Assembly (NCBI GenBank): GCA_003963125.1
Contig: RXJK01000038.1
Location: 1-51,559 of the forward strand
Direction: 5' to 3'
Length of the DNA: 51,559 nt
Origin: Hyphomicrobiales bacterium
GTDB lineage: Bacteria > Pseudomonadota > Alphaproteobacteria > Rhizobiales > Hyphomicrobiaceae
Positions 1 to 51,559 of this stretch are shown here, one piece after another. The position numbers and the translations under genes were made by a program. Under the pieces are notes generated by a model. It had not been told where the DNA came from and did no database searches. It saw nothing but the letters and a program-made list of their open reading frames with translations. Numbering within the stretch: the stretch's first letter is position 1; each line of letters begins with the position of its first letter.

Positions 1-199
1 CCCTCGGCGCTTTGCCGCAAGGCATCGTTTCCGCCTGGGAACGGTTGCGATGCACCCATGGCGAACGCGTCCGATTGACGGTATAGGGAGATTTGGGCGC
101 GCGCGATGCCTTGCAGAGGGCTGACGCGCAAAGCGTGTCGAGCTGATCGCCCCCAAGTCGGTGTTGAACCCGAGAAGACCACCCGAGGAGAGCCCAGCC

Positions 200-1660
200 A
201 TGTCCGTGGTGCTGCCCGAGCCGGACCAGCGCATCGTCGCCCGCCGCGACGCGATCGTGGCCGACCTCCGGAAGCTCGTGGGACCGGGCGTCATCATCTC
301 GGACACAGACGGGCGCCGGGCCTTCGAGACCGACGCGCTGACCGCCTACCGCCGCATGCCGCTGGCGGTGGCCCTTCCCTCCACGACCGAAGAAGTCTCA
401 CGACTGCTGCGCTACTGCCACCAGAATGGCATCAAGGTCGTGGCTCGGGGCGCCGGCACCTCCCTGTCGGGGGGCGCCCTGCCGGCCGAGGACGCGCTCG
501 TGATCGGGGTGTCGCGGATGAACCGCGTGCTCGAGATCGACTATGCCAGCCGCGTGGCGCGGCTCGAGGTCGGCATTACCAATCTCGCCGTCAGCGAGAC
601 GGTGAAGGCCGGCGGCTTCTTCTACGCGCCCGATCCGTCGAGCCAGCTCGCCTGCACCATCGCCGGCAACATCGGCATGAATTCCGGCGGCGCCCACTGC
701 CTGCGCTACGGCGTGACGACCAACAACATCCTCGGCGTGAAGATGGTGCTGATGGACGGACAGATCGTCGAGATCGGCGGCGCCCATCTGGATGCCCCGG
801 GCTACGATCTTTTGGGTCTTGTCATCGGCTCGGAAGGCCAGTTCGGCATCGTCACCGAGGCCACCGTGCGCATCCTTCGGTCGGCGGAAGGGGCCCGGCC
901 CATGCTGTTCGGCTTCGATTCGCCCGAGGCGGCGGGGCAGTGCGTCGCGGCGATCATCGGTGCCGGCATCATTCCCGTCGCCATCGAGTACATGGACAAG
1001 CCCGCGATCCACGTGTGCGAGGCCTTCGCCAAGGCCGGCTACCCGATGGACGTCGAAGCCCTGCTGATCGTCGAGGTCGAGGGCTCGGAGCAGGAAATCG
1101 TCGACCTTCTGGACGTCATCGCCAAGCTGGCGGAGCCTTTCCATCCCAAGAGCGTGCGCGTCAGCCGCAGCGCCGAGGAGAGCGCGGCCATCTGGAAGGG
1201 TCGCAAATCGGCCTTCGGCGCCATCGGCCGCGTGGCGGATTATCTCTGCATGGACGGCACGATCCCGCTGGGCCGGCTCGGCGAGGTGCTGGTCTCGATC
1301 GGCCAGATCGGCGACAAGCACGGGCTGAAGGTGGCCAACATCTTCCACGCCGGCGACGGCAACCTGCATCCGCTCATTCTTTACAATGCCAACGATCCTG
1401 TAGAGGCGGAAAAGGCCGAGCAGGCCGGAAACGACATCCTGCAGCTCTGCGTGACGGTCGGCGGCTGCCTGACGGGGGAGCACGGCGTAGGCATCGAGAA
1501 GCGCGACCTCATGCGCGTGCAGTACGAAGAAAATGATCTCGTGCAGCAGATGCGTGTGAAGACCGTGTTCGACCCCGCGTGGCTGCTCAACCCGCACAAG
1601 GTATTTCCGCTCGACGGCCGCGAGGCGGCCTACGAAGCACTGCCGGAAGCGGCGGAATAG
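200..1660 (+). CDS. glcD: glycolate oxidase FAD-linked subunit GlcD
   Basis: ORF 161..1660. The translation carries FAD-linked oxidase motifs (VVARGAGTSLSGGA, GNIGMNSGGAHCLRYG) and a C-terminal GEHGVG. The ATG at 200 (MSVVLPEP) is preferred over the upstream alternative start. glcE and glcF follow directly. Confidence 0.9.
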   Translation: MSVVLPEPDQRIVARRDAIVADLRKLVGPGVIISDTDGRRAFETDALTAYRRMPLAVALPSTTEEVSRLLRYCHQNGIKVVARGAGTSLSGGALPAEDALVIGVSRMNRVLEIDYASRVARLEVGITNLAVSETVKAGGFFYAPDPSSQLACTIAGNIGMNSGGAHCLRYGVTTNNILGVKMVLMDGQIVEIGGAHLDAPGYDLLGLVIGSEGQFGIVTEATVRILRSAEGARPMLFGFDSPEAAGQCVAAIIGAGIIPVAIEYMDKPAIHVCEAFAKAGYPMDVEALLIVEVEGSEQEIVDLLDVIAKLAEPFHPKSVRVSRSAEESAAIWKGRKSAFGAIGRVADYLCMDGTIPLGRLGEVLVSIGQIGDKHGLKVANIFHAGDGNLHPLILYNANDPVEAEKAEQAGNDILQLCVTVGGCLTGEHGVGIEKRDLMRVQYEENDLVQQMRVKTVFDPAWLLNPHKVFPLDGREAAYEALPEAAE

Positions 1661-1681
1661 CCGGCAGGAGAGACGCGCCCC

Positions 1682-2899
1682 GTGAAGACCATCCGCCCCA
1701 TCGATGATCGCGAGTGCGCGCGTGTCTTCTCCGACGCGCTCGCGGCAGGCACGCCGCTCGATATCCGCGGCTCCGGCACCAAGGCCAATGTCGGCCGCCC
1801 CGTCGCAGCCGAAGCCATCGTCTCGACCCGCGCCATGCGCGGCGTCACCCTCTATGAGCCGACCGAAATGGTCATGTCGGCGCGTGCCGGCACCCTTCTG
1901 GCACAGATCGAGGATGATCTCGCAGGCCGCCGCCAGATGCTGGCCTTCGAGCCGGTCGACCTCGCAAACGTGACGGGCGGCGATGCGAAGGAGACGACGA
2001 TCGCCTCGGTGTTCGCGACCAATTCGTCGGGCGCGCGCCGCATTCTCTACGGGGCCGCACGCGATCACCTGCTGGGCCTGCGTGGCGTCAACGGTCGCGG
2101 CGAGGCGTTCAAGGCCGGCGGCCGGGTGATGAAGAACGTGACGGGCGTCGACCTGTGCCGCGGCCTCTCGGGCAGCTGGGGTACGCTCGCGCTGATGACG
2201 GAGGTGACGTTCAAGGTCCTCCCCGTCCCGGCCGAGACCTGCACCCTCATCCTGCTCGGGCTGGCCGATTCCTTCGCCATCGAGACCCTTTGCGCGAGCC
2301 TCGGTACGCCCTTCGAGGTCTCGGGCGCCGTGCATTTGCAGGCGCCGCTCGTGAAGCGCCTGTGGCACGAAGGCCTGCGCGAACAGGGCGAAGCCATTAC
2401 TGCGATCAGGCTGGAGAACTTCCCGAAATCCATCGCCTACCGCAAGGAACGCCTCAAGGAGGCGCTCAAGATCTACGGCGAGGTGTTCGAGCTCGAACAC
2501 GACAACTCGCTCTCGTTCTGGGGCGAGCTCAGGCAGCTTTCGCTCCTGCAGGACAGCACCGCGCCGCTCTGGCGCATCTCGACCACGCCGACGCTGGGCG
2601 CCAAGCTCGTGGCCGCGATCGGCAATTACATGAAGTGCCACGCCTACTATGACTGGTCCGGCGGGCTTATATGGGTGGAAGTGCCCTCGACCAGTGACGC
2701 GGGCGTCGCCGACATCCGCCGTGTCGTGGCCATGCACGGCGGCCACGCGACCCTGATCCGCGCGCCGGAGGAAGTCCGCGCCGCTGTCGACGTCTTCCAG
2801 CCCCTCGAGCCCGGCGTGGAGATGCTGACGCGCCGCCTGAAGTCCGCCTTCGATCCGAGCGGCATCCTCAATCGCGGGCGCATGTACGCCAACCTCTAG
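1682..2899 (+). CDS. glcE: glycolate oxidase FAD-binding subunit GlcE
   Basis: 405-aa ORF with a GTG start, 21 nt after glcD. It has an FAD-binding PCMH-like N-terminus (IRGSGTK, NVTGVDL) and the typical glcD-glcE-glcF order. Confidence 0.85.
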   Translation: MKTIRPIDDRECARVFSDALAAGTPLDIRGSGTKANVGRPVAAEAIVSTRAMRGVTLYEPTEMVMSARAGTLLAQIEDDLAGRRQMLAFEPVDLANVTGGDAKETTIASVFATNSSGARRILYGAARDHLLGLRGVNGRGEAFKAGGRVMKNVTGVDLCRGLSGSWGTLALMTEVTFKVLPVPAETCTLILLGLADSFAIETLCASLGTPFEVSGAVHLQAPLVKRLWHEGLREQGEAITAIRLENFPKSIAYRKERLKEALKIYGEVFELEHDNSLSFWGELRQLSLLQDSTAPLWRISTTPTLGAKLVAAIGNYMKCHAYYDWSGGLIWVEVPSTSDAGVADIRRVVAMHGGHATLIRAPEEVRAAVDVFQPLEPGVEMLTRRLKSAFDPSGILNRGRMYANL

Positions 2900-2913
2900 G
2901 CCGACGAGACCTC

Positions 2914-4272
2914 ATGCAGACGAACTTCACGCCCCAGCAGCTCAAGGACCCCAAGATCGCGGAGGTCGAGAGCATCCTGAGGCGCTGTGTCCACTGCGGC
3001 TTCTGCACGGCGACGTGCCCCACCTACGTGCTGATGGGCGACGAGCGCGACAGCCCGCGCGGGCGCATCTACCTCATGAAGGAGATGTTCGAGAAGGCGC
3101 TGCCGGCGAGCCCCGAGGTCAAGACGCACGTCGACCGCTGTCTCTCGTGCCTCTCCTGCATGACGACGTGTCCCTCGGGCGTCGACTACATGCACCTCGT
3201 CGACACGGCGCGTGCGCATATCGAGGAGACCGGCCCGCGTAGCCTCAAGGAACGCGTCGTCCGTGCCCTGGTCGCGGCCACGGTGCCCTACCCTGCCTGT
3301 TTTCGCTCCGCACTCATCGCGGCCCGGCTGGCACGTCCGCTGATTCCGCTGCTCCGCGCCTTGGGCCTCAAGGAAATGGTCGCCATGCTGGAGCTGGCGC
3401 CGGCCAACGTCGCCAGAACCGCGCGCTTTTCGGGGCCTGGCCAAGCCGTCCCCTCGCAGGAGCGCCGCAAGCGGGTGATCCTGCTCGCCGGCTGCGCGCA
3501 GCAGGTGCTGCGGCCTGACATCAACGACGCCACGATCCGCCTCCTGGCGCGGCGCGGCGTCGATGTGGAAGTCGCGCCCGGCGCCGGCTGCTGCGGCGCG
3601 CTCGTGCATCATATGGGCCGGGAGGAAGCGGCCATCGAGATGGCCAAGCGCAATGTCGACGCTTGGACCCGCGTGATCGAGAAGCGCGGCCCCATCGACG
3701 CGGTGATCATTAACACCTCGGGCTGCGGCACGACGGTCAAGGACTACGGCCACATGCTGCGCGGCGTCGACGGCTACGCCGACAAGGCCGCCCGCATCGC
3801 CAGCATCACCCGCGACGTCAGCGAGTTCCTGGCGGCCTACGAGATGGGCCCGCCGAAGCGGTTCTCATCCTTGCGCGTTGCCTATCATTCGGCCTGCTCG
3901 ATGCAGCACGGCCAGCGCATCCACGACGCCCCGCGCAAGCTCTTGCGCAACGCCGGTTTCACCGTGACCGAGATCCCGGAGGCGCACCTGTGCTGCGGCT
4001 CGGCCGGCACCTACAACATCATGCAGCCCGACATCGCCGCGGCACTGCGCGATCGCAAGGTTGCCAATATCGAGAGCGTCCGCCCGGACCTGGTCGCGGC
4101 GGGCAACATCGGCTGCATCACGCAGCTGGCGACGGAATTGCGCATTCCGATCGCCCACACGGTGGAATTGCTCGACTGGGCCTACGGCGGGCCCGTGCCG
4201 CGCGGCCTGGAAGACTTGGAAGCGCACGTGAAAGACGTGCCGGATCCGAAACCCTTGTTGGTCACCACCTGA
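2914..4272 (+). CDS. glcF: glycolate oxidase iron-sulfur subunit GlcF
   Basis: 452-aa ORF with two 4Fe-4S ferredoxin motifs (CVHCGFCTATCP, CLSCLSCMTTCP) and C-terminal CCG-type cysteine-rich repeats (GCCG, HLCCGSAG). Confidence 0.9.
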   Translation: MQTNFTPQQLKDPKIAEVESILRRCVHCGFCTATCPTYVLMGDERDSPRGRIYLMKEMFEKALPASPEVKTHVDRCLSCLSCMTTCPSGVDYMHLVDTARAHIEETGPRSLKERVVRALVAATVPYPACFRSALIAARLARPLIPLLRALGLKEMVAMLELAPANVARTARFSGPGQAVPSQERRKRVILLAGCAQQVLRPDINDATIRLLARRGVDVEVAPGAGCCGALVHHMGREEAAIEMAKRNVDAWTRVIEKRGPIDAVIINTSGCGTTVKDYGHMLRGVDGYADKAARIASITRDVSEFLAAYEMGPPKRFSSLRVAYHSACSMQHGQRIHDAPRKLLRNAGFTVTEIPEAHLCCGSAGTYNIMQPDIAAALRDRKVANIESVRPDLVAAGNIGCITQLATELRIPIAHTVELLDWAYGGPVPRGLEDLEAHVKDVPDPKPLLVTT

Positions 4273-4284
4273 CGCGCCGGGGCC

Positions 4285-4752
4285 ATGCTCGACGTTGCCG
4301 ACATTGCAGTGCGCATCACCGCGGCGGGACTGATCGGCGGCGCCATCGGCCTCAACCGCAACCTGCATCACAAGTACATCGGCTTGCGCACGCTGGCGCT
4401 GATCGGAGCGGCCGCTTCGGGCATCGTGCTCGTCACGCTCGATGCCGCGCAGGGCGAGGCGCATGTCGATGCCATGAGCCGCGTCATCCAGGGGCTTCTG
4501 ACGGGAGTGGGCTTCATCGGCGCCGGCGTCATCGTGCGCGGGCCCACGGAGAAGAAAGTGCATGGCTTGACCACGGCCGCGTCCGTCTGGACGGTGGCTG
4601 TCATCGGCATTTTGTGCGGGGCGGGCGTCTGGCGCGTCGCGGCAGTTCTCGTCGCCGTCTCGGCGGTCATCCTGCTCGTCGGTGGCCCCGTCGAAAGGCG
4701 CGTGCACGCCTTCTTCGATGCCCTCTACGGCGAGGATGAGCCGAAAGAGTAG
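4285..4752 (+). CDS. MgtC/SapB family membrane protein
   Basis: 155-aa hydrophobic ORF whose N-terminus (AAGLIGGAIGLNRNLHHK..GLRT) is typical of the MgtC family. Confidence 0.75.
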   Translation: MLDVADIAVRITAAGLIGGAIGLNRNLHHKYIGLRTLALIGAAASGIVLVTLDAAQGEAHVDAMSRVIQGLLTGVGFIGAGVIVRGPTEKKVHGLTTAASVWTVAVIGILCGAGVWRVAAVLVAVSAVILLVGGPVERRVHAFFDALYGEDEPKE

Positions 4753-4753
4753 C

Positions 4754-5908
4754 TCAGTTCGCCTCGGCCCAGGCGCCGAGCCGCTGCAGGAAGCCCAGGC
4801 ATTTTTCCAGTTCGGAGACGGCGATGAACTCGTCGGGCTTGTGCGCCTGGTCGATGTTGCCGGGCCCGCAGACGACGGACGGCGCGCCCTGGTCCTGGAA
4901 CAGGCCGGCCTCCGTGGCGTACGACACCGCGAAGGTTTCGTTCTGCCCTGCGAGTTGCAGCGCCAAGGGAAGCGCGAGACCCGAGGCGCTCGCGACGAAC
5001 GCCGGCACCTCGCGCGTCGTGAACGTGATGTGGGCCTCAGGTGCATGCTCCCGCATCTCGGCTTCCAGTTTGGCCGCGAGCTTGCGGATGCGCGCATCCA
5101 CCGGCCCCACATCGAAGCCCGGCAGCCGGCGCGTCTCGAACCCGAACGTGCACGGCGCCGGCGTGATGTTGGAGGCCGTGCCGCCGTTGATCGTCGTGAT
5201 CGCCATCGTCGAATAGGGCGGATCGAAGCGCGGATTGACGTCTCGCTTCAGTTCGGCCTCGATCTCGAGGATCTCCGACATCATCCGCGTCGCTGCGGCG
5301 ATGGCATTGACGCCGAGCTGCGGCATGCTGGAATGCGACGCGCGGCCCTGGATATCGACCACCCAGCGCATCGGGCCCTTGTGGGCGTCGACCACCTGCA
5401 TGGTCGTGGGCTCGCCGACGATCACCGCCTTGGGCATCGTCAGGCTCTTGCCGAGTTCCGCCACCAGCGGCCGCACGCCGATGCACCCCACCTCCTCGTC
5501 GTAGGAGAAGATGATGTGGATCGGCGTCTTCAGCTCGAGCGATTTGAACGCCGGCACCATCGCGAGGACGGCCGCCAGGAAGCCCTTCATGTCCGCCGTG
5601 CCGCGCCCATAGAGAAGCCCGCTGCGTTCCACGAGCGTGAAGGGATCGGTCGCCCAGTCCTGCCCCGTGACGGGCACGACGTCGGTGTGGCCCGACAGGC
5701 CGACACCCGGCACGCCCTTGGGACCGATGGTTGCGAACAGGCTCGCCTTCAAGCCGTCGGGCGTGGGGACGAGCTGGCTCTCCGTCCCGTGGTCGGCGAG
5801 GTAGCCCTGCACGAACTCGATAAGCGGAATGTTCGTCTTGTGGCTGGTGGTATCGAACGCGACGAGCTTGGCCAGGAGGTCCTTGGCCGCGGTCAGAGGG
5901 AGTGTCAT
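4754..5908 (-). CDS. argE: acetylornithine deacetylase-type M20 peptidase (ArgE-like)
   Basis: This is the internal ATG (cat at 5906..5908) of the long ORF 4754..6421, giving a 384-aa protein MTLPLTAAKDLLAKLVAFDTTS... It has M20 metal-site motifs (GHTDVVP, GRGTADMKG, SYDEEVG). The upstream 171 codons overlap apaG in another frame and look non-coding. Confidence 0.85.
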   Translation of the reverse strand: MTLPLTAAKDLLAKLVAFDTTSHKTNIPLIEFVQGYLADHGTESQLVPTPDGLKASLFATIGPKGVPGVGLSGHTDVVPVTGQDWATDPFTLVERSGLLYGRGTADMKGFLAAVLAMVPAFKSLELKTPIHIIFSYDEEVGCIGVRPLVAELGKSLTMPKAVIVGEPTTMQVVDAHKGPMRWVVDIQGRASHSSMPQLGVNAIAAATRMMSEILEIEAELKRDVNPRFDPPYSTMAITTINGGTASNITPAPCTFGFETRRLPGFDVGPVDARIRKLAAKLEAEMREHAPEAHITFTTREVPAFVASASGLALPLALQLAGQNETFAVSYATEAGLFQDQGAPSVVCGPGNIDQAHKPDEFIAVSELEKCLGFLQRLGAWAEAN

Positions 5909-5916
5909 CAGGCCCT

Positions 5917-6366
5917 TCAGTTCAGACTTTTTCGCGTGTGCGGGCTGTCGAGAGAGAACGCCGGAATCTCGACGTTGAACAGCGTCCCGTCCTCCCGCGT
6001 CATCTGGTAGGTGCCGACCATGATGCCAGATGGCGTGCTCAACGGGCAACCGGAGGTGTAGCGGAAGCTCTCTCCCGGACGCAGGACAGGTGTCTGCCCC
6101 ACGACGCCCGGGCCCCTCACCTCCTCGGTGCGCCCGTTGCCGTCGATGATGCGCCAGTGCCGGGACCGCAGCCGGACCGTCTCGGAGCCCCCGTTGCTGA
6201 TCTCGACCGTGTAGGCCCAGAAGTAGCGGCTCTCCTCTGGCGTGGAATCCTTCTCTATGTACTGTGGGGTGACCCGCACCGTGATGTTGTCGGTCACTGC
6301 CTCGTATTCGCTGGCCACGGCGCTGTCTTTCCGATCGTCCGTCCGAACGCCGACGACGGCCCGCAT
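5917..6366 (-). CDS. apaG: ApaG (DUF525) protein
   Basis: 149-aa ORF with the ApaG hallmark sequence ([33 protein letters not shown]...[10 protein letters not shown]...[19 protein letters not shown]). Confidence 0.85.
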
Positions 6367-6424
6367 CGGGGCCGCCGCCGTCTCGCTCGTCAGATTTAGC
6401 CCGGCGCAGGACGCCGGTCACCCC

Positions 6425-7636
6425 TCACCCCGCTGTTGCAGCCGCAAGTCCGCGGTCGATATCGGCCAATAGGTCGCTTGCCGCTTCGAGGCCGACGGAC
6501 AGCCGCAGCATGCCGTCGGTGATCCCGAGCCCGAGACGATCCTCCGGCTTGAGGCGCTGGTGGGTCGTGGTCGCGGGGTGGGTTATGAGGCTCTTGGCGT
6601 CCCCGAGATTGTTGGAAATTTTGATGAGTTTCAGAGCATTGAGGAAGCGGAATGCAGCCGGCTTGCCGCCCTCGATCACGAACGTCACCATCTGCCCCGG
6701 TCCCAGCATCTGCTGCTTCGCCAGAGCCTTCTGCGGGAAATTGGGAAGTTCCGCATAGAGCACCTTCGCGACCCCGGCCCGGCCCGCAAGATGGGAAGCG
6801 ACCTTGGACGCGCTGTCGCACTGCGCGCGCACGCGCAGGGGAAGCGTCTCTAGGCCTTTGAGCATCACCCAGGCATTGAACGGGCTCATGGCTGGGCCCG
6901 TCTGCCGCAGGAAATTGTGCAGATGGTCCTTGAGGTACTTCTCCGATCCGAGCACCACGCCGCCGAGGCACCGTCCCTGGCCGTCGATATGCTTCGTCGC
7001 CGAGTACATGACGACGTCGGCGCCGTGCTCCAGAGGCTTCTGCAGGATCGGCGTGGCGAACACGTTGTCGACGAACACGAGCGCGCCGGCGTCGTGCGCG
7101 ATTTTTGAAACAGCCGCGATATCGACGAGATCGAGCGTGGGATTGGCCGGCGTCTCGAAGAAGAACGCCTTCGTATTGGGCTTGACGGCGTTGGCCCACG
7201 CCTCCGTCTCACGGCCGTCGACCAGCGTGTAGCTGATCCCGAAGCGGGGACAGAGATCCTGCACCACGTAGAGACACGACCCGAACATCGCCCGCGCCGC
7301 GACGATGTGATCGCCAGCTTTCAGGTAGGAGAGGAGCGCTGCCGTGATGGCGGCCATGCCCGTTGCCGTCGCACGCGCGGCTTCCGCGCCTTCCAGGAGC
7401 CGCATCCGCTCCTCGAACATCGCGACCGTTGGGTTCGAGAAGCGGGAGTAGATGAAGCCCGGATCCTCGTCCTTGAAGCGCGCCTCCGCCTGCTCCGCCG
7501 TCTGGTAGACGAACGACTGGGTGAGGAACATCGCCTCCGAGATTTCACCGAACTGCGAACGCAGGGTTCCCCCGTGCACCAGCAGCGTTTCGGGCGACCA
7601 AGTCGGATCGGGTTGCGGAGGTTTGATATCTGCCAT
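6425..7636 (-). CDS. metZ: O-succinylhomoserine sulfhydrylase (Cys/Met-metabolism PLP enzyme)
   Basis: The ORF carries the PLP-lysine motif YSATKHIDGQG and the SRFSNPT motif. The ATG at 7636 (MADIK) is preceded by GGGAG 7 nt upstream. A SAM-II riboswitch lies in the leader. Confidence 0.9.
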   Translation of the reverse strand: MADIKPPQPDPTWSPETLLVHGGTLRSQFGEISEAMFLTQSFVYQTAEQAEARFKDEDPGFIYSRFSNPTVAMFEERMRLLEGAEAARATATGMAAITAALLSYLKAGDHIVAARAMFGSCLYVVQDLCPRFGISYTLVDGRETEAWANAVKPNTKAFFFETPANPTLDLVDIAAVSKIAHDAGALVFVDNVFATPILQKPLEHGADVVMYSATKHIDGQGRCLGGVVLGSEKYLKDHLHNFLRQTGPAMSPFNAWVMLKGLETLPLRVRAQCDSASKVASHLAGRAGVAKVLYAELPNFPQKALAKQQMLGPGQMVTFVIEGGKPAAFRFLNALKLIKISNNLGDAKSLITHPATTTHQRLKPEDRLGLGITDGMLRLSVGLEAASDLLADIDRGLAAATAG

Positions 7637-7674
7637 TTTTTCGCTCCCGCCCGAGCCCTTCATGATCCTCGGGC

Positions 7675-7795
7675 ATAAAAAATCCGACCTGTGGACCCGG
7701 ACTAGAGCCGGGCGCGACGGTCGGATACGAGCGCTCGGCCTTTTAGCGACTTATTTAACGTGGCTGCAAGCCGGCCGGCCAAATCACCACGGACA
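7675..7795 (-). promoter_or_regulatory. SAM-II (metA-type) riboswitch aptamer plus intrinsic-terminator expression platform in the metZ leader
   Basis: The minus-strand RNA from about 7795 to 7738 reads GUGAUUUGGCCGGCCGGCUUGCAGCCACGUUAAAUAAGUCGCUAAAAGG. This contains the SAM-II signature blocks GAUUU / GGCUUG / UUAAA / GCUAAAAG. Downstream there is an 8-bp stem AUCCGACC...GGUCGGAU (7684..7724) followed by UUUUUU (7675..7683). Confidence 0.7.
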
Positions 7796-7889
7796 TCGGC
7801 GTGGATTACATTGGCGCCGGGCTTGGCGTCAATAGGTTATTGCCGTACTTGGAAACGCAGCATCAAGTGCATCGCAAGAGGGAAGAACT

Positions 7890-8981
7890 TTGCGCGGTCA
7901 TGCCGGTATCCTGCCTGTGCAGGCGATCCGCCAGCTCATCGAGGAACGGGCCGTCGTGCTGGCCGAGGCGCCGGCTGCAAACCAGCTCCAGCCGGCAAGC
8001 CTCGATCTGCGCCTCAAGGACATGGCCTACAGGGTGCGGGCAAGCTTTCTGCCTGGCCCCGGCGCCACCATCGCCTCCAAGCTGAGCGACAAGGACATCA
8101 CGCTCCACACGTTTTCGCTCAAGCCCGGCGCCGTGCTCGAGACCGGCTGCGTCTACATCGTGCCGCTGATGGAAAGCCTTGCGCTGCCCGACGACATCTC
8201 GGCTGCCTGCAATCCAAAGAGCTCCACCGGCCGCCTCGACATCTTCACCCGCGTGATCGCCGACGGCATCTCGTCCTTCGACCAGATCCCCGCCGGCTAC
8301 AAAGGGCCGCTTTACGCCGAGATCTGCCCGCAGACCTTTCCCGTGCTGGTGCGGCCCGGGTCCCGCCTGTCGCAGATCCGCTTCCGCAAAGGAACCGTCG
8401 AGGACAGCGACGCCGAGCTTGCCGAACTGCACAAGCGCGAGAAGCTCATCTCCTCCGAAACGGCCGATATCCGCGCCGGGATCGCGCTTTCGGTCGACCT
8501 GACGGGAGATGCCAAGGGCCTCGTGGGGTACCGCGCCAAGCGGCACACGGGCCTGATCGAGGTCGACGTCTCGGGCGAGAGGGCAGTTGCCGATTACTGG
8601 GAGCCGATCCACGCCCATGGCTCCGGACGCCTCGTGCTCGATCCCGACGAGTTCTACATCCTCGCCTCGAAGGAAGCCGTGCACGTGCCGCCGACGCATG
8701 CGGCCGAGATGGTTCCCTTCAACCCGCTGGTCGGCGAGTTCCGCGTGCACTACGCGGGCTTTTTCGACCCCGGATTCGGCCATGCGGCGGCAGGCGGCAG
8801 CGGCTCACGCGCCGTGCTCGAAGTGCGCAGCCACAAGGTGCCCTTCATCCTCGAGGACGGGCAGATCGTCGGCCGGCTCATTTACGAGAGAATGGCCGAG
8901 GTCCCCGACATCCTGTACGGCCGCGACCTCGGCTCCAACTACCAGGCGCAGGGTCTCAAGCTTTCCAAGCACTTCAAATAA
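7890..8981 (+). CDS. dcd: 2'-deoxycytidine 5'-triphosphate deaminase (long DCD-family form)
   Basis: 363-aa ORF with a TTG start. The sequence (GILPVQAIRQLIE...QPASLDLRL...NPKSSTGRLDIFTRVI...) is typical of the roughly 360-aa alphaproteobacterial dCTP deaminase family. Confidence 0.8.
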   Translation: MRGHAGILPVQAIRQLIEERAVVLAEAPAANQLQPASLDLRLKDMAYRVRASFLPGPGATIASKLSDKDITLHTFSLKPGAVLETGCVYIVPLMESLALPDDISAACNPKSSTGRLDIFTRVIADGISSFDQIPAGYKGPLYAEICPQTFPVLVRPGSRLSQIRFRKGTVEDSDAELAELHKREKLISSETADIRAGIALSVDLTGDAKGLVGYRAKRHTGLIEVDVSGERAVADYWEPIHAHGSGRLVLDPDEFYILASKEAVHVPPTHAAEMVPFNPLVGEFRVHYAGFFDPGFGHAAAGGSGSRAVLEVRSHKVPFILEDGQIVGRLIYERMAEVPDILYGRDLGSNYQAQGLKLSKHFK

Positions 8982-9165
8982 GAGAGCTTTTTGGGTCTGC
9001 CTTGTGCCCCGGCGGGTCGCGCCATAATCGGGGCGCGGTTAAGTCCTAGACAGGAATAGTGTGGCCCGCCGCCTGCCGACATGGCATGGAGGGGGCCGAG
9101 GCGTCATGCTAGAAGGGCGCTGCGGGGACCCACCAACGGAATGTACCGGGAGACTGATTCAGTCC

Positions 9166-9819
9166 GTGCCGAGCCCTAACCTCTCCAGATTTCTGACCGT
9201 TTTCGCAAGCCTCGCGGCGCTGGCCTTGGCGCTTGCTGTGCCTGCACGCGCCGACAGTGCAACCGATTGCTTCGGCGAGGATATCGAGCGCCGCATATCG
9301 GGCTGCACGGCGCTGATCGAGCAGCAGGACCCGAGCGCCGGCGACCTGAGCCTCGCCTATGCCATGCGCGCGCTGGCCTTCTCGCTGAAGGGCCAGTACG
9401 AGGTCGCCATCCGCGACTACGACACCGCCATCCACATGCGCCCCGACTTCGCGGTGGCGCTGAACAACCGGGCCTGGGCCTACTACAAGTGGGGCAAGCC
9501 CGACCAGGGCATGGTCGACGTCGAGAAATCGCTCGAGCTGAGCCCCACGAGCCCGCACACGCTAGACACGCGCGCGCACATTCACCAGTCCAAGGGCGAC
9601 CCCGAGGCCGCCATGCGCGACTACGACCGCGCCATGTGGTTCGGCGGCGCCAAGATGATCAAGCTCTACCAGTGCGGCCTGACGGAGCAGCGGCTCTACA
9701 CGGGCGAGATCGACGGCACGTGGCGGCCCGAGCTGACGCAGGCCTTCGAGAAGTGCGTTCGCGACAAGAATTGCGATCCGCTTCCCGCGGACGAGCATTG
9801 CCGCGCGGCGACGTCCTGA
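9166..9819 (+). CDS. secreted TPR-repeat protein with a peptidoglycan-binding-like C-terminus
   Basis: ORF 9061..9819. The GTG at 9166 gives a signal peptide (SPNLSRFLTVFASLAALALALAVPARA). TPR-like repeats follow (AYAMRALAFSLKGQYEVAIRDYDTAI, ALNNRAWAYYKWGKPDQ). The C-terminal YTGEIDGTWRPELTQAFEKC resembles a PG-binding motif. The exact start is uncertain. Confidence 0.65.
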   Translation: MPSPNLSRFLTVFASLAALALALAVPARADSATDCFGEDIERRISGCTALIEQQDPSAGDLSLAYAMRALAFSLKGQYEVAIRDYDTAIHMRPDFAVALNNRAWAYYKWGKPDQGMVDVEKSLELSPTSPHTLDTRAHIHQSKGDPEAAMRDYDRAMWFGGAKMIKLYQCGLTEQRLYTGEIDGTWRPELTQAFEKCVRDKNCDPLPADEHCRAATS

Positions 9820-10003
9820 GCAGGCGGCTCCAGCCGAACAATCACATTCGAGTTGAAGGCGGCGATCTTGTGCTCTATTGGCGAGCACCGGCGGCGCGCG
9901 GCTAGGTTGGGCGCCGTCCGGTCGCGCGTGGTGTCACGAAACCGATAAGATCCGTGCCGATAGCTTGTGCACGCCATCACCTTCAGCCGTCAGGGAGCAG
10001 ACA

Positions 10004-11218
10004 TTGGACAGCGTCTTGATCATCGGCGCAGGTGCCGCAGGATCGGTCGTCGCGCAGAAGTGCGCCATGAACCGGGATGTCTTCAAGAAGATCCATCTCG
10101 CCTCCCGCCGCCTCGAAAGCTGCGAGAAGATCGCCAAGCGCTGCGTCACCCCGATCGAGATTTCCCACGTCGACGCCGACAACGTGGCGGAGACCGTGGC
10201 TCTCCTCAAGAAGGTGAAGCCCGATCTCGTGATCAACATGGCCCTGCCCTACCAGGACCTGCCGATCATGGATGCATGCCTGGAGGCGGGCGTGCACTAC
10301 ATGGATACGGCCAATTACGAGCCGCGTAACGAGGCCAAGTTCACCTATAAGTGGCAGTGGCCCTATCACGACAAGTACAAGGCCAAGGGCCTGATGGCGA
10401 TCCTGGGCTGCGGCTTCGATCCCGGCCAGTCGAACATCTACTGCGCCTACGCGCAGGAGTTCCTGTTCGACGAAATCGAGACGATCGACATCGTCGACTG
10501 CAACGACGGCAGCCACGGCAAGGCGTTCGCGACCAACTTCAATCCGGAGATCAACCTCCGCGAAGTCACGCAACGCGGCAAGTACTGGAAGAACGGCCAG
10601 TGGATCGAGATCGATCCGCTCTCGATCGCGTGCATGGTCGACTATCCGGAAGTCGGCCCGCGCAAGAGCTACCTCATCTATCACGAGGAGGAGGAAAGCC
10701 TCGTCGAGAACATCCGCGGCCTCAAGCAGATCCGCTTCTGGATGACCTTCTCCGACAACTACATCAAGCACCTCGAAGTGCTGCAGAACGTCGGCATGAC
10801 GCGCATCGATCCCGTCATGTACAAGGGCACACCCGTCATTCCGATGGAGTTCCTCAAGGAGCTTCTGCCGCCGCCCTCCTCACTTGGAGAGAACTACACG
10901 GGCCGCACGTCCATCGGCTGCATCTTCAAGGGCAAGAAGGACGGCAAGGAGAAGCGCGCCTTCATCTGGAACGTGTGCGACCACGCCCAGTGCTACAAGG
11001 AAACGGGCGCGCAGGCCGTGTCCTACACGACGGGCGTCCCGCCGGTCGTCGGCGCGATGATGTTCTTCAAGGGCCACTGGAAGGGTGCCGGCGTGTTCAA
11101 CGTCGAGCAGCTGCCGTCCAAGCCCTTCATGGACGAGATCGGCAAGCAGGGGCTGCCCTGGCAAATGGCTGAGATCGCCGAGAAGGACCAGGCCGAGCTA
11201 TTCGCGGTAAAGACCTGA
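10004..11218 (+). CDS. carboxy(nor)spermidine dehydrogenase (saccharopine dehydrogenase family)
   Basis: ORF 9878..11218. The in-frame TTG at 10004 is preceded by AGGGAG (9993..9998) and gives 404 aa starting LDSVLIIGAGAAGSVVA (Rossmann fold). The protein is CASDH-like throughout, and a CANSDC gene lies nearby. Confidence 0.8.
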   Translation: MDSVLIIGAGAAGSVVAQKCAMNRDVFKKIHLASRRLESCEKIAKRCVTPIEISHVDADNVAETVALLKKVKPDLVINMALPYQDLPIMDACLEAGVHYMDTANYEPRNEAKFTYKWQWPYHDKYKAKGLMAILGCGFDPGQSNIYCAYAQEFLFDEIETIDIVDCNDGSHGKAFATNFNPEINLREVTQRGKYWKNGQWIEIDPLSIACMVDYPEVGPRKSYLIYHEEEESLVENIRGLKQIRFWMTFSDNYIKHLEVLQNVGMTRIDPVMYKGTPVIPMEFLKELLPPPSSLGENYTGRTSIGCIFKGKKDGKEKRAFIWNVCDHAQCYKETGAQAVSYTTGVPPVVGAMMFFKGHWKGAGVFNVEQLPSKPFMDEIGKQGLPWQMAEIAEKDQAELFAVKT

Positions 11219-11222
11219 AGTC

Positions 11223-11861
11223 TCAAGCGGGCGGCGATGAGCCGCCCGTTTCGCTTGCGGGTCCCTCGTCGGGCCAAAGCAGGCTCAGCTCGAACGGCGC
11301 GGCATCGAACGGCGGGGCCGCCACGGCGCCTTTTTCCGCGTAGGTGGCGAGCAAAAGCCACTGAGCGTCCTTGAGGGCGAAGGTCTCGATCAACCGCTCT
11401 TCCGGGTTGACCAGCCAAAGATGGCCAACGCCGTGACGGGCATAAATATCGCGCTTGGCGGTGCGATCGAGACGCTCGGTCGAGGGCGAAAGGATCTCGC
11501 AGACCCAGTCCGGTGGGAGTGTGAAAAAGGCTTCCTCAGGCAGCCGCGGCATGCGCTCGCGCCGCCAGCCGGCAATATCGGGAACGACAACGTCATCTCC
11601 GAGGTGCAATTCCGGCTCATCGAGAATGACCCAGCCTCCAGGACCGCCATCTCCGAGATCGAACTTGCTGCCGATCAATGTGCCAAGTCGCGAATAGGCG
11701 TGCGCATGTCGCGGCCTAGGCCGCGGATGGGTGTAAAGCGCGCCGTTAATGATCTCGGCGACCAGATGCGGCGGAACCGCCTCGAGGTCGGCGTAGGTCG
11801 CGCGCGGGGCTGGGGCGTCCTGGGCCATGGAAAAGGCATACCATATGACACCCTGAGGCAC
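11223..11861 (-). CDS. Uma2-family (DUF820) putative restriction-like endonuclease
   Basis: 212-aa ORF. The motifs AEIINGALYTHPRPRPRHA, DDVVVPDIAGW and PDWVCEILSPST...D...K..YA..GV...WLVNP match the PD-(D/E)xK core of the Uma2 family. The start is either GTG 11861 or ATG 11828. Confidence 0.75.
   Translation of the reverse strand: MPQGVIWYAFSMAQDAPAPRATYADLEAVPPHLVAEIINGALYTHPRPRPRHAHAYSRLGTLIGSKFDLGDGGPGGWVILDEPELHLGDDVVVPDIAGWRRERMPRLPEEAFFTLPPDWVCEILSPSTERLDRTAKRDIYARHGVGHLWLVNPEERLIETFALKDAQWLLLATYAEKGAVAAPPFDAAPFELSLLWPDEGPASETGGSSPPA
11228..11256 (+). terminator. candidate intrinsic terminator after the CASDH gene
   Basis: Stem CGGGCGGC (11228..11235), loop GATGA, stem GCCGCCCG (11241..11248), then TTTCGCTT. 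It lies inside the 3' end of the oppositely oriented Uma2 ORF. Confidence 0.45.
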
Positions 11862-11919
11862 TATATGTGCCGGCGCCTGAGCCAGTTAGATGGCCCGCAC
11901 TGCCCCCAGGAGCCCGAAC

Positions 11920-13068
11920 ATGGCGACACTTCCGAACCTTCCCGCCGACATGCGCACGCCCGCCTACGTGCTCGACGCGGCGAAGCTCGCGGCCAACATG
12001 GCGACAGCCGCACGGATCCGTCGCGAGGCCGGCTGCAAGGTGCTGCTCGCCACCAAGGCCTGGGCGATGCCGGCCGCCTTTCCGCTGATGCGCGATCATC
12101 TCGACGGCACCACGGCGTCCGGCGAGTACGAAGCGCGCATGGGCGCCAAGGAGTTCGGCAAGGAAGTCCATGTCTACGCGCCGGCCTATGGCCCCGGCGA
12201 AGTCGAGCGCCTGACGGACATCGCGCAGCACATCTACTTCAACTCGCCCGAGCAGATCGTGCGCCATCTGCCGGTGCTGGCAAAGAAGCCGGACGTGAAG
12301 ACGGGCATCCGCATCAATCCAGGCTACTCGAACGCGACGCTCGGTGGGCATCTCTACGACCCCTGCGCGCCATTTTCTCGCTTCGGCACGACGACCGCCG
12401 ATCTCGACGCGGTTCCTTGGGAGCACGTGCACATCCTGCACGCGCACTCCCTCTGCGAGTCGCTGCACGAAGGGTCGGTGGGCCTGATCGAGCACGTGGC
12501 GCGCAACTTCGCGCCCTACGTGCGGTGCGTGAAGGCCGTGAATTTCGGCGGCGGGCATTTCATCAACAAGCCGGGCTATGATCTGGGCAAGCTCATCACA
12601 GCCGTGAAGGCATTCCGTGCGGAATTCGACGTCGACGTCATCCTGGAGCCGGGCGCCGGACTGGTGGTCGACACGGGCTACCTTGTTGCGACCGTGATTG
12701 GCATCCATCGCAACGAAAAGGACATCGCCATCCTTGATACATCCGCGTCCTGCCATATGCCGGACGTGCTGGAGGTGCCCTACCGCCCGCCGCTGCTTGG
12801 CGCGGGTGAAGCGAACGAATTCGCCCATTCCTACATCCTCGGCGGCAAGACCTGCATGACTGGCGACGTCATCGGCGAATATTCGTTCAAGGCGCCCCTG
12901 AAGCCGGGCGACAGGCTCGTGTTCGGCGACATGATGCAATACTCCTTCGTCAAGAACACAACTTTCAACGGCACGCCGTTGCCGGACCTCGCCATCCTCG
13001 ATGCGGACGGCAGCTATCGCGTGATCCGCACGTTCGGCTACGAGGAATTCCGGCGCCGGCTGGGCTGA
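11920..13068 (+). CDS. nspC: carboxy(nor)spermidine decarboxylase
   Basis: The ATG at 11920 (MATLPNL) has AGGAG upstream. The translation (TPAYVLDAAKLAANM...LLATKAW...GTTASGEYEA...NFGGGH) is typical of the PLP-dependent CANSDC family. Confidence 0.85.
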   Translation: MATLPNLPADMRTPAYVLDAAKLAANMATAARIRREAGCKVLLATKAWAMPAAFPLMRDHLDGTTASGEYEARMGAKEFGKEVHVYAPAYGPGEVERLTDIAQHIYFNSPEQIVRHLPVLAKKPDVKTGIRINPGYSNATLGGHLYDPCAPFSRFGTTTADLDAVPWEHVHILHAHSLCESLHEGSVGLIEHVARNFAPYVRCVKAVNFGGGHFINKPGYDLGKLITAVKAFRAEFDVDVILEPGAGLVVDTGYLVATVIGIHRNEKDIAILDTSASCHMPDVLEVPYRPPLLGAGEANEFAHSYILGGKTCMTGDVIGEYSFKAPLKPGDRLVFGDMMQYSFVKNTTFNGTPLPDLAILDADGSYRVIRTFGYEEFRRRLG

Positions 13069-13160
13069 GGGCCTGCCCGCTTCCTGAGCAAACCGACACC
13101 TTGCCGCGTCGCGCTGCTGAGGACAAACTCGGCACCGTTGCGGCGCGCAGGAGGGCGGGC

Positions 13161-14546
13161 ATGGGTTACCACGCGAGTGTCGGCACGACGCGTTACGTCT
13201 TTGCCGACCTCAAGGACCTGATGGCGAAGGCGACCCCGCCGCGCTCGGGCGATCGGCTTTCCGGCATCGCCGCGACCAGTGCGGAAGAATGCGTAGCGGC
13301 GAAGATGGCCCTCGCCGACCTGCCCCTCAAGACCATCCTCAACGAGCCGGTGGTGCCTTACGAAGCCTGCGACGTCACGCGCCTGATCCTCGATACGCAC
13401 GACCAGAAGGCTTTTGCCGCGATTTCCTCCCTGACAGTGGGCGAATTCCGCGAGCACCTTCTGTCTGAGCGCACAACGGCGCAAACGCTCGGCGCGCTCG
13501 CGCCCGCCATCACGCCGGAGATCGCGGCGGCCGTATCGAAGATCATGCGCAACCAGGATCTGGTCCTCGCCGCGCGCAAGGCGGAAGTCGTCACGCGCTT
13601 TCGAAATACCATTGGTCTCGCCGGTACGATGGCAGTGCGCCTGCAGCCGAACCATCCAACGGACGATCCGGCCGGGATCACGGCCGCCATCCTCGACGGG
13701 CTCATGTACGGGTGCGGCGATGCCGTCATCGGCATCAATCCGGCTTCGGATTCACCTGCCGCCATCACCCGGCTTCTCGATCTTGTCGCGGGCATCATCG
13801 ACCGCTTCGATATCCCGACGCAGTCGTGCGTTCTCACGCACGTGTCGACGACGCTGGGCCTCATCGGGGAAGGGGTACCCGTAGATCTCGTCTTCCAGTC
13901 GATTGCCGGGACGCAAGCCGCCAACGCGTCCTTCGGCGTCACGCTCGACATGCTGAAGGAGGCCAACGACGCGGCCCGGTCGCAGAAACGCGGCACCGTC
14001 GGCGACAACGTCATGTACTTCGAGACCGGACAGGGCTCGGCCCTCTCCGCCAACGCCCATCACGGCGTCGACCAGCAGACGCTTGAAGCGCGCGCCTACG
14101 CCGTGGCACGCGCTTTCTCTCCGCTGCTCGTCAACTCCGTCGTCGGCTTCATCGGACCCGAGTATCTCTACGACGGCAAGGAGATCATTCGCGCAGGGCT
14201 CGAGGACCACTTCTGCGGCAAGCTGATGGGCGTGCCGCTCGGCGTGGACGTTTGTTACACGAACCATGCCGAAGCCGATCAGGACGACATGGACACGCTG
14301 CTGACCATGCTCGCCGCTGCGGGCGTCACCTACATCATGGGCGTACCCGGCGCCGACGATGTGATGCTCAACTACCAGTCCACATCCTTTCATGATGCCC
14401 TTTACGTGCGCGAGGCGTTCGGCCTGAAACGCGCGCCGGAGTTCGAGGCCTGGCTGCAGGACGCCGGCATCACCGATGCACGAGGCAAGTTGCGTCCGCC
14501 GCGCGCGGATCACCAACTCCTTGCCTACGCGGGAGCGGCGCCGTGA
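13161..14546 (+). CDS. eutB: ethanolamine ammonia-lyase large subunit
   Basis: The ATG at 13161 follows GGAGGG. The protein is EutB-like over its full length (RLQPNHPTDD, GINPASD, YFETGQGSALSANAHHG, VGFIGPEYLYDGKEIIRAGLEDHF). Confidence 0.92.
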   Translation: MGYHASVGTTRYVFADLKDLMAKATPPRSGDRLSGIAATSAEECVAAKMALADLPLKTILNEPVVPYEACDVTRLILDTHDQKAFAAISSLTVGEFREHLLSERTTAQTLGALAPAITPEIAAAVSKIMRNQDLVLAARKAEVVTRFRNTIGLAGTMAVRLQPNHPTDDPAGITAAILDGLMYGCGDAVIGINPASDSPAAITRLLDLVAGIIDRFDIPTQSCVLTHVSTTLGLIGEGVPVDLVFQSIAGTQAANASFGVTLDMLKEANDAARSQKRGTVGDNVMYFETGQGSALSANAHHGVDQQTLEARAYAVARAFSPLLVNSVVGFIGPEYLYDGKEIIRAGLEDHFCGKLMGVPLGVDVCYTNHAEADQDDMDTLLTMLAAAGVTYIMGVPGADDVMLNYQSTSFHDALYVREAFGLKRAPEFEAWLQDAGITDARGKLRPPRADHQLLAYAGAAP

Positions 14547-15325
14547 CCGATTTGCGCGATCCCTGGCGCACCCTTTCGGAGCGGACGCCGGCGCGGATCG
14601 CGCTGGGACGCGCGGGGGCTTCGCTGCCGACGGGCGAAGTCCTGCGCTTCTCGCTCGCACATGCCCAAGCGCGTGACGCCGTCCACGCGCCGCTTGCACT
14701 TGAGGAGCTTAAGAAGGGCGTCGAGGAGGTGTTCGGGCCGGCCCTCGTCGTCGAAAGCCAGGCCGTGGATCGCTCTCTCTATTTGCGCCGGCCAGACCTC
14801 GGGCGCCAACTCGCGGAGCCCGGCCGCCAAATGCTTCGATCGGCTAGGACAGACGGGGCGGATCTTGCAATCGTGATCGGGGATGGCTTGTCCGCACGCG
14901 CCGTGAACGAACACGCGGTCTCACTTCTCAGCGCCCTGAAACCCAGGCTCGACGCCCTGCAGCTCAACCTGGCAACGCCCGTGATCGCGCTCGGCGCGCG
15001 CGTCGCCCTCGGCGATGAGATCGGGGCCCTGCTCGGCGCGCGCGCGGTCGCCATGCTGATCGGCGAGCGCCCCGGTCTTTCCTCGCCCGACAGCCTGGGC
15101 GTCTACTTCACCTACGCGCCGCAAACCGGACGAACCGACGCCGAACGCAACTGCATCTCCAATATCCGGCGCGAGGGACTGGCATACGATCCGGCCGCCT
15201 TCAAGCTCGCCTGGATCGTGCGGGAAGCTCTGCGGCGCGAGCTGTCTGGCGTCGACCTCAAGGACGACAGCGACAAACTTCTGGAAGCCGGAAACGCACC
15301 ACCGGTTTTGCTGCCGGAACGGTGA
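14543..15325 (+). CDS. eutC: ethanolamine ammonia-lyase small subunit
   Basis: The GTG start overlaps the eutB stop (GTGA). The 260-aa protein has EutC motifs (RTPARIALGRAG, LIGERPGLS, ERNCISNIR). Confidence 0.9.
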   Translation: MTDLRDPWRTLSERTPARIALGRAGASLPTGEVLRFSLAHAQARDAVHAPLALEELKKGVEEVFGPALVVESQAVDRSLYLRRPDLGRQLAEPGRQMLRSARTDGADLAIVIGDGLSARAVNEHAVSLLSALKPRLDALQLNLATPVIALGARVALGDEIGALLGARAVAMLIGERPGLSSPDSLGVYFTYAPQTGRTDAERNCISNIRREGLAYDPAAFKLAWIVREALRRELSGVDLKDDSDKLLEAGNAPPVLLPER

Positions 15326-15334
15326 ACGCGGGCG

Positions 15335-15847
15335 TCACCCCCAGGCGAACGCGACCTTCTCCAGGCGCGCCCCGCCGATGCGCGTGAACGTGCTCTTGAT
15401 CGGCCGGCCGCCGCGGCGCCAGTAGAAATCGCACGCCGGCGTGTTGTCGAGCAGCGCCCAGACCACGAGGCCGGCGAGTCCGCGTTCGTCCAGCTTGGCG
15501 CGGCATCCCTCGAAAAGATGCTCCCCGAGGCCCAGGCCCTGGTAGATCGGATCGAGGTAGAGTTCGAAGATCTCGCCCTGCTGAGGGCCGCCCTGCCGCG
15601 CCGGACCGAGCGTCGCGTAGCCTGCGACCGTGCCGTCGAGCTCCAGAACGAGCAAGCCGCCATCCTCGCCCTTGATGAGGCGGCGCCACCACTCGGGCGA
15701 GCGCTGCTTGGCGAGGCTGTCAAGATGCGCGTGGGGCAGGATGCCGTTGTAGGCCAGAGACCACGACTCCTTGAAGATGCGCGAAAGCACCTTGGAGTCG
15801 GTCGTCTTGCCGACGCGTACGCGAACCTTTGAACCAGAGCCGAGCAT
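15335..15847 (-). CDS. GNAT-family N-acetyltransferase
   Basis: The internal ATG at 15847 gives a roughly 170-aa protein. The acetyl-CoA binding region is LYLDPIYQGLGLGEHLF. Confidence 0.7.
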   Translation of the reverse strand: MLGSGSKVRVRVGKTTDSKVLSRIFKESWSLAYNGILPHAHLDSLAKQRSPEWWRRLIKGEDGGLLVLELDGTVAGYATLGPARQGGPQQGEIFELYLDPIYQGLGLGEHLFEGCRAKLDERGLAGLVVWALLDNTPACDFYWRRGGRPIKSTFTRIGGARLEKVAFAWG

Positions 15848-15978
15848 GCACCCAATATAAAGGGTGCGATGGATTTGTCCCGACGAAATTCGTGGCGCGC
15901 TGGGCAGAACACCCGGGCGTTGCACGCCGCACGCGGACGGGGAAACGCGGGAGTGCTCCCCGCGGCATGCCGATTGCT

Positions 15979-16341
15979 CTACTGGATCGCCGGCGCCTTC
16001 ATCGAGGCGACGAACTCGGCCTCTTCGCGCACCTCGCGCCAGAGGTCTTCGGCCCGATCCGGCTCGAGCGCATACGGCGGATCGTCGTCGAATTTCAGGA
16101 GCACGAGGCGCTCGTGCTCGGCACGGCCCACGGCGAGCGCCTTCGGGCTGCGCGTGAAGCGCGGCCCAGCCTGGGTCGCAGCATCGGAGATCGCCGCGAG
16201 AACCGGCACCAGATCCGCAGCGAGCCGCATGGGAAGCGTGACGGTCTGCTTGACCCCGCGGGCATCGGCAAACGTCAGCTGCACACGATTGCGCTCGGTC
16301 GTTTTCGTCTCGACAAGCGCCTGCGCGACAAACTCAGCCAT
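15979..16341 (-). CDS. hypothetical 120-aa protein
   Basis: The ORF has a good SD (GGGGGA 6 nt upstream of the ATG). It is acidic and has no recognisable domain. It lies immediately downstream of the PcfJ-like gene on the same strand. Confidence 0.5.
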   Translation of the reverse strand: MAEFVAQALVETKTTERNRVQLTFADARGVKQTVTLPMRLAADLVPVLAAISDAATQAGPRFTRSPKALAVGRAEHERLVLLKFDDDPPYALEPDRAEDLWREVREEAEFVASMKAPAIQ

Positions 16342-16458
16342 CTTGTCCCCCGTACTTTGTTCCCTGCATTGTGATGATGCGCTGCATTTTCCTTGCCACG
16401 CAAGGGCTCCAGCGCCACAGGTGCAGGGCCCGATGCAACGAGGCCACGCGATTAAGCA

Positions 16459-17736
16459 TCAATCCGCACGGGTCTTGCCGCGGGAAGCAGCCGAAACCTG
16501 CTGACCGATTGGCAGTGTGCGCACTCGCCTCGGGGCCGGTTTACCCTGAAGCTCCGCTCCCGCAGTGTCGCGCCGCAGCCTGCCCTTCTTGGCCGGCAGG
16601 AGAAGCAGAGCGCGAAGCTTGGGCTCGAGGTCGGAGCCGGCGATGGTCTCGAGATAGGGTTGCCAGAGTTGCTGCCGTGCGAGTGATCTTTGTGCAGATT
16701 GCACACGGCGTGGCCTCAAGGTGCGCTGCGCCAGCTTCTGGCTTCCGAGCCACGCGTAGGTCGCCTGCCAGACATCAGGACCAGCCCGGCGGTTTCGGTA
16801 CGCTCTTAGCTGCACGATATTCGGCATCGAGCATTCTTCATCGTGCACGCCGATTTCGACGCACGCCACGTGCCGCTCGCCGCGCCGGATCGAGAACACG
16901 ACGTTACGCCCGGTACGGAGCTGATCGGCAAACTGGTCAAGGCAGTTTTCCATGCACTCGCTTTCATGCAGGAAATCGGCGACCGTCTTGAGCGGAACGA
17001 ATGAAAGCCCCGCCGCCGTGCCGGGTTGCAGCCAGCAATCCACGAGGCCGAAGCCCAGAACGTCGACGAGCCGCAGGCGTCGCCGCCACACGTTGAACTC
17101 GTCCAGGGCGCGCCGCGCACTAATGTCCGTGCTCCACCCCCGGCGCAGAAGCTTGAAACCCTCGGTTTCAGGGTGCTGGCTGAACCAGGCCCATGCTCCC
17201 ATCATGAGAAGGCTTTCCTCGCTCATGAAGGCCGGCTTGACCGCGCGCGTGAACCACAGCGCGTACTGAGGGCCGGCGGCCGTGACGGCACTGCTGAGCG
17301 CGCCGAGCCAGGCCACGGCCTCGCAACTGCGCCGCGGTACGAAGCTCGCGATCCGCAGGCCGAACTCGGCATCCATGGGCAACGCGGGAAGCCGTCGCTC
17401 GAACGCCAGTGCAGGCAGACGGCGCAGCCAGAACGGTAAGGCCAGCGCGTCGGACGCGTGCTTCAATGGAGCGCCCGAAGCAACAATGGCAAGGGCCGCA
17501 TCGCGGGCCGCGGGCGCGCCGTAGTCGGAAACCAGCGCGAACAGCAGCGCGGGAAAACTGTCCGCGAGATCCTCGATTTCGGGATTGCCGGCCGTAATCG
17601 CAGCGACTTGCCGCTGCCATGCCGGATGAAAACTTTCGATCCGTCGCTTGCGACGCGCAACCGGATCTGAAGCCTCGCCGATAGCTTCCACCGTCGAGAG
17701 TGCAGGAGGAAGCGTGTCGGTGATCGTGGAACTCAT
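16459..17736 (-). CDS. PcfJ-like domain protein
   Basis: 425-aa ORF. The C-terminal segment LHESECMENCLDQFADQLRTGRNVVFSIRRGERHVACVEI...IVQLRAYRNR matches my memory of the PcfJ-like signature (E..M.[HN]C...Y......G....[FY]S[IL]R....R.AT.E[IL]...Q.RG..N). The N-terminal roughly 250 aa are unassigned. Confidence 0.6.
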   Translation of the reverse strand: MSSTITDTLPPALSTVEAIGEASDPVARRKRRIESFHPAWQRQVAAITAGNPEIEDLADSFPALLFALVSDYGAPAARDAALAIVASGAPLKHASDALALPFWLRRLPALAFERRLPALPMDAEFGLRIASFVPRRSCEAVAWLGALSSAVTAAGPQYALWFTRAVKPAFMSEESLLMMGAWAWFSQHPETEGFKLLRRGWSTDISARRALDEFNVWRRRLRLVDVLGFGLVDCWLQPGTAAGLSFVPLKTVADFLHESECMENCLDQFADQLRTGRNVVFSIRRGERHVACVEIGVHDEECSMPNIVQLRAYRNRRAGPDVWQATYAWLGSQKLAQRTLRPRRVQSAQRSLARQQLWQPYLETIAGSDLEPKLRALLLLPAKKGRLRRDTAGAELQGKPAPRRVRTLPIGQQVSAASRGKTRAD

Positions 17737-17819
17737 GCGCGATGCAAACCCATTCGAGCTGCAGCCCCCGCGTCCCTTATGCTTAACGGCACAAAGTGGC
17801 GGAATTAGCAGCCGGCAGG

Positions 17820-18326
17820 TCAGTTCAACGCGGAGATCGCCTGTCCGAAGCCGGCGAGCGAGACGGGAATGCCGATTCCCGCTTCCTCGGTCTGATAGAT
17901 GATGAAGACGGCCTGCTTGCCGCCCTTGAGCTGATCGATAAGTTTGTCCTCGAGCGCGATCTGCGCGTAGCAGCCGTACATGCTACAGCGCACGAACGGA
18001 ACCGGACCGACGTTCTTGCCGTCGATCGAGAGGCCGAGACCGCGCGGCAGAAGCACGCCGAGCGGGGCGAACACGCGCAGAACCTTCTTGCCGTCAGAGA
18101 AGCGCTGGAAATAGACGCCGAGCCCGATGTTGGCGTGATCCTCGGCCGTGACCCGCTGCACCACGCCGCAGATCTCGTTCTTGGCTCCGGGCGGCGGCGG
18201 CCGGCACACGACCTGCCAGTCCCCGTGCTGCGCCTTCACGGTGCCGCCCTCCGGCGACTGCGGCATCTGCGCCCGGGCAGGCATCGCCAGCGAACATGAG
18301 ATCGCCACGGCCAGCACCGCTGGCAT
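17820..18326 (-). CDS. invasion-associated locus B (IalB) family periplasmic protein
   Basis: The internal ATG at 18326 gives a 168-aa protein with a signal peptide (MPAVLAVAISCSLAMPARA) and IalB-like sequence (HGDWQVVC...CGVVQ...FVRCSMYGCYA). Confidence 0.8.
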   Translation of the reverse strand: MPAVLAVAISCSLAMPARAQMPQSPEGGTVKAQHGDWQVVCRPPPPGAKNEICGVVQRVTAEDHANIGLGVYFQRFSDGKKVLRVFAPLGVLLPRGLGLSIDGKNVGPVPFVRCSMYGCYAQIALEDKLIDQLKGGKQAVFIIYQTEEAGIGIPVSLAGFGQAISALN

Positions 18327-18869
18327 GTACGAAAATCCGCTACCTGCAGAACGCACGAGAAATCGCCCGGCTTTCGGTATGCTGATTGTGCGCCGCGTCA
18401 AACCGAAACCTTCCCGAACCTTGACGGAGATCAAATCGGGGAGAGACACATCGCAGCTCTCCACCGCACGCCCGCGCACATCGACGGTGCGACGAACGGC
18501 GCTTCGTGGCGGTACGAATTCGGCCAAATTTGGGAGCCGCGCAAGGGACTTGCGCGTCGGCTTCGTAGGGGCTCGCCGCACCTGCGTCTCGGTGACGCCT
18601 AACCCACGACGACATCAGAAAGATTTGCGCGTGCAAATGCCGCACTAGAGTTCCCCTTGAGAAGCTTCCGCCCATTGTGTTTGGTGATCGCGCGGGAAAT
18701 GCTCCGGCGCGACTCGTTCCCGACGGCGAGGCGAAAGAGGGCCAGGCCCGCGGGGCTGAAGGCAAGTTCGTAGAGAAAATCAACACTATGGGCGCTGCGC
18801 GCCCTACGGGGACCGCCGCGGGCGGCGCTTGCGACGTCGGTTTCCCCCGTAAACCAAGGAGCGATCGCG

Positions 18870-19796
18870 ATGGTCATGAGGCCGGGTATCGGCATGATCA
18901 AGGGGACGGCGGCGGCGATGGCCGCTCTTGCGGGTGTGTCCGCATTCGCCGGGGCGAGCTTCGCGGGGATGGGGCAACCCTCTCCGAAACAAATGAAATT
19001 CCAGGACGCCGCGACCCCGATCGCCGAGCAGGTCCACTGGTTCCATGACTACGTGACGGCGATCATCGTCGTCATCACGCTCTTCGTTCTGGGCCTCATG
19101 ATCTACACGATGTGGCGCTTCAGCGAGAAGCGGAACCCGGTCCCCTCCAAGACCTCGCACAACACCACGATCGAGATCATCTGGACGGTCGTACCGGTGC
19201 TGATCCTGGTGGCGATCGCCATTCCCTCTTTCCGGCTGCTTTACAATCAGTACACCTATCCGCCGCCGGACGTGGTCATCAAGGCAACCGCCCACACCTG
19301 GAACTGGACGCACGAATATCCCGACCAGAAGATCACGATCGATTCCGTGATGCTGCAGGATTCCGAGCGCGCCGAGGTGATCAAGGCGGGCATGCCGGCC
19401 AACCAGGTGCCCCGCAACCTCGCCGTCGACAACGAGATCGTCGTGCCGGTGAACAAGGTCGTGCACGTGCTCGTCACGTCTTCCGACGTCATCCACAACT
19501 GGACCATCCCGTCGTTCGCCTCGAAGGTCGACGCGGTGCCGGGCCGTATCACCGCCACCTGGTTCAAGCCGTTGAAGGAAGGCATCTTCTTCGGCCAGTG
19601 CTCCGAGCTGTGCGGCAAGGACCATGCGTTCATGCCGATCGCCGTCCGTGTCGTCAAAGAGCAGGTCTACAACGACTGGGTCGCGGCCCTGAAGGCGCGT
19701 GACCGCAAGAAGGCCAAGGACATCATCAAATCGGCCGCCATCGAGCTCGACGGCGCCATGAAGACCGCCGAGAGCGGAGCGATCGTCAACAAGTGA
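18870..19796 (+). CDS. coxB: cytochrome c oxidase (aa3) subunit II
   Basis: AAGGAG lies 8 nt upstream of the ATG. The CuA site CSELCGKDHAFMP and two N-terminal TM helices are present. Confidence 0.95.
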   Translation: MVMRPGIGMIKGTAAAMAALAGVSAFAGASFAGMGQPSPKQMKFQDAATPIAEQVHWFHDYVTAIIVVITLFVLGLMIYTMWRFSEKRNPVPSKTSHNTTIEIIWTVVPVLILVAIAIPSFRLLYNQYTYPPPDVVIKATAHTWNWTHEYPDQKITIDSVMLQDSERAEVIKAGMPANQVPRNLAVDNEIVVPVNKVVHVLVTSSDVIHNWTIPSFASKVDAVPGRITATWFKPLKEGIFFGQCSELCGKDHAFMPIAVRVVKEQVYNDWVAALKARDRKKAKDIIKSAAIELDGAMKTAESGAIVNK

Positions 19797-19872
19797 CGGC
19801 TCCGCGACTGGGCTGACCGACTGCACCTGCACGTGCCTCACGGCACGCACTGAAACGAGTGAGCAAGGCTGA

Positions 19873-21504
<1,632 letters not shown>

Positions 21505-21573
21505 ACCGCCGGGGCGCCTCGACGAGGCGCCCCGCTCATTCTTGACTGGAAAGACGGAAGGTCCAGGCGTCGC

Positions 21574-22509
21574 ATGGCTGAGCTGAGACTGGAAAGCTCC
21601 GCGCTTCGCGTTCAGCCACTCGCTGGCGGCAGCATCGGCGACTATTTCGCGCTGATGAAGCCGCGGGTGATGTCGCTCGTCGTGTTCACGGCGTTCGTCG
21701 GCATGGTCGTGGCGCCGGGATCGCTGCATCCCGCGCTCGCCGTTATCGCACTCCTTTGCATCGCGGTCGGCGCTGGCGCCTCGGGCGCGCTCAACATGTG
21801 GTACGACGCCGATATCGACGCCCGCATGCAGCGCACCGCCGCGCGTCCCATCCCGCGCGGGCGCGTGACGCCGGACGAAGCGCTGACCTTCGGCATGGTG
21901 CTCTCGTTCGGCTCCGTCTTCACCCTCGGCCTGCTCGTCGACTGGACGGCCGGCGCGCTCCTCGCCCTCACGATCGGCTTCTACATGCTGGTCTATACGA
22001 TGTGGCTGAAGCGCCGGACGCCGCAGAACATCGTCATCGGCGGCGCCGCGGGCGCGTTTCCTCCCATGATCGGCTGGGCCGCGGTGACGGGCTCGGTCAG
22101 CGTCGAAAGCGTCCTGCTGTTCCTCATCATCTTCATGTGGACGCCGCCGCACTTCTGGGCCCTCGCCCTGTACCGCGCACGTGACTACGAGCGCGTGGGC
22201 GTGCCGATGCTGCCCGTCGTCGCCGGTCCCGACGAGACCCGCCGCCAGATCCTGTTCTATTCGCTGCTGCTGACCCCGCTCGGCGTCGTGCCGGCGGCGA
22301 TCGGCCTCGGCGGCATCGCCTATGCCGTGACCTCGGTGGTTCTGGGCGCCATCTTCCTGGCGCTGGCTTTCAACGTCTGGCGCATTCGCGATGGCCGCGA
22401 GGGCGACCGCGCCGCCAAGCGCCTTTTCGCCTTCTCGATCTTCTATCTGTTTGCCCTCTTCGCAGCGCTTCTGGCCGAGCATTCGGCGCATCGCCTGCTC
22501 GGCTGGTGA
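21574..22509 (+). CDS. ctaB: protoheme IX farnesyltransferase (heme O synthase)
   Basis: 311-aa polytopic UbiA-family protein ([33 protein letters not shown]). Confidence 0.93.
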
Positions 22510-22667
22510 TGGCGCGTGTGACCGAGGAGGACGATCAGAAGGAGCTCGAGCGGCGGCGCCGGATGCGATCGATCGCGATCGCGCTGGCCCTGGGTGCGAT
22601 GGTGGTGATGTTCTACGTCGCAACCATCGTGCGGCTCGGCGGTAACGTGTTCAATCGCCCGCTATAG
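22509..22667 (+). CDS. small (52-aa) single-TM protein, CoxF-like
   Basis: This ORF is not in the supplied track because it is under 60 aa. Its ATG overlaps the ctaB stop (TGATG). It translates to [52 protein letters not shown], and its stop is 4 nt before the ctaG ATG. Position and size match the small ORF between ctaB and ctaG in rhizobial cox clusters. Confidence 0.55.
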   Translation: MARVTEEDDQKELERRRRMRSIAIALALGAMVVMFYVATIVRLGGNVFNRPL

Positions 22668-22671
22668 CTTT

Positions 22672-23289
22672 ATGGCGCGGCATGAAACGCAGGTTGGAAT
22701 GAGCGAGAACGGCACATCGTCGGCCCTGTCGAGGAGCCACCGCCGCACGGCGGTCTGGTGCGGCGCCGTCGTCGTCGCCATGGTCGGTGCGTCCTACGCC
22801 GCCGTGCCGCTCTATCGCATGTTCTGCAACGCAACGGGCTTCGACGGCACGCCGCGCATCGCATCGAAGCCGGCCGACAAGGTGCTCGACCGCGTCATCA
22901 ACGTGCGCTTCGACGCCAACGTTGGCCCCGGCATGCCCTGGCGCTTCGAGCCCGTCGAGGGCAAGGTCGACGTGAAGCTCGGCGAAACGACGCTCGCCTT
23001 CTATCGCGCGACGAATACCTCCGATCACACCATCACCGGCTCCGCGACGTTCAACGTCTTCCCCGAACAGTCGGCCCCGTTCTTCAACAAGCTCGAGTGC
23101 TTCTGCTTCCAGGAGCAGACGCTGGCGCCGGGCCAATCCATCGAAATGCCCGTCAGCTTCTTCGTCGATCCGGCGATCGTGAACGACAAGGACGCCCGCG
23201 GCACCACGCACATCACGCTCTCGTACACGTTCTATCCCGTCGCGCCGAAGCCCTCCGTGGCCGAGAAGCGCGATGGAAAGACGGGTTGA
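22672..23289 (+). CDS. ctaG: cytochrome c oxidase assembly protein CtaG/Cox11
   Basis: 205-aa protein with an N-terminal TM helix, AVPLYRMFCNATGF and the copper-binding CFCF motif (KLECFCFQEQ). Confidence 0.9.
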   Translation: MARHETQVGMSENGTSSALSRSHRRTAVWCGAVVVAMVGASYAAVPLYRMFCNATGFDGTPRIASKPADKVLDRVINVRFDANVGPGMPWRFEPVEGKVDVKLGETTLAFYRATNTSDHTITGSATFNVFPEQSAPFFNKLECFCFQEQTLAPGQSIEMPVSFFVDPAIVNDKDARGTTHITLSYTFYPVAPKPSVAEKRDGKTG

Positions 23290-23361
23290 GCGCAAAACGG
23301 GTTTGAAACAAGCGCCGGCCCCGCCGGCAACAGGGGACTGAGGGAGCAGGAGCTTCGGACA

Positions 23362-24291
23362 ATGGCCGATACGCACGCCAAACATCATGACTACCATCTC
23401 GTCAATCCGAGCCCGTGGCCGGCGCTCGGCTCGGTCTCGGCCTTCGTCTGGGCCGTTGGGCTCATCGTCTGGATGCGCTCGAAGGGCGGCGGCGAAGGGC
23501 TGTTTGGCCTCAAGGGGCCGACCCTTTTCTACATCGGCATCGGCCTGATCCTGCTCACCATGTTCATGTGGTGGCGCGACGTCATTCGCGAGGCCCACGC
23601 CGGCGATCACACCCCCGTCGTGCAGCTCCACCTGCGTTACGGCATGCTGCTGTTCATCGCCTCGGAAGTGATGTTCTTCGTCGCCTGGTTCTGGGCCTTC
23701 TTCGACGCCGCCCTGTTCCCCGGCGCCGTGCACAGCCTCGACATCACCAACAACGGCGTGGTCGAGGCCGGCAAGGAGGTAATCGGCATGGTGGATCGCA
23801 ACACCATAACCGGTGGCAAGTGGCCGCCGATCCCGAACGAAGCCTTCCACGGCACGTTCGATCCCTGGGGCCTGCCTCTCGTCAACACGCTGATCCTGCT
23901 GACGTCGGGCACGACGGTCACGTGGGCGCACCACGCGCTGCTCGAGAACGATCGCAAGGGCCTCGTGTGGGGCCTGACGCTCACCATCGTGCTGGGCGCG
24001 ATCTTCACCGCCTGCCAGGCCTTCGAGTACATGCACGCCGGCTTCTCCTTCGGCGGCAACCTCTACGGCGGCGTGTTCTTCATGGCGACGGGCTTCCATG
24101 GCGCGCACGTGATCATCGGCACGATCTTCCTGACGGTCTGCCTGTTCCGGGCGCTCGCCGGTCACTTCACACCGAAGCAGCATTTCGGCTTCGAAGCTGC
24201 CGCCTGGTACTGGCACTTCGTCGACGTGGTCTGGCTGTTCCTGTTCCTGTGCATTTACGTGTGGTTCGCCGGCACCCCGGCACCGCACTGA
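23362..24291 (+). CDS. coxC: cytochrome c oxidase (aa3) subunit III
   Basis: 309-aa protein with an [13 protein letters not shown]-terminus and the [12 protein letters not shown] and [14 protein letters not shown] motifs. Confidence 0.93.
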
Positions 24292-24396
24292 GCGAGGTGA
24301 CAGCTTCGCGATTTCGGGGGGGCGGCTTGGCAAGGCCGCCCTTCGCCTTTGCAGGGTTCGTGAATTCGAGGCGTCGGCGTGCACGGAGAGGCGTCC

Positions 24397-24786
24397 ATGG
24401 AAACGCAGCAAGAGCCTGAGGCGCCGTCCGTTTCTCCGTACATCGCCGGGATCACCGCGCGCTGCCCGAAGTGCGGCAAGGGCAAGCTGTTCCGCGGTGG
24501 GCTGGGCCTGCGTGAGGCCTGCGACGTCTGCGGCCAGAGCTACGCGGCGGCAGACCCCGGCGACGGCCCGGCGGTGTTCGCGATCTTCATCCTGGGCTTC
24601 GTTATCCTTGGCGGTGCCTTGTGGCTCGAATTCCGCGTCGGCCCGCCGGTCTGGGTCCACGTCCTGCTCTGGGGCGTCCTGACGCCCGTCCTGGCCTTCT
24701 TCCTGCTGCGGGTCCTGAAGGCGACGCTGATCGCCCTCCAGTTCAAGCACAAGGCCGAGGAAGGCCGCCTCACGCTCACGCAATGA
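24397..24786 (+). CDS. DUF983 domain membrane protein
   Basis: It has a CPKCGKGKLF...CDVCG zinc-ribbon followed by two TM helices. The position between coxC and surf1 is conserved. The start is ATG 24397 or 24379. Confidence 0.75.
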   Translation: METQQEPEAPSVSPYIAGITARCPKCGKGKLFRGGLGLREACDVCGQSYAAADPGDGPAVFAIFILGFVILGGALWLEFRVGPPVWVHVLLWGVLTPVLAFFLLRVLKATLIALQFKHKAEEGRLTLTQ

Positions 24787-24822
24787 CCCGCTCTTTTCCC
24801 TAGGCTCCTTTCGCGTCCCTGC

Positions 24823-25569
24823 ATGCTGCACCGCCTGAGCAACGCGCGTCTCCTTTGGCCATCACTCCTGGCCCTCATCGGGCTTGGCGTTCTGCTCGGC
24901 CTCGGCACCTGGCAGCTCAAGCGGAAAGCCTGGAAGGAAAGCATCATCGCAAAGATCGAGACCCGCGTGGACGCGCCGCCCGTGGACCTCGTCAACCTCC
25001 TCACCGCGACGCACGAGGACAGCGACCTCGAATACACCCACGTCAAGATCCGGGGGCGCTACCTGAACGACAAGGAGCGCTATCTTTACGCCCCGGAACG
25101 ATCGGGCCTCGGCTGGCACGTCCTGACACCTCTGCTGATCTCCCCGGAGACGGTCGTCTGGATCAATCGCGGCTTCGTGCCGGACGCCCGCAAGGATCCC
25201 GCAACGCGCAAGGAGGGCGAGGTCGAAGGCGAGGTCACGGTCACCGGCTTGCTGCGCCAACCCCATACCGCGGCATTCACGCCGGCCAACGATGTCGCCC
25301 GCAACATCTGGCATTGGGCGGACACGGCCGGCCTCACCGCTTCGGCCTTCCCCGGCCAGCCGATGAAGCCGCTCCGGGTCGTGATCGATGCCGACGCCAG
25401 CGAAACCCCGGCCGGTGGGCTTCCGAAAGGCGGCGTGACACGGCTCCAGATCCCCAACCGCCATCTGGAGTATGCTTTCACGTGGTACGGCTTAGCCGCA
25501 ACGCTCGTCGGCGTCTTCGTTGCGTTCGCAGTCGGCCGTCTGCGGGAGCCAAAAATCGAGAAAGCTTAG
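24823..25569 (+). CDS. SURF1-family cytochrome oxidase biogenesis protein
   Basis: 248-aa protein with N- and C-terminal TM helices, GTWQLKR, and the NRHLEYAFTWYGLA motif. Confidence 0.85.
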   Translation: MLHRLSNARLLWPSLLALIGLGVLLGLGTWQLKRKAWKESIIAKIETRVDAPPVDLVNLLTATHEDSDLEYTHVKIRGRYLNDKERYLYAPERSGLGWHVLTPLLISPETVVWINRGFVPDARKDPATRKEGEVEGEVTVTGLLRQPHTAAFTPANDVARNIWHWADTAGLTASAFPGQPMKPLRVVIDADASETPAGGLPKGGVTRLQIPNRHLEYAFTWYGLAATLVGVFVAFAVGRLREPKIEKA

Positions 25570-25691
25570 GATCTTAGGCTGGCGCTTCGCGTTCCGGACG
25601 GTCCTGGTGGCAAGGCGCCGATCCGACCTTGTTCTGGCAGCCTGCCGCACCTACTCTACCCGTCTCATCCCATTTGAAAGCGTGGCCAAAC

Positions 25692-27107
25692 TTGTCGCCG
25701 ATCACCTACATCTCGACGCGCGGAGAGGCGCCCGAACTCGGGTTCGAGGACGCGCTGCTGGCGGGGCTCGCCCGTGACGGCGGCCTCTACCTGCCGAAGA
25801 CGTGGCCGACCCTGTCCAAGAGCGAACTCGAAGCGGTCCCGGGTCAGTCCTTTGCCGAGGTCGCGGCTGATACCGTCGCCCGGTTTGCCGGACCTAAAGG
25901 CCTTGCGCGCAAGGAGATCCTGAAGCTCGCAGAGGCGGCCTATGCCCGCTTCGGTCATCCGGCGACGACGCCACTCGTCGAGATCGATCGCAATCTCTGG
26001 GTGCTCGAGCTCTTCCATGGGCCGACACTCGCCTTCAAGGACGTGGCCATGCAGTTGCTGGCCCGCCTGATGGACGAGGTGCTGACCCGCCGCGGAGAGC
26101 GTGCGACCATCGTCGGCGCGACGTCGGGCGACACAGGCGGCGCGGCCATCGAGGCCTTCCGGGGCTCGTCCCGCGTCGACTGCATCATCCTCTTTCCCGA
26201 CGGTCGCGTGTCAGACGTCCAGCGCCGCATGATGACGACGGCGCGTGAGAGCAACGTGCACGCCGTCGCCGTCGACGGCACGTTCGACGACTGCCAGGCC
26301 CTCGTGAAGGCGATGTTCAACGACCTCGCCTTCCGCGACCGCGTGTGCCTCGCCGGCGTCAACTCGATCAATTGGGCCCGCATCGTCGCCCAGATCAGCT
26401 ACTACCTCGTCGCGGCGACGGCCTTGGGCGCGCCGTATCGGCCTGTGTCGTTCGCCGTGCCGACGGGCAATTTCGGCGACATCTTCGCAGGCTTCGTCGC
26501 GCGCACGATGGGGCTTCCGGTCGAAACGCTCGCCATCGCCACCAACGACAACGATATCCTGCGCCGCGCGCATGCCGACGGCGCCTACGAGGTGAAAGGC
26601 GTTTCGGCGACCAACTCGCCGTCGATGGACATCCAGATCTCCTCGAACTTCGAGCGCTATCTCTATGAGGCCTCGGATCGCGACGCGACGTGGGTGCGCG
26701 GACGAATGGGCGAGTTGCAGCAATCCGGCCAGTTCCGGCTGGGCGAGAAGGTGCAGGCGCGCATGCAGCGGGATTTTGCCGCTGCCAGTGCGAGCCAGGC
26801 GGAAGTGGCGGCAACCGTGCGCCGGGTGCGCGAGCAGAGTGGCTATCTCCTCGACCCGCACACCGCCTGTGGCGTCGTCGCAGCTGAAAAGACGCTTCCC
26901 GCCGGTCGAACACCGCGCGTCGTCCTCGCGACGGCCCATCCAGCAAAATTCCCGGACGCCGTGGAAGCCATCGTCGGCGAGCGCCCGCCGCTGCCGCCGC
27001 GACTGCACGCGCTGCTGACGGACAAGGAAAGGATTTCGGTATTGCCCAACGATCTCGCCGCCGTGAAGGGCTTCGTCGCCGACCGCGCGACCGCCGTGCG
27101 AGGCTGA
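25692..27107 (+). CDS. thrC: threonine synthase
   Basis: ORF 25629..27107. The N-terminus YISTRGEAPELGFEDALLAGLARDGGLYLP and the PLP lysine motif HGPTLAFKD are present. The start is not resolved: in-frame TTGs occur at 25629, 25674 and 25692, and I chose the last from the usual ThrC N-terminal length. Confidence 0.88.
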   Translation: MSPITYISTRGEAPELGFEDALLAGLARDGGLYLPKTWPTLSKSELEAVPGQSFAEVAADTVARFAGPKGLARKEILKLAEAAYARFGHPATTPLVEIDRNLWVLELFHGPTLAFKDVAMQLLARLMDEVLTRRGERATIVGATSGDTGGAAIEAFRGSSRVDCIILFPDGRVSDVQRRMMTTARESNVHAVAVDGTFDDCQALVKAMFNDLAFRDRVCLAGVNSINWARIVAQISYYLVAATALGAPYRPVSFAVPTGNFGDIFAGFVARTMGLPVETLAIATNDNDILRRAHADGAYEVKGVSATNSPSMDIQISSNFERYLYEASDRDATWVRGRMGELQQSGQFRLGEKVQARMQRDFAAASASQAEVAATVRRVREQSGYLLDPHTACGVVAAEKTLPAGRTPRVVLATAHPAKFPDAVEAIVGERPPLPPRLHALLTDKERISVLPNDLAAVKGFVADRATAVRG

Positions 27108-27114
27108 CCCCGAC

Positions 27115-28386
27115 ATGAGCGACAGCCTCACCAACATCTCGACCCTGAACAACGGCCTCAGGATCGCGACGCACCACATGCCGCACGTCGAAACCGTGTC
27201 GCTGGGCATCTGGGTGCACGCGGGCGCACGGCACGAAACGGCATCGCAACACGGCATCTCGCACCTCCTGGAGCACATGGCCTTCAAGGGTACCAACCGG
27301 CGCACGGCGATGGGGATCGCGGAGGAGATCGAAGCCGTCGGCGGCGAGCTGAATGCGGCGACCAGCCTCGAGACCACGGCCTACTACGCCCGCATCCTGA
27401 AGGACGACGTGCCGCTCGCCCTCGATATCCTGGCCGACATCCTGCAGGCCCCGCTCTACGCGCAGGACGAACTCGAGCGCGAACGCGAGGTCATCCTGCA
27501 GGAGATCGCGGGTACCCGCGACAGCCCCGAGGAGATCGCCTACGAACTCGTGCAGGAAGCCGCGTTCCCCTCGCAATCGATCGGCCGTCCGATCCTCGGC
27601 ACCGCGGAGAGCGTCAAGAGCTTCACGGCCGACGACCTGCGCAGTTTCCTGAAGCAGCATTACACGGGCGGCCGCATGGTGCTGTCCGCCGCGGGCAACC
27701 TCAGCCACGACGCGATCGTGCGCCAGTCCCAGGCGCTGTTCGGCAGCCTGTCGGCCGGCGCCGACGGCGGCTACGAGCCCGCACGCTACGTCGGTGGCCC
27801 GCGCATGTCGGACAAGGTGTTCGAGCAGAGCCATCTGGTGATGGGTTTCTCTGGCCCCTCCTACCGCACGACCGATTATTACACGGGCCAGGTGTTCTCC
27901 GGTTTGTTCGGCGGCGGCATGTCCTCGCGCCTGTTCCAGGAGGTGCGCGAGAAGCGCGGGCTCTGTTACGCGATCTATTCAAGCATGTGGGCGCTGGCCG
28001 ACGCCGGCCTCTTCGGCATTCACGCCGCTACCGGCCACGACGCGCTGGGTGAACTGATCGGCGTCGTCAACGAGGAGTTCGCCAAGGCCGCCGCCTCGCG
28101 CCCCTCCGAGGCGGAAGTCGCCCGCTCGAAGGCGCAGATCAAGGCCGGCCTGCTGATGGGGCTGGAAAGCTCTGGCGCCCGCGCGGAGCAGATGGCACGT
28201 CAGTTGCTTCTGTTTGGGCGTCTCGTCGACACGCCGGAATTGGTCGAGCGGATCGAGGCGGTGGACGCCGAAGCTGTGCGTAGTTTCGCGGAGAAGCTCG
28301 TTGCGGGGATGGCGTCGGTCGCCGTGGTTGGCACGGGAGAGAGCAGTGGGGCCTATGCCGCCCAAGCCGCCCAGAAGGCCGCCTGA
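27115..28386 (+). CDS. M16-family (pitrilysin-type) zinc peptidase
   Basis: 423-aa protein with the inverted zinc motif HLLEHMAFKGT and a downstream E (REVILQEI). Confidence 0.88.
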   Translation: MSDSLTNISTLNNGLRIATHHMPHVETVSLGIWVHAGARHETASQHGISHLLEHMAFKGTNRRTAMGIAEEIEAVGGELNAATSLETTAYYARILKDDVPLALDILADILQAPLYAQDELEREREVILQEIAGTRDSPEEIAYELVQEAAFPSQSIGRPILGTAESVKSFTADDLRSFLKQHYTGGRMVLSAAGNLSHDAIVRQSQALFGSLSAGADGGYEPARYVGGPRMSDKVFEQSHLVMGFSGPSYRTTDYYTGQVFSGLFGGGMSSRLFQEVREKRGLCYAIYSSMWALADAGLFGIHAATGHDALGELIGVVNEEFAKAAASRPSEAEVARSKAQIKAGLLMGLESSGARAEQMARQLLLFGRLVDTPELVERIEAVDAEAVRSFAEKLVAGMASVAVVGTGESSGAYAAQAAQKAA

Positions 28387-28452
28387 ACGGCGTTTGCCGT
28401 CGCCGCCGCGCTCCGGAGCCGCGCGGGAGGACGCCGTAAAGCCTGGGTTGCT

Positions 28453-29031
28453 ATGGCATTCCTGAGGCTCACCGGCCCCGACCCCGACAGCGAGATCCGC
28501 GGCAACGCCGTGGTCCTGCGCCCGCCTGCCATGGGCGATTACGGGGCCTGGGCCCAGCTCAGGGCCCTCAGCCGCATGCATCTCGCCCTGTGGGAACCGG
28601 CATGGTCGCGGGACGAGCTGTCACGACCAGCCTTCCGCCGCCGCATCCGGCAATATCAGCGCGAGGCCCGCGACGACCAGGGATATGCCTTTTTTGTCGT
28701 GCACAAGGCGGAAGGGACGTTGCTTGGGAGCATAACTCTGAGCAACGTGCGCCGGGGGGTATCGCAGTCGGCGGCGGTTGGGTATTGGATCGGTCTGCCC
28801 CACACCAACAAGGGGTTCATGACGGATGCCGTCTGCGCGCTGGCAGGACATTCTTTTTCAAACCTGGGGTTGCATCGCCTTGAAGCTGCCTGCATGCCAA
28901 GCAATGCAGCGAGTGCGCGCGTACTCGAGAAGGCAGGGTTCAGGCGCGAGGGCATGGCGCGCAAGCTCTTGAAGATCGACGGTGTGTGGCAGGACCACGA
29001 CCTTTACGCGCGACTTTCTGACGATCCTTGA
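28453..29031 (+). CDS. GNAT-family N-acetyltransferase (RimJ/RimL-like)
   Basis: 192-aa protein. VGYWIGLPHTNKGFMTDA and the LHRLEAACMPSNAASARVLEKAGFRREG tail are typical of the ribosomal-protein acetyltransferase subfamily. Confidence 0.8.
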   Translation: MAFLRLTGPDPDSEIRGNAVVLRPPAMGDYGAWAQLRALSRMHLALWEPAWSRDELSRPAFRRRIRQYQREARDDQGYAFFVVHKAEGTLLGSITLSNVRRGVSQSAAVGYWIGLPHTNKGFMTDAVCALAGHSFSNLGLHRLEAACMPSNAASARVLEKAGFRREGMARKLLKIDGVWQDHDLYARLSDDP

Positions 29032-32000
29032 AGGGGTTGAGAAGAGTGCAAGGGGAGGCATATGCCGGCGGGACACAGCCCGCGCCGCAAGGCGCCGGGT
29101 TCGTTCGCTTGGCTCTCTTCGCGCTCGCTTTGCTGTTCAGCTTGGCAGCTGCGCCCAGCGCCCATGCGCTGAAGGCCATTCAGGTCAACAACGATCTCGA
29201 CCGTATCGAGATCACGGCCCTGGGCGAGGCCCATGACGGGCGCGGCGATGTCCTCCAGATCGAGACGGCGCCAGGCGCCGATGGCGTATCGGGCCGCATG
29301 TCCGTCCGCGCGCAAACATCCGGGACGAACCCGAGCTGGTTCGTCTTCGCGCTCACCAACACGACCGACAAACCGCTGGAGCGCTGGCTGGCCGCCGATC
29401 GTTACAACACCGTGGGCTCCGGCATCGTCTGGCCCGATCTCGATGCCCGGCGCGTGGAAGCCGTCACGCCGTCGGTGGGCTTCGTGCCCGAGCGCATCAA
29501 GAACGACCGCGCCGACGTGTTCCGCCTGACGCTCGAACCCGGACAGACGGTGACGTTCGTCGCCGAGATGTCGTCGGAGCACTTCACGCGCCTGGCTCTG
29601 TGGAAGTCGATCGAATACGAGCAAAAGAGCCGCGATCGCCAGCTGTTCAACGGCATCATGCTCGGCATCACGGGCCTGCTGGCGATCTTCCTGACGGCCG
29701 TCTTTGCGGCCAATCACAAGGCGATCTTCCCGGCCGCCGCCGTCTTCACCTGGGCGGTACTGGCCTACCTCTGCGTCGACTTCGGCTTCTGGCACAAGCT
29801 CTTCAACATCAAGCCGGAGGAGAACGCGCAGTATCGCGCGGCCGCCGAAGCGACGATGGCGGCGTGCCTCCTGCTCTTCACCATCACCTTCCTCCGCCTC
29901 AACGCGTGGAACAGCTTCTTGCGCATGCTGCTCGCCATGTGGGTGGTGGCGCAGCTTTCCCTGATCGCGGTGGCCTTCCTCGATCCCCGGCTCGCGGCGA
30001 CGTTCGCGCGGCTTTCGGTGGTCGCCATCGCTGGCGGCGGTGCCGCGCTGACTGTATTCCTCGCACTGGCTGGCCAGGATCGTGCGCTCTCGCTGATCCC
30101 CACGTGGACCTTGCTGCTCGTCTGGCTGTTCGGTGCGGCGATGATCTTCACCGGCCGCCTCGGCGGCGACGTGATGACCTTCGGCCTCACTGCCGGCTTG
30201 GTCATGATCGTGGTGCTGATCGGCTTCACGGTCACCCAGTACGCTTTCCGCTCGATCGAACCCATGTACGGCACGCAACCGGGCGAAAGTCAGGTGCGAT
30301 CGCTCGCCATCGAGGGCGCCGGTGCCGCGGTCTGGGAATGGAATGCGCGCCGCGACGAGATCAACGTCAGTCCCGTCGTTGAGGCGATGCTGGGCCTCGA
30401 AACGGGCAGGCTGTCCGGGAAGGCCGACGACTTCGGCAAGCACATGCATCCGGCCGACCGGGAGCGCTTCAAGCTGCTGCTCGGCTCAGTGAAGGAACGC
30501 TCCGGCGGCGAGATCCACATCGAGTTCCGCCTGCGCCACACCGACAATTCCTACCACTGGTTCGAGCTCGAGGCGGCGAGCATCCCGACGAGCGATCACC
30601 GCAACCTTCGCTGCATCGGCCTGATGCGCGACATCACCGATACCAAGCGGGCGCAGGAGCGCCTGATGCAGGACGCGGTCAACGACAGCCTGACGGGCCT
30701 GCCCAACCGAGAGCTGTTCCTCGATCGGCTGGCGATCGCGGCCAAGCGCGCGACGCTCGAACCTCTCGTGCGCCCGGCCCTCCTGTTCGTCGACATCGAC
30801 CGTTTCAAGAACGCCAACGCCGCCTTCGGTCTCGTCGTCGGCGACAGCCTGCTGCTCACGGTGGCGCGCCGGCTCGCCCGCAATCTCGGGCCCCAGGACA
30901 CGCTGGCCCGCGTCGGCGGCGACCAGTTCGCCCTGCTGCTGCTCAACCAGTCCGATCCCCGCGAACTCGCCATGCTCGCCGAAGCCGTGCGCCGCACGCT
31001 GCGCGCGCCGATCAACATCGCGGGCCAGGACGTCGTGCTGACGGCCTCCATCGGCATCTCGATCTACGACGGCCCCGATGACGATCCGGCCGAGCTTCTG
31101 CGCGAAGCCGAGATCGCCATGTACCGCGCCAAGCGCGGCGGAACGGACCGGATCGAGATCTTCTCCAACGAGATGAAGAGCGAAAAGGGCGGCCGGCCCG
31201 AGCTCGAGCAGGATCTGCGCCGCGCCATCGAGAAGAAGCAGCTCAAGCTTCTCTACCAGCCGATCTTCTACCTGCCGACGGAGACGCTCGCGGGCTTCGA
31301 GGCGCTGGTGCGCTGGGATCATCCGAGCCTCGGCACGCTCAATCCGTCCGAGTTCATCCCGATCGCCGAAGAGAGCGACCTCATCGAGAAGCTGGGCTCC
31401 TTCGTTCTCGCCCAGGCCGTGCAGGAAGCGGCCAAGTGGCAGACGGAACTGTCCCGGCCCGACAATCCCGTGTTCGTCAGCGTCAACGTCTCGAGCCGGC
31501 AGCTCTTCAAGCCCGATCTCGTCAACGAGGTGCGCCACATCCTCGCGCGCGCCGTACTGCCGAAGGGTTCGCTGCGGCTCGAAATCACCGAGTCGCTGGC
31601 GATGGAGAACCCGGAGAAGGCGACGACCGTCCTGCGTCAGCTGGCCGACGCCGGCGCCGGCATCGCGCTCGACGATTTCGGCACGGGCTATTCCTCGCTG
31701 TCGTACCTGAACCAGTTCACCTTCGACACCATCAAGCTCGACAGGTCGTTCATCGCCGCGAGCGGCCAGGACGGCGGCGGATCGACAATCCTGCGCTCCA
31801 TCGTTGCCCTCTCCCACGAACTCGGCAAGAAGGTCGTCGCTGAAGGCGTCGAGACGGAAGACGACGTCGGCTTCCTGCGCTCCATCGGCTGCGAGTACGG
31901 CCAGGGCTTCTACTACAGCGAGCCGATGGCCGAGCGCGATGTGATGCAATTGCTGCGCGTCGCCCGCAAGGCCGAGCGCCGCATCAAGAAGAGCCTGCTC

Positions 32001-32915
32001 CGCAATCGTTTCCGCCCGGCCGAAACCGAAGAAGCTGCGGAGGAGGAAGCCACCGCACCGGCACCCTCCCAGGTCCCCGTGCCGCAGCCGCCGGCGGGCC
32101 CGCGTCCCGTTCACACGAACGGAAAGGGCGGAACGCCACCTGCGGGCGCACCGATCCCGATGCCGATGCGATCACCGGCCGTGGTCACCCAGGCCCAGCC
32201 GATGCAGACCGCGCCGCCCAAATCGCCGATGCCGGCCCAGGCGCCGATGCCGATGGGCATGCAGACGGGCTTCACGCGTCCTAGGGCGCCAGAGCCACCG
32301 CGCCAACCCGTAGCCATGCCGCCCGCGCCGGCGCCGAGCTTCGTCCCCCCGCCCCTGCCACCCGCGCCCGCAGGCGGCGCCGGCATGAGCTTGCCCGTCT
32401 CCTCGTCGGCCCCCGCGGTTCCGCCCGACCCGGCGAAGATGACGCCATTCGCCGGCTGGCCCATGGTCGGGGGCGACGCCGTCCCGACGACGCGGCCCGT
32501 AACGGGCCCGCCGGGCGCCCCACCGCTGCCCCAGCAGAGCGGATTGAAGACCCAGTCGCGGCTGCCGGGGGAAACGACAGGCGCGCCGCAAATGCCTCCG
32601 CCGCCCCCCCCCTTGGCACCGGTCAACACCGCTGCGCGCGTACTTGGCCAGCCCCCCAGTGCGGACCCGTCACGCGTGCAGACGGATCCGCCCACTGCGC
32701 ATCCGCGCCCGCCCGTGACGACGGTGCGGACATCGCCGCCGACGGCACCGCCGGCCGCACCGACAAAAGGTCCCGCGGAGGGAAATGGCGACTATCAGAA
32801 CCTGCCGATGAGCGTCGCTGAAAGCTTGGCGAAACTTGCCGGACGCCGTAGCACGCCGCCACCGCCGCCCGATCCGGATCCGTTTCCGCGCGCAGCCGAC
32901 GGCAGCAAGGGCTGA
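29028..32915 (+). CDS. 7TMR-DISM sensor / PAS / GGDEF / EAL protein with a long Pro-rich C-terminal tail
   Basis: 1295-aa ORF. The start is TTG 29028 (overlapping the previous stop) or in-frame GTG 29046. In order it has a signal peptide, an extracytoplasmic domain, seven predicted TM helices, a PAS domain (VWEWNARRDE...HPADRERF), a GGDEF domain with motif GGDQF, an EAL domain (GFEALVRW, DDFGTGYSSLSYL, KLDRSF, EGVET, GQGFYYSEP), and then about 320 residues of Pro/Ala-rich low complexity. Confidence 0.85.
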   Translation: MKGLRRVQGEAYAGGTQPAPQGAGFVRLALFALALLFSLAAAPSAHALKAIQVNNDLDRIEITALGEAHDGRGDVLQIETAPGADGVSGRMSVRAQTSGTNPSWFVFALTNTTDKPLERWLAADRYNTVGSGIVWPDLDARRVEAVTPSVGFVPERIKNDRADVFRLTLEPGQTVTFVAEMSSEHFTRLALWKSIEYEQKSRDRQLFNGIMLGITGLLAIFLTAVFAANHKAIFPAAAVFTWAVLAYLCVDFGFWHKLFNIKPEENAQYRAAAEATMAACLLLFTITFLRLNAWNSFLRMLLAMWVVAQLSLIAVAFLDPRLAATFARLSVVAIAGGGAALTVFLALAGQDRALSLIPTWTLLLVWLFGAAMIFTGRLGGDVMTFGLTAGLVMIVVLIGFTVTQYAFRSIEPMYGTQPGESQVRSLAIEGAGAAVWEWNARRDEINVSPVVEAMLGLETGRLSGKADDFGKHMHPADRERFKLLLGSVKERSGGEIHIEFRLRHTDNSYHWFELEAASIPTSDHRNLRCIGLMRDITDTKRAQERLMQDAVNDSLTGLPNRELFLDRLAIAAKRATLEPLVRPALLFVDIDRFKNANAAFGLVVGDSLLLTVARRLARNLGPQDTLARVGGDQFALLLLNQSDPRELAMLAEAVRRTLRAPINIAGQDVVLTASIGISIYDGPDDDPAELLREAEIAMYRAKRGGTDRIEIFSNEMKSEKGGRPELEQDLRRAIEKKQLKLLYQPIFYLPTETLAGFEALVRWDHPSLGTLNPSEFIPIAEESDLIEKLGSFVLAQAVQEAAKWQTELSRPDNPVFVSVNVSSRQLFKPDLVNEVRHILARAVLPKGSLRLEITESLAMENPEKATTVLRQLADAGAGIALDDFGTGYSSLSYLNQFTFDTIKLDRSFIAASGQDGGGSTILRSIVALSHELGKKVVAEGVETEDDVGFLRSIGCEYGQGFYYSEPMAERDVMQLLRVARKAERRIKKSLLRNRFRPAETEEAAEEEATAPAPSQVPVPQPPAGPRPVHTNGKGGTPPAGAPIPMPMRSPAVVTQAQPMQTAPPKSPMPAQAPMPMGMQTGFTRPRAPEPPRQPVAMPPAPAPSFVPPPLPPAPAGGAGMSLPVSSSAPAVPPDPAKMTPFAGWPMVGGDAVPTTRPVTGPPGAPPLPQQSGLKTQSRLPGETTGAPQMPPPPPPLAPVNTAARVLGQPPSADPSRVQTDPPTAHPRPPVTTVRTSPPTAPPAAPTKGPAEGNGDYQNLPMSVAESLAKLAGRRSTPPPPPDPDPFPRAADGSKG

Positions 32916-32964
32916 GACAGCCTTTTATTGAAAACTGGCTGGAATGCTCGGCCCGCCTTCGAAG

Positions 32965-33579
32965 TCAGGCGTGCCCGGCCTGGCTCACGAGATGCGAGGG
33001 ATCGATACCGATGCGCGACAGCGCACGCTCGTACTTCGTATCAAGATCCGGGTGGAAGACGATGTCGGGATCGGCCGGGCAATGCAGCCACCCGTTCGCG
33101 TGGATCTCGCTCTCGAGCTGCCCAGGCGACCAGCCCGAGTAGCCAAGCGCCAGGATGGCGCGGTTGGGACCCCGCCCACCCGCCATGGCCTTCAGGATAT
33201 CGACGGTGGCCGTCAGCGACATGCGCGGGTCGATCGACAGCGTAGAATCCTCGGAGCAGTAGTCCGGCGTGTGCAGGACAAATCCGCGCTGGGTGTCGAC
33301 GGGCCCGCCCATATGCACGCGGATATCGCTGGCAACCTCGGCCTCGTCATCCTCGGCCTGGGGCGCGAGGCTGAGCTGCTTCATCAGTTCGGGGAAGCTG
33401 ATGTTGGGCGCCTGCTGATTGATGATCAGGCCCATGGCGCCCTCGTCGGAGTGCGCCAGCATGTAGATCACCGACTTGGCGAAGCGCTTGTCCGACATCA
33501 AGGGCATGGCGACGAGAAGCTGGCCTTCGAGAAAGCCATCACTGCCCATAACACGCTTGCGTCGTCTCGGTGCTCGCAT
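32965..33579 (-). CDS. yqgE: YqgE/AlgH-family (UPF0301) protein
   Basis: 204-aa protein with LLVAMPLMSDKRFAKSVIYMLAHSDEGAMGLIINQ and the GYSGWSPGQLESEI motif. Confidence 0.85.
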   Translation of the reverse strand: MRAPRRRKRVMGSDGFLEGQLLVAMPLMSDKRFAKSVIYMLAHSDEGAMGLIINQQAPNISFPELMKQLSLAPQAEDDEAEVASDIRVHMGGPVDTQRGFVLHTPDYCSEDSTLSIDPRMSLTATVDILKAMAGGRGPNRAILALGYSGWSPGQLESEIHANGWLHCPADPDIVFHPDLDTKYERALSRIGIDPSHLVSQAGHA

Positions 33580-33767
33580 ACGTCAGAGACTAGCGGCTAA
33601 TAAAGGCGACCGGAAGAGGGGTCGGGCCGATCACAACCTCGTTGCCCGGCTTGATTTGGCGCGAGCGTCAGGCCCACGTTATGGGTAACGGCGCCCCATT
33701 TAGGGGGGACAGCAAAGCGCACGCAAAGAAGCGGAGGCCTGGCTTGGCCGCAAAGTCGAACGCGAAA

Positions 33768-34616
33768 ATGGGCTTTTCCAAAAGGTGTCTCGGCGTCGCC
33801 GCGGCCCTCTTCGCTGCCATGGCTGCCAGTGCTCCGGTGCATGCGGCGGAGGAGGCTTCTGCGAGCCCCTGGGTGAACCTGCACGAGGGCTCCCGTGTGC
33901 GCCTGCTCACAATTCCAGGAGCGACCGTGAACGCCGCGGTCGAGGTCCAACTCGCGCCCGGTTGGAAGACCTACTGGCGTATGCCGGGCGATGCCGGCGT
34001 GCCGCCCCAGTTCGACTGGCAGGGCACGGAAAACGCGAAAGCGATCGAGGTGCTGTATCCGGCGCCCCATCGCCTGATCGAACCGGCCGCCGAGACGATC
34101 GGCTACAAGGGCAGCGTGGTCTTTCCGGTCAAGCTCCCACCGGCCGAGGCGAATAAGCCGGTCAAAGTGAAACTCGATCTGGAAATCGGCATCTGCAAGG
34201 AGATCTGCGTGCCGGCCCACGCCGAGTTCTCCGCTGCCATTCCCCCTTCGCCAACCCCAGCGTCGCCTCCTGCCATCGTGGCAGAGGCCTTGAAGACGGT
34301 GCCGGAGCAGGGTGCCGGGAAAGACCCGGCGCGGCCCTCCCTCGTCGATTTCAGACCCGACCTGACGGGCCCCGAGCCCAAGCTCGTGATCAAGGCCCGG
34401 TTCCCCGGCGACCAGGCTGCGGCCGATGTCTTCATCGAAGCCCCCGACAGCATCTATGTGCCCATGACGAAGCGCACCACGCAGGATGCGGGCGGCGTGA
34501 TCAGCTTCGAATCCAAGCTCTCGGCCTCGACCGCCCAGGACCTCAAGGGCAAGGACCTGACCATCACGCTGGTGGGCGCCGATGGGGCCGCGGAGGTGCG
34601 CCAGCCCGCCCGCTGA
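33768..34616 (+). CDS. secreted DsbD-N-terminal-domain (thiol:disulfide interchange) family protein
   Basis: The internal ATG at 33768 gives a signal peptide (MGFSKRCLGVAAALFAAMAASAPVHA). The DsbD-alpha-like motifs LAPGWKTYWRMPGDAGVPP and LEIGICKEICVP are present. Confidence 0.7.
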   Translation: MGFSKRCLGVAAALFAAMAASAPVHAAEEASASPWVNLHEGSRVRLLTIPGATVNAAVEVQLAPGWKTYWRMPGDAGVPPQFDWQGTENAKAIEVLYPAPHRLIEPAAETIGYKGSVVFPVKLPPAEANKPVKVKLDLEIGICKEICVPAHAEFSAAIPPSPTPASPPAIVAEALKTVPEQGAGKDPARPSLVDFRPDLTGPEPKLVIKARFPGDQAAADVFIEAPDSIYVPMTKRTTQDAGGVISFESKLSASTAQDLKGKDLTITLVGADGAAEVRQPAR

Positions 34617-34737
34617 TCGCGCAGATGTCAGCAGCCATGGCTTGGCTTAGGCGCCCTCTCGCCCTAGATTGCAGCCCTTCCATGCGGGGCCGGACCCCGC
34701 GACTGTTTCAGCCCCGCAAGAGACGAGGATGTAGCCT

Positions 34738-35223
34738 ATGACGATCAAGGTTGGTGATCGCCTGCCTGACGTGACGTTCATGACGCTTGGTGAGGATGGG
34801 GCGCCCAAGCCCGTCAAGACCGGGGAAGTCTTCGCCGGCAAGAAGGTCGCTCTGTTCGCCGTTCCGGGCGCCTACACGAACGTTTGCAGCAAGCAGCACC
34901 TGCCGGGCTACGTGGCCAATTACGACAAGCTGAAGTCCCAGGGCTTCGACCTCGTCGCCTGCACCTCGACCAACGACATCCTCGTCCTGTCCCAGTGGGG
35001 CAAGGACAACGGCGCCCACGGCAAGATCGTGATGCTCGCCGACGGCAACGCGGAGTTCGTCAAGAAGGTCGGGCTCGATCTCGACATGACCGCCCGCATC
35101 ATGGGCGTGCGCTCGAAGCGCTACTCCATGGTGGTCGAGGACGGCGTCGTGAAGTCCCTCAACATCGAGGAGACGCCGGCCAACCACGATCTTTCGAGCG
35201 CCGCCGCGATGTGCGCGCTGTAA
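34738..35223 (+). CDS. Prx5-type peroxiredoxin
   Basis: 161-aa protein with a FAVPGAYTNVCS active-site region (PxxxTxxC) and a typical Prx5 layout. Confidence 0.85.
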   Translation: MTIKVGDRLPDVTFMTLGEDGAPKPVKTGEVFAGKKVALFAVPGAYTNVCSKQHLPGYVANYDKLKSQGFDLVACTSTNDILVLSQWGKDNGAHGKIVMLADGNAEFVKKVGLDLDMTARIMGVRSKRYSMVVEDGVVKSLNIEETPANHDLSSAAAMCAL

Positions 35224-35245
35224 TCCCGCGCGAAGTTCGAGCCAG

Positions 35246-35286
35246 ATGCCGCCGGCGCCCCGCCAGGGCGCCGGCATTTGTTTTTG
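35246..35286 (+). terminator. intrinsic terminator after the peroxiredoxin gene
   Basis: Stem GCCGGCGCC (35251..35259), loop CCGCCAG, stem GGCGCCGGC (35267..35275), then ATTTGTTTTT. Confidence 0.75.
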
Positions 35287-35391
35287 CAGGGCCAAATCGT
35301 CCCCGGATCGGGCCGCGCCTTGACCCTCCGCCCCACGGGTGATCTACCGGGGCTGCATACGCAACCACGATTCTGCACGAGCGGGCTCCGC

Positions 35392-36951
35392 ATGACCCAG
35401 ACCGCGACCGACACCGTCCTCATCATCGATTTCGGCAGCCAGGTGACCCAGCTCATCGCCCGCCGCGTGCGCGAGCAGGGCGTCTATTCCGAGATCGTGC
35501 CCTTCAACAAGGCTGAGGGCGCGTTGGAGCGGCTGAAACCGCGCGCGGTCATTCTCTCTGGCGGCCCGGCCAGCGTGACGGAGTTCGGCACGCCGCGCGC
35601 ACCGGACTGGGTGTTCAAGGCGAAGCTGCCCGTGCTCGGCATCTGCTACGGCGAGCAGACCATGGTCTCGCAGATGGGCGGCGGCGTCGAAGGCGGCCAC
35701 CATCGCGAGTTCGGGCGCGCCGAGATCGAAGTCACCGACGACTGCGCCCTCTTCGCCGGCGTCTGGAAGAAGGGCGAGCGCGATACAGTTTGGATGAGCC
35801 ACGGCGATCGCGTGACGCAGCTCCCGCCAGGCTTCAAGGTCGTCGGCGTATCCAAGGGCGCGCCCTTCGCCGCCATCGCCGACGAGGCGCGCAAGCTCTA
35901 CGCCGTGCAATTCCATCCCGAGGTGGCGCACACCCCGCGCGGCGCCGCGCTGATCGGCAACTTCGTGCACCGCATCGCCGGCCTCGCGGGCGACTGGAGC
36001 ATGGCGCATTTCCGCACCGCCGAGATCGCCAAGATCCGCGCTCAGGTCGGCAAGGGGCGCGTGATCTGCGGCCTCTCGGGCGGCGTCGACAGCGCCGTTG
36101 CCGCCAAGCTCATCCACGAGGCGGTGGGCGATCAGCTCACCTGCATCTTCGTCGACCACGGCCTGATGCGCCTCAACGAAGGCGAGGAGGTCGTCTCGCT
36201 GTTTCGCGGGCATTTCAATATCCCGCTGGTGCACGTGAATGCCAAAGAGCGCTTCCTCACCGCGCTGGCCGGAAAGACCGACCCGGAAGTCAAGCGCAAG
36301 ACCATCGGCGGGCTGTTCATTGACGTGTTCGAGGAGGAAGCGAAGAAGATCGGCGGCGCCGAATTCCTGGCGCAAGGCACGCTCTATCCCGACGTCATCG
36401 AAAGCGTGTCCTTCACCGGCGGGCCTTCGGTCACCATCAAGTCGCATCACAACGTCGGCGGCCTGCCCGAGCGCATGAATTTGAAGTTGGTTGAGCCGCT
36501 GAGGGAACTGTTCAAGGACGAGGTGCGCGCATTGGGCCGCGAGATGGGCCTGCCCGAGCACTTCATCGGCCGGCATCCGTTCCCGGGCCCCGGCCTTGCC
36601 ATCCGCATCCTGTCGGACATCACGGAAGAGAAGCTCGAGATCCTGCGCAAGGCCGACGCCGTCTATCTCGACGAGATCCGCAAGGCCGGGCTTTACGATC
36701 AGATCTGGCAGGCCTTCGCCGTGCTCCTCCCGGTGCGCACGGTCGGCGTCATGGGCGACGGCCGTACCTACGACAACGTCTGCGCCTTGCGCGCCGTCAC
36801 CTCCACGGATGGCATGACCGCGGATTTCTTCCAGTTCCCGCACGATGTGTTGGGCCGCGCCGCGACGCGCATCATCAACGAGGTGAAGGGCATCAATCGC
36901 GTCGTCTACGACGTGACGAGCAAGCCGCCCGGTACGATCGAGTGGGAGTGA
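35392..36951 (+). CDS. guaA: glutamine-hydrolysing GMP synthase
   Basis: The internal ATG at 35392 gives a 519-aa protein. It has a GATase domain (LGICYGEQ), an ATP-PPase loop (SGGVDSAV) and a canonical C-terminus (KPPGTIEWE). Confidence 0.95.
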
Positions 36952-36955
36952 CGGC

Positions 36956-37309
36956 ATGCCGTCCGTCACGCTCTACGGCATCAAGAACTGCGACACGATG
37001 AAGAAGGCGCGCGCCTGGCTCGATGCCCAGGGCATCGAGTACGCGTTCCACGACTACAAGGTGGCCGGGATCGAAAAGGGCACGCTCGCGGCCTGGGCGC
37101 GAAAAGTCGGCTGGGAGACGCTGCTCAATCGCACCGGTACCACCTTCCGCAAGCTGCCGGAAGCCGAGCGCGCCGACCTCGACGAAGCCAAAGCCCTCGC
37201 GCTCATGCTGGCCCAGCCCTCGATGATCAAGCGCCCCGTCCTCGTGTCCGGAGCGACGCTGCTCGTCGGCTTCAAACCGGACCTCTACAAAACGCGCCTC
37301 AGCCAATAG
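36956..37309 (+). CDS. ArsC/Spx-family reductase-like protein (YffB type)
   Basis: 117-aa protein with LYGIKNCDTMKKARAWL at the N-terminus and IKRPVL near the C-terminus. Confidence 0.85.
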   Translation: MPSVTLYGIKNCDTMKKARAWLDAQGIEYAFHDYKVAGIEKGTLAAWARKVGWETLLNRTGTTFRKLPEAERADLDEAKALALMLAQPSMIKRPVLVSGATLLVGFKPDLYKTRLSQ

Positions 37310-37458
37310 CATTGGCCTCCCGATTTTGCCTTCCCGGAAGACGTGCGCAAGCACGGCTATTCGGGATCTTTCCGTGCCAGGTGTTTCTCGACTGGGCAAA
37401 GCCCGGCTCTCGCTGCACTCGGCCGGGAAAGCAAGAGGGAAGGTTACACCCTCAGACA

Positions 37459-40116
37459 TTAGCGGCGGGATGAAAGTCGTTTTATCGCGTCGACGAGCGG
37501 GCGCTCGGCGGCATCGTAACCGGCCCACGGATCGGAACGACCGAGCAGCTTCGCAGCCGTGCGCACCGTGAAACGCTTGGGGTCGAGGTCTGCGCGAACC
37601 TTGCTCCACGCCAGCGGCATCGACACCGTCGCGCCAGGCCGTGCGCGCGGTGACAGCACACCGACGGCCGTGGCCGTCCGATCGTTGCGCAGGTAGTCGA
37701 GGTAGATGCGCCCCTCGCGCTGCTTCTTGGCCATGTTGATGAGATAGCGGTCTGGCGCGTCCGCTGCCATCGCCGCGCACACCGCCTGGGCGAACATCTT
37801 CGCCTCGTCCCAACCGATCTTGTCCTTGGCACGCACCTCGATTGGCGTGACGACGTGCAACCCCTTGCCGCCCGTAGTCTTGCAGAAGCTTGCGAGCCCG
37901 ATCGCCGAAAGCCGCTCGCGCATTTCGCGTGCCGCTTCGACGACGCGCTTGAACTGCACATCCTCCGCCGGATCGAGATCGAACACGAGACGGCCCGGGA
38001 CTTCCGGCTCGCCTGGCGCGCAGTTCCAGGGATGGAATTCGACGGCTGCGATCTGCGCCATGGCGACGAGCGCCTCGACGCTGTCGATCTGGATGTAGGC
38101 CTTCTTCTCGCCCGCGACCTTCACGCGCGTCACGAGGTTCGACATACCGAGCGCCACATGTCGCTGGAACCAGCGCTCGCCCTCGATGCCGTCCGGGGCT
38201 CGGATGAGCGAGCACGGCCGCCCCTTCAGGTACGCGACGAGCGGCTCACCCACCTCCTCGAGGTAGGCGGCGAGATCCAGTTTCGTCACGGCCGGCTCAC
38301 TGCCGGACGCTGGCCAAAGCTCCTTCTCGGGCTTCGAAATCGTGGTGCCGGCGACGGACGATCCGTTCTGTTTGGAGTGTTGCGGCATGGCAGCGGGCGC
38401 GCTCGCTTTCACCGAAACGAGACCGGCCTTCGGCGGTGCGACGGGCCGCTCGGCCTGGACCTCGCGTGCCGGCTTGTCGAGGCGCAGGCCCTTGAAGGCA
38501 GCTTGGCGCACCATCCCACCGCCCGTCCAGCCCGCGAATTCGATCTCGCATACCAGGTTTGGCCGCACCCAGTTGGTATCGGCGGTCTTGCGCGGGGCTT
38601 CCTTGCCCGTGAACGGGCTCGACGACGTCGCATTCGCCTTCAACTGGCGCAGGATGTCCTGCGTGTTCGAGCCGTTGAAGCCGGTGCCCACCCGCCCGAC
38701 GTGCATGAGCTTGTCGCCGTCGTACACGCCGACGATGAGCGAACGCAGCGTGCGCGCGCTGCCACTCCAGCCCCCGATGACGACCTCGTGGCCGAGACGG
38801 CACTTGGTTTTGACCCAGTTGTCGTTGCGGCCCGAACGATAGGGACCGTCCGCCTTTTTGGAAACGATGCCTTCGAGCTTCAGGCGCGCAGCGGACTCGA
38901 GAACCGCCTCTCCAGGCTGCGCAAGATGCTCGAGGTAGCGGATGCTCGTCTCGGATTTGCGGCCCGCTTTTTCGAGGAGCGCCTGCAAGCGCTGCTTGCG
39001 TTCGATGAGCGGCAATCCTCGCAAATCCTGGCCGTCCGCGAACAGCAGATCGAACGCGAAGAAGACGAGTTCCTTCGATTGACCTTCGGAGAGTGCGACC
39101 TGCAGCGCGGCGAAGTTCGGCGCGCCCTCGTGGTCGAGCGCCACCACCTCGCCATCGATCAGGCCGTCGGGAAGATGCTGCGCAGCCCGCGCGATGGCCG
39201 CGAACTTCTCCGTCCAATCGAGCCCTTTCCGCGTCCGCAGCACGGCGCGGCCGTTCTCCACGCGCAGTTGCACGCGGTAGCCGTCGAGCTTGATCTCGTG
39301 GACCCAGTCGCTCCCGGCCGGCGGCCGCGCGCTGGTGGCACAAAGCTGCGGGGACACGAAGCCTGGCATGGCGACCTTCGCCCCGCGCGTCGCGGAGGTG
39401 GATTTCGCAAGTTTCGCCCGCGGTGACTTTGCGGCGGTCGCGGCCGGCGCCGCCTTCGGCCGCGAATTCCATACGGCATCGGGTTCGAAAGCTCTCGCGC
39501 CGCCCATGATGAACGGTTTCGGCGCGCGGCCCTTGCCCGCGGCGATCTGAGCCATGCTGCGACCCGAAGCGACCGATCGATCGTCCTCGGCAGCGGAAGG
39601 ATCGGCGCCCGCGTGGTCGTCGCCGTGCTTGATCAGCAGCCAGTTGGTCCGCTTGCCGCCAAACTTGTCGCCGCGCATGCGCACGAGCACCCAGCTGCCC
39701 TTGAGCTTGGAGCCCGCAAGCGTGAACTTCAGTTCGCCCTTCTTCAGAGCCTGCGCCGCCTTGCCCGTCCCTTCCGGCAGCCAGAAGCCCCGGTCCCAAA
39801 GCATCACGGTGCCGCCGCCGTATTCGCCCTTGGGGATCGTACCTTCGAAATCGCCGTAGGCGAGGGGGTGATCCTCGACTTCGACTGCCAACCGCTTTTC
39901 ATGCGGATCGAGCGACGGTCCCTTGGTCACGGCCCAGGACTTGAAAACGCCGTCGACCTCGAGCCGCAGATCGTAGTGCAGGCGCGTCGCATCGTGCTTC
40001 TGGATTACGAAGCGCGGATACTCGCCGGGCTGCGGCCCCTGATCACCCTTGGGTTCCGCGGTCTTGGTGAAGTCGCGCTTGGCGCGGTAGAGGGAAAGGC
40101 TTTTCTTGACCGTCAT
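37459..40116 (-). CDS. ligD: ATP-dependent DNA ligase LigD (phosphoesterase-ligase-polymerase)
   Basis: 885-aa protein. It has an N-terminal 3'-phosphoesterase domain ([18 protein letters not shown]), a central ligase domain with the adenylation lysine motif EIKLDGYR, and a C-terminal LigD polymerase/primase domain ([11 protein letters not shown]). Confidence 0.92.
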
Positions 40117-40143
40117 GCCTTCGCACCACCGATACTGCCGCCG

Positions 40144-40362
40144 CTAATGAAGTTTCGTCGTCTTGGTCTTTTGCGCCAGCATGCCACGGCGCAATTGTCT
40201 CAGCCACCACAGCCGTGCCTGTCGATCCCGATAGAGCTGCAGGGCGGACGCACTCATGACGTTGACCGCCGCCGAGCCGCGGCCGCGGGTCTGCGCGCGG
40301 TTCATCGTCTCGATGCGCGCGATCATTTCCTCGATCTCGTTGACCAGAGCCGTTTCATCCAT
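40144..40362 (-). CDS. hypothetical 72-aa protein upstream of ligD
   Basis: Internal ATG of ORF 40144..40536. It translates to MDETALVNEIEEMIARIETMNRAQTRG...LWWLRQLRRGMLAQKTKTTKLH. The stop is 27 nt before the ligD start. The SD is weak and no domain is recognisable. Confidence 0.4.
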   Translation of the reverse strand: MDETALVNEIEEMIARIETMNRAQTRGRGSAAVNVMSASALQLYRDRQARLWWLRQLRRGMLAQKTKTTKLH

Positions 40363-40439
40363 GGCGGACACCCCCAACGCTTGTACTTGAGGGGTTAATA
40401 CGTTGCAGGGCATTCCGGTTCCCGATGTGGCGGCCTGCG

Positions 40440-41213
40440 TCAGGCGCGCTTTTCCAAGGGCGCCGGGGCAAGCGCACGAAGCAGACGTGCGAGGGCGGAG
40501 CGAACCTCGATGGTGCTCGCAAAGTCCGCATCGCACGAGGGGAAATACTCACCCGCGACCGTAAAAGCGGCACCGCCCTTGCTTTTCGCGAAGGCAATCG
40601 CGGGCTCATCACCGCGATCATCGCCGATGACGAGGGGAACGCGCTCGTGGAACGGACCGCTTTCGAGAAACTTCGCGATCGACGTTGCCTTCGAGAAGCC
40701 GCGCGGGATGATTTCGTAGATCATGCGCCCGCCCTTGAGCTGATACGCCGGCCATTCGCGCACCACGTCCGACAGGATCGTGCCGAGAAACTCGACGGCG
40801 TCCGGCACCTTGCGGTAATGCACCGCGAGCCCGACGCTTTTGTCCTCGACGAGCATCGTATCCGACGGACCGATCGCCTGCCGCACGGCCGTCGTCAGGC
40901 CCTCGGGAATGCGCGGCGCGAGAATTTCGACGTGATCCCCCGCGGCGAGGCGGAGTTCGGAACCATGCACGCCGGACGCCGGCAGGCGCAACGGCCGCAG
41001 CATGCCGTCAACGGTCTTGATCTCGCGCCCTGTGTTGAGCGCGAGCGCGCCCCCGAGGGCTGCACTCAGCCCCGCGAGGAGGCCCGGCAGCTCGGCGGGA
41101 ATGCGCACGCTCTTGGGATCGGGCGCCACGTCGATCAGCGTGCCGTCGATATCGAGGAAGACCGCCCACTTGCGGGGATCCGCGACCACCACCTCGTCAA
41201 ACGCGCGCGACAT
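40440..41213 (-). CDS. otsB: trehalose-6-phosphate phosphatase
   Basis: The internal ATG at 41213 gives a 257-aa HAD phosphatase (FLDIDGTLID, GDDRGDE). Confidence 0.85.
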   Translation of the reverse strand: MSRAFDEVVVADPRKWAVFLDIDGTLIDVAPDPKSVRIPAELPGLLAGLSAALGGALALNTGREIKTVDGMLRPLRLPASGVHGSELRLAAGDHVEILAPRIPEGLTTAVRQAIGPSDTMLVEDKSVGLAVHYRKVPDAVEFLGTILSDVVREWPAYQLKGGRMIYEIIPRGFSKATSIAKFLESGPFHERVPLVIGDDRGDEPAIAFAKSKGGAAFTVAGEYFPSCDADFASTIEVRSALARLLRALAPAPLEKRA

Positions 41214-41242
41214 ACTGGGCTTCCGGTCGGAGGTCTTGAGGA

Positions 41243-41974
41243 TCACACGAGCGGGGTCGTGCGCTCGACGGCTGGAACGGAAGCGAAATGCCGGTCGAAC
41301 GCCGGCTCCCACAGCCGCACGCCACCGGTGAGCCCGGCCGTGTTGCTGACGAGTTCGACATTCTTCGGCAACTCGATCGAGACCTTGCGCGCGTTCCCAC
41401 CGCCGACGTAGAGCCGCTCGCAGGCCGTGAGGCGCAGCACATCTGTGACCGTCTTGAGGAGGCGTTGGCTCCACGCCTCGAGCCCGAGGGTGTTGAGGGC
41501 CTCGTTGCCGACGTAGCTGTCGAGACCGAGTTCGAGATGCAGGAGCCATTCGCGGTCCCGATAGACGGCGCACCCGACGCCGGTCCCGAGCGTGACGACC
41601 GCTTCAAGGCCCGGACCGCGCACCACGCCGAGGCCCTGCACGGCGGCATCGTTCAGCACGCGCACCGGCCGCCCAAACGCCCCCGACAAGGCTTCGACCA
41701 GATCGAACTCCGCCCAGACGGGGGTGCCCAGGTTCGGCGCGGTGACGACGCGCGCGCCGCGCACGACGCCGGGAAAGCCGACGGAGATGCGATGAAAGTC
41801 ACCGATGCCGGCGACCATGTCTCGAATGGCGCGCAGGACGCACTCCGGCGGGGACGGGCGCGGCGTAGACGCGATCACCGGCGCGCACAGGAGCTGCCCA
41901 TTCCCATCGACACGCGAGGCCTTGAGCTTCGTCCCCCCGATGTCGATGGTGAGTGTGACAGGCGCCTCGCTCAT
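41243..41974 (-). CDS. ROK-family glucokinase, polyphosphate/ATP glucokinase (PpgK)-like
   Basis: 243-aa protein (254 aa if it starts at ATG 42007). The motifs TIDIGGTKLKA, VGFPGVV, VLNDAAVQGLG, LGTGVGCAV and YVGGGNARK, and the short length, fit PpgK-type ROK kinases. Confidence 0.7.
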   Translation of the reverse strand: MSEAPVTLTIDIGGTKLKASRVDGNGQLLCAPVIASTPRPSPPECVLRAIRDMVAGIGDFHRISVGFPGVVRGARVVTAPNLGTPVWAEFDLVEALSGAFGRPVRVLNDAAVQGLGVVRGPGLEAVVTLGTGVGCAVYRDREWLLHLELGLDSYVGNEALNTLGLEAWSQRLLKTVTDVLRLTACERLYVGGGNARKVSIELPKNVELVSNTAGLTGGVRLWEPAFDRHFASVPAVERTTPLV

Positions 41975-42174
41975 GTCTGCATGCTCATGGGTCTTTGCTG
42001 ACGTCATCGCTGGTCGCGGGCATCGCGAACCGACTGCCGGTGCACGGGCCCTTGCGCAAGGATAGCGCGTTGCCCGCGGGTGAGAATACGGAAATTCAAT
42101 GATCGTCCCCGTCCTTGGTTTCGAACAGGGCGCGCCTTTCGCCGGCACGCGGACATTCCGCATGGCGCACCCCA

Positions 42175-43620
42175 TCACACGGGCGCGATACCGCGGCCGG
42201 CCATCGCACGTTGCGGGTTCGATTGATTCAATTTTCGCAAGGCCTGCTCGATCAACTCGGACGGGGGCCACCCGCGCGGATCGTCGTCGTCGCGCAGCCC
42301 CTCGAGCGCCCGCAGGAACGAGCGGCACCATGTGCCGACGTCACTCCGCCGCACCCGCGCCATCAGGGCCCGATGCCGCGCGATCCGCTCCTCCAACCCC
42401 ATCTCGAGCGCATCGCGCATGACGTCCGCCACGGCGTCGATGCTGTAGGGGTTGACGATCATGGCCTCTTCCAGCTCTTCCGCCGCCCCGGCGAAGCGGG
42501 AGAGGACGAGCACGCCGGGGTCGGCGGGATCCTGCGCGGCGACGAATTCCTTGGCGACGAGGTTCATGCCGTCCCTGAGCGGCGTCACCATGCCGATCCG
42601 CGACGACCGGTAGAGGTCCGCGAGCCGGCGCCGCGGGGCAGATCGGTGGATGTAGTGGATCGGCACCCAGTCGATCTCGCCGTAGCGGCCGTTGATGGAC
42701 CCCGCGAGGCTCTCGAGCTGCTGGCGGATGTCGGTATAGGCCCCGACGTTCTCGCGCGTAGGCGGCGCGATCTGCGTCAGCACCACCTGCCGCCGGTATC
42801 GCGGATACTTCTCGAGGAAGGTGCCGAACGCCTTGAACTTCTGCGGCAGGCCCTTGGTATAGTCGAGCCGGTCGACGCCGATCATGCGCAGCACGCCACG
42901 CCCCTGCACGACGGGGCTCTTGCGCTTGGCGTGCGCGAAGTCCTCGACGTCGATGCCGATAGGGAAGCTCGCAACGCGCACGAGGCGGTCGAAAAGCCGG
43001 ATGCGCCCGTCGGGCACTACGCGGCCGAACACGCCATTGGTCATGTAGTCGATGAGATTGGAAACGTCCGCCTTGGTCTGCAGCCCGACGAGGTCGTAGG
43101 CGGCAAGACCATGCGCGAGCTTCTCGTGCTCGGGGATCGCCATGAACGTCTGCCACGGCGGGAAGGGGATGTGCAGGTAGAAACCGACGGAATTCTTGAC
43201 ACCCAGCTTGCGCAGTTCAGTGGCGAACGGGATCAGGTGGTAGTCGTGCACCCAGATGATGTCATCGGGCTTGAGCATAGGCGCCAACAGCGACGCCAGC
43301 CGCTTGTTCACGTTCTCATACTGCTCGTAGTACCCCGCTTCGAACTCGGCGAGGTCCAGGCGATTGTGAAACACCGGCCACAGCACCGAGTTGGAGTAAC
43401 CAAGATAATACTGCTCGTGCTCGCTCTCGGTCAGCGCGACGGTCGCGATCTTTCCTTCGATATGCGGCGTCGTCGCGTCGTCGCGCACGTCCCCGCTCCA
43501 GCCGAACCAGAGCGCCGGCCGCGTGCGTACGATATCGGCAAGCGCAACGGCAACGCCGCCGGCCTGCGCAGCCTGCTTCGGATCGAGCACACGGTTGGAA
43601 ACGAGTACGATGCGGCTCAT
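42175..43620 (-). CDS. otsA: alpha,alpha-trehalose-phosphate synthase (UDP-forming)
   Basis: 481-aa GT20 protein ([38 protein letters not shown]). Confidence 0.92.
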
Positions 43621-43669
43621 GCGTCGGTCCCTGGCTAATCCCGTCGAGCACGTCGTGGCCTGTGCCTAG

Positions 43670-43694
43670 AACGTGTCGCAGCGTCCAAGGTTCC
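43670..43694 (-). promoter_or_regulatory. EcfG/SigT-type general-stress-response promoter upstream of otsA
   Basis: The minus strand reads GGAAC-CTTGGACGCTGCGACA-CGTT, a perfect GGAAC-N16-CGTT. It lies in the 99-nt GH15-otsA spacer, about 50 nt upstream of the otsA ATG. Confidence 0.65.
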
Positions 43695-43719
43695 AATCGG
43701 ATACAGCGCGCCCAAGGGC

Positions 43720-45546
43720 TTACTCGGGCGACCACGCCTCCTGCCAGCTGCGCGAGATGATGCGCGCACTGTTGATGATGCCGGCCATGGTGTAGGTCTG
43801 CGGAATGTTGCCCCACAGCTCGCCTGTCGTCGGGTGAATGTCCTCCGAGAGCAGCCCGAACGAATTTCGCCGCGCGAGGAGATCGGCGAGAAGATCGCGC
43901 GCCTCGTTGCGCCGGCCGATTTCGGACAAGGCATCCATGTACCAGAACTGGCAGACGAGGAACGCCGTCTCCGGCGCGCCGAAATCATCCTCGGCCGTGT
44001 AGCGCATGATGAAGCCGTTACGGTTGAGTTCCCTGCCGATCACATCGCACGTCTTGATGAAGCGCGGATCGCGCGCGTTCATGAGGCCGAGCTCCGGCAG
44101 CAGCAGCACGCTCGCATCGAGTTCCGACCCGCCGAGTGTACCCGCGATGCAGCCGAGCTTGTCGTTCCAGGCCTCCTCGAGGATGCGCTTGCGCAAGCGC
44201 TCCGAGTGATCCCGCCAGAAGGCTGCGCGATCGGCCAAGCCAAGCTTCGCCGCGATCCTCCAGAGCCGGTCGCACGCCACCCAGCACATCGTGGCGGAAT
44301 GCGTGTGCACGCTTTGCCGGCCGCGATATTCCCACAAGCCCGCATCCGGCTCGAAGGCGAAGCGGACGGCTTGCATCCCGAGCGGCTCGAGAAGGCGGAA
44401 CAGCGCCGCGTCGCCCATCACGGGCAGGCGCTCGTCGATGAACATCTGGGCCGCGCCGAGAATGACGCTGCCATAGGCGTCGTGCTGAAGTTGCTCGGCA
44501 GCCTGATTGCCGATGCGTACGGGCCCGTGCCCACGAAAGCCCGCGAGCTTCGACGCGATGTACTCTTCCGTGTCGTCGCCCGGAACGATGCTGTAGACGG
44601 GCTTCAACGGCCGGTCGGTTTCGATGGCGATGTTCGTGATGTAGTGGATGTAGTCTTCCATCGTCTGCGTCGCGCCGAGCCGGTTCAGCGCCTTGATCAC
44701 GAAGAACGCGTCCCGCAACCAGCAGAAGCGATAATCCCAATTCCGCGAAGTGCCGGGCGCCTCCGGGATCGACGTCGTATGCGCGGCGATGATCGCGCCC
44801 GTCTCCTCGTAGTTGCACAGCTTAAGCGAGATCGCCGCGCGGATGACGTCCGCCTGAAATTCCAGCGGCACGGCCAGCGACCGCACCCAGTTCATCCAGT
44901 AGTCCCGCGTGCGCTGGATGAACTCCTGCGTCACGGTGCTGACGGAGGCTTCGAACGGCTCGTCCGGCCCGATCACGAGATGCACGGGCCGGATCAGCGC
45001 GAACGGCGTTTCCTGCACGATGTAGCTGAGCGCCGCGTCGGTCGTGACGCGGAGCGCTTCAGCGCCGCCAGCGTAGCGGATATGGTTCGAACCCGCGACG
45101 CGGCTGGTGAAAGGTTCGCCGTAATTGAAAGTCGGCCGGATGCGAATGCGGACCCGCGGCACGCCCGACACGTGCTCGATCCGCCGATAGAGCTGCGGCG
45201 GGTTGAAGACGCGCTCGAAGCGGGCGAAGCGCGGCGCGAAGTCGATAATGCGGACGCTGCTGCCGTCCTGGGCCGTGAGAACCGTCTCCAGCACTGCGGT
45301 ATTCCGCATGTAGCTCGACTGCGCCGACACCTGGTTTTCGAGCACGACGTCGGCAAAGCCCTTCTCCTCGTCGCCGGCGATGAGCCTGGAGAAGACAGGA
45401 TCGGAGTCGAACCTGGGGAAGCACCACCAGGAAATGCGCGCATTCCGGTCGACGAGGGCTGCGATGCGGCAATTGCCGATGACGGCGTATTCGAGGCCCC
45501 GCTCAGGGCCTTTGTCCGCGCTCGCGCGGTCCGTCTTTGCGGCCAT
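43720..45546 (-). CDS. glycoside hydrolase family 15 protein (glucoamylase/trehalase-like)
   Basis: The internal ATG at 45546 is preceded by GGGAGG and gives a 608-aa protein. It is GH15-like throughout (AHTTSIPE...[23 protein letters not shown]). Confidence 0.88.
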
Positions 45547-45649
45547 GATATCCCCTCCCGCTTGCCGGCTGTGCCAAGGCTGTCTTACCGAACGCGCGAA
45601 ACCGCTCGCCGGTTTCCGGCCGCGAAGGCTCAACGCCTCCGCCACGACT

Positions 45650-45674
45650 GGAACCACGCCGTGGCGACGGCGTT
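45650..45674 (+). promoter_or_regulatory. EcfG/SigT-type general-stress-response promoter upstream of the DUF1328 ORF
   Basis: GGAAC-CACGCCGTGGCGACGG-CGTT is a perfect GGAAC-N16-CGTT, 32 nt upstream of the ATG at 45706. Confidence 0.65.
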
Positions 45675-45705
45675 GACGTTGCAGTCAAGAGCGAAGCGGA
45701 GACGG

Positions 45706-45882
45706 ATGATGGGCAATCTTTTGCACTACGCGATCGTATTTCTCGTGATCGCACTGATCGCAGCGGCCATCGGGTTCGGCGGCGTGGCGGGCGTCGCGAT
45801 GGAAGGCGCCAGGATCCTGTTCTGGGTCTTTATCGTGCTGTTCGTGGTGTCGCTGATCGCCAACTTCGTGCGGCGGGCCTGA
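45706..45882 (+). CDS. DUF1328 (UPF0391) small membrane protein
   Basis: 58-aa ORF forming the tail of the spurious long ORF 43834..45882. It translates to [58 protein letters not shown], with two TM helices and the family-typical GFGG. GGAGACGG lies upstream. Confidence 0.75.
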
Positions 45883-45888
45883 GGGAGG

Positions 45889-45914
45889 GAGAGGCGCGCT
45901 CCGGCGCGCCTCTC
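45889..45914. terminator. perfect 11-bp GC-rich hairpin between convergent genes (candidate bidirectional terminator)
   Basis: GAGAGGCGCGC (45889..45899), loop TCCG, GCGCGCCTCTC (45904..45914). There is no strong U-tract on either side. Confidence 0.5.
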
Positions 45915-45930
45915 GCTTCTCGATTGCGGA

Positions 45931-46233
45931 CTAGCGACGATGGTGGCCTCCGCCTCCGGCGTGCCGATAGCCGCCGCGCCAGCCGCCGCGTCCACCGCCC
46001 CACCCGTCATAGAAGCCGATACTCGCGTAGATGCCGGGTCCATACCCATAGCCGTAATCATCGTCGTCGCCGTAATAGCTCGAATAGCCGTAGTAACCGA
46101 CGGGGCCGTAGCTGTAGCTCGAACGATAGCCACGGCGGCCGTAGTCGCCATCCCAATCATCGCAGGCAAACGCCGCGGAAGACGCCGTCAGAACGGCGAC
46201 TGCCGCGAGTGAAAGTGTCCATAGTTTACGCAT
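45931..46233 (-). CDS. secreted Gly/Tyr/Asp-rich 100-aa protein
   Basis: Internal ATG at 46233. The signal peptide is MRKLWTLSLAAVAVLTASSAAFA. The mature part is about 75 aa of GY-rich low complexity (YGRRGYRSSYSYGPVGYYGYSSYYGDDDDYGYGYGPG...GGGRGGWRGGYRHAGGGGHHRR). Confidence 0.6.
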   Translation of the reverse strand: MRKLWTLSLAAVAVLTASSAAFACDDWDGDYGRRGYRSSYSYGPVGYYGYSSYYGDDDDYGYGYGPGIYASIGFYDGWGGGRGGWRGGYRHAGGGGHHRR

Positions 46234-46284
46234 CGCGTTTTGTGCTCCGGTTTCTTGCTGCCCCGCCTGGACCGAGATCCGGAA

Positions 46285-46309
46285 AACCACCCCCACACCA
46301 TGCAGTTCC
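46285..46309 (-). promoter_or_regulatory. near-consensus EcfG-type promoter upstream of the Gly/Tyr-rich ORF
   Basis: The minus strand reads GGAAC-TGCATGGTGTGGGGGT-GGTT, one mismatch in the -10 (G for C). It is 52 nt upstream of the ATG at 46233. Confidence 0.4.
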
Positions 46310-46359
46310 GACCTTCGGCTGCTCCGGTCCGTCCCACTTCGCACACAGTCAGAAACTGG

Positions 46360-46384
46360 CGAACCGGCGCATCGGCTCTGCGTT
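46360..46384 (+). promoter_or_regulatory. near-consensus EcfG-type promoter upstream of the 91-aa ORF
   Basis: CGAAC-CGGCGCATCGGCTCTG-CGTT has one mismatch at the first -35 base. It is 36 nt upstream of the ATG at 46420. Confidence 0.4.
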
Positions 46385-46419
46385 ATGGCAGCCACCGAAA
46401 AACAGGATGCGAGGGACAC

Positions 46420-46695
46420 ATGCAGACCGATCTCGAGTCGTGGCTGGCCGCGGAAGAGAGCGCGGGGAAGGGCGATCTGCGCTCGGCGAACGTCATGCGC
46501 ATGTGTGCGCTGGCGAGCGTGCTGGCGGCGGCTGAAAGCGCGATCCTTGTCGGCGATGCGATCCAGGCCAAGCGCAAGCTCGAGAAGCTCAAGCGCTATA
46601 CGGCCATGACGCTCGCGCGCCTGACGGATACCGGCGGCAGTGCGCCGGCCGCGGTGGGAGAGGATCAAACGATCACCACGCCGACGGGAGCTTGA
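46420..46695 (+). CDS. hypothetical 91-aa protein
   Basis: Internal ATG with GAGGGA 5 nt upstream. It translates to MQTDLESWLAAEESAGKGDLRSANVMRMCALASVLAAAESAILVGDAIQAKRKLEKLKRY..., which is predicted helical with no recognisable domain. Confidence 0.4.
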   Translation: MQTDLESWLAAEESAGKGDLRSANVMRMCALASVLAAAESAILVGDAIQAKRKLEKLKRYTAMTLARLTDTGGSAPAAVGEDQTITTPTGA

Positions 46696-46882
46696 CCGGG
46701 CGCGAGCACTACTCGCCGGTATGTTGTTACCGCATTCCGCCACTCGAACGTTTGCACACTCACAGCACGTAAAACATAAGGAGAGCAATTCGCTGGCTGC
46801 ATGTCTTTCTTAAATGACGTAGAGCAGATCCGTGCGCTATCGTTCTCGTGATGCCGGGTAACGATGGCCGGGCGCTCTGACC

Positions 46883-47302
46883 ATGAGGAAGCCCATGCAC
46901 GCCCGTGTCACGCCGTTCGGTGAAGTGCGCGTCCTCCTTGTCGAGGACGAGCCCCTGATCCTCCTCGATTGCGAGGCGATCCTGGCGTCCCTCGGCGTCG
47001 GCCACGTGCAAAGCGCGACGAGCGTGCCGGAGGCAAAAGCGCTGCTTGACGCGGGGCACACCTTCGACGTGGCGATCCTCGATATCTCCCTCGGCGGCAC
47101 GTCGAGCTTCGAACTCGCGGGCGAGCTCGGCAATCTGCAGGTCCCTGCGGGTTTCATGAGCGGCTATAGCTCCCAGGACATCCCGGAGGCGTTCCGCGGC
47201 CGACCCTACATCAACAAGCCGTTCGCCCAGGGGCAGCTCAAGTCGCTCCTCGAGAGTCTCATCCAGGACCGCATGCGGGAAGCGAAGAGCGGCGCTGTCT
47301 GA
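46883..47302 (+). CDS. single-domain response regulator (receiver only)
   Basis: 139-aa protein with the acidic pocket VEDE, the phospho-acceptor in VAILDISL, S in FMSGY and K in INKPF. There is no output domain. The exact start is uncertain (ATG 46883 or 46895). Confidence 0.8.
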   Translation: MRKPMHARVTPFGEVRVLLVEDEPLILLDCEAILASLGVGHVQSATSVPEAKALLDAGHTFDVAILDISLGGTSSFELAGELGNLQVPAGFMSGYSSQDIPEAFRGRPYINKPFAQGQLKSLLESLIQDRMREAKSGAV

Positions 47303-47409
47303 CGTCGCTCCAGCCGGACCTGGCTAGAGCGCCCCTTTCGGCCCACCGGACTGGCGCCGGAGCGGCCGGAGATCCCTTGCGGCGCCGATGTCCTGAAGCG
47401 TACCTCCCG

Positions 47410-47434
47410 GGAACCATGACCTCCACGCTCCGTT
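47410..47434 (+). promoter_or_regulatory. EcfG/SigT-type general-stress-response promoter upstream of the DUF1236 ORF
   Basis: GGAAC-CATGACCTCCACGCTC-CGTT is a perfect GGAAC-N16-CGTT, 25 nt upstream of the ATG at 47459. Confidence 0.65.
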
Positions 47435-47458
47435 GGCTAGGCGGAGACGACCACAAAC

Positions 47459-48544
47459 ATGGAGAGTATCATGAGTACCCATAAGTTGCTCGCTGGCGTC
47501 GCACTCGCCGCCCTCCTCAGCACCGCCCCCGCGATCGCCCAGGAAATGAAGAAGGGCGATACGCCATCTGGCGGCGCCGGCATGGGCGCCGGTCAGAGCG
47601 GTCCTTCCGCCCAGCCTCAGCGCAACGAGACCTCACCCTCCCATACGCCTGGCGCAGCCGGTAACCACGGCACGACCACCCCTAATACCAACAAGGGTCA
47701 GGCTCAGCGCCAGGAAGAACCCGGCAAGTCCACCACCCGCGGCGCCAGCGACCACACGCAGAAGGGCACCGAAAAGGGTCACACGTCGAAGAATAACGCC
47801 GAGAACAAGGCTCAGCCCGGCCAGGATCACAACAAGGCCGCAGAGCGTCCGACCCAGGACCACAACAAGAATGCGCAGACGAAGGGCAACGACACAGACC
47901 GCAATGCGGCCACCAATCGCAGCACGCAGGACCGCAAGGACGTTCAGCAGGACAAGTCCGCCACCAATCAGAACGGCGCGCGCGGCAACGTCCAGCTCTC
48001 CGAGCAGCAGCGCACGGATCTGCATCGCGACATCCTGAAGGAGCGCAACGTCAACCGGACGAACGTGAAGGTCGACATCCGCGTCGGCGCCCGCGTTCCG
48101 CGCAACATCCACCTCGCCGTCCTGCCGGCGGCCGTCATTTCCGTCGTCCCGGCCTATCGCAGCTACCGCTACTTCGTCGAGGGTGACGAGATCTGCATCG
48201 TCAATCCGACGACGTACGAAGTTGTCGACGTCATCACCAGCCGCAGCACCGTCGCGCAGGGTCCCAGCAATCACAACGCCGGCCTGACGCTGACCGAGCA
48301 GGAACGCATGATCGTTCTGCGCGAAGTCGACCTCGGCGCCAGCAACAGCACGATGGGCCTGGGTGCCGTCACCGAAGGCGCGAGCGTGCCCCGCAGCGTC
48401 GAGTTGCTGAACATGCCCGTGACGGTGATCGACCGCATTCCGAAGCTGCAGGGCTACAAGTACTTCGTGGCCGAGCAGCGGGTCGCCATCGTCGATCCCA
48501 ACGGCAGCCGGGTCGATCTCGTCATCGACGCGCACGACAAATAG
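47459..48544 (+). CDS. secreted DUF1236-repeat protein with a long hydrophilic low-complexity region
   Basis: It has a signal peptide (LLAGVALAALLSTAPAIA), then about 150 aa rich in Q/N/K/T/D/G, then two DUF1236-like modules (VPAYRSYRYFVEGDEICIVNPTTYEVVDVI and IPKLQGYKYFVAEQRVAIVDPNGSRVDLVI). The start is ATG 47459 or 47471. Confidence 0.8.
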   Translation: MESIMSTHKLLAGVALAALLSTAPAIAQEMKKGDTPSGGAGMGAGQSGPSAQPQRNETSPSHTPGAAGNHGTTTPNTNKGQAQRQEEPGKSTTRGASDHTQKGTEKGHTSKNNAENKAQPGQDHNKAAERPTQDHNKNAQTKGNDTDRNAATNRSTQDRKDVQQDKSATNQNGARGNVQLSEQQRTDLHRDILKERNVNRTNVKVDIRVGARVPRNIHLAVLPAAVISVVPAYRSYRYFVEGDEICIVNPTTYEVVDVITSRSTVAQGPSNHNAGLTLTEQERMIVLREVDLGASNSTMGLGAVTEGASVPRSVELLNMPVTVIDRIPKLQGYKYFVAEQRVAIVDPNGSRVDLVIDAHDK

Positions 48545-48570
48545 CTTCAGCCGAGCTGGACAGAAGCGAT

Positions 48571-48598
48571 GCGCCGGGTTCGCCCGGCGCATTTTTTG
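48571..48598 (+). terminator. intrinsic terminator after the DUF1236 gene
   Basis: GCGCCGGG, loop TTCG, CCCGGCGC, followed by ATTTTTTG. Confidence 0.85.
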
Positions 48599-48667
48599 TG
48601 GCGAACGCCCCATTTCGGTCCGAAACCCCTGGTGCCGTGCCCATGAGCACAGCGCGGAGGGGACGCA

Positions 48668-49255
48668 TTGCGCCTGAGGAACATCATCGCCGTCGTCACG
48701 TGCGTCGGTACCGCGCTGGTATCCACCGCCGCCACGGCCACCACGCCCGTCGACGTACACGACAACGGCACTTTCTTCGAGGCTGCGGGGCGTAAGGTTT
48801 CCTGCGGCCGCAACATCCGCACGATCCTCGATCCGCAGCTTCCCAACCTCGGGATCGCGACGCGCAATCTCCTCGTGATGAACCCACGCCTCCTGCAGCG
48901 ACAGCCGGAGAACGTGCGGCTGTTCGTCTTCCATCATGAGTGCGGGCATCACCACGTCGGCGGCGACGAGTTGGGGGCCGATTGCTGGGCCGTGCGGCAG
49001 GGCGTCGCTTCGGGCTGGCTGCACGCACCGGATCTGAAGGACATCTGCCGCTCGTTCGGCAATACGCCGGAGACGCCGACCCATCCCGCCTCAGCCCGCC
49101 GCTGCCAGGCCTTGGCCACCTGCTTCGCCCGCGCGGAAAAATCGCTCCGTCCCGCCCCTCAACAGTCGGTGGCCCTGTTGAGACCGCCAGCCCTCGTACG
49201 CGAAGGCTATCTGGCGAGTGCGGAGGACGTTCGTGCAAGCCAGCGACTGCGCTGA
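48668..49255 (+). CDS. secreted hypothetical protein with an HExxH motif (putative minimal zinc peptidase)
   Basis: TTG start. It has a signal-like N-terminus (MRLRNIIAVVTCVGTALVSTAATA) and the motif FVFHHECGHHHVGGDELGADCWAV, i.e. HExxH followed by E..AD as in small M48/MA-clan-like proteins. I cannot name a family. Confidence 0.5.
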   Translation: MRLRNIIAVVTCVGTALVSTAATATTPVDVHDNGTFFEAAGRKVSCGRNIRTILDPQLPNLGIATRNLLVMNPRLLQRQPENVRLFVFHHECGHHHVGGDELGADCWAVRQGVASGWLHAPDLKDICRSFGNTPETPTHPASARRCQALATCFARAEKSLRPAPQQSVALLRPPALVREGYLASAEDVRASQRLR

Positions 49256-49328
49256 CACGCCGGTCTCCGCCAGCGAATTGCCAAAGTATGCGCGTTGCAA
49301 ATGTCAGCGCAATGCTTTGCGTGCTGGC

Positions 49329-49353
49329 GGAACCGGCCCCCCATGTCGACGTT
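49329..49353 (+). promoter_or_regulatory. EcfG/SigT-type general-stress-response promoter driving a short non-coding transcript
   Basis: GGAAC-CGGCCCCCCATGTCGA-CGTT is a perfect GGAAC-N16-CGTT. It lies in the 228-nt spacer between the HExxH ORF and the iron-permease-family ORF. Confidence 0.6.
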
Positions 49354-49359
49354 GATAAG

Positions 49360-49466
49360 GCAAGTGATGCCGATCGGACAGGATCGGCGAATTCAGTGAT
49401 GAGAGCTGGTTCCCTCCCTCTCCACTGAGGAGCGGTGCGCCCCCCTCGCACCGCTCCTTTTTATTT
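49360..49466 (+). ncRNA. candidate EcfG-dependent small RNA (about 105 nt), or a terminator-containing leader
   Basis: It is bounded by the promoter at 49329..49353 and the terminator at 49429..49466. It contains a perfect 7-bp hairpin (GCCGATC-GGACAG-GATCGGC, 49369..49388) and a single-stranded CU-rich tract UUCCCUCCCUCUCC (49410..49424). No ORF longer than 10 codons is present. Confidence 0.5.
49429..49466 (+). terminator. strong intrinsic terminator
   Basis: GGAGCGGTGCG (49429..49439), loop CCCCCCT, CGCACCGCTCC (49447..49457), then TTTTTATTT. Confidence 0.85.
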
Positions 49467-49483
49467 GCAGGGACGCGAGCGGG

Positions 49484-49822
49484 ATGGATCCGGGACGGGC
49501 AACAACAGCACGGCGCGCGCTTACCCAGCTTGGGACAATGGCGGCGCACCCCATCGCATTCCTATCGGTCGTGCTCTACGGCGTCTCGTGGGCGATCTTC
49601 TCGCCCGAGACGCTCGAATGGCACGGGCTTGCGACGCTCGTGACCTGGTTTATCGCACTTTTGATCCAGCGCGCCGAGCACCGCGATACGCAAGCCCTTC
49701 ACGCCAAGCTCGACGAGCTCTTGCACGCCCAGTCCGCGGCACGGAATTCCCTGACGCACATCGACGAGGCGGAGCCGGAAGAGATCGAAGCCCACCGCAA
49801 GGCCGAGGGCCGGCGCGGCTAG
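49484..49822 (+). CDS. low-affinity iron permease family (PF04120-like) small membrane protein
   Basis: 112-aa protein. The hydrophobic segments (HPIAFLSVVLYGVSWAIF and LATLVTWFIALLIQ) followed by RAEHRDTQALHAKLDELL match the family pattern (...Q....D..A...KLDEL...). Confidence 0.65.
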   Translation: MDPGRATTARRALTQLGTMAAHPIAFLSVVLYGVSWAIFSPETLEWHGLATLVTWFIALLIQRAEHRDTQALHAKLDELLHAQSAARNSLTHIDEAEPEEIEAHRKAEGRRG

Positions 49823-49838
49823 CCGGCAGCTGCGCCGC

Positions 49839-51398
49839 TCAGGGGGCCCTCTCCCCGGGAAATGCCGTGCGCGAGATGATACGGCCCGCGCCCGCTGCTT
49901 GCGACAACACCGTACGCCAATTCCAGCGCTCTTCGCTCACGTCCCGCAGGCAGCGCTGCAGGCGCGATCGCTTCGCCTCGGGCAGCGCTTCCAGCATTAA
50001 CGCCCAAAGCGCGTCGATATTGTAGGGCTGCCCGTCGGCGCGAACCGGAATGAGCTTCGCCGGCGGCAGCACGAGGTCGCGCGCCACGGCATCGAGCGCC
50101 GCCCGAATGGTCTGCGCCTTTGCGCTCGTCGGGGTCGCGAGATCGATGGGCGGTGCCCAGTCCTGGAAGGGGCGCAAGTTGTCGATATGGGTCAGCACCG
50201 CGAGGACCGGCGGCGGCGCGCGTCCTTCGGTGGCGATCGCGGTGCGCAGGCCATCGAGCGCCGCCTTGTCGACGGCACGTGCAGCCCGCGTCGCCGACAG
50301 CACCCACAGCACCATGTCAGCATCGCGGAAGGCCTTGAGGAGCGCCGCCTGTCCCGGCTCTCCGGGCTCGAGACCCGGCATGTCGATGATCAGCGCCTCG
50401 GGGGCGCCCTCGCGCGTGACGCGATAGGCCGTTGCCATCGTTGTCGACGGCACTACGTCCACGGCAGCCTCCATGTTGCCCGTCAGCGCGTTCACGACCG
50501 AGGACTTGCCGGCACCGCTCTGCCCGACGACGATGATGCGGATGGGCTCCGCCGCGATGTCCGCTGCGACGCGCGCATCCCGCGTCGTCGCGGTGCTCCG
50601 ATGTCGTTCCAGGCGTTCGCTGCGTACCCGCAGGCTGCCGCCGTAGAGATCAATGGCCGCTTGGCCGACCTCCTTCACGAAGGCTTCCGTGAGTCTACGC
50701 GCAATATGTTCGCGCCCCATGTCGTAGATCTGCCGCGTATAGCGCTCGCGCAATTCCTGGGTCGCGGCCGAGATCGGATTGACGAGGCGCACGAGCCGCC
50801 AGATGTCGTAGCCCTTCTCGACCAGCGGAATGACCGTGCGCCAGCGATAGACCCACATGATCTGCGCGACCGTCACCCGATCGCCGAACGGCAGGCTCTT
50901 CTCCGAGAATTCCCGCAGGCCCACGCTCGCCTGCTCGATAACCGCGAAGACTTCCGGCAGTGTGAAGCGCAGCAGCGGATCGCTCGTCTCCGGATGCATG
51001 CGGTTGGCCACGAGCGTGATCGTCTCGAGACCGAGATCGAGAAGCTTGTCCGTGCCCGAAAGTCGGCTCGTATCGGCGGTCCGCGCAAAGGCCAGCACAT
51101 CCTTCCAAGCCTGTTCCTGGCGCGCGTTCCAGATCGCCTTGGGAACCTCGTCGGCCGCCTCGCTTTCGAGCGGCTGCGCGAGCGGTCGCAACAGCCGCTG
51201 CAGGAGCAGGAAAGCCAAGCTCGCCGCGACGAACGTCGCGCCCGCCCAGTAGAGCACGTAGCCCTTCTGCCAGAGCCAGATCGAGCCGAGCGGAATGAGG
51301 CTCAGCGCCGGCAGCAGCAACGCGAGCGCCAATAGGACAAGCGCAGGCACCCGCGTGCGCCCGCCGCCCCGAGCCCTGCTGTTTCGAAAACTGATCAA
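49839..51398 (-). CDS. membrane-anchored P-loop GTPase (MMR_HSR1-like G domain)
   Basis: 519-aa ORF. It has two N-terminal TM helices, G1 GQSGAGKSS, G3 DMPG and a G4-like THID. The TTG start at 51398 overlaps the stop of the upstream ORF (TCTTGATC). Confidence 0.7.
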   Translation of the reverse strand: MISFRNSRARGGGRTRVPALVLLALALLLPALSLIPLGSIWLWQKGYVLYWAGATFVAASLAFLLLQRLLRPLAQPLESEAADEVPKAIWNARQEQAWKDVLAFARTADTSRLSGTDKLLDLGLETITLVANRMHPETSDPLLRFTLPEVFAVIEQASVGLREFSEKSLPFGDRVTVAQIMWVYRWRTVIPLVEKGYDIWRLVRLVNPISAATQELRERYTRQIYDMGREHIARRLTEAFVKEVGQAAIDLYGGSLRVRSERLERHRSTATTRDARVAADIAAEPIRIIVVGQSGAGKSSVVNALTGNMEAAVDVVPSTTMATAYRVTREGAPEALIIDMPGLEPGEPGQAALLKAFRDADMVLWVLSATRAARAVDKAALDGLRTAIATEGRAPPPVLAVLTHIDNLRPFQDWAPPIDLATPTSAKAQTIRAALDAVARDLVLPPAKLIPVRADGQPYNIDALWALMLEALPEAKRSRLQRCLRDVSEERWNWRTVLSQAAGAGRIISRTAFPGERAP

Positions 51399-51559
51399 GA
51401 GGGGACTCTCGCAGAAGCCGTATCGATGGGATGCTTCTTCGACAGCGTGAAGGCCTCCGAGAGCGCTTCCCGGTAGACGCGGGCGATCTCCTCGGCCCGC
51501 ACACTGCCGCGCCGCCGCGACAGGTAGTAGGCCGCGGCCTTCCCCATGGCGAAGGTCGT
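51395..51559 (-). CDS. 3' end of a gene running off the window (DUF697-like C-terminus?)
   Basis: The open frame on the minus strand from the window edge reads ...TTFAMGKAAAYYLSRRRGSVRAEEIARVYREALSEAFTLSKKHPIDTASARVPS*. The stop overlaps the TTG start of the GTPase gene. The family call is tentative. Confidence 0.35.
   Translation of the reverse strand, partial: TTFAMGKAAAYYLSRRRGSVRAEEIARVYREALSEAFTLSKKHPIDTASARVPS

Follow-up and report, generated by a model that had tools for sequence, protein, structure and literature searches.

A predicted EcfG-type general-stress-response gene cluster in an uncultured Hyphomicrobiaceae lineage

Alphaproteobacterial general-stress-response (GSR) regulons governed by sigma-EcfG (ECF15; SigT/RpoE2) are characterised by GGAAC-N16/17-CGTT promoters less than 100 nt from start codons and by a recurrent cargo of trehalose synthesis genes, CsbD, small membrane and secreted proteins, single-domain receivers and sRNAs (PMC6599016, PMC8092242, PMC3616915). 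Specifically, otsA and otsB belong to the EcfG regulon of B. diazoefficiens (PMC8092242), the regulon of S. melonis includes trehalose genes, Ku, PRC-barrel and small secreted proteins (PMC6599016), and the RpoE2 regulon of S. meliloti contains sRNAs and the SMa0113/0114 operon (PMC3616915). Receivers of the FATGUY type are part of this circuitry: the gene for Sma0114 belongs to an operon that depends on RpoE2 (PMC3616915), and SdrG and MrrA feed GSR signalling (PMC6599016, PMC5964349). EcfG-dependent sRNAs with exposed C-rich loops are described as widespread, and those of the GsrN type in Caulobacter and Rhizobiaceae lie within or close to GSR gene clusters and combine an EcfG-type promoter and an intrinsic terminator with an exposed C-rich stretch that is best conserved (PMC5869019). 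The MmgR/SuhB RNAs (alpha-r8, RF00519), in which an unpaired GUUxCCUCCCU directly precedes a Rho-independent terminator, are not EcfG-dependent; SuhB is under a LysR-type regulator and aids stress resistance in Sphingopyxis (bioRxiv 10.64898/2025.12.09.693200).

The segment that starts at about 40.4 kb and runs to the right-hand end of the window (the whole stretch of 51,559 nucleotides that was analysed) is probably a chromosomal GSR-regulon gene cluster of an uncultured Hyphomicrobiaceae, and sequence comparison supports its placement as a predicted example of the known EcfG-regulon type. A scan of both strands for exact GGAAC-N16-CGTT returns the four perfect matches of the original prediction and none beyond, located ahead of otsA (P_otsA, 43670..43694, minus strand), a DUF1328 gene (P_DUF1328, 45650..45674, plus strand), a DUF1236 gene (P_DUF1236, 47410..47434, plus strand) and a structured RNA (49329..49353, plus strand); perfect matches with an N17 spacer are absent from the window. 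The -35 block is GGAACC in all four. Each site is intergenic, though intergenic DNA makes up only 9.9% of the window, and each points into a gene start or transcript, as had been proposed: the end of the -10 element lies 49 nt from the otsA ATG, 31 nt from the DUF1328 start, 24 or 36 nt from the DUF1236 start and about 6 nt from the conserved 5' end of the RNA. No sigma70-like consensus was seen in the intergenic regions of the island. Motif, spacing and cargo thus resemble those of described EcfG regulons, from which the locus differs in being predicted only, in an uncultured lineage, and in the unusual clustering of its targets: some 10 kb contains four strong sites and as many as five weaker ones.

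Under stress, phospho-PhyR would bind NepR and thereby free sigma-EcfG, whose holoenzyme would start transcription about 6-9 nt 3' of CGTT at the four strong promoters. The genes for trehalose synthesis (otsA, the ROK kinase gene and otsB) would be transcribed from P_otsA, while P_DUF1328 would control a small membrane protein and P_DUF1236 a hydrophilic secreted one. The fourth promoter would give rise to a structured RNA of roughly 105 nt, with read-through into a gene for a PF04120 membrane protein; the read-through fraction would serve as the leader of the PF04120 mRNA. Degenerate nGAAC or nGTT sites would give lower EcfG-dependent output at weaker targets.

The trehalose operon (40440..43620, minus strand) comprises otsA (42175-43620; Pfam Glyco_transf_20 at 2e-118, 396 bits), a ROK-family glucokinase-like gene (41243-41980; Pfam ROK at 2e-15) and otsB (40440-41210; Pfam Trehalose_PPase at 2e-23, 83 bits). 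The GT20 synthase and trehalose-phosphatase of the OtsA-OtsB pathway are therefore encoded together, in an order otsA / ROK / otsB that is preserved in relatives. Alignment of orthologous intergenic regions, the check on motif conservation that had been suggested for this locus, gave a positive answer. Among 65 GH15-otsA intergenic regions of Hyphomicrobiaceae genomes, 33 contain a perfect GGAAC-N16/17-CGTT and a further 24 a one-mismatch counterpart, mostly nGTT at -10, so that P_otsA is matched with at most one mismatch in 57 of 65; the other three perfect sites are conserved in the closest relatives. The cultivable Hyphomicrobium zavarzinii (L059) is among the relatives that retain P_otsA, whereas the DUF1328, DUF1236 and RNA units have to date been seen in uncultured MAGs only.

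Divergence from the consensus is seen at both neighbours of this operon. The GH15/trehalase-like glycoside hydrolase of 608 aa (43720..45546, minus strand; Pfam Glyco_hydro_15 at 7e-45, TREH_N at 9e-9) is preceded by a weak variant with one mismatch and an N17 spacer, GAAAC-N17-CGTT (45591..45616, minus strand), 44 nt 5' of its ATG. A recurrent nGAACC-N16-CGTT lies 13-56 nt 5' of GH15 with no more than one mismatch in 29 of 79 loci, versus 10 of 79 on the control strand, and the degenerate site here probably confers lower EcfG-dependent expression of GH15. On the other side, a candidate variant promoter, GGAACC-N16-GTAT(T) (40397..40422, minus strand), lies 5' of orf72 (40144-40362, minus strand, known from its translation) and ligD (37459-40116, minus strand, LigD domains taken from a relative's gene table); in the relative L002 its -35 and -10 blocks are kept and half of the spacer has changed.

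P_DUF1328 displays the pattern expected of a retained promoter in L002, L003, L004 and L034, where alignment reveals conserved GGAACC and CGTTGACG blocks around a diverged spacer. Its gene (45706..45882, plus strand) encodes a 58-aa small membrane protein of the YtjA/UPF0391 type (Pfam DUF1328 at 1e-14), a family that is sigmaS-controlled in Salmonella (PMC5437024). The next two units carry one-mismatch sites that had been listed earlier as correctly oriented candidates; both exist as described, and their conservation is only partial. The first, GGAAC-N16-GGTT (46285..46309, minus strand), precedes an ORF for a Gly/Tyr-rich secreted protein of 100 aa (45931..46233, minus strand) with an N-terminal signal-like segment and no match in a Pfam search, which is also found in L002, L003 and L004. 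L003 and L004 retain its GGAAC, the -10 element varies (GGTT, AGTT, ACTT), and L004 has lost the spacing. The second, CGAAC-N16-CGTT (46360..46384, plus strand), precedes orf91 (46420..46695, plus strand), a helical 91-aa protein to which Pfam assigns no family and whose orthologues in L003 and L004 share 85% and 65% identity, respectively; in both, the -10 GCGTT is conserved and the -35 element is not retained in register.

The product of the gene following orf91 (46883..47302, plus strand; Pfam Response_reg) is a single-domain receiver of 139 aa that probably belongs to the FATGUY response regulators (SdrG/Sma0114 type). Its best solved relatives are Sma0114 (2LPM, 4e-14) and SdrG (5IEB, 6e-12), followed by PhyR receiver domains. 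Unlike described FATGUY regulators, however, it carries a degenerate signature (VPAGFMSGY, in which PAGFMSGY keeps four of the seven fixed positions of PFxFATG[G/Y]), has no adjacent kinase, and is paired with an uncharacterised 91-aa protein behind a weak promoter match. The degenerate sites may also drive the Gly/Tyr-rich protein, orf91 with the receiver, and orf72-ligD, less certainly than is the case for GH15.

P_DUF1236 retains its GGAAC and CCGTTGG blocks between diverged flanks in L004, and a counterpart sits 5' of the L034 orthologue. The secreted DUF1236 protein (47471..48544, plus strand, with an alternative start at 47459; Pfam DUF1236 at 5e-21 in two stretches) combines a signal peptide, an extended low-complexity stretch of hydrophilic character and a pair of DUF1236 repeats, and its gene is followed by a predicted terminator (48568-48593, plus strand). 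The product of the downstream orf195 (48668..49255, plus strand) is a secreted protein that contains an HHECGHH motif, falls into no Pfam family and is 61% identical to its L004 orthologue; no GSR motif site lies 5' of the gene. The earlier gene assignments thus hold for otsA (GT20), DUF1328, DUF1236, the Gly/Tyr-rich ORF, the 91-aa ORF and the single-domain receiver.

The fourth promoter is kept in L004, L034 (as N17) and L085 with diverged spacer and flanks, and leads into a predicted structured RNA of about 105 nt (49360..49466, plus strand) recognised by folding, a four-sequence alignment and a terminator scan. The predicted fold (MFE -55.6 kcal/mol, z = -6.9) contains two hairpins, of which the first is variable and the second exposes UUCCCU(CC), and then an intrinsic terminator. 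Across the four aligned sequences the first hairpin retains pairing through base changes, and the second (seed) hairpin and the terminator are invariant. Lengths of 107-117 nt in these sequences rule out a reading frame. The original prediction of a terminator-bounded non-coding RNA is thus borne out in predicted structure, terminator and conservation; its description as an sRNA needs qualification, since the RNA may instead, or in addition, be the leader of the gene that follows. This gene (49484..49822, plus strand; Pfam Iron_permease at 1e-13), also called in relatives, encodes a PF04120 ('low affinity iron permease'-like) small membrane protein of 112 aa, or of 94 aa if translation starts at 49538.

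Most likely, transcription of the RNA stops at the strong terminator and the product works in trans, in the fashion of GsrN-type sRNAs, through the exposed anti-Shine-Dalgarno-like stretch UUCCCUCC. With GsrN-type sRNAs it shares the EcfG-type promoter, stable predicted structure, intrinsic terminator, an exposed C-rich stretch as its most conserved part, and the location in or near a GSR gene cluster. Unlike them, it does not stand alone but occupies the 5' region of a PF04120 gene, and it shows no sequence relationship to them by Rfam scan (E<=10) or covariance model. The covariance model retrieves only the four sequences used to build its alignment. A Rfam scan of the whole window at gathering thresholds gave no match at the RNA, and at E<=10 the scan of the RNA region gave no relevant match besides sub-threshold suhB. 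This RF00519 hit spans the full model length and reaches 24.6 bits, where the gathering threshold is 41 (E = 0.0038 in a 311-nt search only), a score without significance once the whole window is taken as the search space; the likeness concerns the unpaired stretch before the terminator, whereas the 5' half of the RNA is unlike MmgR/SuhB. No conserved target was found, and a 10-nt complementarity at the DUF1328 stop codon is absent in relatives.

It is possible, albeit less probable, that the RNA is a cis-acting 5' leader or attenuator metering EcfG-driven transcription into PF04120 and not a trans-acting sRNA. Distant PF04120 homologues have GGAAC-N17-CGTT directly 5' of the gene and lack the RNA insert, which indicates that in the clade of the window the RNA sits within a former 5' UTR; moreover, it ends 17 nt before the first possible PF04120 start, no other promoter for that gene is visible, and the poor U-tract of the L034 copy would favour read-through. 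Both the window and L085 nevertheless have a strong terminator, with a GC-rich stem of 11-13 bp ahead of UUUUUAUUU, the best-conserved part of the RNA is the exposed CU-rich stretch and not an element for alternative pairing, and Rfam riboswitch and leader families give no match. In addition, L007 has a similar promoter-hairpin-terminator unit with UUCCCUCC that stands alone beside nepR and is not followed by a PF04120 gene. The leader role and the preferred trans-acting role are compatible and not mutually exclusive.

The identity of the acting sigma factor is approached through the family, as the 51.5-kb window contains no PhyR, NepR or ECF sigma factor genes. In L082, PhyR, NepR and EcfG are recognised by Pfam (PhyR_sigma2, PhyR_sigma-like, NepR, Sigma70_r2/r4), and the divergent region between phyR and nepR-ecfG has GGAAC-N17-CGTT and GGAAC-N16-CGTT on opposite strands; this is the autoregulated promoter pair familiar from studied species. 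Core GSR genes lie less than 10 kb from the orthologous GH15-otsA in at least six loci (L082, L083, L067, L048, L023 and L005), an adjacency of trehalose genes and core regulators that sets these relatives apart from described EcfG regulons. From these relatives we infer that PhyR, NepR and EcfG are encoded in this genome as well.

The four sites could also be real ECF-type promoters read by a different ECF sigma factor with a similar GGAAC/CGT consensus, defining a narrower envelope- or osmotic-stress regulon. Many ECF groups share AAC at -35 and CGT at -10, so the sigma factor cannot be named from the motif alone; the window lacks sigma factor genes, and the L035, L040, L046, L049 and L050 loci contain ECF-like hits with 28-30% identity to EcfG. 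This alternative is nonetheless improbable, given that the identical full motif, with N16 or N17, flanks phyR and nepR-ecfG within the family, that the GSR core is physically linked to GH15-otsA, and that CsbD, trehalose genes, DUF1328, a FATGUY receiver and small secreted proteins are typical of EcfG regulons (PMC6599016, PMC8092242, PMC3616915). Both the proposed assignment to the general stress response and the suggestion that the cargo suits such a regulon are therefore strengthened, by conservation in relatives, core linkage and the motif at phyR / nepR-ecfG for the former and by the published EcfG/RpoE2 regulons for the latter.

Dinucleotide-preserving shuffles of the window (n=100) contain on average 0.44 perfect GGAAC-N16-CGTT matches and at most 2, and none reaches the observed four. 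Four uniformly placed points would fall within so short a span with P = 0.005, and four intergenic sites would all lie in the 1198 of 5086 intergenic bases that belong to the island with P ~0.003, in agreement with the earlier claim that the clustering exceeds chance. The one-mismatch class is barely enriched (21, with the four perfect sites counted in, versus 11 expected), and its members are scattered through coding sequence across the window. A flank-aware position-weight matrix gives 5 hits above 12 bits versus 2.2 expected (P ~0.08); since this enrichment is not significant, what carries the argument is the exact consensus together with the positions and conservation of the sites. That the matches are mere chance products of GC-rich intergenic sequence without any regulatory function, as a motif of only nine fixed bases, the matrix result and the one-mismatch sites in coding sequence might suggest, is very hard to credit beside the shuffles and the correct orientation of all four sites within the small intergenic fraction, and is already contradicted by -35 and -10 blocks conserved across dozens of genomes while spacers vary.

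The island had been delimited at 43670-49466; all perfect sites do fall inside these bounds, and the cluster reaches further on both sides. Its composition is not atypical. Full synteny is confined to close relatives (L004, and L034 in part), so that the "island" represents a lineage-specific arrangement. In L034 all four promoter-gene units are retained and the intervening genes are missing, while in L004 the cluster continues past the point corresponding to the right end of the window, with motif sites 5' of a CsbD gene and of membrane proteins.

A search of both strands of the window for GGAAC-N16-CGTT returned exactly the four perfect sites named in the original prediction, 43694..43670 (-), 45650..45674 (+), 47410..47434 (+) and 49329..49353 (+), all of which read GGAACC; the 17-nt-spacer form, GGAAC-N17-CGTT, has no perfect match in the window. 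Dinucleotide-preserving shuffles gave a mean of 0.44 matches, with none of 100 shuffles reaching four, and the probability that four uniformly placed points share so short a span is P = 0.005. When genes are mapped by GC3 frame statistics and Pfam, intergenic DNA makes up only 9.9% of the window, yet every one of the four sites falls within it, as had been claimed. The claim that each faces a feature beginning shortly downstream also holds: the end of the -10 element lies 49 nt from the otsA ATG, 31 nt from the DUF1328 gene, 24 or 36 nt from the DUF1236 gene (two candidate starts) and about 6 nt from the conserved 5' end of a terminator-bounded RNA. Both the consensus and the spacing to start codons match published EcfG regulons, for which the consensus and site-to-start-codon positions are documented (PMC6599016).

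The two one-mismatch sites previously assigned to the same stretch do exist but are only partially conserved, the one before the Gly/Tyr-rich ORF retaining GGAAC and the one before orf91 retaining GCGTT. Taken together, sites with a single mismatch show hardly any enrichment in the window. A weight matrix trained on 56 orthologous sites upstream of otsA, flanks included, recovers the four perfect sites together with 42122..42098 (-), its enrichment in the window not being significant (P about 0.08). Being no better than chance, this matrix was not used as evidence, and the statistical case thus rests on the exact consensus and its position. The fifth-best matrix match, GAAAC-N16-CATT at 42098-42122 (-) between otsA and the ROK kinase-like gene, could be a weak internal promoter; GGAAG-N16-CGTT at 41224..41200 was dismissed as a promoter on account of its overlap with the otsB start.

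Exact-protein lookups with otsA and DUF1328 recovered a Logan contig that is identical, as well as close JGI relatives in which the gene order is unchanged. Scanning genomes with the GH15 protein yielded 80 loci at 64-86% identity, almost all of which come from MAGs of Hyphomicrobiaceae or isolates of Hyphomicrobium; most of these relatives are uncultured metagenome-assembled genomes. Conservation of the promoters, proposed earlier as a check, was found at all four sites. A perfect GGAAC-N16/17-CGTT is present in 33 of 65 GH15-otsA intergenic regions and a one-mismatch form, mostly nGTT at -10, in 24 more, with similar distances to otsA across loci. Cultivable strains that retain the otsA site include Hyphomicrobium zavarzinii ATCC 27496 (L059) and Hyphomicrobium sp. 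NDB2Meth4 (L077). The DUF1328 site persists as GGAACC...CGTTGACG in L002, L003, L004 and L034 despite a diverged spacer, the DUF1236 site in L004 and L034, and the RNA site in L004, L034 and L085. In L034 the Gly/Tyr-rich ORF, orf91, the receiver and orf195 are missing, yet all four promoter-gene units are still there. Upstream of GH15 genes a degenerate nGAACC-N16-CGTT recurs 13-56 nt before the start. With at most one mismatch it occurs in 29 of 79 loci, and the control strand has it in 10 of 79; the GAAAC-N17-CGTT at 45616..45591 is thus probably a promoter of this class too, though a weaker one, serving GH15.

The core regulators PhyR and NepR and an ECF sigma factor were not found in the 51.5-kb window by tblastn with the proteins of the related locus L082; the 196-aa and 253-aa ORFs at 15.3-18.6 kb, candidates by size only, have translations that by eye are not sigma-factor- or PhyR-like. 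In relatives, core general stress response (GSR) genes lie less than 10 kb from GH15-otsA in L082, L083, L067, L048, L023 and L005 (tblastn), the module spanning 113-1930 in L082 and 15437-16252 in L005. L082 encodes PhyR (PhyR_sigma2, PhyR_sigma-like, Response_reg), NepR (PF18557) and an ECF sigma factor, and between phyR and nepR-ecfG it carries one motif per strand, GGAAC-N17-CGTT and GGAAC-N16-CGTT. Such a divergent pair is autoregulated in studied species, and here it calibrates GGAAC-N16/17-CGTT for Hyphomicrobiaceae. In L082 and L067 the core module adjoins two kinases, one a giant HAMP-repeat hybrid and the other of HWE type with a FATGUY-like receiver at its C terminus.

Promoter conservation and core-gene linkage in relatives together provide strong comparative support for the GSR interpretation, as a prediction. 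The comparison shows that predicted EcfG-type promoter control of trehalose synthesis is deeply conserved in Hyphomicrobiaceae, a family of soil and water with few genetic studies, and trehalose genes are physically linked to phyR-nepR-ecfG in several of its lineages. Part of the general stress regulon of this family is predicted here from comparative genomics; the cluster leaves the current understanding of the GSR unchanged, and the candidate RNA is the sole part of it that might be new. Control of this type over trehalose synthesis has been demonstrated experimentally in Bradyrhizobium, EcfG of B. diazoefficiens controlling both otsA and otsB (PMC8092242).

On the minus strand, Pfam identifies the GH15/trehalase-like hydrolase (43720-45546), otsA of family GT20 (42175-43620), the ROK kinase-like gene (41243-41980) and otsB (40440-41210). 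These are followed by orf72 (40144-40362 (-); 72 aa, from translation) and ligD, the NHEJ ligase gene (37459-40116 (-); from the gene table of a relative), and upstream of this pair GGAACC-N16-GTAT at 40422..40397 (-) is a candidate promoter, of which both blocks are conserved in L002 with half the spacer different. NHEJ genes belong to the GSR targets of other alphaproteobacteria, an example being Ku in S. melonis (PMC6599016). Rightward lie DUF1328 (45706-45882 (+); Pfam), the Gly/Tyr-rich secreted 100-aa protein (45931-46233 (-); translation), orf91 (46420-46695 (+); translation, without a Pfam family), a single-domain receiver (46883-47302 (+); Pfam) whose closest solved relatives are Sma0114 and SdrG, the secreted DUF1236 protein (47471-48544 (+); Pfam) and, beyond orf195 and the RNA, a PF04120 membrane protein (49484-49822 (+); Pfam). 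DUF1328, DUF1236, PF04120 and the Gly/Tyr-rich protein, whose functions are unknown, become candidate stress effectors. In Salmonella, the DUF1328 protein YtjA is under sigmaS control (PMC5437024), a DUF1236 gene of Rhizobium phaseoli is strongly stress-induced (PMC8909678), and RpoE2 motifs of S. meliloti precede 23 sRNAs and the SMa0113/0114 operon (PMC3616915). The translated orf195 (48668-49255 (+)) is a predicted secreted protein with an HExxH-like HHECGHH motif, no Pfam family and an orthologue of 61% identity in L004; as no motif site lies upstream of it, it may be transcribed by read-through of the DUF1236 terminator or from an unrecognised promoter of its own.

A horizontal-transfer origin of the cluster was rejected, its composition not being atypical. 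The closest genome to show full synteny is L004. Its cluster goes on beyond the GTPase genes, where motif sites stand before a CsbD gene, a 312-aa membrane protein and a small membrane ORF and where a second FATGUY-like receiver is also encoded. The cluster therefore extends past the right end of the window: the four-site island stands, but its proposed limits, 43670-49466, are too narrow. The two adjacent membrane-associated GTPase genes (49839-51559 (-); MMR_HSR1 or dynamin-like matches in relatives), the first at 49839-51398 (-) and the second continuing past the window end, stand between the promoter cluster and these further motif-bearing genes.

The structured RNA (49360-49466 (+); folding and alignment) has a predicted transcript that folds at -55.6 kcal/mol (z = -6.9) and ends in a strong terminator according to a terminator scan. 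Across four independent sequences, pairing in the first hairpin is maintained despite changes in sequence and length, and neither the second hairpin, with its exposed UUCCCU(CC), nor the terminator varies. The element measures 107-117 nt in these sequences, lengths that do not fit a reading frame. In distant Hyphomicrobium loci GGAAC-N17-CGTT immediately precedes the PF04120 homologue, with no such element in between, which suggests that the RNA occupies a former 5' UTR. It may be a free sRNA, a leader, or both, and as a candidate sRNA of apparent 5' UTR origin it is open to testing. Possible, if rather unlikely, is that this ~105-nt RNA represents a new lineage-restricted family of EcfG-driven riboregulators, born in the 5' UTR of PF04120, a conserved GSR gene, by gaining a terminator, and acting in trans via an anti-Shine-Dalgarno UUCCCUCCC loop. 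Such a family may be distantly related to MmgR, a kinship that, if true, would tie an MmgR-type seed to GSR control; the sole Rfam match is a sub-threshold suhB/MmgR hit (24.6 bits vs a gathering threshold of 41). SuhB/MmgR of Sphingopyxis aids stress resistance and is not EcfG-dependent (bioRxiv 10.64898/2025.12.09.693200), and GsrN-type sRNAs, which depend on EcfG and carry C-rich loops, are described as widespread and usually near the GSR locus (PMC5869019).

Of two matches to the 20-nt core of the RNA in a metagenome scan, L085 is a true homologue and L084 a chance hit, and a covariance model run over 1.45 Mb of related loci detected no other clear copy. The search for targets yielded no conserved one: the 10-nt complementarity at the DUF1328 stop codon is not conserved in relatives, and the GH15 ribosome-binding site pairs at about -25 kcal/mol, no better than unrelated genes do. 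A second GSR-linked sRNA type may exist in Hyphomicrobiaceae, as L007 carries at 16552-16960 a nepR paralogue right after otsB, then GGAAC-N16-AGTT, an 89-nt RNA (z = -7.9, UUCCCUCC unpaired) and a terminator, followed by an antitoxin/PIN-like gene pair.

The remainder of the window is housekeeping in content and includes glycolate oxidase, a met gene with a SAM-II riboswitch, polyamine genes, ethanolamine lyase, the cox cluster, thrC, a GGDEF-EAL protein and guaA. The SAM-II riboswitch (SAM_alpha, RF00521; 81 bits) at 7723-7800 (-) lies upstream of a Cys/Met-metabolism PLP enzyme gene (6425-7663 (-)). Amid the housekeeping genes, 15979-17736 (-) encodes a protein of 425 aa whose match to PcfJ is weak and, next to it, a 120-aa ORF without a family, which may together be a mobile-element remnant. 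The stretch 29028-32915 (+) encodes a large signalling protein of 1295 aa with 7TMR-DISM, PAS, GGDEF and EAL domains.

What the first reader, a model, noticed from the sequence alone, without database searches (positions are those of the whole stretch)
49329..49466. Candidate stress-sigma-dependent small RNA with a CU-rich anti-Shine-Dalgarno tract
A perfect EcfG-type promoter (49329..49353) is followed about 75 nt later by a textbook intrinsic terminator: an 11-bp GC stem plus UUUUUAUUU at 49429..49466. The predicted transcript is about 105 nt and has no credible ORF.

It contains a perfect 7-bp hairpin (49369..49388). It also contains an unpaired UUCCCUCCCUCUCC tract (49410..49424) directly 5' of the terminator. 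C/U-rich seed regions that pair with Shine-Dalgarno or G-rich leaders are characteristic of alphaproteobacterial trans-acting sRNAs. Caulobacter is known to have a sigma-T-dependent sRNA (GsrN) that acts through a C-rich loop.

I see no obvious sequence identity to any sRNA I know, so this could be an undescribed GSR sRNA. The alternative is that it is a terminator-containing regulatory leader of the iron-permease-family gene, which starts 18 nt after the U-tract.
Basis: partly seen in the sequence, partly recalled or inferred. Interest (0 to 1): 0.65.

Follow-up and report, generated by a model that had tools for sequence, protein, structure and literature searches.

The report
Stress-promoter small RNA fused to permease gene
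A stress-sigma (EcfG-type) promoter drives a conserved, structured non-coding RNA of about 108 nt that ends in a terminator just before a small membrane-protein gene; it is a real but untested new family within a kind of bacterial regulatory RNA that is already well known.

Summary
GGAAC-N16-CGTT lies at 49329-49353, a 7-bp hairpin at 49369-49388, a CU-rich tract at 49410-49423, and an 11-bp GC terminator with UUUUUAUUU at 49429-49466. The PF04120 "iron permease" ORF starts at 49484.

The same unit occurs in seven divergent lineages, relatives labelled Hyphomicrobiaceae, at a syntenic locus. In all of them:
- The -35 and -10 boxes are invariant and the spacers are unrelated.
- The first hairpin has changed sequence but still pairs (5 of 7 pairs with double changes).
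- The 68-nt 3' block is almost invariant, although neighbouring proteins are only 52-78% identical.

No ORF is conserved and no Rfam family reaches threshold. The best match is suhB/MmgR at 24.6 bits against a cut-off of 41.

- Half of the "unpaired" CU tract is predicted to sit in a conserved second hairpin.
- The RNA is not independent of the permease gene. The ORF always starts 10-44 nt after the U tract with no promoter of its own. Twenty of 80 other permease homologues carry an EcfG motif directly upstream.

Best reading: one EcfG promoter yields a terminated anti-Shine-Dalgarno sRNA and, by read-through, the permease mRNA. Expression and trans action remain untested. It is a new member of a known kind.

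The parts
49329..49353 (+). EcfG-type (ECF15) promoter: -35 GGAAC at 49329-49333, 16-nt spacer, -10 CGTT at 49350-49353
   Evidence: Sequence read and pattern scan. Both boxes are invariant in seven lineages, the spacers are unrelated, and the distance to the conserved RNA 5' block is fixed. A close strain has substitutions only in the spacer, at 49339, 49341 and 49343.
49359..49365 (+). Conserved 5' block GGCAAGU; predicted transcription start at about 49358-49361
   Evidence: In six of seven lineages it is GGCAAGU starting 6 nt after CGTT (AGCAAGU in L087); the GCAAGU core is invariant in all seven. Strain-level substitutions stop at 49357. The start site is inferred, not mapped.
49369..49388 (+). 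Stem-loop 1: 7-bp hairpin, variable in sequence
   Evidence: All 7 pairs vary among seven lineages and 5 show changes on both sides; 86% of cells are paired. L087 has GCCAACC/GGUUGGC and L094 has UUGCUGG/CCAGUAA.
49394..49427 (+). Stem-loop 2: CAGUG (49394-49398)/CACUG (49423-49427), GAGAG (49401-49405)/CUCUC (49418-49422), GG (49408-49409)/CC (49416-49417), apical loop UUCCCU (49410-49415)
   Evidence: Minimum-free-energy and consensus folds. All 12 pairs are invariant in seven lineages. Only the bulge, one loop-side base and the apical loop of L094 vary.
49410..49423 (+). CU-rich anti-Shine-Dalgarno tract UUCCCUCCCUCUCC; CUCCCUCUCCACUG (49414-49427) is invariant
   Evidence: It aligns to the GUUUcCUCCCU motif of Rfam suhB/MmgR in a sub-threshold match.
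49429..49466 (+). Intrinsic terminator: 11-bp GC-rich stem, loop CCCCCCU, U tract UUUUUAUUU
   Evidence: The stem forms with probability about 1.0 and no conserved antiterminator was found. All 11 pairs are invariant in seven lineages. The U tract is degenerate in L003.
49484..49822 (+). Co-transcribed gene: 112-aa PF04120 'low affinity iron permease' family protein
   Evidence: Pfam E = 1.2e-13. The ORF starts 10-44 nt after the U tract in all seven lineages, and no sigma-70-like site was found in the window itself. Among 80 other homologues, 20 have a strict EcfG motif within 130 nt upstream.

Best explanation
This is a dual-output general-stress locus. Under stress, sigma-EcfG RNA polymerase starts at about 49359. 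Most transcripts end at the intrinsic terminator (about 49464-49466), giving a roughly 108-nt small RNA with three hairpins. The invariant CU-rich sequence (CUCCCUCUCC, containing the anti-SD core) would pair with Shine-Dalgarno or G-rich leaders of target mRNAs, probably with Hfq bound at the terminator and U tail, as in other alphaproteobacterial anti-SD sRNAs. Transcripts that read through the terminator are the only source of mRNA for the permease-family gene 18 nt downstream, so the terminator also sets the sRNA-to-mRNA ratio.

Shown: the conserved promoter boxes, the covarying SL1, the invariant SL2 and terminator, the lack of coding potential, and the constant linkage to the ORF.

Inferred: the transcription start and 3' end, EcfG dependence, read-through, Hfq involvement and action in trans.
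For: **Promoter**
- Four EcfG motifs lie in 5.7 kb, before otsA, DUF1328, DUF1236 and this RNA.
- Both boxes are invariant and the spacers unrelated in seven lineages.

**RNA**
- The fold has z = -6.9.
- SL1 covaries: 5 of 7 pairs show double changes.
- 57 of 68 columns of SL2 plus terminator are invariant, against 3 of 33 in the SL1 region.
- Neighbouring proteins are only 52-78% identical.
- A close strain has 25 substitutions in 49150-49357, none in 49358-49468 and 9 in 49469-49785.
- A more distant strain shows about 4% divergence in the RNA against about 14% in the flanks.
- Mini-ORFs are broken by indels and lost start codons.

**Terminator**
- It forms with probability about 1.0 and no conserved alternative pairing was found.

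**Linkage to the permease gene**
- The ORF starts 10-44 nt after the U tract and has no promoter of its own.
- 20 of 80 other homologues have the EcfG motif directly upstream, against about 0.6 expected.

**Class precedent**
- EcfG-regulated sRNAs with C-rich loops are reported as prevalent (PMC5869019).
- CU-rich anti-SD motifs define AbcR, NfeR1 and MmgR (PMC7143759).
Against: - There is no expression evidence. RNA-run contigs are low-depth pieces that also cover DNA upstream of the promoter, so they probably derive from DNA, and raw metatranscriptome reads gave nothing.
- Every copy found is linked to the permease gene. However, six of the seven lineages were found by searching with the permease protein, so this count cannot show that unlinked copies are absent. 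Only a 20-mer scan of metagenome contigs was independent of the gene, and it gave one true match. An independent trans role is not demanded by the data.
- The apical loop of SL2 changes in L094, while the paired strands never do. This is unusual for a loop-seed sRNA.
- L003 has a poor U tract.
- A target scan of the 38 genes in the window was not better than shuffled seeds (p = 0.15).
Confidence: 0.55

Rival explanations
1. The element is a purely cis-acting leader. It is a structured 5' UTR whose terminator attenuates the permease gene and is overcome under some condition, for example by a protein that recognises the invariant hairpins. Any short RNA produced is a by-product.
For: - The RNA is always directly upstream of the permease ORF, which has no other promoter. 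No unlinked copy was found in 80 genome loci, in the one true metagenome hit or in plasmids.
- Both stems are invariant while the loops vary, which suggests sequence-specific recognition rather than structure alone.
- L003 keeps the hairpin although its U tract is degenerate.
Against: - No conserved antiterminator or anti-SD/SD pairing was found; the terminator forms with probability about 1.0, and the read-through fold leaves the SD region free.
- Most other lineages run the same gene family from an EcfG promoter with a short leader, so no special control is needed.
- The CU-rich anti-SD motif next to a terminator is the hallmark of trans-acting alphaproteobacterial sRNAs.
Confidence: 0.25
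2. It is a divergent member of the alpha-r8 family (SuhB/MmgR, Rfam RF00519) that has acquired an EcfG promoter.
For: It is the only Rfam family with a notable hit: 24.6 bits, E = 0.005 in a 401-nt search. GUUCCCUCCCU aligns to GUUUcCUCCCU just 5' of the terminator.
Against: - The score is far below the gathering cut-off of 41.
- No suhB match at E <= 5 appeared when ten whole loci, including the homologues L002 and L003, were scanned.
- The model's 5' hairpin region is largely missing from the alignment (5 nt against 13).
- MmgR is 77 nt with RpoD/RpoN-type control, and SuhB of Sphingopyxis is activated by a LysR regulator.
- The review notes that AbcR also has 'partial homology to SuhB', so the motif is shared across families.
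Confidence: 0.1
3. The invariant inverted repeats act at the DNA level. They would be operators for a DNA-binding regulator located downstream of the promoter, not RNA elements.
For: Both strands of two inverted repeats are invariant while the spacers and loops vary.
Against: - The second repeat is a textbook GC hairpin followed by a U tract.
- SL1 shows RNA-type compensatory change, including G-U pairs.
- The position, +35 to +100 inside a transcribed region, and the arm lengths of 11-12 bp are atypical for operators.
Confidence: 0.04
4. The promoter-like motif and a terminator lie together by chance in an ordinary intergenic region.
For: Loose terminator-like sites are common: 2 were found against 1.1 expected in 2 kb.
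Against: Seven-lineage conservation of the boxes, the spacing, the 5' block and the 68-nt 3' block, set among saturated flanks.
Confidence: 0.01

Closest known systems
GsrN and 'GsrN-like' sigma-EcfG-regulated sRNAs (Caulobacter; predicted in Rhizobiaceae, Brucella, Bradyrhizobiaceae; PMC5869019)
   Same: - It has a near-consensus EcfG promoter.
- It is about 100 nt long.
- It carries C-rich sequence in hairpin loops: the SL2 loop, and six Cs in the terminator loop.
- It sits among general-stress genes.
- The presumed role is a post-transcriptional arm of the general stress response.
   Different: - No sequence relationship was shown; that paper found BLASTn hits to GsrN only in Caulobacteraceae.
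- The C-rich element is not in a 5' loop.
- It is not next to a phyR-nepR-ecfG locus; none is present in the 51.5-kb window.
- It is fused to a downstream protein gene.
alpha-r8 family: SuhB/MmgR (Rfam RF00519)
   Same: It has a CU-rich motif (GUU[U/C]CCUCCCU) a few nt 5' of an intrinsic terminator, with a presumed Hfq-dependent anti-SD mode of action.
   Different: - The score is below the Rfam cut-off (24.6 against 41 bits).
- The RNA is longer (108 against 77 nt), with two upstream hairpins.
- It has an EcfG promoter instead of RpoD/RpoN-NtrC or LysR control.
- It has a different genomic context.
alpha-r14 (NfeR1) and alpha-r15 (AbcR1/2) anti-SD sRNAs of Rhizobiales
   Same: It has a three-hairpin architecture with CU-rich anti-SD motifs predicted to bind ribosome-binding sites (PMC7143759).
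   Different: - No Rfam match was found to these families.
- In alpha-r14 the stems are hypervariable and the loops conserved, whereas here the stems of SL2 and the terminator are invariant and the loop can vary.
- Those sRNAs have sigma-70 promoters.
sRNAs released from 5' leaders by premature termination, e.g. the trp attenuator sRNA rnTrpL of Sinorhizobium (named from my own knowledge; listed as RcsR1/rnTrpL in PMC7143759, Table 1)
   Same: One promoter yields a terminated small RNA and, by read-through, the downstream mRNA.
   Different: There is no leader peptide and no alternative antiterminator structure here, and the signal would be a sigma factor rather than tRNA charging.

Membership tests
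alpha-r8 / SuhB / MmgR (RF00519) | Reaches the Rfam gathering score of the covariance model | tested here: not met
   24.6 bits against a cut-off of 41. There was no hit at gathering threshold in the window, and no suhB hit at E <= 5 when ten whole loci, including the homologues L002 and L003, were scanned.
alpha-r8 / SuhB / MmgR (RF00519) | Conserved CU-rich motif immediately 5' of the terminator | tested here: met
   GUUCCCUCCCU aligns to the consensus GUUUcCUCCCU. Here, however, part of it is predicted to be paired.
alpha-r8 / SuhB / MmgR (RF00519) | RNA of about 77 nt with sigma-70/RpoN-NtrC or LysR-type control | tested here: not met
   The RNA is predicted at about 108 nt and has a conserved EcfG-type promoter. 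The family features are taken from PMC7143759 and bioRxiv 10.64898/2025.12.09.693200.
GsrN-like sigma-EcfG sRNAs (criteria of PMC5869019) | [quoted passage not shown] | tested here: met
   GGAAC-N16-CGTT is present and conserved in seven lineages.
GsrN-like sigma-EcfG sRNAs (criteria of PMC5869019) | Evidence of intergenic, GSR-dependent transcription | not testable with these tools
   Only low-depth contaminant contigs were found, and no reads in raw metatranscriptomes.
GsrN-like sigma-EcfG sRNAs (criteria of PMC5869019) | Proximity to the ecfG/sigT-nepR-phyR locus | tested here: not met
   Pfam scans of 45 ORFs across the window found no sigma-70 r2/r4 or PhyR-type protein; four of the 38 called genes (1682-2899, 2914-4272, 25629-27107, 27115-28386) were not scanned. 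A lone receiver-domain protein is at 46883-47302. The window ends 2 kb downstream, so only the upstream side is well covered.
GsrN-like sigma-EcfG sRNAs (criteria of PMC5869019) | [quoted passage not shown] | tested here: inconclusive
   C-rich loops exist, but in SL2 and in the terminator rather than in the 5' hairpin. The gsrN sequence was not at hand for a direct comparison.
Intrinsic-terminator riboswitch or attenuator leader | Conserved alternative (antiterminator) pairing that competes with the terminator | tested here: not met
   Truncated folds of six lineages show no shared pairing of the terminator's 5' arm, and the terminator probability is about 1.0.
Protein-coding gene or small peptide | Conserved reading frame and start codon | tested here: not met
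   The 9- and 10-codon ORFs of the window lose their ATG or frame in L002, L003, L085 and L094.

The most novel reading that the evidence does not exclude
The invariant SL2 and terminator hairpins form a sequence-specific decision module. A protein, or a second RNA, would recognise them and set whether the EcfG-driven transcript ends as a trans-acting anti-SD sRNA or continues into the permease mRNA. That would be a regulated sRNA/mRNA switch inside the general stress response. An analogous, non-homologous EcfG-like promoter + CCUCCCUCCC-loop hairpin + terminator unit lies upstream of a permease homologue in two Rhizobium-like genomes (L014, L015). This hints that such a pairing of sRNA and permease gene has arisen more than once.
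Probability: 0.15. Interest if true: 0.65.

Novelty: new member of a known kind. Interest (0 to 1): 0.42.

Why it matters
EcfG-driven small RNAs are thought to be widespread, but only GsrN of Caulobacter has been studied in depth.

This candidate gives a clean, conserved family of that kind in a poorly studied group (relatives labelled Hyphomicrobiaceae). Its promoter, ends and structure are defined well enough to be tested directly.

Its layout also offers a simple case of how an sRNA can be born in, or captured by, the leader of a stress gene. The sRNA sits between an EcfG promoter and a gene that other lineages express from that promoter directly.

The unusual pattern of invariant stems and variable loops suggests a constraint beyond folding.

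If the RNA turns out to be only a leader, the result is ordinary.

Tried and rejected
**Expression evidence**
- I laid contigs of 20 RNA or unclassified (possibly RNA) public runs on the region.
- The pieces are low depth (2-7x), have arbitrary ends and also cover DNA upstream of the promoter.
- They serve only as strain variants, not as transcripts.
- Raw reads of four 2026 metatranscriptomes gave no reads.

**Wider homologue search**
- A 20-mer of the core found one true and one chance match in metagenome contigs.
- blastn against plasmids found nothing.
- Covariance model R1 found no further copy in the window or in 76 other permease loci. It found none in L088-L093 or L095-L097 either.

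**Rfam**
- Nothing reached threshold.
- The Rhizobium look-alike also matched nothing.
- It is not related to the window RNA by the covariance model or by blastn.

**Target prediction**
- I scanned the CU tract against the 38 start regions in the window.
- The best duplex, -29.4 kcal/mol, was not better than shuffled seeds (p = 0.15).
- A genome-wide prediction is impossible from 51 kb.

**Readings considered and rejected**
- Antiterminator or riboswitch: no conserved alternative pairing.
- Small peptide: the start codon and frame are not conserved.
- Internal sigma-70 promoter for the permease gene: none was found in the window itself.
- Cis pairing of the CU tract with the permease SD: it does not appear in folds of the read-through RNA.

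**Literature link**
- A search for a link between the permease family and the general stress response found no paper.

Full report
**What is in the sequence**

- GGAAC (49329-49333), a 16-nt spacer and CGTT (49350-49353).
- A perfect 7-bp hairpin, GCCGAUC/GAUCGGC, at 49369-49388.
- UUCCCUCCCUCUCC at 49410-49423.
- An 11-bp GC-rich stem (49429-49439 / 49447-49457) with loop CCCCCCU, followed by UUUUUAUUU (49458-49466).
- The ATG of a 112-aa ORF at 49484.

The terminator scan reports the stem as 13 pairs. The ORF is a PF04120 "low affinity iron permease" family protein (E = 1.2e-13). The predicted RNA folds far better than shuffles (-55.6 kcal/mol, z = -6.9).

The fold puts the 3' two-thirds of the CU tract into a second hairpin, SL2 (49394-49427):
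- CAGUG pairs with CACUG.
- GAGAG pairs with CUCUC.
- Two weak G-C pairs close the top.
- Only UUCCCU remains in the apical loop.

**Setting**

The strict EcfG pattern GGAAC-N16/17-CGTT occurs four times in the window against 0.8 expected, and all four lie within 43670-49353.

The other three precede genes typical of the alphaproteobacterial general stress response:
- otsA (GT20);
- a DUF1328 protein;
- a DUF1236 protein.

An otsB-like phosphatase, a GH15 hydrolase and a lone receiver-domain protein lie close by.

The rest of the window is ordinary chromosome, including a cox operon, guaA, eutC, ligD and a SAM-alpha riboswitch. No sigma-factor or PhyR gene is in the window. The nearest relatives recovered are metagenome-assembled genomes labelled Hyphomicrobiaceae.

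**Conservation**

I searched public genomes and assemblies for relatives of the permease protein and read the DNA upstream. The same RNA unit is present in seven distinct lineages:
- the window;
- L083/L084;
- L085/L086;
- L087;
- L094;
- L002;
- L003.

A covariance model built from four of them scores the others at 105-128 bits.

The locus is syntenic: (response regulator)-DUF1236-(orf195)-RNA-permease-convergent GTPase. The neighbouring proteins are only 52-78% identical between the window and L002/L003, so these genomes are well diverged.

Against that background the pattern is sharp:
- The -35 and -10 boxes are invariant, while the 16-17-nt spacers share nothing.
- A block GGCAAGU (AGCAAGU in L087) begins 6 nt after CGTT in every lineage.
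- In the SL1 region only 3 of 33 alignment columns are invariant.
- In the 68 columns covering SL2 and the terminator, 57 are invariant.

Closer strains seen in sequencing runs show the same thing:
- One has 25 substitutions in 49150-49357, none in 49358-49468 and 9 in 49469-49785.
- Another keeps the RNA at about 96% identity, while the flanks are about 86% identical and the adjoining spacers cannot be aligned.

**Structure**

SL1 has changed sequence almost completely yet stays a hairpin. All 7 pairs vary, 5 with changes on both sides, and 86% of cells are paired. The observed number of cells with a change on both sides (7) was reached by only 1 of 500 shuffles, and the slid controls are far lower. 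This is direct support for an RNA-level structure.

SL2 (12 pairs) and the terminator (11 pairs) never vary in any lineage, so they give no covariation evidence. Every variable column in that block is unpaired: linkers, the bulge and the loops. In L094 this includes the apical loop of SL2, which reads GGUCAUCUCC instead of GGUUCCCUCC.

Invariant stems with variable loops are the reverse of the usual pattern for structural RNAs. It means the sequence of both strands is under selection. I cannot explain this fully.

**Not coding, not a switch**

The two mini-ORFs in the window copy (10 and 9 codons) lose their ATG or their frame in other lineages.

I folded each homologue up to the terminator loop. 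This showed no shared pairing of the terminator's 5' arm with upstream sequence. In full-length folds the terminator forms with probability about 1.0. Folds of the read-through RNA keep SL2 and leave the permease ribosome-binding region open.

A conventional riboswitch, attenuator or cis anti-SD mechanism is therefore not supported. A protein-dependent mechanism cannot be excluded.

**Relation to the permease gene**

In all seven lineages the ORF begins 10-44 nt after the U tract, which leaves no room for a promoter. None was detected in the window itself. The ORF is intact and conserved, so it must be transcribed, and the only visible promoter is the EcfG one upstream of the RNA.

Among 80 other permease homologues from across the Alphaproteobacteria, 20 have a strict EcfG motif within 130 nt upstream of the gene. 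About 0.6 would be expected from the motif's density in the same loci.

The gene family is thus a common direct EcfG target. In this clade the RNA sits between the promoter and the gene.

U-tract quality varies among lineages, from UUUUUAUUU in the window to UUCUCGUU in L003. This fits a leaky terminator.

**Known families**

No Rfam family reaches its threshold in the window except an unrelated SAM-alpha riboswitch.

The only notable sub-threshold hit is suhB/MmgR (RF00519). It scores 24.6 bits against a cut-off of 41, and it rests on the motif GUU(U/C)CCUCCCU plus a terminator. No such hit at E <= 5 appeared when ten whole loci, including the homologues L002 and L003, were scanned.

Published descriptions of that family differ from this RNA:
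- MmgR is a 77-nt RNA under RpoD/RpoN-type control (PMC7143759).
- SuhB of Sphingopyxis is activated by a LysR regulator, and its regulon is largely separate from the EcfG regulon (bioRxiv 10.64898/2025.12.09.693200).
- The same review notes that AbcR sRNAs also show "partial homology to SuhB". The motif is therefore a shared anti-SD signature, not proof of membership.

The concept itself is known. GsrN of Caulobacter is sigma-T dependent and acts through a C-rich loop. Its authors argue that EcfG-regulated sRNAs are prevalent in Alphaproteobacteria (PMC5869019). Several S. meliloti sRNAs have predicted RpoE2 promoters.

This RNA meets the promoter criterion of "GsrN-like" RNAs. It does not meet the criterion of proximity to the regulatory locus, and no sequence relationship is shown.

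**Expression**

I could not obtain evidence for or against a discrete transcript.

The organism appears as a low-level contaminant in many runs. The contigs from "RNA" runs are short, 2-7x deep, have arbitrary ends and include DNA upstream of the promoter. Runs that seemed to hold only the sRNA words do so because a related strain differs everywhere else. Raw metatranscriptome reads gave nothing.

**Verdict**

The element is a real, conserved, structured non-coding RNA behind a conserved EcfG-type promoter, in a family not yet described in Rfam.

The most likely mechanism is a stress-induced, terminated anti-SD sRNA of about 108 nt, together with read-through expression of the permease gene (confidence about 0.55). 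A purely cis-acting leader is the main rival (about 0.25).

It is a new member of a known kind. It is of moderate interest, mainly for two reasons: it is fused to an EcfG target gene, and its two 3' hairpins are unusually invariant in sequence.

Noticed in passing
L014:2793-2915 and L015:2784-2906: Two Rhizobium-like genomes carry an analogous unit about 95 nt upstream of their permease homologue. It consists of GGAAC-N16-(A/G)GTT, a first hairpin, a second hairpin with a CCUCCCUCCC loop, and a strong terminator. It is not detectably homologous to the window RNA by covariance model or blastn, and it has no Rfam match.
   Followed up: partly
window 43670-43694 (-), 45650-45674 (+), 47410-47434 (+): Three further strict EcfG-type motifs precede otsA (42175-43620, -), a DUF1328 protein (about 45733-45882, +) and a DUF1236 protein (47459-48544, +). 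An otsB-like phosphatase, a ROK kinase and a GH15 hydrolase lie next to otsA. Together they form a compact general-stress and trehalose island.
   Followed up: partly
window 7723-7800 (-): A SAM-alpha riboswitch (RF00521, 81 bits) lies upstream of a Cys/Met-metabolism PLP enzyme gene (6425-7663, -).
   Followed up: no
window 48668-49255 (+): A 195-aa ORF with no Pfam hit contains an HExxH-like stretch (HHECGHHH). It is conserved at 71-88% identity in L002, L083 and L084, but it is absent between DUF1236 and the RNA in L003 and L087.
   Followed up: partly
window 49429-49457 and homologues: The terminator stem is identical in all seven lineages, with no wobble pair or mismatch in 77 cells, and its loop is a run of 4-6 Cs. 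L003 keeps the hairpin although its U tract is degenerate (UUCUCGUU). This remains unexplained.
   Followed up: partly
window 48568-48593 (+); L087 about 138-170: A terminator-like hairpin after the DUF1236 gene (GATGCGCCGGG...CCCGGCGCAT followed by a T run) is recognisably conserved in L087.
   Followed up: no
L080:2758-3000 and L051:2739-2985: In some Bradyrhizobium and Acetobacteraceae loci the EcfG motif precedes a small ORF, lysine/arginine-rich in L080 and proline/alanine-rich in L051, that lies upstream of the permease homologue. This suggests a two-gene EcfG operon rather than an RNA.
   Followed up: no
window 37459-40116 (-): A full-length LigD (phosphoesterase, ligase and primase-polymerase domains) lies next to the stress island. 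No Ku gene was looked for.
   Followed up: no
L088 (P0007, 77% identical permease): This is a permease as similar as those that carry the RNA, but in a different context. It has neither the RNA nor an EcfG motif within 330 nt upstream.
   Followed up: partly
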